Below are positions 1 through 64,000 of a stretch of 64,000 nucleotides of DNA, one piece after another. Both the position numbers and the translations under genes were made by a program. The notes under the pieces were generated by a model. That model saw only the letters and a program-made list of their open reading frames with translations. It did no database searches and had not been told where the DNA came from. Source of the DNA: Eledone cirrhosa. Taxonomy: Eukaryota. The stretch spans positions 160,952,001-161,016,000 of the forward strand of contig OZ024743.1 in the NCBI GenBank assembly GCA_964016885.1, in the 5' to 3' direction. Positions within the stretch are counted from its first letter, which is position 1; each line of letters starts with the position of its first letter.

Positions 1-527
1 TCTGTTTTAAATACACCATAGTTATTTAGATAATTATGCCCCTTTGTAACCGCCATTTTAGATTTATAAGTTAGTCCTCATTTAAAATTATTCGTGATTA
101 AGGTATGAACTCCGACGTATACTTGCTTCTGGGTATTCCTCTGAAGGAATAATTATACCAGTAATAGTAAAATTCATATGCTGTTGCATAGATTGGGGAG
201 TGCCCTCCAGCAACATCATTAAAGACAATAATGTTTCTTCTCTGAAGATTCTAATTAAATAATCTTTATAATAAATATGCATACGCATATATATATAGAC
301 CTGTTATATTGCTTTTATCCCTTAGATGAAACACTGTGTAAGGAGTAAATTTTGTTTTTAAATGTCTTGCCTTCTCCATTTATTTTTGCTGATATATATA
401 TTATTATTATTAGAAATGTTAGCTATCGCCGTATTTTGACTAAAGAAATTAAAGAAATTATTTAGCCTGATAGTGGGGTTAAGAAACCTCGGAGAAATGG
501 AAAAAGATGAGTATTGACGTACATGAC

Positions 528-548
<21 letters not shown>

Positions 549-563
<15 letters not shown>

Positions 564-2617
564 GAAGATGTCTGTCTGCGTCTCTGTTTCCCTAAAACTC
601 GAGAAGTACCCAACCGTTTTTTGTTCAAACTTTACACATGTAACCCGTATGGCCCCGGAAGTGTTTTGAGCAAAAACAAATTTCAAATTATTCTGATCTA
701 GAGATCGAATTAGTGAAGTAGCCACTGTCTGTACATAATGATGGAGTGAGAGGGGAAAGAAAGAAACGGAGAGGCGAAGTGAAGAAGTGGCTCTCTACCC
801 CTCCTCCTCCTTCTCCCCATTCGTCACACCGTTTTTCGATAGAGGGGAGAAATGTGAACGAGTTACAGAGAGAGAGAGTGAGAGTGAAAGAAACAGACAG
901 ATTAAAAGAGGGGGATAGCGGGAGAGAGAGAGAGAGAGTGACAGACGCCGTCTTTTGAGAGTTGTATGCGTCAAAGATACATGACAGTGGAATAACTATT
1001 GCGTGTGTGTGTACGTGCGCGCGTGTGTGTGTGAGTTTGTGCGCGTTTGCATGCGTGAGTGTGTATGTGTGCGTGAGTGATTGTAAACTCTCTCACGTGG
1101 TCTGATGGAATTAACCCTTTAGCATTTACATTACTCTATATCTAATATATATTTGTGAAATGGGTAGTGGTTGAAATTCAGAAGTTCACGGTTAAATGGT
1201 AGTAGACGTAGTCGGACGGACATGAAAAAAGTGCCAAGGAAGCAAATAGACGAGGTTTCAAATCTGTAACTTGAAAAATTTGGTCCCTAGGGCCCCTAAA
1301 CGGTCTATTTACTATCGCGTTCGGTGAGTTATTTCCCCCTGTTCTAATACTTGGATGAGTTATTTACAATTTCATACAAATGTTTGAACTCATCAACGTT
1401 CTTTCGCTGTTAACATACAGTACCAATAATTTGAAAAATATTATTGAAAGTTTATTATAAAGAAACAGTTTCAGGAAAAAAAATAGAAATATGCACTTGG
1501 GGCTGGACGGCGTACGATGAGAAGTGGAGCGACGTGAAAAGCGTTGTTTATTAACAGCGAAATAGCAATGTCGATGATATGCAAGTTTGAAAATGCAGAT
1601 TAATAAACTGTTGCTTTCTACAGTACGTTTCATTTTCATTTTTCAATTACAGTGGCTCTATATTAAATTTAAATACTTCTATAACGATCATACAGTACCG
1701 TTTTATGAAATCGATTCTGCAGTAGAATTTTACGAAATGCCAAATCGAAAAAGGTCAGTTTTCTAACAAAAGAAATAAAACCCTTACCTTTTCATTGTAC
1801 GCCGTCCAGTCCCAAGTGCGTATTTCTATTTTTTTCCTGAAACTGCTTCTTTATAATAAACTTTCAATAATATTTTTCAAATTATTAACTTGAGTTATTT
1901 CCCCCTGTTCTAATACTTTCTATATTCATTGTCTTATTTACAATTTCATACAATTTTTTAAACTCATCAATTTCTTTCGCTGCGTTCTTTTGCAGCGTTC
2001 TTTCGCCGTTAACATACAGTACCGTTTTATGAAATCAATTCTGTAGTACCATTTTACGAAATGCCAAACCCAAAAAGGTCACTGTGTTCCATCAAAAGAA
2101 ATAAAACCGTTAAATTGCGAAGAAGGGAGTCATGTTCTCAAGTACGTTTTTTTCAGATATCATTTTCATTTTAATTCTAATACATGTTAACCACCACTAA
2201 CAGTATTTTCAAACTTGCATATCATCGACATTGCTATTTCGCTGTTAATAAACTATCATCCTTCTACATTTAACGATCATACAGTACCGTTTTATGAAAT
2301 CGATTCTGCGGTAGAATTTTACGAAATGCCAAACAGAAAAAGGTCACTGTTTTCTAACAAAAGAAATAAAACCCTTACATTGCGAACCCCCTGTTCTAAT
2401 ACTGGGGTTAGTTATTTCCCCCTCTTCTAATAAACGTCTAATATATAGAGGCCCCTCTTGCTGACCAGGGCAATCAAAGTGTAAACTATCATACAAACCC
2501 TCACGTCGCTCCACTTCTCATTGTACGCCATCCAGCCCCAAGTGCATATTTCTATTTTTTTTTCAAATTATTAACTTAATAAAAGTGTCCCCAGGTGCAA
2601 CCGGGCTCAGCTGCTAG
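549..2617 (+). mobile_element. Non-autonomous Helitron-like element with rearranged internal modules
   Basis: The 5' part (ATAAAAC..GA..ATGTCTGT...CCCTAAA.CTCGAGAAGTACCCA) is shared with the copy at 2619. The 3' end has a GC-rich hairpin-like CCCCAGGTGCAACCGGG then CTAG|T at 2614-2618. The 5' TC is obscured by (TA)n. Confidence 0.6.
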
Positions 2618-2618
2618 T

Positions 2619-3315
<697 letters not shown>

Positions 3316-3321
3316 TATATG

Positions 3322-3393
<72 letters not shown>

Positions 3394-4027
3394 CCGAATT
3401 TCCATCGGTTAATTTATCCGTATATGTATTCAGGTGAGAGAGAAAATGTCTTCTTTATAGCAGTCACAACAAACTTAGTTTCTACATGACTTTTAATAAT
3501 TCGAATTCTTTATATAGATTAAACTATCCGTCTACAAATATCTGGCATTTTGTCTATGAGACTTCTTCAGTGTATCCCAGAAAACTGGAGAGAAAATATT
3601 CTTAATAGGAGGGAGAGAGATATAATTCTTGTGAATGCTTAATTACTCATTACATCGTTCCATTTCTTTTCTTTTTTTCTCATATACAATATTTGAGACA
3701 ATGTAAATATTTAGAGAAACGAGGGATTGTGCAATGGGATTTGTGCTTCTGATCTGGCACATATGAGAAAATAAAAATCTTTGTGGAATTTTGTATCCGA
3801 ACTCACCAATATTCCTGCTATCATCCAGTTATAATTTTCTTCTATGCACCCTTTAAGTTGTACATAGAAGCAGCATTATTATCCGTATTCCATTTTCGTA
3901 ACACGTTACCAGTTTGGGAATACATCCAACAAAAGAGCTACAACTGTTCAGTTTTCACCAGGAACGAGCTGGTTGGCCGCGCATCGAGATAGGGGAATTT
4001 TGATAAATTGAGTCATTGCATATGAAG

Positions 4028-4142
4028 ATGTATGGCTGAGAGGTTAGAGAATGGGATTCGCAATCATGAGGTTGTGAGTTCGATTCCTGGACCGGGCGAT
4101 GCGTTTTGTCCTTGAGCAAGACACTTTATTTCACGTTGCTCC
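4028..4142 (+). mobile_element. tRNA-derived SINE, 5' part with CORE-like segment
   Basis: A-box TGGCTGAGAGG, B-box GTTCGATTCC, then TGTCCTTGAGCAAGACACTT resembling the CORE-SINE domain. Confidence 0.7.
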
Positions 4143-5752
4143 TTCTATCTGGAGTTGCGACCGATAGATGGTATTAGCATTTGGAAAGACTAATGGAAAC
4201 ATTGTTTCCTCAGTCCGATTTGACGAAAGTCGATCGTTCCCAAAAAATATTCAGGAGTAAGAGAGATAAATCTTCCTTATGGCAGTCTCCACCTTCAAAT
4301 AGCACCAATAAGCCTGGTTACTTATAAACAGTTTACGTCCCTAATTTTGATCTGTCAAAGTATGTGCCGATGAAGTCAGGAATTCCAGGTATCTGCAGAA
4401 TAACAGTTTAATATTTATATAAGCCATTTATTTTAACATTGTTGTTGTTGTTTCACGGTGGTGGTTGCTTAAAGAAATCATGTTTTTCTCACCTCTGAAT
4501 ATATTATACGGATAAATCAACGAATTACAATTTACCGTTCAACTATTTCATTTGAAATTCCTTCATCATGAAATCTTGACAACGATAGCTTTTGGCTGGA
4601 TTCATTTCCAAATTAGCATCGTAGCAAGGAAATGGAATACGGAAACCAACTGTGCACCTATGCCTGACTTCAGAACTGCAACAGAAGAACATTGGCCAGT
4701 GTGCAAACAAAATTCCACGAAGATATATTTGTGTGGGCGTGTGTGTATGTGTTAGTGGGAGGGAGTGTATGTGTGTAGAAATAAAACAGTATAGTATGTA
4801 TGAAATAATGTGATATGTTAATACTGCTTTAGGAGAGTCAATTTAAAAACACAAGAATACACAAGTTTACACAACTTATATTTCGTGATAAATCGATAGT
4901 TGGTTATCGATGATCGATTGCTTAGATCGATTTTTCTTGCGGTTTACGAACTATGAAATGGTAGCATAATGAAAAAAGAACTTAAAGTACTTATTTGTTC
5001 CTAAATATTTTGCTTTATATATGTACAAAATACTATGTGTTTCTCAAACGATATATGGCTCTTTCTATATATACATATGTTTTAATTTGAATTATTGATG
5101 CTCTGGGAAAATGTCCATTGAGCTTTTCTACTGAGAAACATAAACAAGATACACATTATATATGTTGTGATACCTTAAATTAGTATATAACTGCCCCAAA
5201 TTCTTAATTTTTTGAGCTGTTTATACTGTGACTAGTACTTCGCATCTCTTTCTAGCGGATACGACTGGCCATCGTATTTATATCTGCCGCCACTGTTAAA
5301 ACGTTCTCACACTATGCTGTCTATGGTTTTGGCTTAACTGTTATAACTGACAGTTATAACAGTATTTTGTACTCAATAATTTATTGGAACTTATCCAAAG
5401 TCGAATTCCTCTGATGATTGGTTCGTGTCTCCTGCAGCTTTACCAAAACCGACAGTTGGTGATCGATAAAAAAAAATCTCTCTTAACAGGTATCTATTCT
5501 TATATTAAACAGAAAAACACTCCTATGACGAAGTTAGTACAGGTAATGATGACCATATCGATCTGTTGATATGGTTTGATTGATTCTGCGTTTCAGAAAA
5601 TGCACGAAAAGTCGAAGAATTTGATCTGATAATGATGACCATCTCAGTCTATTGAAGTTGTCTGACTTCATCTATTTTTCTTATGTATATGTTGCTAGAT
5701 GTTGTTTATATCCCTAGAAAACGATATTTTATCGACCCGACAGTTATTTATG

Positions 5753-5786
<34 letters not shown>

Positions 5787-5845
5787 CATACACATATATA
5801 TATACACATATATATATATACATATATATATGTGTGTGTGTGTGT

Positions 5846-5913
<68 letters not shown>

Positions 5914-6004
5914 AGCGTGTTTACTTCTCTGAATAAGATATCTTAACGATCTCCCTTCATTGAAATGTCATGTATATTCGTGGCCAATTGGAGTTATGTA
6001 TAAT

Positions 6005-6077
<73 letters not shown>

Positions 6078-6159
6078 AAAACGTAAACAAATAAAAAAAC
6101 AATCGGTACAATATATAGAAAGGATATATTAGGTTAACGCTTGATATAGCAGGAGGAGG

Positions 6160-6197
6160 GTCGTAACGTTTCGGACGCTAGTTCTTCATCAGAAGAA
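6160..6197 (-). ncRNA. Minimal hammerhead ribozyme motif, probably decayed, in a PLE-type repeat (~6078-6290)
   Basis: Minus strand reads CTGATGA-AGAACTAGCGTCC-GAAA-CGTT, with palindromic AACGTT stem III; stems I and II are imperfect. Confidence 0.6.
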
Positions 6198-6304
6198 AGA
6201 ATGAGAAATAAGATAGATTGAGAGAACGGGCAGGTTGGAATTGGAAAAAATGTCTTTAGATAAAAATAACAGATAAAAATCTTTAGATAAAATATATATA
6301 TATA

Positions 6305-7041
6305 AGAGGTGTGTCAGAAAAGTTCCAGGACTGATGTCACAAAAGATTTATTTCAAACCCAAACTTCACATTAAGAATTTTCTCCTTCAGTTTTCTTCTG
6401 GAGTCTAATGCACTTTTCCATCCTTTCTGCCACGCTTGCGTGCACTCCTGGAAGGATTCTTCCGGGATCCTCCGCAGTCCGTCGTCACGGCCTTTTTGAT
6501 GTCGTCCACGTCTTCAAAACGGGTCCCCTCCGAGTCGTACTCGAAGATCCATGACTCATCACCGGTGATGACTGTCCCTAGCAAATCTGGTTCGGTTTCA
6601 AGACGCTCGAGGATATCCTGGCACACTTGCATGCGTCGACCCTTCTGGTCATCGTTCAGCAGTTTTGGAACCAACTTCGCGCAGACTTTCCGCATGACCA
6701 AATCTTCAGTGAGAATCATCCAGACGCTTTCCCGATTCATGTCCAGCTCATTTGGCATCAGTCGAACAGTCAGCCGACGATCGCTACACACCATCTGCCT
6801 GACGCGCTCAACGTTGACCTCAGTCCTGGTTGTTGAGAGCATTCCGCCCCTGGGGTCATCTTCCACGTCCTCGCGTCCTTCTTTAAACCTCTTTCACCAC
6901 TCAAAAACACGTGAGCGTGACATCGTCTCATCTCCATACACTTGCTGCAGCAATCCCAAAGGAGAAAACTCTTAGTGTGAAGTTTGGGTTTGAAATAAAT
7001 CTTTTGTGACATCAGTCCTGGAACTTTTCTGACACACCTCG
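6305..7041 (-). mobile_element. Internally deleted mariner transposon
   Basis: About 84-bp TIRs beginning (C/A)GAGGTGTGTCAGAAAAG, flanked by TA. Transposase motifs (RKVCAKLVPKLL, ITGDESWIFEYD) are fused directly to C-terminal GTRFEDVDDIK, so most of the catalytic domain is missing. Confidence 0.93.
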
Positions 7042-7166
7042 TATATATATATATATATATATATATGAAGGCGGCCGACCGAACTAGAAACTTCTAAATG
7101 TGTGGCCGCCTTCTTGTCTCTCTGCCTTTTCAGCCCCATGGATTATATTACTTTGTTAAATTTCGA

Positions 7167-7224
7167 ATACCTGATGATGTCACCGGATTCATACTGAACC
7201 CGGTCATTGAAATGTTCATAGTAT
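7167..7224 (+). ncRNA. Type I minimal hammerhead ribozyme motif in a PLE-like terminal repeat (~7066-7272) between (TA)n tracts
   Basis: Stem I ATAC/GTAT, core CTGATGA, stem II ACCGG..TTCA-TAC-TGAA..CCGGT, GAAA, short stem III ATG-TT-CAT, cleavage triplet AUA, followed by AATAAA. Confidence 0.75.
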
Positions 7225-7285
7225 AATAAACCTTTTACGGAATTTCACCAGTCCAGCCTCCTGTTATTTAATTATATATATATAT

Positions 7286-7655
7286 GAATAAATTTAGTCC
7301 TTCATCAGTGATCTTCCAACCTTCATTGGTATTTGATCGCTTTAAAGACCATATACCTCCGGTTGGTGCGAGCAACGACTAAAGAAAGTCGTTGGGACAT
7401 GTAAATAGGGGAACGAGCGAGACAGTAAACAATCAAAGATGGTAATGCAACGAAAAGTGAGGAAGAAGGAGTCAAGTCCCTGAAATCGATGAACATAAGT
7501 TCTGTGAAATCGTGGACGAGAGAGAATAAAGACCATCAAACCTTGTCGAAATGTGAGTAAGGAAAGAATTTCGCACAGGTCAAACGGGAGGAAGAAGGAG
7601 TCAAGTCCCTGAAATTGGTGAACATAAGTTCTGTGAAATCGTAGACGAGAGAGAA
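7286..7655 (-). repeat. PLE-like repeat fragment with ~60-bp internal direct duplication and truncated hammerhead 5' half
   Basis: GAAGAAGGAGTCAAGTCCCTGAAAT...GACGAGAGAGAATA occurs at ~7462-7527 and ~7591-7657. The minus strand ends CTGATGAAGGAC next to (TA)n. Confidence 0.45.
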
Positions 7656-7666
7656 TATATATATAT

Positions 7667-7874
7667 AACGAAGGAAATGTGGTAAGGAACCAGGTGGACC
7701 ATAACGCACCAAAGTACTCAATACTTAGGGTAGTAGAGTGGGTAATAGGAACAAGTAAGACCCCGACGGCTGAGCTCAAGCCGTTTCGACGGCTAATTCT
7801 GTACGGCTAATTCAGTACAGAATTAGCCGTCGAAACGGCTTGAGCTCAGCCGTCGGGGTCTTACTTGTTCCTAT
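7667..7874 (-). mobile_element. Fold-back PLE pseudo-LTR element (family A) with hammerhead 3' half
   Basis: 60-bp inverted arms 7745-7804/7815-7874 plus a one-sided tail 7667-7744, in (TA)n. Contains GAAACGGCT..AGCCGTC (stem III, GUC). Homologous to 46591-46768 and 10367-10441. Confidence 0.75.
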
Positions 7875-8224
7875 ATATATATATATATACAAATGAATAT
7901 ATAAAAGGGATAAACACTGATACAAGTATACATGTGTTTGCATTGCAAATGACCAAGTTAGCTAGATTGAAAAATACTAATTAAAATAATACGGTTCGCC
8001 TGTCTCGATTTAAAATAATAAATCAATAAAAACAAACCTATATTGGCAATAGCCGTGATACCTGGACAAATTTAAACTTCAAATTTCAAATTTGTTTCGT
8101 AACAATTAAGTGAAATTTTCTATTCCTGTGCTCTTCTGCAGGTATCCAGAAATTGGTAAGTTTCACTTCAAAATACTAATAGGAAATTTCACTTAATTGT
8201 TGCGAAACAATTAAGTGAAATTTG

Positions 8225-8360
8225 TACCCACGGATAAATCGAACAACCTGTAAGTTATTGACAAAGAACGCTACCATCGTTCCATCTACAATAGCCTTAC
8301 TTCTAATTACAGAAATTCCAACCACTCATCCATCAACGGGATCAATAGAACGGCCTCGGT
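8225..8360 (+). pseudogene. Penelope-like RT N-terminal fragment, inverted relative to the adjacent PLE
   Basis: Translates as DKSNNL*VIDKERYHRSIYNSLTSNYR; its reverse complement resembles 9528-9600. Confidence 0.6.
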
Positions 8361-8429
8361 TGAGCACACGTTGCAAGGAACCTCTCTTCTTGTGTCTGGT
8401 GATGTTGCTCCAGATTAATTGGTAGAGTA

Positions 8430-9800
8430 TTCCGTTTTCGCATAATCGCCAGAATATCTTCACAGTGCTTTTATTGAAAATTCTGTGCTATCGATGCTGC
8501 GGTGGGAAGTGCTATCCCGAAGAAATCTGAACAAGGGGTGTTGCCACTTCCACATTGTGCAGTAGATTGTACCACCTAACCCTTCGTTTTCTGTTCCGGT
8601 GGTGGTTGCGAACCACAAGAGATTCAACGAATTCTGTCTTGGTTAAATCCTCTGCGTCGTTGTAGTAGGACCTGTGTTTATGGAAGATCTGCTCGGTCAC
8701 TGATCGCCGGGTGATTCGAATGGAGAGGTTTTTAGATAGGCTATTGGTTATGATAGGGGAGTTTGGAGTTCCTATTGATATATTGGAGGGTTTTATTGGG
8801 CTTTCTCTACGAGCAGTATTGTCCGGTTTCGAGGCTTAGTGTGACGTTCAGGAAGTCCACAGGACTTAGATGGTGTTGGAGGGTAATCCGAAATTCCAAA
8901 TCGGTGAAGAGGTCCAGATCATTTCTGGTTCGGTCGGTTCCACGCCGGCTGAAGTTGTGGAGGGTGAGTAAACCATCGTCTTAATACAGGCTCCCTCCAA
9001 ACTATAGGAAACGATGTTTTAATTCTGTCAGTATATAGATCCAATAAGGTCGGTGATTTCTGCCGAGTCACTGGCTCCCATGCTCACATTGAAGGGGTGG
9101 TCGGGTGACTGCTTGGCCTAGAGTGACCCTTCGAGGCTTTGGAGTGAGTGGTGGGTGTGTAGCAGTAGTGTAGTTCCTGGTGAAGTCTAGGACTTTCTTC
9201 AGAATGGGGATGGTGATTGAAGCGTAATAGTTTTCAATGTCAGATTGGAGGATCTTGGTTCTCTCTTTGTTAATTCGTCGGAAGCAGTCAATGATTTTAG
9301 TCGTGTTAATCCAGAGGTTAAGCTTGGAATGTATCTTAATCCTAGGCGTAATACGGTCCAGAAGATGCTTGCTACTCTATCCTATATCCGACTTTGCGGG
9401 CTTGATGTGACGGGGTTGCGATTCAAGTCATGGTTATGGTCCTTCAGGGTGAAGTGTGGTTCCTGTGGGCTAAGGGGTTCGATGCGGTCTTGGGTGTGGA
9501 AGTCCGATATCATACGCTGGTCGGTTTTATTGATCCCATTGATGGATGTGCAGCTGGTATTTCTGTAATTAGAAGTAAGGTTGTTGTAGGTGAAACGGTC
9601 ATTTTATCTGAGTGTACCAGGGGGTTGTTCGTGTTCTTCAGTTCTAGCGATTACGCGAAAACGGAATACCCTATCAAATACGCTGGACGACCATCACCAG
9701 GGCCGTACCATACACAGGTGAGGAGGCCCTTGCAGCTTGTGCTCAGCCGGGGTACTTTGGATTTTGTTCATAAGGAAAATTTATGAATAAAAAATCTGAA
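8430..9800 (-). pseudogene. Decayed Penelope-like element reverse transcriptase and thumb/linker
   Basis: Minus-strand motifs ITLKDH, IENYYASIT, FNVSMGASDSAEITDLIG, GLY*DDGLL and RKRRVRWYN...HFPPQH..HRIFNKSTVK match PLE RT motifs; stops and frameshifts present. Confidence 0.85.
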
Positions 9801-10314
9801 CTGGTGACCACATGTATGCACCGATAGAAAATCGTGTCTATGCCTCAAGCTAACACAGGATCCTGGAAACAAATGATCCAAACCTACCAAGCGCTGGAGC
9901 CCTGAACCAACCGGCATTTAAGCCCGCACGGTGACTTGGACTTGGACTAACCCCACCCTACACTCCTACCCCAACACTCACACTTCCCCGGGGACCCACC
10001 TCCGGACACCCCGGGTCCATATCCCATTTTGTGACTCCTCACATAGTGTATCCATCATGAACCACCAACCAACGCTACTCGTAAGATTCTTTTTACATGC
10101 TATACTTCACATGTGTATGTGTGCAGATAGCTTTAGTACCCTCTCTCCCCAGTTTTCTTGTATGGTTGTATAAATGTAGCTAGTACATATGTGTGCAAAT
10201 GTGTATGATACCCGTAGGTGCGTGTGTGTAGACAATTTTACCACCCCTCTCCTCATGCGGACATGCATGGGCCTGTGTGTATGCATGTGTGATTGTGTGT
10301 GAAAATGCATGTGC

Positions 10315-10366
<52 letters not shown>

Positions 10367-10368
<2 letters not shown>

Positions 10369-10440
10369 CGAAGGAGTTGTGGTAAGGAACCAGATGGACC
10401 ATAACGCACCAGAGTACTCAATACTGGGGTCATACATTTT

Positions 10441-10441
<1 letters not shown>
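10367..10441 (-). repeat. Tail-only copy of PLE family A in (TA)n
   Basis: AACGAAGGA..TGTGGTAAGGAACCAG.TGGACCATAACGCACCA.AGTACTCAATACT matches 7667-7726. Confidence 0.75.
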
Positions 10442-10473
<32 letters not shown>

Positions 10474-10474
10474 G

Positions 10475-10549
<75 letters not shown>

Positions 10550-12214
10550 ATATATGTGTGCACGCTCATATGTGAGTGGGAATGTGCATGCATGTGTTTG
10601 TACACGGCTACGTGTGCATGGATGAATGCGTTTGATCTTGTGTGTGCATGCACACGTGTGCCTGTTTGCACACTCATGCGGCATGTGTGCATACTTTATC
10701 CACACACCTATCAATCTAATATGTGTAATTTATATACGTTACCCACTCGTCTATACACTTAATCATTTTCTGACTCTCTAAATGTTATTTTAACGTACTC
10801 CATTCCTGTCGTTAAGGTATTCATTTTCTATTTATCCATGCATTTCTATGTAAAGCCTCTTAAAACTCCTTATTATACCGATGTGTGTTTATGCACATGC
10901 TGTATGTGTACATTTAATACACACACTTCACCACAGGTTAGTACCCCACCCGCTCCATATTTTCCACATTATTATCTATTTTTAAACCTTTAAATTTTAT
11001 TTGATCTTATTTTATTTTATTTTATCCTATTCACTCATCTATTTACTAATTTATTCAACCATTTGCTTATTTACTTCTATTTAACCCACGTTTTATATTA
11101 TTCTTTTCTTAAATATAATCCTTCAGTTTCTAAACCCTGTCTGCACATAGACATACACCTCAACCCTACTCTCCCTATTCATATGACCATTATTCCTCTC
11201 CTCCAAAACTAGTCTTACCTAGTAACCACCCCTACCCTCACCCACAATACTTTCTTCTCCTGGCTCTTAGTCTGTCCAGATATACTTGCCATTCTTGCCC
11301 CCTACCTATGTATCCACCATCCCAGCTTACTACTATGACAAATTCGACCACAGCACTACCAAAGCTAGTTACCATATTTTACACACCCTGCAAAAATATA
11401 CACACCTTCTTGGGGTCCACTGAACACAACCCAAAACCGCTTGGCGCTGTGGTCGGAATGTTACCTATTTCTATACCTACTCTACATATCCATATGCATT
11501 GAGTAATCCCAGGATTAGTGGTCACCCCGGCCTCAACACCGCAGACTCCCTATATATATATATATGACATAATTTTCTTCCACATAATTTTCGTCAACCA
11601 AATTTTATTCACATGGGTTTTATCAATTTGATACTGCAACAATATACTCGTATATATGTATGCACATATGTACTAATATATGTATGCATGTATGTATATA
11701 TGCATATATCTATACATGCATATATATATGCATATATGTATGTAAGATTATATATATGCATAAATGTCTGTATGTATGCGTACATGTGTATGTATGTATG
11801 CTTGTTCTACTGTGTTGTGTGAATAATATCTATAGTGTCTTTATAGGAATTGCTCCGGAAAACTCAATATTAATGTGTAGAAAGATAAGCATAGGAAATT
11901 GGCTTTATCGGTGTTTGCTTTACAGGAAATCGCTAATGTTATCTATTGTGATCAAAATGTGTCATGGAAGGCCAATAATATCACGAATATCACGTGAGTA
12001 ATCAATCGTTCAATGATGATAAAAACGTTCGTTTATTTTAAATTGGACAACACTGTATTTTGGTTAATATTTGCTTTACCCAATACGAGTTTACGAGGAT
12101 TGATTTAAGGAATGAAAAATCATTATTAATATATTATGAACTTTAGGGTGTAGAATATGAAAAATTAATCAACTGCTGGTTTTTAATGCTTTGTGGTATT
12201 TAGTTATGTCACTT

Positions 12215-12360
12215 TACGTTTTGAGCTTAGATCTCTCTTTTGGCTTTTATCCTTTCGGGGTCGATAAAATAGGTACAAAGCAAGTAATGAGTTTTATTCT
12301 TGATTAAATAGATTACATCCTTTTCAGCTAAAAATGTTGGCTTCGTTCCAAAATCAACAT
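12215..12360 (+). mobile_element. Old copy of the main SINE family
   Basis: TTTATCCTTTCGGGGTCGATAAAATAGGTAC matches the core at 34790-34825. Confidence 0.55.
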
Positions 12361-13363
12361 GCTATTAAGCTATTTTGCTGATTGTCGTGGCGCAAGCAAT
12401 AAACATTTGGTGTGCATAGAACACAATACAGTTTTGATACCCAATGGGCCCAGTTCATTTCATGTATGCTGCTAATGTCAACTGTCTCATAACAATTAAA
12501 TGAACTTTATATTACGGCAACTATTTATGTATCCAAACATTATTACAAACTAACTAAATCAATTATTTGAATTATCGGTAATCTGAGATATCTATCAAAG
12601 GAATATCAGTCATATTGCTTATTTTTGGTGTGTGTAAGACAGGAATAACGATTATAGTACTTGACTGCTATTTATTTTATCAATCCTAGGAGAATAACAA
12701 AGTCGTTACAATACTTTATATTACAATACTTTATGTCACAGATAGGAATGACAATGGCAGTATAACTTTTATGTATATAGCACAATGAAAATACATATAT
12801 AAACTGGTAAATTCTTCTATTCGTCCCAAAATATCAGATAGATGTTACTGCATGGTCCCAGCTTATAGAATGGTATATGCGTTACTCCATAGGGTGGCAA
12901 AGGTGATGCACTGAAAGATCTAGTCCAATTTACTGAGATAGTATTTGTGAATGGTCCTCTCCATCTCGATCAAAGAAAGAGGGTGCTTCGGAGACCCAAA
13001 TGCTAGGTGTTTCCAGCGCTATATGTTAGACGATAAACCAATCAGTGAGCGGGCAACAGAGCCTGGATCTGACGCTAAATTCACCAGATTGAAAATATAT
13101 TGCTGCAGATCTTACCCCAGATAAGGCCACCTCAGAATGGTAAGATTGTAGTACCATAACCTTTTTCGCCGTCCCTCATTTTAACCCTTGGGGATATAGC
13201 TGTGATGGAAAGCCAGCTACGTCCAAGCCACGCTTAATGGTATTGATTTTTGGAAAAATGACATTTTGTTTTTTATCAAATAGAAGGCAAAAGAAAACCC
13301 TATGGCCTCAAATTGACTAAGGAACTGTACGACTGTTGCAAGTGATTGAAACTTCAAATATAT

Positions 13364-13452
13364 AGCGTAGTGTTTAACGCACTCGCTTAGCAGCCAAGAG
13401 ATATGTCGTTCGACCCCTCGGAGTCGCCTCGGTCAACTTTTTTCCATCCCTA
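13364..13452 (+). mobile_element. Decayed tRNA-derived SINE head
   Basis: A-box-like TAGCGTAGTG, B-box-like GTTCGACCC, then CTCGGTCAACTTT..TTCCATCC. Confidence 0.45.
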
Positions 13453-13604
13453 GTTGTACTTTTTCCGATTTTCTGAATAATTATCTATAGTGATTGGCTG
13501 TCATTATGGAGGACCATATTTCAAATTTCATATGTATATATGTATATATATGTATGTGTCTGTGTGTGTGTGCGTGTGCGTTTGTGTGTGTGCCTGTGAG
13601 TGCA

Positions 13605-13635
<31 letters not shown>

Positions 13636-14817
13636 TTGGTATATAGGTACAATTACCATAATAAAAGATTATTGTATTATTTCGCTTGATACTCTAATGA
13701 TCCATGACCTTCAACAAAGTGTTTCGAACAAATGAATATCAATTTAGACTCGGCTTCTCAACACTAAGAAAATAAATCGCTTTTCAAGATCTAAATATCT
13801 AGGCCTAGGAATGGATTTATGATAAATCCTTTTGGGTGATTCATGTAATATTTCCTTTCTTGTTGCGTCTTTATAATTTACCATCATTTCTGCGTTCTAT
13901 CTTTGTTACTATAGATAAGAAACCTATTCAACAGATTCGATTATTGATATTATTTTCTCAAGCGTAACTTACAATAGTTCTCATCTCTGAAGTTGGACAA
14001 GATTTACATCTTACATCCAGCTATATTTATCTGCACGATATTACACAGGGAAAGATACTAAATATATCTTCAAAAGACAGAGATTTCTTTATAGAAATAA
14101 ATAAACTCCATCCAAGTTCTAATGTAGTGGACTCTACAGCTTGAACATAACTGCATCTATATGCGTGGCCACAAGAAAATTGCGCTGTCAGATATAAAAA
14201 GTTTATTGATATTCGTAGCTATATCTATCTATTCAGGTAGGATGATTTACATTCTAGATCAATAAACAGAAGCATTGATTTGATATTGAGCTGTGGGGAT
14301 GTCAACATATATTTATTACAGATGCAATCCTAAACATCTGTCCTCTCCTCGTGTTTGTACTCCCACCACACTTTATTAGATTTTAACATGTTTGTTTATT
14401 TGGTTTGTTTCATTTCGTTTTGCTTCATTATTTGCAGACTTGTATTTGCCTTGAGGTCATAAAGGCGTACGTTATAAAATGGGAATTTCACATCATAATC
14501 CGGTTTCTAGTTCAATCAATGGTATACAACAAACAGCTATTGTTTTGCCTTTTTACATAACAATCTCTACATTATATATGTCTGCATTTAGTGACCCAGT
14601 TAGAATCATGGTTATACACATTTCTCATTATTTGCATCGACTTCTAAAAGACACGTACATCACACCATTTCAAACCAGTTCCCACAATATTTCATCATTG
14701 CGTAGAATTAATGCATGAAATTAATATCGTAATAGATATTATTCTCTATTTATCATTTTCAGTATATTTACAGATGTATATCTCTACATATGTCAAATCA
14801 ATCAATGTACGTGTGCG

Positions 14818-14851
<34 letters not shown>

Positions 14852-15123
14852 GAGAGAGAGAGTGAAGAAGGGGAAAAGATTGCCTATTTACATGTATTTA
14901 ATTTTTCTAACCATTCCTCTAAATAACGGATTGTTTTAACCAAGAAACAAATCGCCACTATTATAAGTTATATGACAGCAGAATATGGTTATTGGTTATA
15001 TATTAAATACATTCAGGGTTACATAATTTTCCTGCTCCGCTCAAGAATACAAATTAGATAGGGCTTTTCCATGCTGCTAAATGAACTTATTAACATAGTC
15101 AAATGCGCCAACGATTAGTGATA

Positions 15124-15249
<126 letters not shown>

Positions 15250-15282
15250 CATATATATATATACATGTATATATATATATAT

Positions 15283-15668
15283 ATATTATCAAGAAAACGA
15301 AAATTCAGTGATGCATCTGGACTTAGTTTATTTCGTGTTACAAATGTTTCGCCGGCATGTAGCTCGAGTCATGGTCCTTGTATGGATCTGGCTGATTCTA
15401 CTTCTGCGGGTTCTTTCAGACACGGCTGTTATTTGCTCCGGACATAACAGCCGTGTCTGAAAGAACCCGCAGAAGTAGAATCACCCAGATCCATACAAGG
15501 ACCATGACTCGAGCTACATGCCGGCGAAACATTTGTAACACGAAATAAACTAACTCCAGATGCATCACTGATTTTTCGTTTTCTTCATAATATCTACACT
15601 CTGATGAATATCGAGTGCTAATTTTGGCATACCGCCTACGGAAGCAACATAGCTACCACTATACACTA
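15283..15668 (+). mobile_element. Fold-back PLE pseudo-LTR element (family B)
   Basis: About 150-bp inverted arms 15283-15432/15444-15593, 11-nt loop and ~75-nt one-sided tail, flanked by (TA)n. Confidence 0.8.
15452..15542 (+). ncRNA. Hammerhead ribozyme-like motif with extended stem II (mirror copy on the minus strand in the left arm)
   Basis: Stem I CGTGT/ACACG, variant core CTGAAAGA, stem II pairing GCA..GTAG/CTAC.TGC, GAAA, stem III ACA-TT-TGT, triplet GUA. Confidence 0.6.
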
Positions 15669-15734
15669 ATATATATATATATATATTGTAGTATTTGGGG
15701 AGGGTCGTATTGTTATAATATGCCCAGAAATAAT

Positions 15735-15924
15735 AATTGTTTCTACGTTAGGCACAAGGCCAGCAATACACCAATGTATTACTGGTACTTTATTTTATCG
15801 AGCCCGTAAGGATGAAAGGCAAAGTTAACCTCGGCGGGATTTGAACTCAAAATGGCAAGGGCCGTAACTCTATGCGTCAAAGGATGGCGTCCAACCCTCT
15901 ATCAATACTGCCAATCCACCGCCC
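15735..15924 (-). mobile_element. tRNA-derived SINE (main family), full length
   Basis: Reverse complement of 34688-34875; B-box GAGTTCAAATCC; (ATT) tail. Confidence 0.85.
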
Positions 15925-16149
15925 AATCATGGCCAGAAATAATAATAAAACACACTCACTGTTTGATTTGGGTTGGTTTTCGTTTCTGGATATTTTATAT
16001 CCCTATAGTGAATTTAGCTGGCAATCAATGTTTATCATTGATTGACCAACACACCATTTCACATATATATATGTGTGTGCGTGTGTGTATGTGTGTTTGT
16101 GTGTGTGTACGCGTGTGTGTGTGTGTGTGATGGCTGCAAACTCTGCTAA

Positions 16150-16390
16150 GAGTACTGCAATCGTTTGTCAGATTATAGAATTTGGTGCACTTTTAGGCCA
16201 TTACACATACTTGTAACATATCCTGAACAAGCAATGCCTACGCTTTGGAGATTTTTTAAGTGAGGAAAGGCCTTGCACTCGACCAATCCCACTCTCTGAG
16301 CATCGAAAACAATACCCGAAAAGCAGAACTGGTCAACATCACCGGATGTTTCCGAAGCCGCAGGTTTGTTTTTTCACAGTTTCCCTCTCC
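16150..16390 (-). mobile_element. Fragment of an RTE 5' UTR
   Basis: 16260-16390 closely resembles the reverse complement of 26212-26342 in the leader of the RTE at 25961. Confidence 0.7.
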
Positions 16391-16479
16391 TACATACATA
16401 CATACATACATACATACATACATACATACATACATACATACATACATACATACATACATACATACATACATACATACAT
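16391..16479. repeat. (TACA)n tract at the 3' end of the RTE element
   Basis: Directly visible. Confidence 0.95.
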
Positions 16480-19400
16480 GGTGGTGACTGCCAACTGGTT
16501 TTCGAGTACGGCCACTACTTTATATTCATGTAGGAGAACCCCTACCGATGCGCTGAACGAGTGTGGCTTTTTAGTCCAGCCAGCGACTTGAAAATCTTGT
16601 ACAAACACTACACTTGTGACAATTATTGAGACCTAGTGCTGGGCCCATGGTACCATGTGACCCAAGGTGTCGTGTGAGATCACTACTCGACCTGCATACC
16701 CTTCCACAAACATTACATGTCGTCGTCTGATGAACACTTATAGCTCCACAGGTGCCTGCTTCCCTGTTCTTGTGCACTCTCAGGTGACTCTTTAGACCTG
16801 TCATGCTCACACGAACCCTATTACAGGTCTCATATGTCAGGTTAGGCCGTCTGTCAGTGCCTTGAGTAAGCCCAACATGGATTCCTTTCCGGACATCTCC
16901 TTTTAGTGTCGCGTACCTTCTTGTTTCCTCAAATAGACTCTTGCCACTAGCCACTGCTTTCCTCCAATGCGATCGGTCGCTAGCGCATGCTTCCCAGTGC
17001 TCACAAGGGATGTTACTTTTACTTGAGCGCCTCCTTGATGCAGTCCTTAAAACGCATCTTGGGTTTGATCGCGTTCCTTTTTCCAATTTGGAGCTCGCCA
17101 TAAAGCAGCTGCTTCGGCATTCGCTTGTCATGCAGCCTTACAAGATGGCCTGTTTCAAAATCAAGGACTCGACACTATCACAGCCACTTCTGTCCAGAAC
17201 CTCGACTTCACTGACAAGTATTTGCCAAGTTATACCAAGGATCAGACGTAAGCAGTACTGGTGGAACCTCTCAAGTCACTTCATCTGTCTACGGTAGACC
17301 TCCCACGTCTCACAAGCATAAAGAAGTGCCACGATACACTTTGAGCTTTGTCTTTAACGAAATTTCGTGTTGAAACCAGGGACGCTTGTTCAGTTTTCCC
17401 AAAGCATCACTGGCTTTCTGTACCCTGTTTGAGATTTCCCGATCAAGATCGCAGGACATACTCAGAGTGCTTCCAAGATATACAAAACTGCCAACGACCC
17501 TTAGCCTTTAACCATAAACCAAGATGTTGGGCTCACAACATGGCTTCTCGGGGGCTGGTTGGTACATGGCTACTGTCTTTTTCAAGCTTATGGTAAGTCC
17601 CAATGCAGTACACGCATTAGAAAATGCTTCCATGAGATGCTGCATATCAACCTCCGTCTGCGCTATCAGGCCACAGTCATCTGCATAAAGCAAATCCCTG
17701 ATTAGTGACAAGTGAACCTTTGACTTAGCATTGAACCTCCTGATATTAAACAGCTTTCCAGTTGATCGATAGCGAACATATATACCATGATTGCAGTTCC
17801 CGAAGGCCTGTTCGAAGACAATGGAGAAGTACAAAGCAAAGAGCGTTGGAGCTGGAATGTCACCCTGTTTGACTCCATTCTCGACCGTCACCGGCTCAAA
17901 GAGCTTTCCACCAACATTTACCCATGCTTTCATGCCATCATGAAACAAACGCAAAATGGAAACAAACTTGTCAGGGCACCCCAGCTTCCTCAAGATATCC
18001 CATAAAGCCTTTCTGTTGACCGTGTCAAACGCCTTTGTCAGATCAACAAACACCTGGTAGAGATTCACATTCTGCTCAACACACTTTTCCTGCAGTTGTC
18101 TGGCTGTAAAGATTATGTCCACAGTGCCACGCCCAGCCCGAAAGCCCGATTGCGACTCTGGTAGAGCTTCATCAGCAATGTGGAGCAACAAACGGTCCAA
18201 CAGAATTCTACAGAGAACTTTGCCGACAACAGACAACAGTGATATCCCACGATAGTTTCCGCAGTCATCCCTGTCTCACTTTCTCTTGTACAAAACAACC
18301 ATCACAGCATCCTTCCAGTCATCGGGAACATGATTGTTGTTCCAGGCATCCAGAACCAAAGAATGAAGTCGGTGCAAGAGATTCTCTCCACCGTGCTTCA
18401 AGATCTCAGCGTACAGCCCATCCAATCCAGGCGACTTCCCACCATTGAGTTTCCTGACAGCACTTTTAACTTCCTCGATCGTTGGAGGCTCAGCAAGGAT
18501 TTCCTTTACTGGCTTATCGAGTATGGACCTGATAAACTCTTCGTCAACCTCTGAATCCCTATTGAGAAGCTCGTCAAAGTGTTCCCGCTATCTCAACAGG
18601 ATATCATTGGGATCTCTAAAGAGCTGATTGCCATCCTTTGTCCTAAGAGGCGCAACTGGTGATGTAGGTGGCCCATACACTTCACGAAGAAGATTATACA
18701 TTGCCTTAACGTCCTTCACATCCGACGCAAGTTGTATTTAATCGGCTTTGTCATTCCACCACTTATTCTTCATTTCACGCAATTTTCGTTGCACATCAGC
18801 TTTTACGAGCTTCAGCTTATCAGCGATTGCCTTCTGCCGATCGGTACTTAAATCACTACCAAGCAATGCGGAGTGGAATATATGTTTCTCCTCCAAAAGC
18901 TTGTCAATAAGCTTGTCATTTTGGTCAAACCAATCCTGATGCTTCTTATCCGTGAATCCAACAACAACAGCGCATGCCCCCATAAATTGCCTCCTTAAAG
19001 GAAGTCCAGTCATTTCCGCACTCCAACGCATCCATCTTTTTAACCAGATTTTCTCTGACTTCAGGATCCTTCAGACGGGCCACGTTCAGCCGTTTCGGAA
19101 ATGATTCCCCTCTCCGTTTCTCCTATTGCTCTCACCAGACGATGGTCGGTCCAACACTCTGCCTACGCATCACACGAACACTGCACAGATCCTGTACATC
19201 CCGCCGCCTCACAAGGACATAATCAATCAGGTGCCACTGTTTCGATCCTGGATGCATCCATGTCGTCTTGTATTTGTCCTTCTGTTGGAACATAGTGCTG
19301 CCAATGAACAAGTCCAGCTCAGTACAAATTTGCAATAACAAGAGTACATTGCCATTGCACTTTTTCCGACCCCATGCTTGCCCAGAGCTCTCCAGGTCTC

Positions 19401-20110
19401 ACAATCACGGCCCACGCGAGCATTAAAATCTCCAAGAATGAAAATGTTGTCTGCTGCAGTCACTTTCCAGACAAGAGATTTTAATTCGTCATAAAAAGCC
19501 TGCTTTGCTTCATCAATGCATTCCATAGATGGTGCATAAGCACCAATCATGGTTGCATATCTTCCACCCTCTAGAGGAACTCTCACAGTGGTCAGTCTGT
19601 CACTAATGCCTGTCGGTAGCTCTTGGAGATGGTCTGTTATAACTGTTTTTATGGCAAAAGCGACACCAGCTTCCCTCCTTCCCTCCTTCCTTCCCCTCCA
19701 GAAAAACGTATATCCACCGGATTTCTCTGTGAAATGGCCCTCACCATGACGTCGAGTTTCTGAGAGGGCCACAACATCCATACATAACACCTGAGCTCCT
19801 TGGCAACCAATGCCGATCTTCTTTCAGGTTGCTGTACATTTGTTTCAATATCAAGCAAAGTACGCACATTCCAGCACCCAAAATTGAGTGGTTTGCACAC
19901 AGCAGACAGATGACGACAAGGCCCATCCTGCGGCGCCCTAGGGTACCTGCCGGGTCAGACCCTTTCACATGATGTTAGGTCACCAGTTGGTGCTACTGGT
20001 AACATGCATCCCAGTACAACCTGTACCATAGTCGGGTCGTTGGTGACTAAACTGGCAACCCCACCAAGGTTTCTTGGTGAGGGGGGTGACTTTGGAATCG
20101 TGCAGGACTA
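16480..20110 (-). mobile_element. RTE-clade LINE, near full length, decayed (APE endonuclease, RT, C2H2 fingers)
   Basis: CWNVRTLLD, VVALSETR, LGDFNARVG, WMHPGSKQWHLIDY, PESQSGFR, FVDLTKAFD, GVKQG, LLYADD, with frameshifts; the first ~130 bp are inverted. Confidence 0.93.
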
Positions 20111-20120
20111 AAAACATACA

Positions 20121-20427
20121 TACAAGTACAATCCAGTAATGGGACAGTAAAAATATGTAAAACATTCCAAAAGTTCTGCATGTAATAACTACATATACAC
20201 ATATACATATACAAAACATATGCACATGACACATATCTCAAAACATTCACATCCATACACCCAATAACATCCTTGCACACACGCAAGCCTGCAGCCATGC
20301 TTGGATATCTCCTTAGTTAATGTTATTTAAATTCCACTGAAAGAGTCTTGTGTCTATATTAGAAATTGACTGTCTCTCTATTGGTAAAATTTTATAAAAT
20401 TATGAAATCAGAAGAACATACATACAT
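20121..20427 (+). mobile_element. 5'-truncated 3' end of R4-like RLE family 2 (CATA tail)
   Basis: Encodes QVQSSNGTVKICKTFQKFC; the 3' UTR matches 22120-22430 and 22995-23310; ends GAAGAACATACATACAT. Confidence 0.85.
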
Positions 20428-20769
20428 CAACGCAACCAGTGGCGTGGGCGACTATTCATTAGATGTAAGATAAATACTATCTCCGACAGTAATGCCACAA
20501 ATATCAACCGTGTTGAATAACCGGATAATAGTTTAACTATACCCACTAAATACACCTTTTATTCGAATTCGCAGAGATATCTAACTAAATACTAAATTCA
20601 TTTTACAGGGATTTGCTACAAACAGAATGAATTAATACAACATGAACACTAAAATCACTTCACAGTCAAACTTCACGTCAAAAATCAACGTTTATTGAAT
20701 GTAAAAATAACATGAAAATTATTCATTGTAAGTCCCCCAGATCGAACATGCAATCCATAACGCGTGATA

Positions 20770-21055
20770 TTGGCCGCTATGCTACTAGACTTTCTAGCAG
20801 CCAGGCTGAACATCCCAGGTTCTTCTGCACTTCGGGCTGAGGAGGGCACACTCTCCAAGTATCGGTCACTCTCCAACAGGTTTGCGGTCGTACCCCTAGC
20901 AGTGGAGACTTCTGGTGGCCTTGGCTACTCCCTAATTACCACCATAGGCGTTGAGCTGGCTAGCCGCAAGTGAAGCCACGTGAGATGGAAGGGGACTCTT
21001 CCAACGCATCTCCCTTACCCTCCTCCCGGGAAACGCCTTCTCCATTCTGTCCGCC
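20770..21055 (+). pseudogene. CRE-like non-LTR element C-terminal restriction-like endonuclease fragment
   Basis: SKY...FAVVPLAVETSGGLG...LFQRISLTL..GNA resembles the CRE-type RLE motifs F.P.AVET.G and FQRLS.A.QRGNA. Confidence 0.65.
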
Positions 21056-21289
21056 GGGGCCGTGGGGCGGCCAGCACATGGGACCCCTTTAGCTCACCAT
21101 ACAGAGAGATAGGGAGGGCGAGAGAGATTGAGGCGATGACAGTGGTAGTTCGTCTCCTCCATGTTCGGACCTGGTGTGCAGCGTTAGTTATCCATAGGGA
21201 GGTAGTGGTTTGTAGTTAGCGAAGGTTTTTAGAACCTTGTGTTTGCGATTCCTGTATGTATTATAATATGTTTGAGTTCAACGTAATCC

Positions 21290-22430
21290 TGTTACATAAT
21301 TCATCAGGAAAAACACTTGCATTTTTTTAAATGAAGAACTTCTTACACTGTCAAAAAACAAACAAAAAAGAACTGCTGTTGTTAATCTTGAGTGAGAGTA
21401 ATATAGATAAGCAAATCTATCTTGGACTAACAACCGCTATATTGGCTCCCACTTTGAAGAATATGTTTTTGCAATCCAAGAACAGAAAATCAACACAAAA
21501 TACCTGCTTCACGAAAAAGATAGGGATGCAGGCAAAACACCTAGATGTGACAACAAGTGCAGACTCTGCATAATTAACATCGAAGATGTCAGCCATGTCA
21601 TAAGCAGCTGTCTAAATATGTCATCACAGTACTATTTACCTATGAGGCGTGGTGTAGTGGCCAAACCTCTATATAGTGCAATCCGTAGAAAGAATAGCTC
21701 CGACAATAAACATATAAAACGCTACAGCAATATGGAAGACATACATATATGAAAGAGTAATGGTGGAATGTTCCATTCAAAGCCCAAATTAATTACAAGC
21801 ATAACAGACCAGATATAATGATATGAGACTGGGAAAAGAAGACATGCACAGTAGTGGAAGTTAGCTGCCCAGCAGATGGCAATATAATTGTTTCTACTTT
21901 AGGCACAAGGCCAGCAATTACCCAGTGCATTATAATATCAAAGATTAATGAAAAGGAGAATATCTATGCAGAACTAATGCGTAATCTGCTGACTATACCT
22001 TCAGAATTTTACCTGTGATTATTGGGGCACTGGGATTTCTTAGTAACTGCCTCAATACAAATCTTGAGAAGCTGGGCTTCACAGAACCAGACGTAACACG
22101 ACTAGTTAGGAAATTACAAGTACAATCCATTAATGGAACAGTAAAAATATGTAAATCATTCCAAAAAATTTGCATCTAATAACTGCATATACACATGTAC
22201 AGATACAAAGGATATACACATACACACATACAACTCAAAACATACATCCACACATACAATAACATCCATATTTACACATGCAGACATGCATGCATAATCT
22301 ACCTAGTTGATGTTGTGTAAATTCCAATGAGAGAGTCTTGTGTCTATGTTAGAAACCTGCTCTCTCTATTGGTAAAATTTATAAAATTATGAAACGAGAA
22401 GAACATACATACATACATGCATACATACAT
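21290..22430 (+). mobile_element. 5'-truncated R4-like RLE LINE (family 2), decayed, interrupted by a SINE tail at ~21887-21930
   Basis: CRLC...EDVSHVISSC zinc knuckle, HNRPDI, VVEVSCPAD, PVIIGALG; CATA tail. Confidence 0.85.
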
Positions 22431-22439
22431 AATTACATA

Positions 22440-23314
22440 ATTACGATATCTGATGAGGACTGCTACAGATACCTGGGGATAAATGAGAACATATCCTATA
22501 ATGGTATCTATAAGGAACGCGTAAGATGTCATCACAGTACTATTTATCTATGAGGCATGATGTAGTGGCCAAAACACTATACATTGCAATCCATAGAAAA
22601 GATAGCCCCGATAATAAACACATTAAAAGCTACAGCAATTTGGAAGATATACATATACATAATATGAAAGAGTACTGGTGGAATGTTCCACTAAAATCCC
22701 TAATAAAATGCAGGCATAACAGACCAGATATAATGATATGGGACAGGGAAAAGAAGGCATACACAGTAGTGGAAGTTAGCTGCCCAGCAATATAATATAA
22801 TATCAAAGATTAGCGAAAAGGAGAATATTTATGCAGAACTAATGAGAAATCTGCAGATACTCCACCCTGACTATACCTTCAGATTTATGCCTGTGATTAT
22901 TGGGGCACTGGGGTATGTTAGTAACTATCTCAATACAAATCTTGAGAAGCTAGGCTTCACAGAAACAGAAAGAACACGACTAGTTAGGACATTACAAGTA
23001 CAATCCATTAATGGAACAGTAAAAATATGTAAAACATTCCAACAATTCTGCATCTAATAACTGCATATACACATGTACAGATACAAAGCATATGCAAATT
23101 GCACACATTCAACTCAAAACATCCACATCCGCACATATAATAACATCCATACCTGCACACACACATGCATGAAGACATGCATACATATCTACCTAGTTGA
23201 TGTTGTTTAAATTCTAATGAGAGAGTATTGTGTCTATGTTAGAAACCTGCTCTCTCTCTCTGTTGGCAAAACAATTTGTGAAATTATAAAACCAGAAGAA
23301 TATACATACATACA
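22440..23314 (+). mobile_element. 5'-truncated R4-like RLE LINE (family 2), tandem copy
   Basis: RHDVVAK, HNRPDIMIWD, VVEVSCPA, MPVIIGALG; 3' UTR as in the neighbours; CATA tail. Confidence 0.88.
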
Positions 23315-25285
23315 CTGGGTGCCTTAATCTGTTCTTACTGGATCATTGTGCCACCTGTATAGATCACCCCACTAACAAATAAAATGATATAAGGAAAAAC
23401 AACAGAGAATAGCAGTAACATGACCGTGGTGTGGCTGGACTACAAGAAGGCTTTTGATGTGTACCTCATGGTAGATTATTAAGGCTTTACAGTAAGCCAA
23501 AGTCCCACAACCACTAGTAGCTGCTTTTTAACGCCTGACCAAGACTTTGTACACCAATTTGATCGTTAGGGGTGAGAAGGAGCAAATTGAGACAGATACT
23601 GAGGCATCTTTTAGGGTGATATCTTATCAGTGCTGCTCTTTGTCCTCTCAGTAAACTCACTATCATACCTACTCACAAAACAAAGTATTTATAGAAATGG
23701 GTCCAGAAATATCTCCCATCTTTTCTTTGTTGATGACCTGAACTTTTATAGACCAAATACCAACTATATCAAAAAAAAAGTGTACCTCATTACACAATTT
23801 TCTGCAGACATCAGAATTAAATTTGGTGAGTCTAAATGTGCATAGTTGACAGTAAAACGTGGAAGAGGTGTGCACTCCTCCAGAAATCTAGAGATGAACG
23901 GCTTGAGATTACAACATCTACAGTCAGGTGACAACTACAGATATCTTGGACAGGATGAGAATGTCAGATATGGAGGACCCATATATAAGGAGAAAACCAG
24001 AACTGCATATCTCAGGAGAGTAAGAAAATATGGTCATCAGAACTCTCAGCGTACAACAAATACATTGTCTATAATACTTATGCTGTGCCAATCCTAACTA
24101 ACATTTGACCTGCTGAACTGGTCATTGCAAGAACTAAGTGAGATGGATGTAAGAACTTGTAAGCTTCTCAGTGTTACTGGAAACTTTAACATCAATGGTG
24201 ATGTAGATAGACTTTACATCTCACGCAAGGAACGTGGCCGGAGTCTAAAATATATATTAACATCACATGAGACACAGTTAGTACAGTTAGTAACACTGAA
24301 GCAACATCTTCAACAGAAGAAAAAAGTCAGCAACCATCTTGCCCAGGTATAGGAGCATGAAAGAAATAATATTAGAATAGCCAATGATCTGGAGGAAAGA
24401 TATAGAATAAGGCCCGATTTAAATCTCTCTCCCAGAGAAATTGGAAGATCCTATTCAATGTTCGAACAAAATTTAAAAAATGGACCAATTTACAGAGAAA
24501 ATTGTGCATGGGTACCTGAGTCGAAAAACACAGACCATAGAAGGGATAACAAGTTTATGAGTTCCGACAAGTTTATGACATCCAACCTTGAAGGATATCT
24601 CTATGCATTACATTTTATGCAACATTCTAACGATTTTGCCAATTCGTCGCCCACTGAATTGATTAATGTAGAAAAAGCTCTACATACCAACATAACAATT
24701 TACAAAAGTATGTCCGCGAAATCTTAAGAAAGATATCACTAATGACAGAAAGAGTAAAAACTCTCTTGGATTCTTGACAGTTGTATTACGTCACATTTTG
24801 AAGCAAACGATATATATATGAAATATTCGATGAACTAAAGAAATAGTGAAACCTTTAAAACAGGAAGTTCCAATCTAAAATTTCGACTATATCACATTTT
24901 ATTTGTGGAAGACCTTACATAGGTGATCAGCAGCTGTCTAACATTGACTACCTATACGGCATGAAATTGTTGCTGAGGCAACATGCAATGCCATTACGCC
25001 GGGAGAACCACCATTGGATAAATATGAGTTAAATATTTGAATTTATGTATATTTATACATTCCAATACAACGACTATTGGTGAAATAATCATATCGAAGA
25101 TTCATTAACAGACCACATATAATATTTCCAACAAAACATCCATACACAGACCTTATATAATTATTTGAGAGAGAATACAAAATAACGTACAGTTGTGGAG
25201 ATCAATTGTCCAGTGGATGTGAATAATTCACAAGAAAAGAAACATTTATAATGAATTACTTCGAAATCTATAATTCCTCTACATA
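23315..25285 (+). mobile_element. Decayed R4-like LINE (RT to RLE)
   Basis: WLDYKKAFD, ISHLFFVDDL, FGESKCA, YRYLG, DVDRLYISRK, later NRPHII and VVEINCPVDVN. Confidence 0.8.
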
Positions 25286-25287
25286 GA

Positions 25288-25886
25288 ATATGTATGTTCT
25301 TCTGGTTTTATAATTTCACAAATGTTTGCCAATAGAGAGAGAGTCGGTTTCTAATATAGATACAAGACTCTCTCTCATTGGAATTTATACAACAACAACT
25401 AAGTAGGTATGTATGCCTGTCTGCATGCATGTGTGTGTGTGTGTGTGCAGGTATGGATGTTATTGTATGTGTGGATGTGGATGTTTTGAGTTGTATGTAT
25501 GCTTTGTATCTGTACATGTGTATGTGCAGTTATTAGATGCAGAATTTTTGGAATGTTTCACGTATTTTTACTGTTCCATTAATGGATTGTACTTTTAATT
25601 TCCAAACTAGTTGTGTTCTTTCTGTTCCTGTGAAGCCCAGCTTCTCAAGATTTGTGTTGAGGCAGTTACTAACATATCGCAGTGCCCCAATAATCACAGG
25701 CATAAATCTGGAGGTATAGTCAGGGTGGAGTATCTGCAGATTTCTCATTAGTTCTGCATACATATTCTCCTTTTTGCTAATCTTTGATATTATATTGGCA
25801 TCTGCTGGGCAGCTAATTTACACTACTGTGCATGCTTTCTTTTCCCTGCCCCATATCATTATATCTGGTCTGTTATGCCTGCACAT
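25288..25886 (-). mobile_element. 5'-truncated R4-like RLE LINE (family 2), reverse orientation
   Basis: Reverse complement of ~22705-23310 (YAELMRNLQILHPDY...FQKFCI). Confidence 0.88.
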
Positions 25887-25960
25887 TTATCCCCTCTATG
25901 CATGTAATGTATATACGTATGTTCGTATGTATGTATGTATGTATGTATGTATGTATGTGT

Positions 25961-28900
25961 CAAGTTGCTCAGGAGTGCTACTGGTAACATGTAACCCAGT
26001 ACTACATGTCTCATGGTTGGGTTGTCGGCGACTAAACCAGCAACCCCACCAAGCTTGCTTTGTGAGGAGGGTGATATTTAGACACTCTGCGGGATGAAAT
26101 AAAGACCCGGCAAAGGGCGGAGGAACTCAGCAAAGTCAACGGCCATCCAAATAGTACTTTTTTTTTTACCTGAAAGTGAAGGGCCCCCAGTTGTTGTCAC
26201 AACACATTTCTAGGAGAAGGAAACTCTGAAAAAACACCTGCGGCTTCGGAAGCATCCGATGATGTTGACCAGTTCTCCTTTTCGGGTAGTGTTTTCGATG
26301 TTCAGAGAGTGAGATCGGTCGCGTGCAAAGCCTTTCCCCACTAATAAAAAACCTTCAAATCACAGGCATCGCTTTTTCAGGATCTGTTACAGGTTCGTGT
26401 GGATGGCCGTAGCCTAAACTCTATGATGACAGAAGAGAACCTTTAAGTCAAAAGCAGTAAGGGCTCTTGAACATATTGTGAAGGGGTCTGGCCCGGCAGG
26501 TGTCAATGGCACCACAGCGTGGGCCCGGTCGTCATCCTACAACTGCAAAGAGGTTTAAACCTCTGAATATTGGATGCTGGATTTAAGAACTTTACTGGAT
26601 TCCCAGTCCAGTAAAACTCGCCCTGAAAGAAGATCTGCTTTGGTGTCGAGGGAACTCGATCGCTATAGCATGAACATCGTTGCTCTTTCAGAAACAAGAT
26701 TGGCAGGTGAGGGTCAATTCACAAAACAGAAGGGAGGATAAACCTTCAATTGTGGTGGTGGAGCAGAGGGTTGTAGGAGATAGGCAGGGATCGCATTTGC
26801 TGTCAGGAATGGAATCGTCTCAAAGCTGGAAAATCTTCCTTGTAGATTCAATGATCGGATAATGTCCATGAGAGACCCTATGATTCAAAACCGCTTTGTG
26901 ACTCTGATCAGTGTGTACGCTCCTACTATCTGTGCCAGTGATGATGAAAAACTAAGTTTCTACATGTCTTTGCGAGAGATCATCCATGGTATACCTGATG
27001 CAGACAAGATTGTCATCCTTGATGATTTTAATGCACGTGTTGGTAATGACTGGGAAGCTTGGAGTGTGATGGGCAAGCATGGAGTAGGTAAGTGCAATAA
27101 CAATGGCCTACCTCTGTTGCAGATGTGCACTGAGATGGATCTTGTTATTGGCAACACGCTCTTTCAGCAGAAAGACAAATATAAGACAACTTGGATGCAT
27201 CAAGGTTCCAAGAAGTGGCAACTTATTGACTTTGTTTTAACGACAAAACGTGATATCAGGGATATCACATTGGTTCGTGTATTGTGAGGCGCGGTATGTT
27301 GGACTGATCATCGTCTGGTGTGCGCCAAATTTCAATTTGTTGTGAAGTCCAAAGTAAGGGGGAAGAAGGTTGCACTTCCAAAACAATTAAACGTGGCTCG
27401 TCTGAAAATAGAGAAAGTCAGAGATGAGCTGTCGAAGTCCCTTGAGTTCATGGAATGTGAACACACGTGGGAATCATTGAAGAAAACCGTCTATGATGTT
27501 AGTGCTGAAGTTTTGGGTCATACCAATAGAAAGCATAAAGACTGGTTCGATGAAAATGATGCAGTGATCCAGACCTTGCTTGAAGAGAAACAAAAAGTCC
27601 TGACATCATTGTTGTGTGAGACACGTTCTGATAGGAGTGACCGGACCTTCAAGCAGATCAAGGCATGTGTGCAACATCGATTGACAGCCATATAGGATAC
27701 CAGGTGGAGCCAAAAGGCTGATGAAATCCAGAATGACTCAGATAGACATGATACAAAGCTCCAGTCTGCTGATACAAAGCTCCAGTCTGTACAAAGCTAC
27801 AGTCTGCTCAGGGAGGTGTATGATCCGACCGGTTCATAAATATCACCACTTCGCTCCCGGGACGGCACGGAATTGCTCAGAGATACGAAGGAAGTCTTGA
27901 TCAGGTGGCATGACCACTTTGATGAGCTTCTCAACCGACCATCAGATATTGATGATGAATTCATCCGGTCAATTCCATCCAGACCTACAAAGCTGGCAAT
28001 GGCTGATCCTCCTTCATTTTATGAGGTGGCGAAGGCCATTGCCAAATTAAACAGCACCAAGTCACCTTGAATGGATGGACTGAGTGCCGAGATTTTCAAG
28101 TGTGTTGGTGATAATTTCTTAAACCGCCTCACTGATCTCTTTGTGAATGTTTGGAATGAAGAAGATGTGCCACAGGATTGGAAAGATGCATTGATGGTGG
28201 TACTTTACAAAGGCGAGGGAGCCAAAGATGACTGTGGCAACTACAGAGGTATTTCACTGCTATCTGTGGCTGGGAAGATCTTGTGCAGAATATTGTTGGA
28301 CAGATTGATACAGCACATTGCTGTTGAGGTATTTCCTGATTTCCAATGTGGCTTTAGGAATGGCAGAGGCACTGTCGACATGATCTTCTCGGCCAAACAG
28401 CTTCAAGAGAAATGCATTGAGCAGCGCATGGACTTATACCAAGTTTTTGTCGATCTGACCAAAGCATTTGACACCGTTAATCGGAAGGCTTTGTGGGTTA
28501 TTTTGGAGAGATTGAGCTGTCCTGAAAAGTTTGTGAACATTCTGAAACTCTTCCACGATGACATGCAAGCATGGAGGAATGTTGGAGGTAAACTATCTGA
28601 GCCAATCTCGGTTGAAAATGGTGTCAAGCAGGGTGATATACCTGCACCAACTCACTGCCAACACTAAGGTACTGAGTACCTTGATCAGAGAATTTTTATA
28701 TGCAGATGATTGTAATCTCTTTGCACACTCCCAGAGTGACATGCAACACCTTATGGATTCTTTTTCCAAAGCGTGCAGTGCTTTGGGACTGACAATCAGT
28801 CTGAAGAAGACTGTCGTCATGTACCAGCCTGCTCCAAAGTTTTCAATGAACCCTCCATATACGGTCAAAAGCTAAAGGCTGCTGACACATTTGTGTATTT

Positions 28901-29764
28901 GGGCAGTACGCTGTGTGTGGCCTGCTATCTGGATGCAGAAGTTGGTCTACGTGTTAGTAAGGCAAGTGAGTCATTTGGAAGGATCAACGACCGTCTTTGG
29001 TGCAGGAGAGGAATCACAATGAGGACCAAGGTGAGAGTGTATGCTGCATGTGTACTGTCAGCTTTGCTGTATGCATGTGAGACATGGGTTGCCTACAAAC
29101 GACATATCCACAGACTGGAACGGTTTCACCAGCAGTGTCTCAGAAAGATGCCCGGTATCAAGTGGCAGAGCATGTGAGTGATGTTGAGGTCCTTGAGAGA
29201 AATGAGTGTCAGAGCATTGAGAGTATCATCCACCAACGGCGTTTGCGATGGACCGGACATCTCTGCAGAATGGAGGATGATCGAATCCCAAAACAACTCT
29301 TGTATGGCGAGCTTTGTGAGGGTAAGAGACCACTTCACAAGCCAAGGCTCCGATTCAAGGATTGTGTAAAGGACTAATTGAAAAAAACTGGTTTGATGGT
29401 GGCTGACTAGGAGATAGAAGCTCTTGAAAGAGAAACTTGGCGTGGAATGGTGAATGATGGGGTCCATAATTTTGAGGACAGACGCATAGAGCACGAGAAG
29501 ATCAAACGGGATGTGCGTAATGAATGCCCTGGTGTATCCCTCGAAACAATCGGTGTCTCCATTGAATTGAAGTGCCCTGAGTGTGGAAAAATTTGCTTGA
29601 GCAAATCTGGTATCAGGAGCCACAGTCGCAGCCATGTTCAAAGAGAAGCAGTGAACTATGATCTCCACGATGTTGTGAGGGTTCACGGGCAACCTGATGC
29701 ATGACCTCAAGCCAGAGAGATCCATAGTTATCGTCAGTGTGTGAAGGAGTGCAAGTCTCTAACA
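25961..29764 (+). mobile_element. RTE-clade LINE, near full length, decayed
   Basis: SVYAPT, DDFNARVG, NYRGISLLS, FVDLTKAFD, GVKQG, FLYADD, RIPKQLLYGEL, C2H2 finger CPECGKIC..HSRSH. There is an internal deletion near 28660. It starts after (TATG)n. Confidence 0.93.
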
Positions 29765-30049
29765 GCGTCACACATCTGAATCTGACAAGCGATTGCAATA
29801 CTCTTGACAGAGTTTGCAGCCATTATGTATGATTCTCTTTCTCTTAATTTCGAGTACATTTTTATCCGGCCGCCTTCCTGGTGGCAAGGTTGTTAAAGAA
29901 AAGAAATTGTCATCCCTTGTTCTTTTATTGCATCCTCTGATTTTTTTGTTTTTTTTACACGCAGAAATGCCCATTTGTACCGTCCTGTATTGTCCTGTAC
30001 TGTCCTTAATGTCTATTTTGTGTAAACCCATGTGGTTAATAAAGAGTGC
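29765..30049 (+). mobile_element. 3' end of a Tx1/L1-like element (5'-truncated)
   Basis: 29930-30050 is nearly identical to the 3' UTR at 45232-45347, with AATAAA and an (ATT)n tail. Confidence 0.8.
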
Positions 30050-30073
30050 ATTATTATTATTATTATTATTATT

Positions 30074-33000
30074 GTTCTTTGAGTCTCAGTCATTGATGTT
30101 ATTTAACTGGAAAGTTTGTTGAAATGAATATCAAGCCACTACCTGCAGCCTCAGATATTCAGGACGTATCGGAGGGTTCTTGCTGTTCCCAGCGAGCATG
30201 CCTTTTGAAGTGTTCCAAAAAGCGGCGCGGGACCAATTTTCTTTAACCATCCCTGGAAACTTTTTGAGATAGTACCTAGTGCGCCTATGACAATCGGGAC
30301 CACTTTGACTTCATGGCAGTTCCAAATCCTTTTTACCTCCCACTTTAAGTCCTGGTATCGGTTAATTTTCTCCATCTCCTTTTCTTGCACTCTCGTGTCA
30401 AATGGACAGGCTACATCTAAAATCAGGCACGATCTTTTTTTCTTGTCCAAAACCACCAGGTCAGGTCTATTGTGTTCCAGTTTCTTGTCCGTCTGTATCC
30501 TAAAATCCCACAGCACCTTCACCTGATCGTTTTCTATCACCGACTCTGGCTTATGCTCATACCACTTCTCAGAATGTGGTAAATTGTTTACTTTGCATAG
30601 GTGCCAGTGGATCACCCTGCCCATCACATCATGTCCCCAGCCTTTATAGTGAGTCTGCGCTAGGTGTTTACACTCGGATACGATGTGAACCACAGTCGCC
30701 TCTCTCTCTCTCTCTCTCTCCACAGATCCTACACAGTGGGCTAGCCTCCTCCTTGTAAATATGGTGTTTCAACCACTTCGTTTTGAGGGCCTGCTCTTGC
30801 GCAGCCATTAGCATTCCTTCTGTAGCCTTTTAAAGGTCTCCTCTTTTCAACCAGTTCCATGTCTGTGAATCTCTGAATTCAGTTTTCTCAAAGAAGGTAC
30901 TATGAAGGGATTTTTCATGAAGGTTGCTCTTTCTCCTTGTTGTTATTTCCTCCTTGGACATCCCCTGGTCTATTGTCCTCTCCTTCAGTACAATTCTGAG
31001 CATTGGCTCCCTACTATCAGTCAAGTATTTGTGTAGGTTGTTTTTTACTCCATCTGAACACAGTCCTCTATGCTGATAAGACCTCTTCCACCCTCAGATC
31101 TCCTTAAGTAGAGTCTATCGACATCACTCCTCTTGTGGAACATGTTGTAGATAGTCAATAGCTTCCTAGTCTTCCTATCCATTTCATTTTGTTCAGCAAC
31201 ATTCCATCTCAGAATTCCCGCACTGTACCTAATAATAGACACAGCTCGGGAATTTACTGCATTTATGGCATTCTTACTGTTCAGATGTGATTTCAATACG
31301 GTCCTTACTCTCCGAATGTATTCAGATCTTATCAATTTCTTCATTTTTTGTTCTTGATGTCATCAGCCTCCAGAACACCTAAATATTTGTATCCTTCTTC
31401 AGTATCAGTTTCCTTTATCATCTCACCTGTTGGTCCTTGGATTCCGTTGCTTCTGCTCAATTTACCCCTCCTCACCACATGGACTCCACACTTACTAATA
31501 CCAAATTGCATACATATATCATTGCTGAAAATACGGACAGTGTCAACAAGCACATCCAACTCCTTCTCACTCTTCCTGAAGAGCTTAAGATCGTCCATGA
31601 AGATGAGGTGATTGATGGTAAGCTCTCCCTTTCCTAACTTGTATCCTGCTCTCACTTTTCGCAGTATAATGGTCAGGGGCATCAGGGCAAGGATAAAGAA
31701 CAAAGGGGACAGACTATCTCCCTGGAAGATACCTCTCTTGATCTTCACGCCTCCCAAGGATTCTCCACCTGATGTTAACTCTGTTTTCCAGGACTTCATA
31801 CTTTTGCTCAACAACTGTCTGATGTTATCTGCCACCTTGAAGATCTCTAGGCTTTTGGTGATCCAAGAATGAGTTACCATGTCAAATCCCTTTTTGTAGT
31901 CTATCCATCCCATGGCAAGACCAGTGTGTCTCATCTTGCAATTCTTCATTACCATCTTATCAATAAGTAACTAGTCCTTTGTACCACGGGACTTCTTTCG
32001 GCATCCTTTCTGTTCGTCCGGTAACAAATTGTTTATGTGGAGGTGATGGTAGATTTCCACAGACACAATGCGTGTCAACAGTTTCCACATTACGGACAGA
32101 CGTGTGATAGGTCTATAGTTGGTAACATCATTAACCTTGATTCGGTGTTTCATTACCAGAAATGTGGTACCCTTTGTCAACCACTCTGGTACCTCGCCTG
32201 AGATCAAGCAGTCATTTAACATGCTTGTCAGTTTCGGGTTGAGGGATGTTATATTTTTAATCCAATACCCCTGCACACCATCTGGGCCTGGTGATTTCCA
32301 GTTGGTTAGTTTTCTGGCCTGCCCCTTAAGAGTTTCAACTGTGATACTCAAATCAGTTTGTTGGTGTTCCTGTTCACTAATCTCCTTTTGTACTGTCTCA
32401 ATACACACTGTCTGGTCATTATGTTCAACATCCTGCTCCCATATTCCTCTCCAGAATGTCTTAGTTTGTTCCGCCTCAGGGATCAAGTCGTTGCCTCTTT
32501 CTTTCCCTTCAAGCTGTCCAAACAATATCTTCTGGTTGTTGTCAAACATGCGGTTATGTCTATACTGACTGACTCTGCTCTCGTATCGCCTAATTTTTGC
32601 ACTCTATGCTATAATGCGTTGCTTCAGTTCCTCTATGATAATATTTAGCTTTTTCCTCCTAGTTTTGTACAGTATTTCCAGTCTATTTTAGTGTCTGTTT
32701 TTTAGTGTCCCATTCAGTAGGGACTCAAGCTTTCCAGTGTCAATTCTCATTTCCCTGATTTGACCATTCAGTCGTTTCTTCCACCAAGGTTCTGATCGTT
32801 CTTCTTTGTTGTTTCCTCTCGCTTTTGTGTCAAGTAATTTCCTCACCGCATTTGCTGTTGCTTTGAGGATATTGATGCACTGGTGAAGGCTCCTTGCCTC
32901 AAGGTATGGGATGACTTCGTTTAACTTAGCTGTTGTTTCTTTTAACTTGTTCCTGTCTACAAATCTTAGGTTCATAGGTTTCCCACTATCATTGTTCATT

Positions 33001-34670
33001 TCATCTACCACTAAGTTTAGGATATTACCAAATCTTGTTCTAGCTCGTCAGCATTCATTTCCTCAATGGCCGTATCTTTGTTGCAGGTATTATTTATTTC
33101 AGCATTCAGATCATTGTCTGCTTCGGATGGTTCCTCCGTTCTCTCAACCTCTTCACCTTCATTTCTCACTGGCTCGTTTGCCTGGCATACTCCACTCTCC
33201 ATTTCCAACCTAATCTCTCTGCTCAGTTCCTCCAGTTCCAGCTTGCTTATCCACCCATTATTTCTTATTACTCGAGCCTGCCCGGCCAATTTTTGTTCAT
33301 CTAATTTAAATAGACCAATCTCGTTCCAGATGTTATGCATCCGTTTCCTATAGCCTTTTTCCTTGGGGTTACTCTTCAGGTAACATTGCATAACAGTTCT
33401 AATCAATTATTTCGTCCAGTTGGTTCTGGTTCCTTTCCTTCTTCTTCCTCCAACACCAGCAGTATTTGGATGTCAGCCAAGTCCCTGCTGCTGAGCCAGG
33501 GAGCACCTGCTGGGTGAGAGTCTGTCACATGACATTACAGTCTCCACTTCACCGTTATTCGAACTGTTTAGGTTCCTCATTTAAACACTCATATCGAGGA
33601 TTGGTGAATGTATGGTTACATAACTACCGGTGATTTCATCACCCCGGTGATTTTAGCGTGGCACCATCACGCTGTAGATGAACATAAATAAACAAAGAAA
33701 TAGATAAAAACCTTAAAAAAACAAAAATAAACATGTTTTATTGTAATGTTTGAATGTCTGACTTAGTTTTTTTTTTTTTTTTTTTCCTTAGCGTTTTTCG
33801 TTTTACAAGGCCAGTAACATCGGTTACTAGTGTTGTTGTTGCTGCTGCTGCTAAGGGAAGTAGGGGTTGATGTGTTCAAAACTTTTGTAATTTGTGTTTT
33901 TATTGTTGCGTTTGCTTCTGTCTGTGTTCTGTTCTATAATTTTTCGACTATAATTTTTTCTATAATTTTTTTCCTTTCACCCCTACGGGGCCGACACTAC
34001 AAAGCACCTGCAACACACCGGGACAATTGCTGGCCCCGTGCCAAAAGCAGAAGCAATTATTATTATTATATTATAGTTTAGATTTGACATCGTTTAAAAT
34101 AAACATTTTGAGAGAGTTTAGAGATACAACATAATTATTTTGGTGTTGTTGTTGTTGTTGTTGTTAGCTGTTTGACCGAGTCACTAAGCCAGTCTATTTA
34201 TATCTTTTGATACCTTCCTCGCTTCTTTTCATGTGTAGCGGCACCACCACCCCTCTCTTAAGTAGTGAGGGAATACTGGCGGTAGCGATGATGCAGTGGT
34301 GGCGGTGGTGATGTGGCAGCAGTACTATAGGGATGGTGCTGGTTTATATTTGGCTAGATTTTTGTGGTAGTGGTGATGGTGATGGTGGCGGCGGCGGTGG
34401 TGGTGGTGCTGGTGGTGAAGTTATTTGGCTGTTGTTTTCTAGCCATTTTCTTTTCTGACTATAAATTTTCTGGTACAAAATTAAATATTAAATATTGGAG
34501 CCCTATGCCATAACGTGATGCGTTGCCACTTCCTGAGAGTTAAGACTGATATCTTACGTTCCATTTGTAATAAGAATTATTCTATCACAATTGTTTTAAA
34601 TATGTAAAAAATCAAACACTTACGGGAGCGATTCCATAATACAGTATCCACGATGTGCGTATCTTCCCTT
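30074..34670 (-). mobile_element. Full-length R4/Dong-like LINE copy 1 (RT + CCHC + RLE), multiple stops and frameshifts
   Basis: Colinear paralog of 34960-39489. WKSPGPDG, GIFQGDSLSPL, FMDDLK, NRPDLV, DVACPFD. Probable ATG near 33580. Both ends lie in (TAA)n. Confidence 0.93.
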
Positions 34671-34687
34671 ATTATTATTTTTATAGG

Positions 34688-34875
34688 GGGCGGTGGATTG
34701 GCAGTATCGGTAGAGGGTCGGACGCCATGCTTTCCAGCATAGTTACGTTCATTTACGATCTGAGTTCAAATCCCGCCGAGGTTGACTTTGCCTTTCATCC
34801 TTACGGGGTCGATAAAATAAAGTACCAGTAATGCACTGGATAATTGCTGGCCTTGTGCCTAAAGTAGAAACAATT
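34688..34875 (+). mobile_element. tRNA-derived SINE (main family) in (ATT)n
   Basis: A-box-like TGGCAGTATCGG, B-box GAGTTCAAATCC, core GCCTTTCATCCTTACGGGGTCGATAAAATAAAGTACCAG, ATT tail. Confidence 0.88.
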
Positions 34876-34893
34876 ATTTTTATTATTATTATT

Positions 34894-34914
34894 GTTCTTT
34901 GAGTTTCAGTCATT

Positions 34915-34915
<1 letters not shown>
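34894..34915 (-). mobile_element. 22-bp extreme 3' tip of the Dong-like family (abortive insertion)
   Basis: GTTCTTTGAGTTTCAGTCATTG matches 30074-30095 and lies between (ATT)n tracts. Confidence 0.65.
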
Positions 34916-34952
<37 letters not shown>

Positions 34953-34959
34953 GTTGTTA

Positions 34960-37900
34960 TTCCTTGAATCTCAGTCATTGATGTTGGTTAACTGGAAAGT
35001 CCGTTGGATTGAATATCAAGCCACTACCTGCAGCCTCAGATATTCAGGACGTATCGGAGGGTTCTTGCTGTTCCAAGCAAGCATGCCTTTTGAAGCGTTC
35101 CAAAAAGCGTGAAGGGGCCGATTTTCTTTAACCATCCCTGGAAACTTTTGGAGATAGTCCCCAGTGCGCCTATGACAATCGGGATCACTTTGACTTCATG
35201 GCAGTTCCAAATCCTTTTCACCTCCCACTTTAGGTCCTGGTATCGGTTAATTTTCTCCCTCTCCTTCTCTTGCACTCTCGTGTCGAACGGGCAGGCCACA
35301 TCCACAATCAGACACGATCTTTTTTCTTTGTCCACAACCACCAGGTCAGGTCTATTGTGTTCCAGTTTTTTGTCCGTCTGTATCCTAAAATCCCACAGCA
35401 CCTTCACCTGATTGTTCTCTATCACCGCCTCTGGCCTATGCTCATACCATTTCTCAGAATGTGGTAAATTGTTTACTTTGCACAGGTGCCAGTGGATCAC
35501 CCTGCCCATCACATCGTGTCTCCAGCCCTTATAGTGGGTCTGGGCTAGGTGTTTACACTCGGACACAATGTGAGCCACAGTCTCCTCTCTCTCTCCACAG
35601 ATCCTGCACAGTGGGCTAGCCTCCTCCTTGTAAATATGGTGCTTCAACCACTTCGTTTTGAGGGCCTGCTCCTGCGCAGCCATTAGCATTCCTTCTGTAG
35701 CCTTTTTGAGGTCCCCTCTTCTCAACCAGTTCCATGTCTGTGGATCTCTAAATTCAGTTTTCTCAAAGAAGGTACTATGAAGGGATTTTCCCTTAAGGCT
35801 GCTCTTCCTCCTTGATGTTATTTCCTCCTTGGACATCCCCTGGCCTACTGTCCCCTCCTTCAGTACAGTTCTGAGCATTGGCTCCTTACTATAGGTCACG
35901 TATTTGTATAGGTTGTTTTTCTCCATCTGAACACAGTCCTCTATGCTGATAAGACCTCTTCCACCCTCAGATCTCCTTAGGTAGAGTATATCGACATCAC
36001 TCCTCTTGTGGAACATGTTGTAGATAGCCAATAGCTTCCTAGTCTTCCTATCCATTTCTTTTTGTTCAGCAACATTCCATCTCAGAATTCCCGCACTGTA
36101 CCTAATAATAGACACAGCTCGGGAATTTACTGCGCTTATGGCATTTCTGCTGTTCAGATGTGACTTCAATACGCTCCTTACTCTCCGAATGTATTCAGTT
36201 CTTAACAATTCCTTCATTTTTTTGTTCTTTATGCCATCAGCCTCCAGAACGCCCAAATACTTGTATCCTTCCTCAGAGTCAATTTCCTTTATCATCTCAC
36301 CTGTTGGTATCTGGATCCCGTTACTTCTGCTCAACCTACCCCTCCTCATCACAATGACTCCACATTTACCAATACCAAACTGCATACATATATCACTGCT
36401 GAAAATACGGACAGTGTCAACAAGCACATCCAACTCCTTCTCACTTTTCCCGAAGAGCTTAAGATCGTCCATGAAGAGGAGGTGATTGATGGTAAGCTCT
36501 CCCCTTCCCAACTTGTATCCTGCTCTCACTTTTCGCAGCATAATGGTCAAGGGCATCAGGGCAAGGACAAACAACAGAGGGGATAGGCTATCTCCCTGGA
36601 AGATACCTCTCTTGATCTTCACGCTTCCCAAGGATACTCCAGTTGATGTCAACTCTGTCTCCCAGGACCCCATACTCCTGCCTAGCAACTGTCTGATGTT
36701 ATCTGCCACCCTGAAGATCTCCAGGCTTTTGGTGATCCAAGAATGAGGCACCATGTCAAATGCCTTTCTGTAGTCTATCCATCCCATGGCAAGATCAGTG
36801 TGTCTCCTCCTGCAATTCCCCATTACCATCTTATCAATAAGTAACTGGTCCTTTGTACCACGTGACTTCTTTCGGCATCCTTTCTGTTCGTCCGGTAACA
36901 AGTTGTTTGTGTGGAGGTGATGGTAGATTTCCTCAGACACAATGCTCGTCAACAGTTTCCACATTACGGACAGACATGTGATAGGTCTATAATTGGTAAC
37001 ATCATTACCCTTGATTCGGTCTTTCATTATCAGAACTGTGGTACCTTTTGTCAACCACTCTGGCACCTCACCCGACACCAAGCAGTCATTGAACATGGCC
37101 GTCAGCTTCGGGTGGAGGGATGTTAAATGTTTAATCCAATACCCCTGCACACCATCTGGGCCTGGTGATTTCCAGTTGGTTAGTTTTTTGGCCTGCCCCT
37201 TAAGAGTTTCAACTGTGATACTCAAATCAGTTTGTTGTTGTGCCTGCTCACCGATCTCCCTCTGTACTGTCTCAATCCACCCTGCCTGGACATTATGTCT
37301 AACATCCTGCTCCCATATTCCTCTCCAGAATGTTTTAGTTTGCCCCGCCCCAGGGATCAAGTCGTTGCCTCTTTCTTTCCCCTCAAGCTGTCCAAACAGC
37401 ATCTTCTGGTTGTTGTCGAACATGCGGTTCTGTTTATACTGACTGACTCTGTTCTCGTATCGCCTGATTTTTGCACTCTTTGCTACAATGCGTTGCTTCA
37501 GTTCCTCTATGATAATATTTAGCTTTTTCCTCCTAGTTTTGTATTTTATTTCCAGTCTATTTTTAGTGCCTATGTTTTTTAGTGTCCCATTCAGTAGTGA
37601 CTCAAGCTTTCCTATGTCATTTCTCATTTCCCCGATTTGCCCACTCAGTCGCTTCTTCCACCACGGCTCTGCTCTTTCTTGTCTGTTGTTTCCTCTCGCT
37701 TTTATACCAAGTAGTTTCCTCACCGTATTTGCTGTTGCTTTGAGGATATTGTTGCACTGGTGAAGGCTCCTCGCCTCAAGGTATGGGATGACTTTGTTTA
37801 CCTTAGCTGTTGTTTCTTTTAACTTTTTCCTGTCTACAAATCTTAGGTTCATAGGTCTCCCACTATCATTGTTCAATTCATCTACCACTAAATTTAGGAT

Positions 37901-39487
37901 GTCAACCGAATCTTGTCCTAGCCCGTCAGCATTCATCTCCTCAGTGGCCGTATCTCTGTTCCAGGTATTATTTATCTCAGTATTCAGATCATTGTCTGCT
38001 TCGGGTGGTTCCTCCGTTCTCTGGACCTCTTCACCTTCATTTCCCACTGGCTCGCTTGTCTGGCATACTACACCCGCCATCTCCAAGCCGTTCTATCTGC
38101 TGAGTTCCTCCAGTTCCAGCTCGCTTATCCACCCAATAGTTCTTATTACCCGAGCCTGCCCGGCCAATTTTTGTTCATCTAATTTAAATAAACCAATCTC
38201 GTTCCAGATGTTATGCATCCGTCTCCTGTAGCCCCTCTCCTTGGGGTTACTTTTCAGGTAACATTGCATAACAGTTCTATTCAATTCTTTCGTCCAGTTG
38301 GTTCTGGCCCCTTTCCTTCTTCTCCTTCCTCCAACATCAGCAGTATTTGGTTGACAGTCAGGTTCCTGCTGCTGAGCCAGGGGGCACCTGTTGGGTGAGA
38401 GTCTGTCACATGACGTTCTAGTCTCCATTTCACCGTTATTCGAACTGTTTATGTTCGATATTTAAACACTCTTATCGAGGATTGGCGAATGTATGGTTAC
38501 ATAGCCATCTGTGGATCCGCCATTCCACTTGGCCCTTGTGTGGCATTATCACCACGCTGTATACGAACACACATAAACAAACAAACACACAGGCAGAAAG
38601 GGCCCCAAAAATGAATAAGCATAAGTTTCATTGTAATGTAGTGTTCGAATGTCTGACTTAGTTTTTGTTTTTTAAGTTTTAGTTTTTCCCCCCTCTTCTC
38701 TGTCCGTCCGCCTGCTTCTCTCTTCATTCTTATTTTCTTTACGTTTTTTTTTTTGGGGGGGGGGGGGGGGGTTTGGTTTTGTTTTGGTTTTTCTCTATTT
38801 GTTTTTCTCGTTTTTTGCTGTTGTTGCTGTGCTGCTTTGGTTTTGTTGTTTGTTTTTTCTTTTTTCTTTTGAGTCTATCTATATATTTTGATGCCTTCCT
38901 CTTTTTTAGCAGTAGGGATTCTATAATGTGGTGGCAGCAGCCAGCTGAAAGAAGAGGAGAGACTGGCGGCGGTAGCGATACTGAGACAGTGGTGGTGGTG
39001 ATGTCGATACCGAGGCAGTGGTGGCGGTGATGTGACCGTATTGCTGTAGTGATGGTGCTGTAGCGGTGGTAGCAGTGAAGGAGTGAAGGGGTGGTGGCGG
39101 CGGTGATGGGATAATGGTGGTAATGATGGCCGTAGTGAGCGGTGGTGGTGAAAATGCCGTTATCTGGCTGTTGTGTTTAGTGTACATCTGGTGTTGGTGA
39201 GTTTGGCTGTTCTATATAGTGTAGACAGAGGAGAGGGGGGGGGGTCTTCTTCCATTTATAGCCATTTTCTTTTTTGGATATACAGTGTACAATACAAAGT
39301 TGAATATTTGAATATTTGAGCCTTATAACAATATATTTTGGGTCCGAATTTTTTGGGGCTCAAGCCGGGTGCTTTACGTAGCATTTGTACTAAGAGTTGT
39401 TATTTCACAAATGATTTAAATATGTTAAAAATTCAAAACTTACGGGAGCGATTTCATGACCTCCGCCACCTCGTGCGTCTTCTTCCC

Positions 39488-39489
<2 letters not shown>
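34960..39489 (-). mobile_element. Full-length R4/Dong-like LINE copy 2 inserted in (TAA)n
   Basis: Bounded by (ATT)n on both sides; its 5' terminus is homologous to that of copy 1 (34610-34670 vs 39430-39489). Confidence 0.95.
35036..38086 (-). CDS. R4/Dong-like polyprotein: reverse transcriptase, CCHC zinc knuckle, restriction-like endonuclease (1016 aa open; N-terminus continues in 38093-38428 across one frameshift)
   Basis: WKSPGPDG, YRPITCL, WIDYRKAFD, GIFQGDSLSP, HLLFMDDLK, YKYLG, CRIC..ETVAHIVSEC, RHD, NRPDLV, DVACPFD, KINRY. Confidence 0.93.
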   Translation of the reverse strand: MEMAGVVCQTSEPVGNEGEEVQRTEEPPEADNDLNTEINNTWNRDTATEEMNADGLGQDSVDILNLVVDELNNDSGRPMNLRFVDRKKLKETTAKVNKVIPYLEARSLHQCNNILKATANTVRKLLGIKARGNNRQERAEPWWKKRLSGQIGEMRNDIGKLESLLNGTLKNIGTKNRLEIKYKTRRKKLNIIIEELKQRIVAKSAKIRRYENRVSQYKQNRMFDNNQKMLFGQLEGKERGNDLIPGAGQTKTFWRGIWEQDVRHNVQAGWIETVQREIGEQAQQQTDLSITVETLKGQAKKLTNWKSPGPDGVQGYWIKHLTSLHPKLTAMFNDCLVSGEVPEWLTKGTTVLIMKDRIKGNDVTNYRPITCLSVMWKLLTSIVSEEIYHHLHTNNLLPDEQKGCRKKSRGTKDQLLIDKMVMGNCRRRHTDLAMGWIDYRKAFDMVPHSWITKSLEIFRVADNIRQLLGRSMGSWETELTSTGVSLGSVKIKRGIFQGDSLSPLLFVLALMPLTIMLRKVRAGYKLGRGELTINHLLFMDDLKLFGKSEKELDVLVDTVRIFSSDICMQFGIGKCGVIVMRRGRLSRSNGIQIPTGEMIKEIDSEEGYKYLGVLEADGIKNKKMKELLRTEYIRRVRSVLKSHLNSRNAISAVNSRAVSIIRYSAGILRWNVAEQKEMDRKTRKLLAIYNMFHKRSDVDILYLRRSEGGRGLISIEDCVQMEKNNLYKYVTYSKEPMLRTVLKEGTVGQGMSKEEITSRRKSSLKGKSLHSTFFEKTEFRDPQTWNWLRRGDLKKATEGMLMAAQEQALKTKWLKHHIYKEEASPLCRICGEREETVAHIVSECKHLAQTHYKGWRHDVMGRVIHWHLCKVNNLPHSEKWYEHRPEAVIENNQVKVLWDFRIQTDKKLEHNRPDLVVVDKEKRSCLIVDVACPFDTRVQEKEREKINRYQDLKWEVKRIWNCHEVKVIPIVIGALGTISKSFQGWLKKIGPFTLFGTLQKACLLGTARTLRYVLNI

Positions 39490-39552
<63 letters not shown>
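39488..39552. repeat. (ATT)n microsatellite between the head-to-head Dong and Tx1 elements
   Basis: Directly visible. Confidence 0.97.
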
Positions 39553-39759
39553 GGCGACCTACGTATTAAATCGTATTACCGTGAGCTCCGCAAAGGTTTG
39601 TTATTTTCAGTTGTTTAAAATTGCCATTTATGGAAATTTTTTTGTTAACTGTATATAAGTGCAGATACTTTGTTTTCTGAAAAGGACACTCAAAAAGATT
39701 GGGGCCAACATTTAAACTTTTACAATTATCAAACAAAAAAAAAATTTCTTTGAAAGATC

Positions 39760-41698
39760 ATGGCCGACCCACAGCTGAACCCAGTAGCTGAGAGCCTTCC
39801 TCACAAACTAACACCTCACACTGACACCACCATTGTAAATATTACTAGGTTTGCCAACACTAAAAATATAAGCAGTAGCAATATTTTAAATTTGTCTCAG
39901 GCAGACATTCATTTCCCGCCATTACCAATGACTGCAGGTGTTGAAGCCGCCACCCCACCACCACCACAGCGACAACAGAAACAAAAGAAAAAATAAATTA
40001 TCTCGTGATATCGAAATGAATTCAGCCAAAATGAACTCTTCCACACCGAACACGACTGACGCCACCACCACCACAACTGAAACTAAAATTAACAATAACA
40101 AAAATAACGATAACAACAAGAGCAACAATGACAATAAGAAGACCCTGTCTTTTGCCAGAGTAGCAAAAAAGTGCGAAACATTCCAGGTAACTCAGGAGGA
40201 ATTAGAAGAAGCCAAAAAAATGGTAAAGAAAGACGGGTACAGAGTCTCCCCCCCCCCTCGTCCCCCCCTCACCCCCACCTAATAAAATGGAGCATCGGCG
40301 CCTATGCACCGTGTCTTATCGGACGATTAATATAAAATCGCGCCGAGTGGAACGGGCATCCGAGACCCAAATCCAAAAAGCTTTGGGACATGTGTGGGCA
40401 ACAAAAACCCACATCAGACGTGGGCAGAAATATGGAACAGTAGACGTGTTCTTTGAAACATCACATCAGGCTAGAGAACACTCCATGGCCCCATTAAGAG
40501 GTGACGACTTCACACTCGTCCCAAGCTATTGTGGCCAAAGACTCGTGAAGATCAGGGTGACCCACGTTCCACTGGCCATCGAAATTCCCTGGCTAATGGC
40601 TGCCGTCCTCGCCGGCATCGAAGCCAACACCAAGATAATCGAAATAGCGAAAGAAAAGCAGGAGAACTGGTCCGGATCTGGGATGGAGCTCCTGATCCAA
40701 GCGGACCAAAAAAGCATTGAGGATATCCCAGAGGTAATAGACCTCACTGACGGTAGCCACCTCACGGTAATTGTCGAGGGTAAAAGGCCTAGGTGAGTCG
40801 TTTGTGGTGAAGGAACCCACCTAAGGGCTTTCTGCCCTCAGGCTAAAAGGTTGAGGTCACCTCTCTTACCCACCCCAGTGACTCAACCATCAACACCACC
40901 AGCAGCAGAAGTGGCAGCAACAACTGCATCAGCAACAACAGAAGCAACTGTAACAGTAACAACCCCAGCAACAGTAGCAAAACCAACACCACCACCACCC
41001 AACGCGCCAGAACTAGCACCAGCGCCTACACCATCCACCACGCCACAACCAAAACCAACGCCTGTGGAGGATTTTCCACTTCCCGACCTATCGCAATTGG
41101 AGACAGATTGTGACGACAGGAGTGGGAAACGGTATCAGAAAAAAAGAAAAACAAACCAAAGAAGAAAAATTCCCCTTCCTTCCCACTCCAAAAACATAAT
41201 ACAGAGGGAAACAAATAAACTATCAAAGAAAAAGGTTAGGACAGCTATGCCACCATCCACACCAGCATCACCAACAACCATCACCACAAACACCAACACC
41301 ATCACCATCATTAACCCCAACACCACCATCACCAACACCACAAAAGTCACCAAAAAGCGAAACAGAAACAAACCCACAACAAACGCAAACAAAACAAAAC
41401 AACCAAAACGATACAGACTACACAGCAATAAAGTTGAACAACAACCAATTATTACATCCAACACAACATGAGCACCACAGAAAAAGACTACACAACAAGC
41501 CAAAAGTTCACACTACCTCCACACATACAAATCAATCGCATGACACATAAACGTACACGACACTATAACAAAAATTCCCCCAAAACATCGGAGACTTCCG
41601 ACAAGCACTCTCCAGGAGGATTTATAAGGACATCCTTCCGGAAGAGGCCAGAAGCAGTGAAAAGGATGGAGAAACCATACTTCCTCTACGAGAAGTAA
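39760..41698 (+). pseudogene. Tx1 ORF1 (gag-like nucleic-acid-binding protein), fragmented
   Basis: LSFARVAK motif, RRM-like stretch, broken zinc knuckle R*VVCGEGTHLRAFCP at ~40791-40838, Pro/Thr-rich tail. Confidence 0.75.
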
Positions 41699-41737
41699 GG
41701 TAAGTGGTCTTTCCCATCTTTTCCACTCCATTTCAAC

Positions 41738-44700
41738 ATGACCTCACTCAGAATAGGCAGCTTAAATGCACGTGGCTTGGGGTCGTCATGGAAGCAAGGC
41801 CACCTGCTCAACGACCTCAGGTCACTACAAATAGATGTAGTAGCCATCAGCGAGACCAGAATCTCCGAAGCACGGGTCTTCGCACCGATCTTCGGCGATT
41901 ACGATGTGTACGCATCTCCCACCCGTCCTGGATCGGGGGGAGGAGTTGCTGTGTTTTTCGGAGAGGTTTGGATCTCGCCATACGGGCCATCTTCCTGGAC
42001 CCAGAGGGTAAGTTGGTGGTGCTGGACGTGACCAGCGGAGACGGGAAAGCTTTCAGGCTAGTGGCCGTCTATGGCCCGACAGGAGCAGGGCGGCCTGATT
42101 TCTTCCGGCGTCTGGAGACCTTTCTTTAGTGTTAGTGGGCGACTGGAACGGGATCTTAGATGCACGCTGGGATTGTGTGGGATTAGCGGATAGGGGAGGA
42201 GGGTGCAAGAGCCTTACCAACCTGCTCAGGCGTTTTGAACTGTCTGACAGGTACCGATTGGATTTCCCGAACCTGCCAGTGTGGACTTGGACAAATATCA
42301 TCGGGTCATCCAGATAGAGTATTTTGTAGGTAAATAGATAGGTCTAGCATAGGCTATCCACAATTCAAGATAGTCAGCTACACGGACCACAAATTCGTGA
42401 TCTGTGTGCTTGACTTAGATAGGCTTCATAGACGAGGACCCCGCTACTGGAAGCTAAACGCGTGCTTACCAGCGCGCAAGGCCTACAGAGACCGGATTAG
42501 CGAACTAGTTAAGCCGACGTTGACGGGGGCCATCGTCAACAACAAGTGGTGGTTTGCTCAGAAAAGAGCGATTAGAATAGAGTCCATTAGGTTTAGTAAG
42601 GCTTTAGCAATAGAGAAAAATAGAGCAGAGGGAGAACTAGTTAGAAAATTAGACGAGGCGCTCAGCAAAGGTATCGCGAACGACGTACATGCGGCGAAAT
42701 TGGCCCTTGACCAATTCTTCAATACAAAGCACGAAGGCTACGTTGTCAGAGCTAGGGTGCGTGCTCTCAGACACGAGGGGACGAAAGCCGTTCAATGGGC
42801 CCGAGTGGCGGAGGCGCGTCGTGGCAACAAAGCCACGATCCGGTCTTTGGTGGACCACGACGGGCGCATGCTACACGATCCCGGGCAAATGTGTGAAGCT
42901 TTTCAGCGACACTTCGCGCAACTGCTCGGGGGCAGCGGCGAGCCGGATCGAGGGATGGACTTTAGTGTCTACCTCGACGGACTGCCGCAGCTCTCGGCCA
43001 CTGAGACGGAGTGTTACTAAAAGCCGATAACAGCCGCTGAAGTACGGGAGGCAATGACTGGCTGCACAAGGGATAAATCGCCTGGTTTGGATGGTCTGCC
43101 CTATGAACTTTACGTACAAATGCCAGACTTGTTCGGGGGCCTCTTGGCGATGTCTACTGCAACTGGCAACAGAATGGGAGAATTCCCAGCTCTGTGAGCC
43201 GAGGAGCTGTGGCGCTGCTGAGAAAGGATCCGAACAAGGGGGATAACATAGATAATTTTAGGCCGATAACTCTGCTAAACACAGAGTTCAAGATTTTGGC
43301 CAAGGTGTTAGCAAAGAGGTTGACGCTTGTCGTTGGTGGTCTGGTGGGAGAGGCACAGACATGCGCCATTCCCGACAGATCCATACACAACAACCTCCAC
43401 CTCATGCGATACATCGTAGAGAGGGTAGCTAGGGAACCTGGCACAGGTGGGTCCTTGATCAATTTAGATCAGTCGAAAGCTTTCGATAGGGTCGACCATC
43501 GTTACCTAGCGGCAGTACTGAGGGCGGCTGGCTTTGGGCCCGTCTTCAGAGGCTGGATCGCTGCCATGCACAGCGACATCTGCTCTGTGGTGAGAGTGAA
43601 CGGTCACCTTTCGCAACCGTTCAACATCATACGCTTGGTCCGCCAAAGATGTCCTCCTCTCGTCCCTCTTGTACGTATTGACTCTCGAGCCATTACTGCA
43701 CAAACTGGAGACGTTGAGGGGGGAGGGGGGGCGGTCCCGCGCAAACTAGGATGCGGAAGATCCGTGTCAGCATATGCGGACGATGTCACTGTACTTATGT
43801 CGAACGCCAAACACATCGAGGCGATCGGCACTACACTAAAAGAATACGAAGCGGTGACAGGAGCAATGATCAACCAGTAAAAGTCAGTGGGCCTGCAGCT
43901 CCGCACCTGGAGAGGCAGGTCCATGCCGTCCAACAGCGTCGTCGGGCGCTGGACGGACGGACCGGTTAAATTGCTTGGGATCTGGTTCGGTCCGGATCTC
44001 CAGACGGACAAAAACTGGGACGAGGTGATGATCAGGGTGGCTTCTCTCACCCTGAAAGGTCGAGCGGAGGTGGCTAACGCGTACATCTCGTCCGTCATCT
44101 ACTACCGCCTGACCGTCGTACCTTGTCCTAAGCCCCGCCTGACTGCGCTGGAGCGTTTGCTCTTTCGCTTTTTGTGGAAGGGACGCGCTCCGATGGCTAG
44201 GCGGTCCATCTGCTGTCAACACCCGCTACGTGGAGGGCTGGGATGCGCAGACACGCGCTCAGGCTACGACATCTCCACCTCTTCCTCGACGGTGATCGGG
44301 TGTGGTCGCCGTTTGCTAGACTCTTCTTTCCCAGCTCGTCTCCTTGACGGAGCTGCAGTCCTGGGTCAAGCGAAGACCGAGAGGGAGCGCTTGGAGACTG
44401 GAATGTCTTCAGGCGCTCACAGCCCTCGACCAATCGGGCAATGTGATCGGTGGAAACTCCACCTTTGCGTTCTATAGAGGATTAATGGAGGAGAAGAGCG
44501 ACGACGTACTTGGGGAAACTCTAGGCGTCGACGAAAATCAACTAGCCAAAATCTTCGGATGAACTTTCGGGCCGGGGCCTATGGACAATTTCCAGAAATC
44601 CCTGGCCTGGCAGTGCTACCAAGGAGCTTTGCCAGTTCGGGATAAACTCTACAGGCATGGAGGTGCCGTCAGCCGGGAATGTCCGAGATGCGCGCAGGGC

Positions 44701-45096
44701 GACGAAACCGTCCTGCACGCACTCGTCCAGTGTCCGAGCATTGCTGACTTGTGGGTTTATGTCGAACACCTGCTGTCGCGTGTAGGACGGATCCAGCTAT
44801 CAGCTGAGTCCATCGTGAGGATTGCCCCGCCCTCTTCCTTTAGCCGGGAAGGACAGGCAGTTTTTATCTGTCTGGTGGCCATGGCGAAAGAGATAGTATG
44901 GTGGACACGTTTGAAAGGGCTGAAGACGAGCACTTACCTTTTCGGTGATGCCCTGATTAACTTTTTCAAATTTCATTTGAAAAGGAAAATCAGGGTAGAA
45001 AGGGAAATGCTCTCTTCCCAGCATTTTGTTGAAAGATGGGTGAGAGACGCAAGAATGGCCCGAGAGAATGGGCCTACTCTGAGTATGTGTTTGTAA
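41738..45096 (+). pseudogene. Tx1 ORF2 (APE endonuclease, RT, C-terminal Cys/His domain), frameshifted
   Basis: IGSLNARGL, AISETR, VGDWN, YTDHK, YWKLN, KSPGLDGLPYE, FRPITLLN, LDQSKAFDRVDH, AYADDV, CPRC..ETVLHALVQCP. Confidence 0.92.
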
Positions 45097-45363
45097 ATTA
45101 AAGGTGGAAAACTGGGAGAGGGCACTTGCCCTGGTGGTCAGGGTCACTGTGGTTTTTTAATGGGCTTTCTCCATGAATGTCCCTCGGAAGTCTCCCCCCT
45201 ATTGGGGAATTTTTTCTTTGTTCTATTATTACATCCTCTGTTTCTTGTTTTTTATACGCAGAAATGCCCATTTGTATCGTCCTGTACTGTCCTGTACTGT
45301 CCTTAATGTCTACTTTATGGAAACCCTTGTGGTTAATAAAGAAAGCATTATTATTATTATTAT

Positions 45364-45544
45364 GAATTGGCAGTATCGGTAGAGGGTTGAACGCCATGTT
45401 TTCTAGCATAGTTACGTTCCTTTACAGTCTGAGTTCAAATCCCGCCGAGGTTAACTTTGCCTTTCATCCTTACGGGGTCGATAAAATAAAGTACCAGTAA
45501 TGTACTGGGTAATTGCTGGCCTTGTGCCTAAAGTAGAAACAATT
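45364..45544 (+). mobile_element. tRNA-derived SINE (main family); a partial copy follows at 45577-45645
   Basis: Near-identical to 34695-34875, flanked by (ATT)n. Confidence 0.88.
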
Positions 45545-45913
45545 ATTATTATTATTATTATTTGAACTTATTATTAGTTCAACTCCCGCCGATGTTAATT
45601 TTGCCTTTCATCCTTACTGGGTCGATAAAATAAAGTACCAGTACACTGATGTAACACCCCTTATTTTTCGAGTACCCTGCACCGTATTCGATGCTGTCCT
45701 TTGTAAGTGTTCCATCCGTATTGTAACCCCTATTTGTGTCATGTACTTCACTCTTTGTTCCTAAGACTCCAACTATTATTGGTATTACCACCACCTATTT
45801 CAATGACCAAAACTGGTCAACCTCACAAGCTAACCTGTCATATCTATCATTCCTTTTTTCCTTCTTTATTGCATATCTTTTTATCAGCTGGACAGGCTGT
45901 ATATAAATATATG

Positions 45914-46068
<155 letters not shown>

Positions 46069-46463
46069 GTAAAATAAGAAAATTATAAAATTAACTTACT
46101 TACTAAAATTTCACTCCCAACTAATTAGTTTCTGAAATGGAATAAATATATTTTCCGAAGAAGATATAGAGAATCATTTCGTCGTCAGGGAAGTCTATTC
46201 TCAGCTAAGTTTCCAGGCAAAGCGTGGACTCTGGAAAACTTATACAAAAATAATTCAGTGGATAGAAAATACCAAAGCGTGGACTGAATTCCTAGCCATT
46301 GAGAAAATCACTGCCTACTGCGTCGGTGCCAAATTCAAAAAGAATCAATCACGTGACATCGAGGTTAATCAGTGGAAAGTGGTTTGTTAAGAATACAGCG
46401 GCCTGCCTGCTACCATAGCAGCAGTCTTGGCCAATATTGCTCGACAAATAATTTGGAGATAAT

Positions 46464-46520
46464 TATAAAGAATTAATATATCTAGTAACATGTATATATA
46501 TGTTACTAGATATATTAATT

Positions 46521-46527
<7 letters not shown>
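46464..46527. repeat. 28-bp perfect inverted repeat ending a repeat block at a (TA)n tract
   Basis: TATAAAGAATTAATATATCTAGTAACAT / ATGTTACTAGATATATTAATTCTTTATA. Confidence 0.85.
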
Positions 46528-46590
<63 letters not shown>

Positions 46591-46595
<5 letters not shown>

Positions 46596-46765
46596 AACCA
46601 ATAAGACCCCGACGGCTGAGCTCAAGCTAATTCTGAATTAGCCGTCGAAACTGCTTGAGCTCAGCCGTCGGGGTCTTACTGGTTCCTATTACCCACTCTA
46701 CTACCTTAAGTATTGAGTACTTTGGTGCGTTATGGTCCACCTGGTTCCTTACCACATTTCCTTCG

Positions 46766-46768
<3 letters not shown>
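46591..46768 (+). mobile_element. Fold-back PLE pseudo-LTR element (family A)
   Basis: Arms 46591-46627/46653-46689 plus tail to 46768, (TA)n on both sides, homologous to 7667-7874. Confidence 0.8.
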
Positions 46769-46833
<65 letters not shown>

Positions 46834-47779
46834 GATCCAACACTGTTTGCTTTCTTTCTCAATTAATACAACTAATCTCTCCCACTTTGTTCATTTTCCT
46901 CTTCTACTATACCCATAGTGATAATAGGATTTATCAATTCACGTGGTCTTGGTCAGCTTGGAAGTAAGTTCACTTACTAAACGATATCAAATCATTTACT
47001 ATAGATATAGTAAAGTCTAGTGAAACGAAGATATCATTATTGACTTCGATATATAACTAGATTGGTCAGACAAGAAAGTGTGCAGCGAGTGGTGTTTTAG
47101 GATCTCAATATATTTGTAGATATTTATTCAAATAGGAACCACTTATTTGCGTAGCTCGTTTCTTTATTCTCATCGGTTCCTCGTATTTAGTGGAACTATT
47201 TAAATGTTTTATCATTGTTAGACTGCTCTGAGGCAGTTTTGTTAAACATCTAATATGTATTAACCGTCTAAAGAAAGTTAAACGTTTAGATTCCATAAAG
47301 CTTCTAATCTTTTCTAGACATCTTATGTCACAGTTAGACTGCTAAACTATGTTAAACATCAAATCTATTTAAGACAGGTAACCTTTGTAAACATCAAAGA
47401 TGGCTAACCTTTTATTATTTTGTTGCACATTTTATTCGTAGAATATGTTAGCCACTAAATCTAACTGAATTCTTCGATCTTCTTATGATCAATAAATTCT
47501 GAACATAACATCAAAAACACACCAGAGGATCGATTGAGTCATTAAATTTTATGTCTTCAAATTTCAGATCGATAATGGTGCTAATTCATATTTTTTCGTT
47601 TCATATTTTGTCATAGCAACATTTCTATGATAATATCCATGGCTATTTCAATGTCTGCTATTTTAATTCTTGTGGACGGTACACTGATCGGAAGGTTCAA
47701 CATTTATCAATATCCATTCCTGGTTGACGTTTTGGGGATACCGTGACTGAAGATATGCTTCATGCACTTACGCTGTGAT

Positions 47780-49185
47780 ATTTGAAGATTAAAAAGACAG
47801 GGGAAGACTTTGTGGTTAAGCTGGAATCCGACTTTAGATCAGCAAATAAAGTATTCTGCCGACTTCATGATAAGAAGTCCTACATCATACCTGATATCAG
47901 GAACTTATCTGGGATTCTTCTCTCTAAAAAGAATTGCATCCCTGCAAAATGTAGAGAATATTTTGCTGATCTCCAAAATCCGGTCACAACATCTTATATG
48001 CATCTAGGTGTGAAGACTAACCTCTCGGGATCTGAGGTCACCAGATCAATTAAAGCTCAAATGTGGCAAGGCCTCTGGGGAGAATGTAATTCGATGAGAG
48101 TTGTTAAAAGCGTTAAATAGAGGTGTAGTTTGATTGATTTGTGTGTGTCATGTGGACTGGATTTCAGGAAAGGCACCAAAGCAATAGCAATAGAGAGTGA
48201 TTATTCCAATTTTCAAAAAGACAGACAATTAATTATAGCGGGAGCTATTTTTTAAGCCTACCCGTTAAATTCTGGGTGAAGTGTCTGGGCAAGAGATGTA
48301 AAACCTTACATCTCTTGTCAATACTAATCTAGCTGACGAATAGTGTGGCTTTTACTCCGGGCACTGCGCAACCGACTAAATATCCAATCTGAGGCAGATC
48401 TTCAAGGAATCGTGGGAGTATTGCCAAGAGGTGTATGCTTGTTTTGTGAGCTTCGAAAAGGCATACGACAACGATCTATAAGGCAGGTTGCCATGAAGTC
48501 CGTATACGAATATACTAGTATTTGCATTCGGATAAATGGTGCTAAGTCGAATCCATTCAATGTGGAAGAAAACTTGCATAATGCACTCTGTTACATATTA
48601 GAAGGTGGAGAAGTTCTTCAAGTATCTCGGAGCCATCTTGAGTTATGGAAGGCTGGAGGCTGAATTAAATGCAGGAATTACTAGAGAGAGGTTGCAGTAA
48701 TACACCAGATTTAGCATTCGGTAATTAGAAGATCGGAGATAGGAGATAAAACCCAAACTCGCTATTCGTGTCTACCCTTAAATATGATCATGAATCTGGG
48801 ATAATGACTGAACGAATTCGATCGCGAATACAAGCGACCAAAATGGATTTTTTCCGAAATGTCTTTGGTGTAAAGATACTTGATAGGGTTTGTAACGCAA
48901 AGATCAGAATATAGCTCAATGTAGAAACGCTACTTCTGACATGTGTTTAAAATGCCTACGCCAAACAGATCTTACGGACAAAAGAAACCGACAGAAGACC
49001 ACCGTTGATCATGCTTGAGGATCCAGCCGAATCATTTGAGTAAGGTTGTTTCTAATAGGATCCTTTGGAAGGCGTGTCTGAGAACTCTTGCCACCACGAT
49101 CCTCCAAGAAGAAGAAGAAGAAGAAGAAGAAGAAGAAGAAGAAGAAGAAGAAGAAGAAGAAGAAGAAGAAGAAGAAGAAGAAGAA
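47780..49185 (+). mobile_element. Old RTE/Expander-like LINE remnant with (GAA)n tail
   Basis: Degenerate motifs (REYFADL, VIIPIFKK, FCELRKG for FVDLEKA, FKYLG, IMTERIRSRIQATKMDF); ends in (GAA)n at 49107-49184. Confidence 0.7.
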
Positions 49186-49984
49186 TGTGTATCGTTGTCT
49201 TTTACTAGATACATCATTTCACATCGTCATTTAGTTAAGTTGCAGCCCTTATTCAAAGGTTACTAAACTGTTATTAGGCATTTGTCACTTACAGCCTTCT
49301 ACAACCTTGAAAATGCGATTGGTATACCGGCAACGCATACATTTTATAGGGAGTTAGTGACGGTTGTGAGTGATGGTGTCGTGTAAGAGTAGGTGAGGGC
49401 GCACTCAGCATTTTTTGCCGGAAGGCGTTCTGGTGGGTTTTGTGGGTAACCTCTAACCAACACATTAGAACACATTCATTCTAATCTAGTTTTTATAGGA
49501 AACTAGTTCTGTAAAAATTTTAACTGTGAATAAAACTAAATATATCAGTGTCGTTAGAGTGTTTTAAATAAACAGATTTATTGCTTGTCAGTGTCTTCTA
49601 GAAAATAATTAAATTAACCGAGAATCGTGCTATATTTAATTAGCTGCACATTCATCAATATTGAACAAGTCAGTCGTCAGTTAAAGAAACAATCAGAACT
49701 GGTCTTCATTTGTGTCACATTTTAGCATTTAACTGAAGATATTTTGTTTGTTGGAAATTCGTTTTTCTTTTGTTTTCTATTTTATTTCAGTGTCGTGTTG
49801 TACGGTGCACTGGTCTTCCCTTAGATGAGTCAAGTAACTAATCAGTTTTTAATATGATACGTAGTTGCTAGCCACTTGCTCAAGGTGCCTTCATTTCTGA
49901 AAAACGTGTTGTAGCCCCCGATCTGTTCACGGTGCATCGTGGGGCAGAGAGGGAGAAATAGTGAAAATAAGAGGGTGAGAGAGA

Positions 49985-50137
49985 AAACTCTATACCAGTA
50001 ATTAGCTGGAAGTTTATTAACTGCATAAGAATGAAAGCAAAGTTGACCTCATGGGATTTAACTTCAACATGCAGAGAGTCGGACCAAATACGGTAAAGCA
50101 TTTTCCCGACGCTCAAATAACAGTCAATTCGCTGCCC
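49985..50137 (-). mobile_element. Diverged SINE related to the main family
   Basis: ATGAAAGCAAAGTTGACCTC..GGGATTTAACTTC is the reverse complement of the SINE B-box/core region. Confidence 0.55.
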
Positions 50138-50957
50138 TTTTCTTTTATTACAAAGTAATGATTCGATGTTTTAACAAATAGAGATACAATAGTTTGAAAC
50201 GTTGAAGTTGAAAGTTCACTGGTGATTTTCCTAAGTAATGCAACTTTTCCTCAAGATTAGTTTGAGTTTAGTTTGAGGACTATAAAAAAGGGTATTTAAA
50301 AAGAATAAATCGTACAAGATGTAGGTAATCGGTTTTACGGGAGTATGAGTCAAATATATAATATAGGCTCTATGCTGACTGAAGCAATGATTCTTTGAAA
50401 TTGAGAATGAATGAACCTCAATAAATCAGTTCTCTAAACTAAATGAAATTTACATTTTTAAAGTCTTAATTTTATAAATTCTATATTTATATTTTATACC
50501 TTTTTTACTTTACCCATTCCACTGTTTTATGTCGTCTTTATCATCCCTATCATCACTATGATTAACATCAATGCCGTCTCTATTGTTTTCGATGATATTG
50601 CTTAACATGACACGAAGACATAAATGTATATTTTCACGTATTTTGTCTTTCTTTTCCGTTTTCACTCTCAATTGTTAAAGTTCACTGGAGAAAATACACT
50701 ATAAATGTCGGCATATAAAAAGACCTAAAAAATGTTCTCTTAATATATTTTTCCGTTATACTCAGTATTTTGTGGCATACTGACTATTTTCTGTAATACT
50801 TGCTGCTATGCTGTTTACCAGTATTGTGTACTAAATTTGTTACTCGGTACTATAGTTGCTGTTCCCGCTTTGTAAAAGGACAACAAATTTAACACATATA
50901 ACTAAGATATTCTTTAACAAATTACTTTTACTTTAATATAACGTAAACCTAGATGAG

Positions 50958-51135
50958 AGTGGATGGCAGAATCGGTAAAAAGCTACGGGATTTGATTACG
51001 TCCTTTTTTGTTGTTAATTTGAATACTGTCGAAGTATCACCTTTCTAGCATCAATAAAATAAATTCAATTCAAATACTAGGATCGATTTAATCGATTCTT
51101 CATTCTACTATAATATGCAGTGTTGTGTCTATAAT
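50958..51135 (+). mobile_element. Diverged SINE related to the main family
   Basis: TGGCAGAATCGGTA head and TCAATAAAATAAAT core remnant. Confidence 0.4.
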
Positions 51136-53569
51136 ACGAGCATAGATATAACAGTAGCTATCTTGCTTACTATACTTCATATACAATATCTACTCTGAGA
51201 TCATTGCTAATACCACTTTGTATGTTTATATACACTGAAGAATATTTATATGCTTAGAACATATACTCTTCCTTTAAAATAAATTCCAGAGAAAAACGAC
51301 TTGAGTACCTAAGTAATAACAGTTCCCAGATTGTTAAGTGTAGTCAGTTTTCCCTTAACTCTTGCGTTCCATTGTGAGAACATGCGCAGCTTGAATATAA
51401 TTTACAGATCAGTTTTCAAACTAACAAGTTGAATTGAAGACACCAGTATTAGCCATGTACTAGTGTCAATTTCTCAACTACATTCCTCAGCTAAAGTGTG
51501 TGGTTGTGTCAATATGAGAAATATCAACTTCTATTCCTTGGTAGATAGATTAGTGCAAATAAGATAACGTATTCAAGAATTTCTCGAAGATTTGAGGTTA
51601 TCTTAACTAAGAATTGATACTCAAGATAAACTTTAGACAATATTCTTTTCTTTAGCATATAAACCAGAGATGTTGCACTAGCGATTTCTCAAAACATACT
51701 AAGTGTTGTTAATATTTTGTGGTAAAAATCTAAGTTTACGAAAACATTCGGCAACTGAATGATATATTTATATATTTATATTTTAATCCTCATTTAAACC
51801 ATTTTCAATATGAAATAGTATTTCTGAATAAACACTCTCGCTACTACATTCGTTTTAATTCATGTAAATTCCTGCGTTTTCTCCCTTTTTTCTCCTCACT
51901 AAGGGTGTAAATTTAATTAAACTTTCCTGGCTTACAGCTTTGAGTATGGTAGCACCCCCATTAGTAATTACTTTATTTCATGAGTTAGAACGGTTCAGCT
52001 TTATCACCACCGTCACTTAATGGACAGCATTTGCACCTCATTTAAATAGATCAGTGCTTGACTGTTGCTAGTAGAATTCAGAATGCATTCTCTCTTGCTG
52101 ATTAGAATCATCCCAGTTCGTCTGCAATTACTTCATTAATTTATTAGACAATTATGGAATTGCTATTCATAATGCTCATTCATTTTCTCTGTCTGATTAA
52201 CTATGCTACTAACAATTTTGAAATGTAAGCAGTCATCATTACTACCCTCGTCTATTCTCTTCTTTCCTTCCCCTAACTATCTATATATGACACTGTCCTC
52301 TTTTCACGATGAACGATGCAACTACTCTAAAGATTATTCTGTTTTGATTACACGCTAATTGTCTAATATTTTCCCCGGACTCTTAGACTGGCTTGCTTTC
52401 TTCCATATGGGTAATTGCTTTCTTCAATATGGGAAATTGCTTTCTTCAAAGCGGGTAACCGATTTCTTATATAAGGGTGATTGCTTATTTTCTGTCTGTA
52501 GAAGCAGAATTTGTTTTTTCTACTTGATTATCTTCCTTTCAATGTAGCAATGGAAAAAGTACAACGATGTTAGAAAACAAGTGATGGTCTGCAGCGTCAA
52601 AAAAAAACGTTCGTATTACACAGAAAATTCGTGTGTCGTATATTGAGAGACGCTTGATGTTTCGCACAGGGCACTATTTGGTTCAACTCTTTCCTGAGAA
52701 ATATATTATTTTCCATATGAAAGGGGAATGTTATGTGCAGGGGGGGGGGGGGGGTATGTGAGTGCGTGTGCACGTTTAAAAATCTGTTATATCGTTCTTT
52801 CACTATTCATGTTTAAAAACATTAAATATAAGAGTACGGCACTTGAAATTTTCGAGTGCTAGAAATTGTATTCAAAATATATAAAACAACACATTATATT
52901 TGAATACTCTATTTAACTTGGTTAGCAGAACACGAGAAAGCATAATGCGTAACAGAACATATTTACAATGAGCTCTTGGTAAAGATAAGAATAGAAATTC
53001 TGATAAAGTGTGTATTAGGAAAATTTAGATCGCATTGCAAATTTTCCTGTCCCATTAGATGACACGAACAACGTTAAATGGTTTTGTTTTCATATCAAAT
53101 ATAAAGAATACATTTTCCTTTTAAGTTGAGAACTTTAAAATAAATCTACATTACAGTTCTTGCAATTTGGGTGGAACGGTTATCACAAACACACACGCAC
53201 TGATGCAAACACATACACACTAGTCACTAACAAGCTCGCAGACGCACTGCTTCTATTACTGCTCTACCGTATTTCAGCTCCATCACTCGATGTCCTCATC
53301 CCACAACTATCCATCATCATTATTGAGTATCATCTCACCAGACCCCATACAAAATATTTATTCTAATCTTCATTCTTCAGAACTGCAGTTCTCTTGAGTT
53401 TCGCCCTTGTCTATATTTTCTCTAAAACCAAAATGACAAAAACGGTAGTTCAAGGTGAAAACCAACCAACAATAGTCTAACCACTCTGGAAAGGTCCGCG
53501 TAATCTATCATTGGTTTGTAAAAACAACACTGAATATGAGTGACAGCAACATTTCTTAATATATTTAAC

Positions 53570-53790
53570 TGATGGATTCAGTGCGACAGTGTGTGACAAA
53601 GCTGGTCCTTTGTGTTATTGGTACAAACTATCCGATGAGCTTCCAAACGGTTCATGTTTATCTATTTGTTCTCACAAAGCATTGGTTCAATCGAAGATAT
53701 GATAAAAAGACACTTGTCAGCAATGTCCCGCGGTGGAATCAAACCCGGAACGTGATGATTCTGAAGCGAATTTCTTAAATATTTGGTCAC
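53570..53790 (-). mobile_element. tRNA-derived SINE (different family)
   Basis: Minus strand AAGAAATTCGCTTC...GGGTTTGATTCC (B-box-like) then ACAAGTGTCTT. Confidence 0.5.
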
Positions 53791-53930
53791 GATACGTCCA
53801 ATAAGAAGTATAGAAACGAGACCTCTAGCTAATGAACACAGATATATATAGTTTAGCAAAGTGATTTAGAAAGATGGGTACAAAAAATATATATGAAACA
53901 AATGAAGAGCGTATATATATATATGCATAT

Positions 53931-53994
<64 letters not shown>

Positions 53995-54000
<6 letters not shown>

Positions 54001-54337
54001 TAAGATCAAAAGATGGTTAAAAGAGTTCCTTGTATTTTATTATGCGCATTTCAAAAACAAATATCATCATGCAATAACATTTGCGTTTTCGTCAGATAAA
54101 ATAGGGAGACATGATATGAAGGTTAAAACACACTTGTGAATAGTGCAGTTTTAAATCAACATATCATATATGTTGATTTAAAACTGCACTATTCACAAGT
54201 GTGTTTTAACCTTCATATCATGTCTCCCTATTTTATCTGACGAAAACGCAAATGTTATTGCATGATGATATTTGTTTTTGAAATGCGCATAATAAAATAC
54301 AAAGAACTCTTTTAACCATCTTTTGATCTTATATATT
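53995..54337. mobile_element. Fold-back PLE pseudo-LTR pair (family C)
   Basis: 170-bp inverted arms 53995-54164/54168-54337 with one visible mismatch and a 3-nt loop, starting in (TA)n. Confidence 0.9.
54229..54299 (+). ncRNA. Type I minimal hammerhead ribozyme (mirror copy at ~54033-54103 on the minus strand)
   Basis: 8-bp stem I TATTTTAT/ATAAAATA, core CTGACGA, long stem II GCAAATGTTATT/GATGATATTTGT, GAAA, palindromic stem III ATGCGCAT, triplet AUA. Confidence 0.88.
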
Positions 54338-55115
54338 ATTTATACTCCAATGAAGCTCGTGCTCGGAGTGGATTTTTCGATAAGGTAGCATATACAGAGT
54401 ATGAGAATAGACCTAGGAAAAATAGATCCCGACGCATTATATCGTATAACCCACCATATAATATGGAGGTAACCACACCATTAGCTAAGATCTTTCTCTC
54501 TCTTATTATGAAGCATTTCCCCCCAGCACATAAATATAATAACATTTTTAATAGAAATACTATTAAAATATTTCTTACTCTACGACTCCTAACCTTGCAC
54601 ATAACATTACAGCTTCAAATTTAGCTAAATTACCTAGCCGTAGGAACATGTGCAGCCCTGTAGCTAGTACTAACTGTAATTGTAGGAATCGGGTTGACTG
54701 CCCCCTATCCGGGAAATGCCTCTTTAGTAACATTGTCTACAAATGTAAGGTTGAAACACCCACGTCCCGTAGGGCCTACATGGGGTTAACCGTCAATAGA
54801 TTCAAGCAGCGTCTTTACATGCATACCCATTCTTTTCTTAACCCTTTAAGAAGGAATATGACGTCACTTTCAGCTTATATCTGGAGTCTAAAAGACAACC
54901 ACACCCAATATAAGTTACACTGGGAGATCCTAGCTAAAGCTAGATTGTATAACGGAAATAAAATACCATGTGACCTCTGCACCGCTGAAGCCCTGGAAAT
55001 ACTCTCCGCCAAAGACCACATCTTAAATAAACAATCTGAGGCAATTTCGGCTTGTAAACATAAACTACACAAAACTTTCCTGTATTACAGCCCCACATTA
55101 TACCCTAACGGATAG
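54338..55115 (+). pseudogene. Penelope-like linker plus GIY-YIG endonuclease (one frameshift ~54572; 155-aa open part 54648-55115)
   Basis: RRIISYNPPY, KHFPPAHKYNNIFNRNTIK, CNCR..CPLSGKCL, NIVYKC, AYMGLT, FKQR, TSLSAYIWSLK, CDLCTAE, CKHK. Confidence 0.9.
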
Positions 55116-56029
55116 TACGAACTATACGTGGATATTTTACGTCTTGATGTGGTAGCTAAGTATATGTTATGTTTATACCATTACTTATTTGTATAGGTAA
55201 GTATATTTTACCTGTATGTTTTGTGAAGGTACGTATACTTTCTCGTACGTATATTTGCTTGTATATGTTATAGGCGTATATATCATATTATATATACTGG
55301 TACATGTGCATATGGTTATGTGTATACGTGAGTTTTGCGTCTGTGTGAGTATGCGGATTCGTCCGTATGAAGGCTGTGTGTATATGTGTACTTTGTGTTT
55401 TGGTTGACGTGCGTTTAGCGAACATATGTGTATTTACATGTAGGTATGTGTGTGCGCGCGTTATATACGTATTTATGTGTGTATATTTATATACGTTTAT
55501 ATAATTATATGTATACACGCACACACACACACACACACACATATATTTATATATATTTTTTTATATTTATTTTTATGTGTATTTCGTGTATACGTTCCTA
55601 TGTGTACGGGTACAGGCGTCGCGTGGGTTCTGTATGTGCGTGCGTGTTTTTTGTGTACGTGCTTGTATTTGCATACACATGGCGGGTGTTTTCGCGTATG
55701 CATGTGTATGTACGTATATGGATGCGTGCATGTATATATTTAATTTTTGTTGATTTCAATTACCTCTGTAATTTATTTACATTATTCTTAACTCTGAAGC
55801 CGAGAATCATTCGGTTCGCTAAATAGAATTTTATTCTACGACTTCAGTTATACCATAAACCTGGTTTTGTCTTTGGTAATTGTTCTCACCGCTCCACATA
55901 ATGACGTATTATCTTCATTGTTTCCGTTCATTGCCAGGGAACGTCTCCACGAACCAAAGTATCGTCTTCATGTCTTCATTCGGTTGCAACGTTTGAAATA
56001 TTTACTTCTGCGTTCACAGATTGAGTTTT

Positions 56030-56093
56030 TTAATTTCAGAAGATCCCGTTAAGGGTGAAAGCAGCGATTCTTTGCTTAAACTTTAATCTGTTA

Positions 56094-56100
<7 letters not shown>
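56030..56100 (+). repeat. PLE pseudo-LTR end (family D) with mutated hammerhead core
   Basis: CAGAAGATCCCGTTAAGGGTGAAAGCA...TGCTTAAAC matches 59213-59276 and ends at (TA)n. Confidence 0.6.
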
Positions 56101-56160
<60 letters not shown>

Positions 56161-56581
56161 TCAACGAGAATCGTATTTCGGCGGGTAGAAATAAGCAAAC
56201 TCAATTTCCGATTCGTGTGGCAAGCGCTCCATGGACCAGAAGAGACCAGAGCAATAAACATATGCTATAAAGGCCATACAAACTGAGGAGGCGATTAAGA
56301 AGCTATCAACCACCTAAGCAAAAAAAAACGGATCGAACAAAATATGAAAGAAAAATTTACCCGGACCTTCTGGAAATGATGGCATAATCCAGTACAGGGT
56401 TTCTGCGACACCTAAATCAATAATACTGTCTGCTTAAAAAAAAGAGCCTTTGGTATAATGATCGAACAAGGATATTACTTTCTCAACAGGTATTTTGTTC
56501 TACGCCAGCGTTTTGAATCACACAGGGTTTTGAAAGCAAATGAATTCAGTATGTGTAATCGATGCAAAATTTGCAAAAACA

Positions 56582-56739
<158 letters not shown>

Positions 56740-57579
56740 GTTTTTTTCGTATATGTTGGTTGTATACCAACACCTAAGTATGCAGATTGGAGCACTCGAC
56801 GAAGTGCGCGGGTTGATTTGGTTACTCCGGAGTAATGTAAAATAAAATAAAATAATCGAATAAAATGTGTGTGTGTGTTATACCCATCTCAATGTTATAA
56901 AGATTTGTAAGGTCAAACTTCCCATTGGTCAGTTTTGAGAGCATTCCTCAGTCCAAAGTCTATAGAAATTCTTTCTGGGGTGAGGCTCCCTGTAGTGTTT
57001 GTGTTTGCTATCGTTAAGTACTTCTGACCTCTACCCTTATTTTGGTAGTGTTGTTGGTGTTGTGGTCATCTTATGTCTTGCTGCTGCTGACAATTTAGAA
57101 GTATCTGTGTGTGTGTCTCTGCATCCCTCCTGCCATGTATATGAAGAAATACAAGGCATAGAAGGCAATAAAATGAAGAAAACAGAAAATAAATAATAAA
57201 TAGAGAATAAATGAAAAATTAATGAAAAATTAATGAAAATGTAATGAAAAATGAATATGGAAAATGAAAAATGAAAAAGAAAAGTGAAAAATAAAAATGA
57301 AGATTCAAATAAAATAAGATAAAATGTGTGTGTGCTATAACCAATCTCAAGGTCAGAAATATATTGGATAGAGTGGTAGGGGGAACAAGATGGTAAAAGA
57401 ATAAAACGAGATAGGATAATCAAATAAAGTGTGTGTGTGTTATAACCAATCTCAACTTAAATATAAAGATAAGGTGATAAAGTGAAGAAAACAGAAAACA
57501 AATAACAAATGAATAATGAGAAATCAAAAACGAAAAATCAAAAATCAAGTAAATTAAAATGTGTGTGTGTTATAAAGAT

Positions 57580-57830
57580 GTTGGCTGTGTCAGAATCAAT
57601 CTCTAGGCTATCATGGTGTCTGCTCAGCCTGGGTTGGTCCCTATGGCTTGAGGGGAGTTCCCAACCTATGGTGTTGTTACTGCCCATATAGCTTGAGGGA
57701 TGTCTGGCCGAGAGGTGTCTACATGTTCTGGAGAAGTCCCTATAGATTGAGGGGAGTTCACATCTTATTGTGTTGCTACTGTCCATATATCTTGAGCAAG
57801 GTCCCGGCCCTGAGATGTCTGCATGTCCCG
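57580..57830. repeat. Diverged ~100-bp tandem duplication at the end of the PLE endonuclease frame
   Basis: GTCCCTAT.G.TTGAGGGGAGTTC.CA.CT..T.GTGTTG.TACTG.CCATATA.CTTGAG at ~57638-57697 and ~57737-57796. Confidence 0.7.
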
Positions 57831-58135
57831 AAGAAGTCGGTTCTGAGGTTTATCAGGCCGCTTCCACCTCTTAGTATCTCGAGGGTCTCGTTCAGACATA
57901 GTTTGCATATGCAAGATCCCCCTTTATCGGGTGGTACTTTCCTGATTATGGACCAGGCCAGAGAGTATGGGGTCCTGTCCAGCTTAAGCTTCCAGATCAG
58001 GTCGGAGAGAGCCGTACTTTTCCTTTTGGCCTCTTTATTGAAGGAATGGCGATGGTTATACCAGCGCTCTTTAAAGCTCGTTGATGTGGCTCCTATGTAG
58101 AAGTGTTCGGAGTTGGGGGTTTTAACCCTACAACC
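57777..58135 (-). pseudogene. 5'-truncated Penelope-like GIY-YIG endonuclease, with A-rich (plus-strand) 3' UTR extending to ~56740
   Basis: CRVKT..HFYIGATSTSFKERWYNHRHSF...STALSDLIWKLK...CKLCLNE...CRH; starts at (TA)n. Confidence 0.88.
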
Positions 58136-58136
58136 G

Positions 58137-58192
<56 letters not shown>

Positions 58193-58367
58193 GGGGGGGA
58201 GAGAGAGAGAAGTAGTAACACAACAGTTAGTTCACCATATCGAGAACAATTGTCTCACCTTATGCGGATCTTCAGCTCGGACTGGTAATGGTTATACGAA
58301 ACAGGAAAAACACTTTGACCACTCCACCTGATAACAACAACTTGACACGATATACATATATACACAC

Positions 58368-58448
<81 letters not shown>

Positions 58449-58533
58449 AGGGGGGGGGGATTAGAATTAGGATTTAGCTTCATGCATAGCTATTTACAGA
58501 TATGTATTGAAATGTTGTACTTCTAAAGAAATA

Positions 58534-58867
58534 CGGTATGTTTATATATAAACATTTTAAAAGCCGTAGCTATGCAAAATACCGGGGTTATTGCCCTCTG
58601 GTAATGTTCAGCAGAATTAGCGGGGGACAACTGTCAATGCATTTCTGGGTCTGGCCATCATGAGGACAGTGCTTCCCCTACTGTCCACTAGAATTTGAAA
58701 CAGGCGAAAGTACCTAGTTTTATTCGCCTATATAGAAGGGCTGGTTAGCCTCACTTAGATATGGATCTTGAAAGTAGAATTAAAGTTTTGCTCCGACATA
58801 GGTGTATAGATATAAGCATATATTCATAGCTCGAAGGTATTCCAAATGTTTATTCGTAAACATACCG
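58534..58867. mobile_element. Tc1/mariner-type MITE
   Basis: About 45-bp imperfect TIRs CGGTATGTTTA...ATAAACATTT...AGCTATG with TA on both sides. Confidence 0.65.
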
Positions 58868-58871
58868 TATA

Positions 58872-59043
58872 TCTATACTATAAATGAGAATGTATGTGTG
58901 TATATATGTATATGTGTATGTCTCTCAAAGGCTCCGAAAAGGTGCATCGTAGATACAGGGTCTGACACTGAATAAAAAAAAAAACATGAAATAAAGGCAT
59001 ACTATTGTGATTATTGTCCGGCAACGACGAGCTACTCGGCTAA
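58872..59043 (+). mobile_element. Short decayed Helitron-like element
   Basis: A|TCTATACTATAAATGAGAATGT start and degenerate 3' CCGGCAACGACGAG...GCTAA|T resembling the end at 3288-3316. Confidence 0.55.
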
Positions 59044-59100
59044 TCATTAGATATACGAAATTCACACACTTTTATGTATACAGCTATGTCAGAGCAACAC

Positions 59101-59170
<70 letters not shown>

Positions 59171-59177
<7 letters not shown>

Positions 59178-59368
59178 TAACAGATTAAAGTTTAAGCAAA
59201 GAATCGCTGCTTCTGAAGATCCCGTTAAGGGTGAAAGCAGAGATTTTTTGCTTAAACTTTAATCTGTTATTTTAATAAATATTTGCTCTACGGTTCTTAT
59301 ATATTTGATATATATTTATCCTTATTGAGCCCTCTTTGGATTTTAGTCTTCAAATTTATTATTATTAC
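59171..59368 (+). mobile_element. Fold-back PLE pseudo-LTR element (family D) with hammerhead core in the loop
   Basis: About 42-bp arms 59171-59212/59235-59276 enclose CTGAAGA-TCCCGTTAAGGGT-GAAA; one-sided tail; (TA)n flanks. Confidence 0.75.
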
Positions 59369-59376
59369 TATATATA

Positions 59377-59482
<106 letters not shown>

Positions 59483-62439
59483 TGAAACCTCTAACAAATT
59501 AGGTGTTAATACAACCTAATGCAAAAAGCCTGCTTGGAACAGTATAATACGTTCAAACCTTTTACGTTTTAATGAACGCATGAATGCTACAAATTTTGCC
59601 TCTTTATCCCAATATATCTTGGGTTAATTTGCTTAGAAAACTTATGTTTGAGAATAATTGAAATGTTTCCATATTGAAATAATGTGGTAAAGGTTTAGAA
59701 TATTTATTTCTAACGTTTGCAAAAAGCAAACATCTTTGGACGCATAGGGAAAGTGTCTAGACAATTTAATGTACCCCATTACTTTATTCGTATTTATTTT
59801 ATCGATCCAAAATATTTTAAAGCAAATGATTTTTACTAAATCACACATGGTGTTTTGGCCTCATGATTATCTCTGGGAGCCTTTTGAAATGTTCACAATA
59901 TCTAAATGATAAAACATTGGTATGGAACAGTAATAAAACATTTATATAGCACACTGGCAACTCGTTGTTGTTGTATACTGATAAACCATTGTTATCGTGA
60001 AGTGGTAAAACGTCAATTTAGCATTGATAGTTCATAAAAGCATTGATAGTTTATAAAAATCAATAGGGTGGAGGTGTCGAATTCTGAGTCTGAACTCGTA
60101 TTATTTGTATTGTTTCTATTTAGTTATCTTAGGCGACATAAATCTGATAGATTGAATAGTATATTCCTGTTGAGAACATGGATGAAATCATTCATGATGT
60201 GAATGAAACCTTTAATATATAATTATGACTTCTTTTGGGATCAGCACAGATATAGAAGAGTGTTCATTCATTGACTCAGGTCCAGGATGTTATATTATTG
60301 ACACTATAAGTTTGAAAAGTAATATCTATCCTGGAGAAAATTTCAACTCAGGACATAAAGGATTGAAGCTATATATACAATACGATATTTAACCGAGAGT
60401 TGCACATTCTCTAAATATTTGATGTTTTTTATGACATTATAGAATGAGAATTTCAACGAACTTAGTACAGGGTCTTGTAGTATGCTTTGATTTATATATT
60501 TAATAGAGCGAAGCGGGAACATAAAAATATGATCAAAGCTATGGATTGTCAAAAGCAGGAACTCTATAATGACGTAATCGTTTGGCGACAGAATTACCCA
60601 GAAAACATCTTTCCATGGTAATATAACCAAGAGTTATAATATCAATAATGTGAATCAAAGAAGACATGAAATACAGATTGATCTGAATGAGGTGATGTTT
60701 CTATGTTGTCAGTTATATTGATTTAAGCAGCAATAATTAGATGATGTTTTCAGAATCTAAACTACAAATGATATAAATAACGGAACACAGCAAATAAGTG
60801 CTATTTCGTTTGGATCGACATATTGTATGTAATAAGCAACAGTCGTCATGGTTGTCTTTAATGCAGACGAAAGTTTAAACAGCAATGATCATTTCCGAGT
60901 ACGATCTCATGATAGTTGTGTCCTTATTGACTGTTATGAAGTACATAAATCGCAAACATCGGATATTGAAATTGTATTGCTTATGGAGTCAATAACTCGT
61001 AAAATTAACTCTTCGACTTTTGATCGGAAATAAACCTATTGTTTATGGAGTACGTAGTTAACACTTAATTCGGATCTTGCAATATTCTTGTTTACGCAAT
61101 TCCCTTGGTTAAGTCTTATATTTCTGTAACACTATAGGTTGTCTCTTATATTTCTGATCTTGAAATCCCCTTATTGTTTACAAAGTACGTAAATCTCTTG
61201 CTTAACTCATATTTTACATCTTGGTTATACGCACCGCTTATGGTTAAATCATAGTTCATGAAATGTCCCTATAGGTATGGAGGAGTACACACGTTATATG
61301 GTAAACTCGCAAAGGTCAGATCCTGGATTTATTGTTCGTGGAGTATTACCTCCAAATGCTACCTCTTAAATTTCTATAATTATTAAAGAATATACATCTT
61401 ACGATTTAAATTTCTATAATTCTGATCTTGGAATATATTTCTTTTAATTAAATAGTTAGAAATGTGGAATAAATAACTCACTACTAGTTTACGCTTACTG
61501 GTTTCAGTCTTTTTACTGACTATGTTGAATTACAGTTTTCAAGAGCGTTTTGTGGATGATATAAGCCTTAGTAATGATTTTCTCGATCTCTATTTATCAA
61601 CTAACTAAGTCCTCCTTGGTGCAAAAGATACAATTCAAAACCTAACTAACATGTGATATTTATGTTAGAGCACCGTTTTACACCGATACAGTTTTCGTGC
61701 CAATGGAGAAAACAGCTTTTAAAATGCTATAGCAATACAAATCGATGGCTAAATATCAAAACTAAAATAAAGCAGTAGTTAGTTTTTATTTAAATTGCTA
61801 TATGCTTCTAACGAATGTTTTGATACATTTTCTGCAATACTTCAACAACAATATTAGCTTTCTTCTTTTGATTACCGTTTTAAATGAACTGTGTATTATG
61901 GTTCATTTTCTCTAAAACATTTGAAGCAGCTATCACCGCTTAATGGGATATAAACAGATAAACAGGGGTTGGTTAATTTAACTAACTGAAATTGAAAGAT
62001 GAAATCAAATAATCTAGAAAACATTAGATTTCGAGGACCTAACTATCGAAAACCTTCACCATTCAAAGATTACACCTATGGTAAATTATTTCTACTAAAC
62101 AAAATATATTAGCAGTGTAAATCATACGCTAATTTAAGTGATGTACCGCAATAACCTAGTATATTTGATAATGGATGTGTGATTTTAATATTTTGTAGGA
62201 TTATACTGGAAGAACTAACAACGTGATTCCCTATCAATTCTCTTATCACAATCCTGGAATGCATGTTAAGATAACTAGGTTAATCGATGAAAATCCCAAG
62301 ATGAGAACTGTTCAGAGCTCTATACGCATGCTCATGAAAACAGACACCCACTTGAAATTGTATTGATAGCCAAATGATTGCAACCCTCTTGTGTTCTTGG
62401 GGTAGTGGATTATTGAAAAGGAACTCAGAGCAGTCAATT

Positions 62440-63199
62440 TCCTATGTTTTATTTGCATCAAAAGTTTTTGTTCCACACTGAAATACGATGGTTGTCAAAA
62501 GACAACTGTGTCGTTTTCTTTTTATTTTTGCTTTTTTTAGGGGGGGGGGGGGGGGGGGCTCAAAACACTCCACTATTTACTTCTCTAATTGTTTCTAAGT
62601 GTGATATATTTTACTTTGTGACATATTCCCCCAACTAAATGATCTCAATACGTCATTGCCAGGAAAACAAAAAACACTTGTCGACTGTAAATCGTCAAAC
62701 ACTGCCTTCATTTCTAAATTAACACTATATAAGATGAATATTTCAAGACGTCAGCCCCACCAAGTTCAAAGATTGAATAACTTGCAAGATGAATAGGTTG
62801 ATGGAGATGTCATTACATATCACCATTATTTGCAATCATTGCATAATGACATGGTACAGTGATTTCAGGATATTGTCGCTTTACCTGTTTCAGTTTAGTA
62901 TAACAACTCATTTTCAAGTTCAAGTAATCGATATCCAAGCGAGGTGAATTGCGGTTAAAGATGACTAATTTTAAAACCAATGAGTCTGCACTAGCTGTGT
63001 CGCCCCAGACTCAGGGGTCGCATTGATCGTATCTAAAAGAAGGTGTGTGCCAAAATATTTGATGTTATAACCTTTTACATTACTTTCAATAAGAAATAAT
63101 GTTTAATGTTTTGTAGAAATTAGGAAAGTTGCTAATGGTTTGATACTGGTTTTTCCATGTGAAAGTGGGCGATGACGCATAAAGGGTTGGGAGCCTCTG
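62440..63199 (+). mobile_element. hAT (Charlie/Buster-like) transposon 3' fragment
   Basis: LFHTEIRWLSKDNC resembles the LHTEVRWLS motif, followed by LNDLNTSLPG; terminal GGTTGGGAGCCTCTG then the 8-mer CTCTAAAT. The left end was not found. Confidence 0.75.
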
Positions 63200-64000
63200 C
63201 TCTAAATATTCATTTAAACATCTGACAAATTATACTATACGCAACTCAAAAACCCGAAAGAAGATCCATTTCGAGCAAAGATCTTACCTCACACTGTCTG
63301 AAAACACACCAAAATATAATCTCATTATTTACAAAACAATGCAACGAGGAACATAAAGAATATATACTAAGGAAGAAAACCAAAGGTCCTTAATTCCGGT
63401 AGAGTCTTAGGGCGCCGTGCTGGTACATTGTGTGACTTGGGCATTTTAAAATTTGACGGAGCACATCATTCCCCAGTTTGGAATGCGTTACAGAACTCAA
63501 AACTAAATCATCTCACACGATATTCACATGGTTTTACTGCAAAAGACAATGCTTTAATACTAATATAGAAACCGATAAAGATTATTGACGGCTTTATAAC
63601 ATACGCAAACCATGAAATAAGTACATAAATACTACAAACGGCACTTGAACACTGCTATGGCACACCAGAAATAACATTCAAAATAAAAACATGAAACATG
63701 AAGTACATAAAGAAAACGATTATGTACAGCACTTTCCCCCTCGCCAACCGCCCTAAAACAAACAAAAGCCCCAAACCATCATTCGCGGTGCACCTAAACT
63801 ACTTAAATAACTCACAGCAACGCATTCTCATACCACAATAACCTAATAACAACTTGTTGTCAGAAACCCCTTTCTGCTACACACACCAATCCACTACAGC
63901 TACATAACAATTTCCCAACTATCTTCTACCCACCTACACATCCCTATCACAAAACACTCACACCAATAAAAAGCAAAAAACACCTTCACAAGTTTCGACA

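Follow-up and report, generated by a model that had tools for sequence, protein, structure and literature searches.

Stepwise A>G drift in the active lineage of a Dong-like retrotransposon family of Eledone cirrhosa

We analyzed a window of 64,000 nucleotides of the Eledone cirrhosa genome (contig OZ024743.1, positions 160,952,001 to 161,016,000), which holds a young copy of a retrotransposon family whose active lineage drifts directionally from A to G on its sense strand, gaining G a few sites at a time. The extra G bases of this lineage are probably copying errors of its own reverse transcriptase (RT), made in each cycle, although we hold this with modest confidence; rare host RNA editing possibly acted as a helper. 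Its many copies densely record how the retrotransposon itself mutates, a process that can be told apart cleanly from genomic decay.

The focal element

The features needed below are given in window coordinates.

34916..39487, minus strand: full-length Dong-like non-LTR retrotransposon of a young subfamily ("F-type"); ends approximate
35036..38428, minus strand: single ORF of 1,130 codons, with an RT domain, a CCHC knuckle and a PD-(D/E)XK-type endonuclease motif
about 36647..36680, minus strand: seven clustered A>G sites, acquired in nested steps (ladder thresholds 0.08-0.73)
38093..38095, minus strand: private nonsense codon TAG of the focal copy, cutting the frame at codon 112
38429..39487, minus strand: 5' untranslated region (UTR); along the ladder about 260 nt at its end likewise acquire A>G and T>C
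39488..39552, minus strand: (TAA)n microsatellite at the 5' junction, the putative target
34873..34961, minus strand: (TAA)n tail and target run, including a short 3'-end fragment of another copy
30050..34684, minus strand: older decayed copy of the same family ("P"), with stops and frameshifts

The 5' end of the focal copy (F) adjoins a TAA run, and its 3' end passes into a TAA tail. Two motifs visible in its translation we take to be a C-terminal CCHC knuckle and a restriction-like endonuclease. Profile searches identified the RT domain (RVT_1, PF00078, E=2.6e-23), whose closest solved proteins are those of R2 (E=2e-31), with L1 at 2e-14; in the same ORF they gave no match to the APE family, and the endonuclease motif was confirmed by no profile. 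There are 843 homologues, and the best 120 of these 843, together with 7 clusters, carry no informative names. A scan of 33400-39700 gave no Rfam match to an HDV-like 5' ribozyme at E<=1. Among the family copies, TAA runs were found at 49 of 58 truncated 5' junctions and at 84 of 85 3' ends, against a background of 4 in 712 windows, and of the 75 spanning copies, 12 keep 1,125 or more codons open.

This is probably a Dong-like (R4-clade-like) retrotransposon, as the first-pass annotation had proposed, of the non-LTR type and targeting TAA: the RT domain, the single ORF, the endonuclease motif and the insertion into TAA all fit, the assignment being made by target, ORF and motifs rather than by a tree with named references. 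The annotation had also expected the ORF to stay open; that of the focal copy is interrupted by one private stop, the TAG at 38093-38095, which is absent from 16 of the 16 young copies that cover it. The start codon has apparently been relocated: older classes carry an in-frame ATG 11 codons upstream (window 38461-38426, minus strand), lost at 38459 following the origin of a new ATG at 38428. Copies of the family occur head to tail in TAA runs, as P and F do in window 30050-39552; two others (L002 and L003) lie 4.6 kb apart on contig C222.

An age-ordered ladder of copies

F and P align over about 3.7 kb with 90% identity. The sense-strand A>G excess of F over this paralog, first noticed by eye, is real. 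The original count for 36645-36824 was reproduced exactly (180 columns, of which 21 differ: 15 by A>G, 2 by G>A and 4 by other changes), and over the 3,553 aligned columns we counted A>G at 112 of 1,265 A, G>A at 38 of 901 G, T>C at 44 of 774 T and C>T at 18 of 613 C, with A>G exceeding T>C per base (p=0.01). The 107 pairwise A>G sites break down into 72 fixed differences that separate the age classes, 12 that became fixed earlier, 20 at which P underwent private G>A decay and 3 that belong to F alone. G had been taken as the derived state, which holds for 87 of the 107 sites and fails for the 20 that decayed in the paralog. The latter include both sites (37923 and 37917) of a supposed recoding of ELEQD to GLGQD, as well as the second G (36819) of a supposed double change from AAG to GGG. 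P differs from its own class majority at 115 of 3,502 columns, 32 of them G>A.

The G set is shared. An 801-nt query from the focal copy had 845 candidates, and 40 of 40 scored genomic matches were 99-100% identical; 29 other young copies carry G at 87-98% of the A>G sites of F. The set therefore marks a lineage, a sharing that the annotation would have attributed to an edited master lineage, and G is the majority state of the young subfamily at these sites, which by the annotation's own terms refutes its view of this copy as a fossil of edited RNA. In two independent runs (X4 and X9), listed contigs match stretches of 147-477 nt with 0-6 differences, other contigs among those listed differing more from the focal sequence. 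Since 29 genomic copies and these contigs carry G, the G bases are not an assembly artefact. Runs X1-X15, coded as 12 different organisms, contain 0.21-0.77 of the element's words; these words, and the near-identical contigs of X4 and X9, could be due to close relatives, mixed samples or horizontal spread.

For sampling neutral to state, we searched with a motif that left all seven positions of the densest cluster degenerate. It had 3,773 genomic matches, so that the family has at least that many. From the first 100 matches listed, 90 copies were projected: 19 all-A, 21 one-G, 35 all-G, and 15 intermediate or back-mutated at the seven sites; the matches listed but not fetched were all all-G. 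A second motif found 227 intermediates at this cluster genome-wide, 100 of them among the matches listed, and the resulting ladder sample is enriched for intermediates by design. In total 237 copies were used, of which 208 form one ladder and 29 were added to define an older class; this class ("O") has 27 members, 4 of them from the earlier copy set.

Position on the ladder tracks private divergence (rho -0.85, n=90 copies), and thus G is the young state; the A-state classes are older, with 3.0% divergence from the class majority vs 0.9%. Fixed changes between the oldest and the youngest class occur at 267 of 3,475 sites and comprise 114 A>G, 43 T>C, 40 G>A, 16 C>T and 54 transversions; the class of P is not exactly on the trunk, and this direct count is the cleaner one. 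In the earlier O-to-P segment (105 changes) A>G was again the largest class with 39, followed by T>C 20, G>A 19 and C>T 9. When the ladder was divided into five time bins, A>G was a large class in all of them, being tied with G>A in the first and below transversions in the last. Along the ladder, the A content of the ORF falls from 36.0 to 33.7% and G rises from 25.9 to 28.0%. The 5' UTR, whose upstream columns align poorly, differs between class majorities by 20 A>G, 15 T>C, 14 G>A and 4 C>T; since it drifts in the same way, codons are not required. In many copies (L018, L014, L088, L193, L211 and others) blocks hundreds of bases long come from different ladder stages, a mosaic structure that suggests template switching or gene conversion between copies.

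Sources of the extra changes

The 6,408 changes on terminal branches have a spectrum resembling that of genomic decay, with 1,484 G>A, 941 C>T, 743 A>G and 364 T>C; per base, G>A and C>T are equal. We defined a genomic clock as the difference in private rate between old and young copies, and compared it with the synonymous changes of the trunk from P-type to F-type. The trunk rate exceeds the clock 28.6-fold for A>G, 19.8-fold for T>C, 2.5-fold for G>A and 2.0-fold for C>T; the first two classes are therefore strongly accelerated in the transposing lineage. The protein is under purifying selection, with pN/pS of 0.40 for A>G and 0.20 for T>C.

Among private changes, sense A>G is only slightly in excess (3.51 vs 2.70 per 1,000, p=1e-4); it has no 5' context, and copies do not carry it in clusters (22 pairs lie within 20 nt, 19.4 being expected). 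Recurrence of G ahead of its fixation is above baseline (23.3 per 1,000 for A>G), and so are the corresponding rates for T>C (12.8) and transversions (7.7), so that leakage by recombination is inseparable from hot spots. AAG>AAA is a specific reverse hot spot: it changed 10 of 53 codons, compared with 5 of 143 when five further codons ending in G are pooled, as would be expected from polymerase slippage. Several changes in GAG context yield glycine codons.

The drift is specific to the family. In an L1-like family (window 43100-43900) we found no A>G bias among 55 differences, which include 16 G>A, 14 C>T, 5 A>G and 5 T>C (A>G share against that of the Dong-like family, p=1e-6); this control used 29 copies, 11 younger and 15 older with 3 intermediate ones omitted, and its polarity is weaker. 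An RTE-like family was unsuitable as a control, its 29 copies not falling into subfamilies. The specificity of the drift is compatible with extra cycles as well as with a different enzyme, and it speaks against a host effect acting on all elements alike. Transcription-coupled DNA damage, which prefers a 3' T, was rejected because 3' T is the lowest class.

RT error, our preferred reading, would place the extra changes in the RNA-to-DNA cycle. A C incorporated across from template A while the first strand is made would appear as sense A>G, and a G across from U, or an error in the second strand, as T>C. Copies also swap segments, which produces the mosaics. We estimate that, at the R2 error rate, the roughly 0.2 synonymous changes per site would take about a thousand serial cycles. 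Since editing of mRNA by ADAR yields A>G only, T>C needs another source, and RT error is the simplest one and could yield both classes. In the available text of PMC11331410, errors of R2-RT and L1-RT in vitro are mostly transitions, as they are here; thymine is the most substituted base (47% for R2-RT, 40% for L1-RT), cytosine the most misincorporated, thymine-to-cytosine the largest class, and the rates (1.17e-4 substitutions per base for R2 RT, 2.2e-4 for L1 RT) sufficient. Read on the new cDNA strand, these T-to-C errors appear to correspond to sense A>G, although the strand convention is not explicit there. The spectra differ from our case in coming from R2 and L1 enzymes, none existing for a Dong enzyme, and in that no neighbour context is reported in that text. 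Against RT error stands the depletion of 5' G at synonymous sites, which is an ADAR signature and a context documented nowhere for this enzyme.

That depletion underlies a more tentative reading, in which rare A-to-I edits, about one per several cycles, were reverse-transcribed and account for much of A>G, with RT errors giving T>C. Synonymous A>G changes from oldest to youngest class occurred at 33 of 121 sites after A, 16 of 50 after T (49 of 171 for the two combined), 4 of 74 after G and 4 of 60 after C, and the same 5' context recurs in both trunk segments and in side branches. It matches the motif of invertebrate ADARs, which in the available part of PMC5625713 avoid 5' G and weakly prefer 3' G. 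AGA>AGG occurred at only 1 of 35 codons though four host actins use AGG 16 times and AGA 12, and GAA>GAG at 14 of 44 though the actins prefer GAA (77 to 27); both counts run against actin codon use, so host codon use fails to explain the context. Three of six adjacent AA pairs resolve, all as AA>AG>GG, the count of one pair being inflated by the second, intermediate-finding motif. Lysine was replaced by arginine 17 times and the reverse happened once. Edited mRNA can, moreover, be retrotransposed by L1 (3 of 235 pseudogene insertions in the accessible portion of PMC11702581).

Other observations, however, argue against ADAR. The 5' G depletion that the annotation had suggested as an ADAR mark holds at synonymous sites and is missing at first codon positions, whose 5' base does not depend on the amino acid (9 of 143 after G, 13 of 205 after A/T; p=0.001 relative to the synonymous ratio). 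It is missing as well in private A>G changes (OR 1.08, p=0.32), a test that excluded lineage-variable sites and could thereby have removed hot spots. Clustering, suggested as another mark, exists locally in the pairwise comparison but is gone at synonymous sites (p=0.15), and none of the 208 copies has a private cluster. There is no clear sign that neighbouring changes were acquired together (12 of 68 vs 14 of 127 and 8 of 77), local predicted pairing is equal at changed and unchanged A (0.533 vs 0.533), and T>C is left unexplained. The mirrored context of T>C is weak (p=0.03 for 3' A/T vs G/C, p=0.65 when compared with C alone). With T>C as the baseline for RT error, roughly a third of A>G would come from editing (57 of 305 vs 33 of 276). 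On the editing reading, host ADAR would be a heritable mutagen of an autonomous retrotransposon, its edits fixed singly and about 9% of adenosines rewritten, a scenario that we consider conceivable but doubtful.

We find it improbable that A>G and T>C were fixed by selection among source copies favouring a transcript poorer in A, or by GC-biased conversion as copies frequently exchange segments. Mosaic copies are common, A falls and G rises in the ORF, and GGG (0 of 80 Gly) and NCG are avoided in the host actins, a preference that could filter sites with 5' G or 5' C. But among synonymous transversions weak-to-strong changes are not favoured (8 of 320 vs 4 of 199, p=1), which disfavours GC-biased conversion; A>G exceeds T>C per base (p=0.009), contrary to strand-symmetric conversion; G>A and C>T are not slowed; and the Glu and Val changes oppose host codon preference.

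The first-pass annotation had read the focal copy as the fossil of a hyperedited RNA. Despite the pairwise A>G excess and the local clusters, a single ADAR-hyperedited RNA that was retrotransposed, yielding this copy or founding the subfamily in one step, is very hard to sustain. Only 3 of 107 sites are private, and 79 A>G changes are spread over 34 ladder thresholds, with at most 9 at any one, which refutes it. Gains are stepwise, with 227 genomic intermediates at the densest cluster, nested even among its seven sites (36650-36678); to treat all intermediates as recombinants of the end states is implausible given nested single-base steps within 30 nt. A pN/pS of 0.40 also speaks against it, A>G is far from the sole change (114 of 267, with 43 T>C and 40 G>A), and T>C is accelerated almost as much. 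Last, an ancestral G with G>A decay of the paralog, or an origin of the G bases in assembly errors, can be practically dismissed: the 20 sites of private G>A in P fit the former, which the greater age of the A-state classes refutes for the other 87, and the G state is present in independent runs.

The family provides an in vivo RNA-to-DNA substitution spectrum for an endonuclease class related to the R2 proteins used in gene insertion. If RT error is the source, the result is useful but modest. If ADAR supplies the A>G excess, there would be a direct path from RNA editing to inherited sequence change; such mutagenesis would recode the protein (K>R, glycine gains) and shift base composition, its steps preserved in thousands of copies. 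The family also opens to testing a standing question, whether in the course of evolution edits made in RNA return to the DNA of the germline.

Known systems and neighbouring elements

Mammalian L1 and Alu subfamilies evolve through a single master lineage. Our ladder resembles them in its age-ordered, nested diagnostic changes and its mosaics, and differs in a strand-directional drift of A>G and T>C at 20-29 times the genomic clock. No report of stepwise A>G drift in a LINE master lineage was found in the open-access literature searched, and the available part of bioRxiv 10.1101/2022.05.18.492429 holds nothing on substitutions inside insertions. Dong, in the accessible texts, targets TAA microsatellites (PMC3812793) and belongs to the R4 lineage (PMC3774820); the elements of Bombyx, Anopheles and Biomphalaria share with ours the TAA target and the single ORF with RT and C-terminal endonuclease motif, whereas here there are at least 3,773 dispersed matches, a dense age ladder and no ribozyme match found. 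As far as the available text of PMC11702581 goes, L1-mediated retrotransposition of ADAR-edited mRNA leaves private clusters in inverted Alu repeats; edited RNA can thus enter the genome, but in our family the changes are inherited singly and no private clusters were found. DNA editing of retroelements by APOBEC, according to the accessible part of PMC2873906, gives G>A clusters in single copies, which is likewise a strand-biased excess in a retroelement, in contrast to the stepwise A>G of an active lineage here.

The window contains other elements. At 21400-25900 there are decayed remnants of a distant R4-like family, with about 30% protein identity, that are in part duplicated and inverted. 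Two LINE copies, which we presume to be of the RTE clade, lie in opposite orientation at 16200-20000 (minus strand) and 26200-29800 (plus strand); they are about 67-85% alike in pieces, and the second has 805 genomic candidates. At 40200-45100 (plus strand) there is a GC-rich L1-like element with RT and zf-RVT domains and 4,817 candidates, of which a younger subfamily exists elsewhere. Finally, one locus (L305) carries an uninterrupted, divergent actin-like ORF of 370 codons, possibly a retrocopy; the four conventional actins differ from it in that their profile matches begin at position 43.

Follow-up and report, generated by a model that had tools for sequence, protein, structure and literature searches.

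A decayed Hydra-type PLE fragment abutting a fold-back repeat with hammerhead cores: probable debris of PLE insertion

Described relatives and the comparison with the locus

Penelope-like elements (PLEs) of the Hydra clade, which are of the C-terminal EN+ type, are characterized, in passages of Craig et al. 2021 (PMC8557442), by the motifs CxCx5C, CxxC and CxH, the lack of CCHH, (TA)n targets and canonical hammerheads, and one Hydra element in the supplement of that paper has an inverted copy attached. As typical PLE features the authors name frequent 5' truncation, partial tandem arrangement, a 5' inverted copy and an optional tail. Palindromic inverted pLTRs, microhomology junctions and the insertion of one PLE into another are described in parts of Arkhipova et al. 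2013 (PMC3846280), along with many PLE copies disabled by microhomology deletions. PLE reverse transcription begins at the 3' end, according to a section of Frangieh et al. 2024 (PMC11167929).

We analyzed a locus at 53995-55115 of a 64,000-nt stretch of Eledone cirrhosa DNA (the window), in which a fold-back repeat is joined to a GIY-YIG endonuclease (EN). Like members of the Hydra clade (Hydra-1_Obim, Penelope-13_HM), it has CxCx5C, no CCHH, and CxxC and CxH flanking the catalytic E and N, together with (TA)n targets and 5'-truncated and inverted copies. For the canonical hammerhead that the clade has near the 3' end, the locus offers two candidates, one upstream and one downstream of the coding part. 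RT-bearing relatives have DKT and RWR/K, as in that clade. Since the linker, the EN motifs and the (TA)n target are those of the Hydra clade of Craig et al. 2021, we placed the coding part there. The linker reads differently by eye from that of Hydra-1_Obim, and, unlike published Hydra elements, the locus is truncated and frameshifted and has a longer candidate 3' UTR.

The head-to-head arrangement of an inverted and a direct pLTR, the optional tail, microhomology junctions, internal deletions, PLE-into-PLE insertion and AT-rich targets are shared with Adineta vaga Pen2/Pen2a and Anolis PAc, as these are presented in passages of PMC3846280 and PMC11167929, respectively. In contrast to them, the locus has 5 nt of tail and no 3' copy of the same pLTR. 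Non-LTR retrozymes, as outlined in part of a preprint (bioRxiv 10.64898/2026.07.22.740005), likewise have a type I hammerhead like that of PLE pLTRs, but they form non-coding tandem arrays, arranged head to tail, in which two ribozymes share a strand, whereas here the hammerhead copies lie on opposite strands, the repeat is inverted and coding debris follows. The stand-alone GIY-YIG ORFs of Terminons (passages of PMC6431247 and PMC8557442) resemble the locus in having an unfused endonuclease near hammerhead-bearing PLE sequence; theirs, however, are separate ORFs with CCHH in giant telomeric elements, whereas ours is the broken tail of a fused RT-EN ORF with thumb sequence kept. A literature search by titles and abstract openings, mostly outside subscription papers, returned no endonuclease-only or RT-less PLE family.

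The fold-back repeat and its hammerhead cores

The fold-back lies 2 nt from a (TA)n microsatellite at 53950-53993, the upstream insertion target. Its arms (53988-54164 and 54168-54344) are 177 nt long, 98% complementary and separated by a 3-nt loop. The core arms (53995-54337) show one mismatch in 171 aligned positions, 54303 versus 54029, so that the near-perfect fold-back of the preliminary description was borne out. Repeat search and alignment identified the minus-strand segment 53995-54164 as a PLE 3' end in inverted orientation (inverted pLTR), and repeat search and read depth identified the plus-strand segment 54168-54344 as a direct, high-copy version of the same end (pLTR). The latter is followed by 5 nt (54345-54349, plus strand) that open the optional tail of the arm family, as judged from the loose ends of family copies. 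The inverted arm stops in (TA)n, an end point also used by other arm-family copies, whose loose ends lie behind 54344. Repeat search and blastn found no direct copy of the arm elsewhere in the window; likewise, blastn found no arm sequence 3' of the EN fragment, where local alignment scored no better than 100 shuffles. The window is rich in (TA)n and (CA)n, with 30 (TA)6+ runs, and a target-site duplication is unreadable within (TA)n.

A type I hammerhead core (HHR1) is present in each arm; it consists of a stem I of 8 bp, CUGACGA (at 54237 in the direct arm), a long stem II, GAAA and a short stem III whose loop is palindromic. In the direct arm (54229-54299, plus strand), a pattern scan placed stem I at 54229-36/54292-99, the core at 54237-43, stem II at 54244-79 and GAAA at 54280-83, with a predicted cut after 54291. 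In the inverted arm (54033-54103, minus strand), scan and folding gave a predicted cut after 54041. A strict hammerhead scan of both strands of the 64 kb, run without a shuffle control, returned solely HHR1 and its mirror, and the exact hammerhead pattern had 0 matches in metagenome contigs. The hammerhead had been called intact. This holds for the presence of a core motif in each arm, but Rfam detected no hammerhead at the locus at gathering or E-value thresholds (its matches being to miRNA-like hairpins and microsatellites), folding z-scores of -1.3 and -1.5 indicate an energy that is not unusual, and stem III is absent from the predicted minimum-energy fold. In the predicted fold of a two-arm RNA the HHR1 core is fully base-paired, and the ribozymes would be masked in any RNA with both arms. 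Minimal PLE hammerheads reportedly may cleave as dimers.

Six more fold-backs were observed in the window, five of them touching (TA)n. A long one at 15280-15670 sits between (TA)n runs; it has 5 mismatches over 151 positions and a tail of about 75 nt, and gave no hammerhead in strict or relaxed scans. The repeats at 7655-7903, 10315-10425 and 46464-46819 form a small family with fold-backs at 7745-7874 and 46591-46689 that touch (TA)n, as does a separate 64-nt fold-back at 46464-46527; these repeats are likely further PLE ends. Hammerhead-core-like motifs found with a loose pattern at 6192 (minus), 7171 (plus) and 7308 (minus) failed stem checks, and two of them face each other across 7171-7308. 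Elements of other kinds are also present. Tandem copies of a 3.7-kb non-LTR retrotransposon, 90% alike, occupy 30050-33778 and 34935-38673 (minus), and the second has an open 1,018-codon RT frame (35036-38092). Non-LTR elements in a decayed state, with pieces of AP endonuclease and RT, lie at 16571-19954, 26784-29177 and 41700-45096, the last preceded by a gag-like frame at about 40200-41470. Between 96-nt inverted repeats (6292-7054) lies a transposase remnant (6405-6893, minus) that we take from its motifs to be Mariner-like.

The coding part and its decay

Alignments of relatives and tblastn identified the plus-strand segment 54348-54569 as the end of an RT thumb plus linker of a Hydra-clade PLE, truncated on its N-terminal side. 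The segment 54570-55115 (plus strand) comprises the CxCx5C linker and the GIY-YIG EN, as indicated by motifs, a structure model and a fold match. A PLE linker and EN had been described as directly following the repeat with no RT in between. We confirmed the order, and tblastn with eight RT-bearing relatives revealed no RT sequence near the locus; the SG..Y motif, however, belongs to the RT thumb, so that a sliver of RT remains. Homology begins at residue 454 of 713 of the relative P0049, with about 450 codons missing, and at residue 498 of 622 of P0164. The latter is the closest RT-bearing relative, with 55% identity to the linker, and spans the frameshift point in one frame. The linker and EN frames match consecutive stretches of RT-EN proteins. 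The DKT and RWK-type motifs of RT are absent at the locus and present in six of eight long relatives and in P0164; family reads reach into the thumb without yielding the family's own RT. The coding part corresponds to the C-terminal third of an RT-EN protein of a Hydra-clade PLE and begins in the RT thumb.

The EN keeps IVY..YMG, R, E and N, and CxxC and CxH are present (C135xxC138, E141, N154, C163xH165). Its frame also contains the linker motif C37-x-C39-x5-C45, and CxCx5C is carried by 104 of 150 hits. No CCHH pattern was seen by eye in the EN alignment. The structure model (pLDDT 89.7) matched I-TevI in a wide structural search (Z 9.3, rmsd 2.4, 89 aligned), with further fold matches to T4 EndoII (Z 7.7) and UvrC (Z 6.3). 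The EN itself had no significant match in Pfam, a PDB sequence search or Foldseek; the Pfam GIY-YIG model recognizes 9 of 72 aligned relatives and not this EN. Using phmmer, we found 5,219 relatives at E up to 0.001, and a close (above 60%) full-length protein of the EN family was not found. Of 91 candidates, the EN query matched one (L001), over 18 residues; it was dropped because eight full-length relatives did not match it.

We compared 54168-55300 with four public runs from three studies (X1 and X2 represent one sample), in which 8,198, 6,908 and 66 contigs (X1, X2 and X4) and 16,713 reads (X14) matched. Organisms sharing only a small fraction of words with the locus were left out, and no RNA dataset was among those listed, which has no bearing on expression. 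Instead of the single endonuclease frame first described, two frames are present, thumb/linker at 54316-54624 and EN at 54567-55115. They are broken by a frameshift near 54570 (54568-54571, plus strand), where, from the frames, the family contigs and P0164, the locus exceeds many family copies by 2 nt. The shorter, in-frame form was seen in 30, 31 and 1 contigs (X1, X2 and X4) and in 121 reads (X14), and accounts for about 39% (X1) and about 58% (X2) of depth, shares that do not establish its universality in the family. In the IWxNPP motif, the conserved Trp is Ser at the locus, a near-fixed difference from the family. The sole in-frame ATG before the EN, at 54648, opens a 155-codon frame, but position 54649 is C in 99.4% of depth in X1 and X2, indicating that this ATG is private to the locus copy. 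The EN has no usable start codon; its only in-frame ATG is missing from 99% of family depth.

Synonymous changes were counted in the 35 coding differences among 40 selected from 229, with five UTR differences left out. Near-fixed differences, where more than 97% of family depth differs from the locus, number at least 18 (6 synonymous and 12 non-synonymous) and are indistinguishable from neutral (P 0.17-0.38). The remaining 17 (9 synonymous, 8 non-synonymous), from the same 40 of 229, are synonymous-rich (P 0.004-0.024), as expected of an active family. In the EN part, the near-fixed differences from family reads fall in 759 nt and give a divergence of at least 2.4%, a figure drawn from the 40 of 229 and one that would be inflated, like any "private" difference, if the runs come from another individual or species. 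The changes at the locus fit neutral decay, and the locus encodes no enzyme. An intact EN frame under purifying selection, as expected of the family proposed earlier, is contradicted by the frameshift, the private ATG and the 6:12 ratio of near-fixed changes. The suggestion of a young insertion applies at most to the arms and fails for the EN part, given its near-fixed differences.

Two further Hydra-like remnants were observed in the window. At 57776-58160 (minus), an EN-only, 5'-truncated remnant with a Pfam GIY-YIG match (E 2e-4) directly abuts (TA)n; beyond it come a tandem duplication of 99 nt and T-rich sequence that reaches the next (TA)n after about 1 kb. At 8434-9600 (minus), decayed RT, thumb and linker of a sister family, 37-39% identical to P0164, are accompanied by short inverted duplications of the remnant's own 5' part (8278-8454).

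The downstream end, the junction and the origin of the locus

A T-rich, TG/TA-rich stretch follows the EN (55116-56004, plus strand); it is family 3' UTR at least to 55300 and presumably beyond. It leads to HHR2 (56005-56100, plus strand), a hammerhead-like fold unrelated to HHR1, and to a (TA)n microsatellite (56100-56158) at the candidate 3' end. HHR2 was recognized by a looser pattern, a repeat pair and a fold with the core held open. It has a 13-bp stem I and one core letter off consensus at 56038, ends on the (TA)n run and showed no similarity when compared with the arm. Strict and relaxed scans missed it because its core is one letter off, and a sister copy at 59211 is without stem I. 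The two copies differ at 3 of 66 positions, in line with the age of the EN. HHR2 has T.T as its first stem II pair, a pair shared by 14 of 25 Hydra hammerheads in File S2 of Craig 2021, versus 0 of 25 with the A.T pair of HHR1, a comparison that weakly favors HHR2 as the Hydra-type end. The HHR2 end may thus be the true 3' end of the EN fragment. It lies about 920 nt from the EN stop, versus roughly 150-240 nt in two published Hydra consensi read by eye. The 57776 remnant has about 1 kb to its own (TA)n, and a spacer of 0.9-1.5 kb precedes the 3' pLTR of rotifer Pen1 in a passage of PMC3846280. Family homology continues for at least 185 nt beyond the stop, and no arm sequence appears within it.

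A fold-back (59172-59282) with a direct HHR2-type copy and an 80-nt tail was also observed between (TA)n runs (59172-59360). Its hammerhead core is intact, and the direct copy begins 2 nt before the core. In its inverted arm, 42 nt are identical to 56059-56100, yet the same stretch shows 2 differences in 42 from its own direct arm.

Arm and coding part are both high-copy repeats, abundant in the same runs. In X1, summed depth is 0.89-1.83 million in the arm bins 54168-54319, 58-249 thousand in the linker and 217-468 thousand in the EN, falling at the junction from 713 thousand in bin 54320-54357 to 107 thousand in bin 54358-54395. Loose ends were counted from 24 of 776 entries. Among them, arm copies pass into (TA)n behind 54344 in at least 56, 52 and 2 contigs (X1, X2 and X4) and at least 264 reads (X14), and into a constant tail behind 54349 in at least 28, 25 and 4 contigs and at least 1,276 reads (from 54334). 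EN copies pass into constant upstream sequence before 54348 in at least 16, 10 and 2 contigs, and in the linker frame this sequence matches by eye the part of the P0164 thumb helix that immediately precedes residue 498. Since EN copies run upstream into the thumb, the family has RT-side sequence, and the locus copy was cut in the thumb at a microhomology, namely the 2 nt (54348-54349) by which arm and coding part overlap. The parts come apart at the junction in three studies. None of the 24 pieces listed among 15,359 spans the join, a number too small to prove the junction unique. The locus is probably not a repeated unit. Many EN-region contigs have differing internal skips of 39-278 nt, indicating that internal deletions are common in the family. 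The family tail might represent the start of the Hydra ORF: it contains an ATG (ATT at the locus), but this ATG is not in the linker frame and no likeness to Hydra N-termini was seen.

We regard the locus as very probably ordinary PLE debris, whether a composite or a truncation or deletion within one family, and on balance we favor the view that two PLE insertions at a single (TA)n run produced a one-off composite that is now dead. An older Hydra-clade element would have been copied by TPRT from its 3' end, possibly the HHR2 end at 56100, and synthesis would have stopped in the RT thumb, leaving a 5'-truncated copy of thumb end, linker, EN and 3' UTR. This copy would then have acquired the observed frameshift, Trp-to-Ser change and mostly non-synonymous changes. 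A younger PLE, probably of another family, would later have inserted between the (TA)n run and the old copy. Its cDNA may have started 5 nt into the tail, primed via the 2-nt match at 54348-54349, extended over 180 nt across the hammerhead-bearing end and produced the inverted arm by folding back. Both the order of events and the assignment of a hammerhead end to the EN are inferred. Two insertions are favored by the separation of the parts at the junction, which also supports the one-off deletion or chimera considered in the preliminary description. Moreover, since PLE reverse transcription starts at the 3' end, the EN fragment should precede its family's hammerhead-bearing end; the arm is absent 3' of the EN, and a different hammerhead-like end and (TA)n lie downstream. 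The arms are too alike for the age of the EN (1 difference in 171 versus about 8 expected from EN divergence, P about 0.003), which the HHR2 copies fit. The 30 (TA)6+ runs, the five fold-backs touching (TA)n and the EN-only remnant at 57776-58160 also count for the composite. Counted against it are the lack of a read or contig linking EN and HHR2, in a comparison spanning only 54168-55300, the stop-to-HHR2 distance, long for Hydra, and the lack of a (TA)n remnant between arm and EN part. So are the rise in depth from linker to EN to arm, as in a single 5'-truncated family, the possible origin of the runs in another individual or species, and possible arm homogenization. Arms can become homogenized after insertion, and a literature search on homogenization of palindrome arms gave no match.

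A single insertion of one family, equally dead and ordinary, is a real if tentative possibility. The order inverted pLTR, pLTR, tail start and body would be original, with about 1.4 kb of RT lost by a template jump in reverse transcription or by a later microhomology-mediated deletion beside the palindrome. Such a layout agrees with passages of PMC8557442 (the Fig. 2 legend of Craig 2021 and the Penelope-13_HM entry), and part of Arkhipova 2013 (PMC3846280) describes inverted pLTRs combined, in one copy, with an internal deletion mediated by microhomology. The 2-nt microhomology, the partial tail, the depth gradient and the abundance of both parts in the same runs fit as well. This history needs three added events, however: separate loss of the 3' pLTR, arrival of HHR2 as an unrelated neighbor and homogenization of the arms; and the EN family sequence continues at least 185 nt beyond the stop without the arm. 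We consider it improbable that the locus represents an RT-less, EN-bearing non-autonomous family, or cis-acting pLTRs with a captured EN fragment, mobilized in trans by a PLE RT. The kept catalytic residues and the 155-codon frame from the ATG at 54648 would suit it, passages of PMC3846280 indicate that pLTRs alone can carry unrelated DNA in trans, and the 24 of 15,359 pieces listed are too few to prove a unique junction. Against it stand the private ATG and the frameshift at 54570, the neutral-like near-fixed changes beside synonymous-rich family polymorphisms, the X1 depth drop with loose ends departing on both sides of the junction, and the lack, by blastn, of a second pLTR matching the arm to close the unit. 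The endonuclease-only, ribozyme-processed family proposed at the outset is not supported either: reads leave the junction on both sides, the frame is broken and the ATG is private.

A sequencing or assembly artefact, in which a chimeric fold-back read produced the fold-back or the junction, is very unlikely. The arms are nearly identical, none of the 24 pieces listed of 15,359 spans apex or junction, and the best run contains only 0.49 of the sampled words; but the arms are distinguished by one internal mismatch and by their ends, both of which coincide with end points of other copies, and six other fold-backs in the window show 1.6-16% arm mismatch (with only 16 nt aligned in the 59172 comparison). 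Equally improbable as an RT-less family is a cross-family template switch that joined one PLE's hammerhead end to another's RNA, with the unit recopied to few loci. If true, it would mean that PLE families cross-mobilize one another and would offer a way for stand-alone GIY-YIG ORFs to arise; a multi-copy junction would be evidence of such cross-family mobilization. Cross-mobilization between EN+ and EN- PLEs was sought and not found in a rotifer, according to a passage of Arkhipova 2013 (PMC3846280).

The locus is a single decayed member of an abundant Hydra-clade family that is apparently uncatalogued, and its layout has been described for PLEs before. As by-products, the position of the junction 5 nt into the tail could inform where PLE reverse transcription can start, and the family copies provide evidence for at least one further high-copy Hydra family under purifying selection in this animal lineage.
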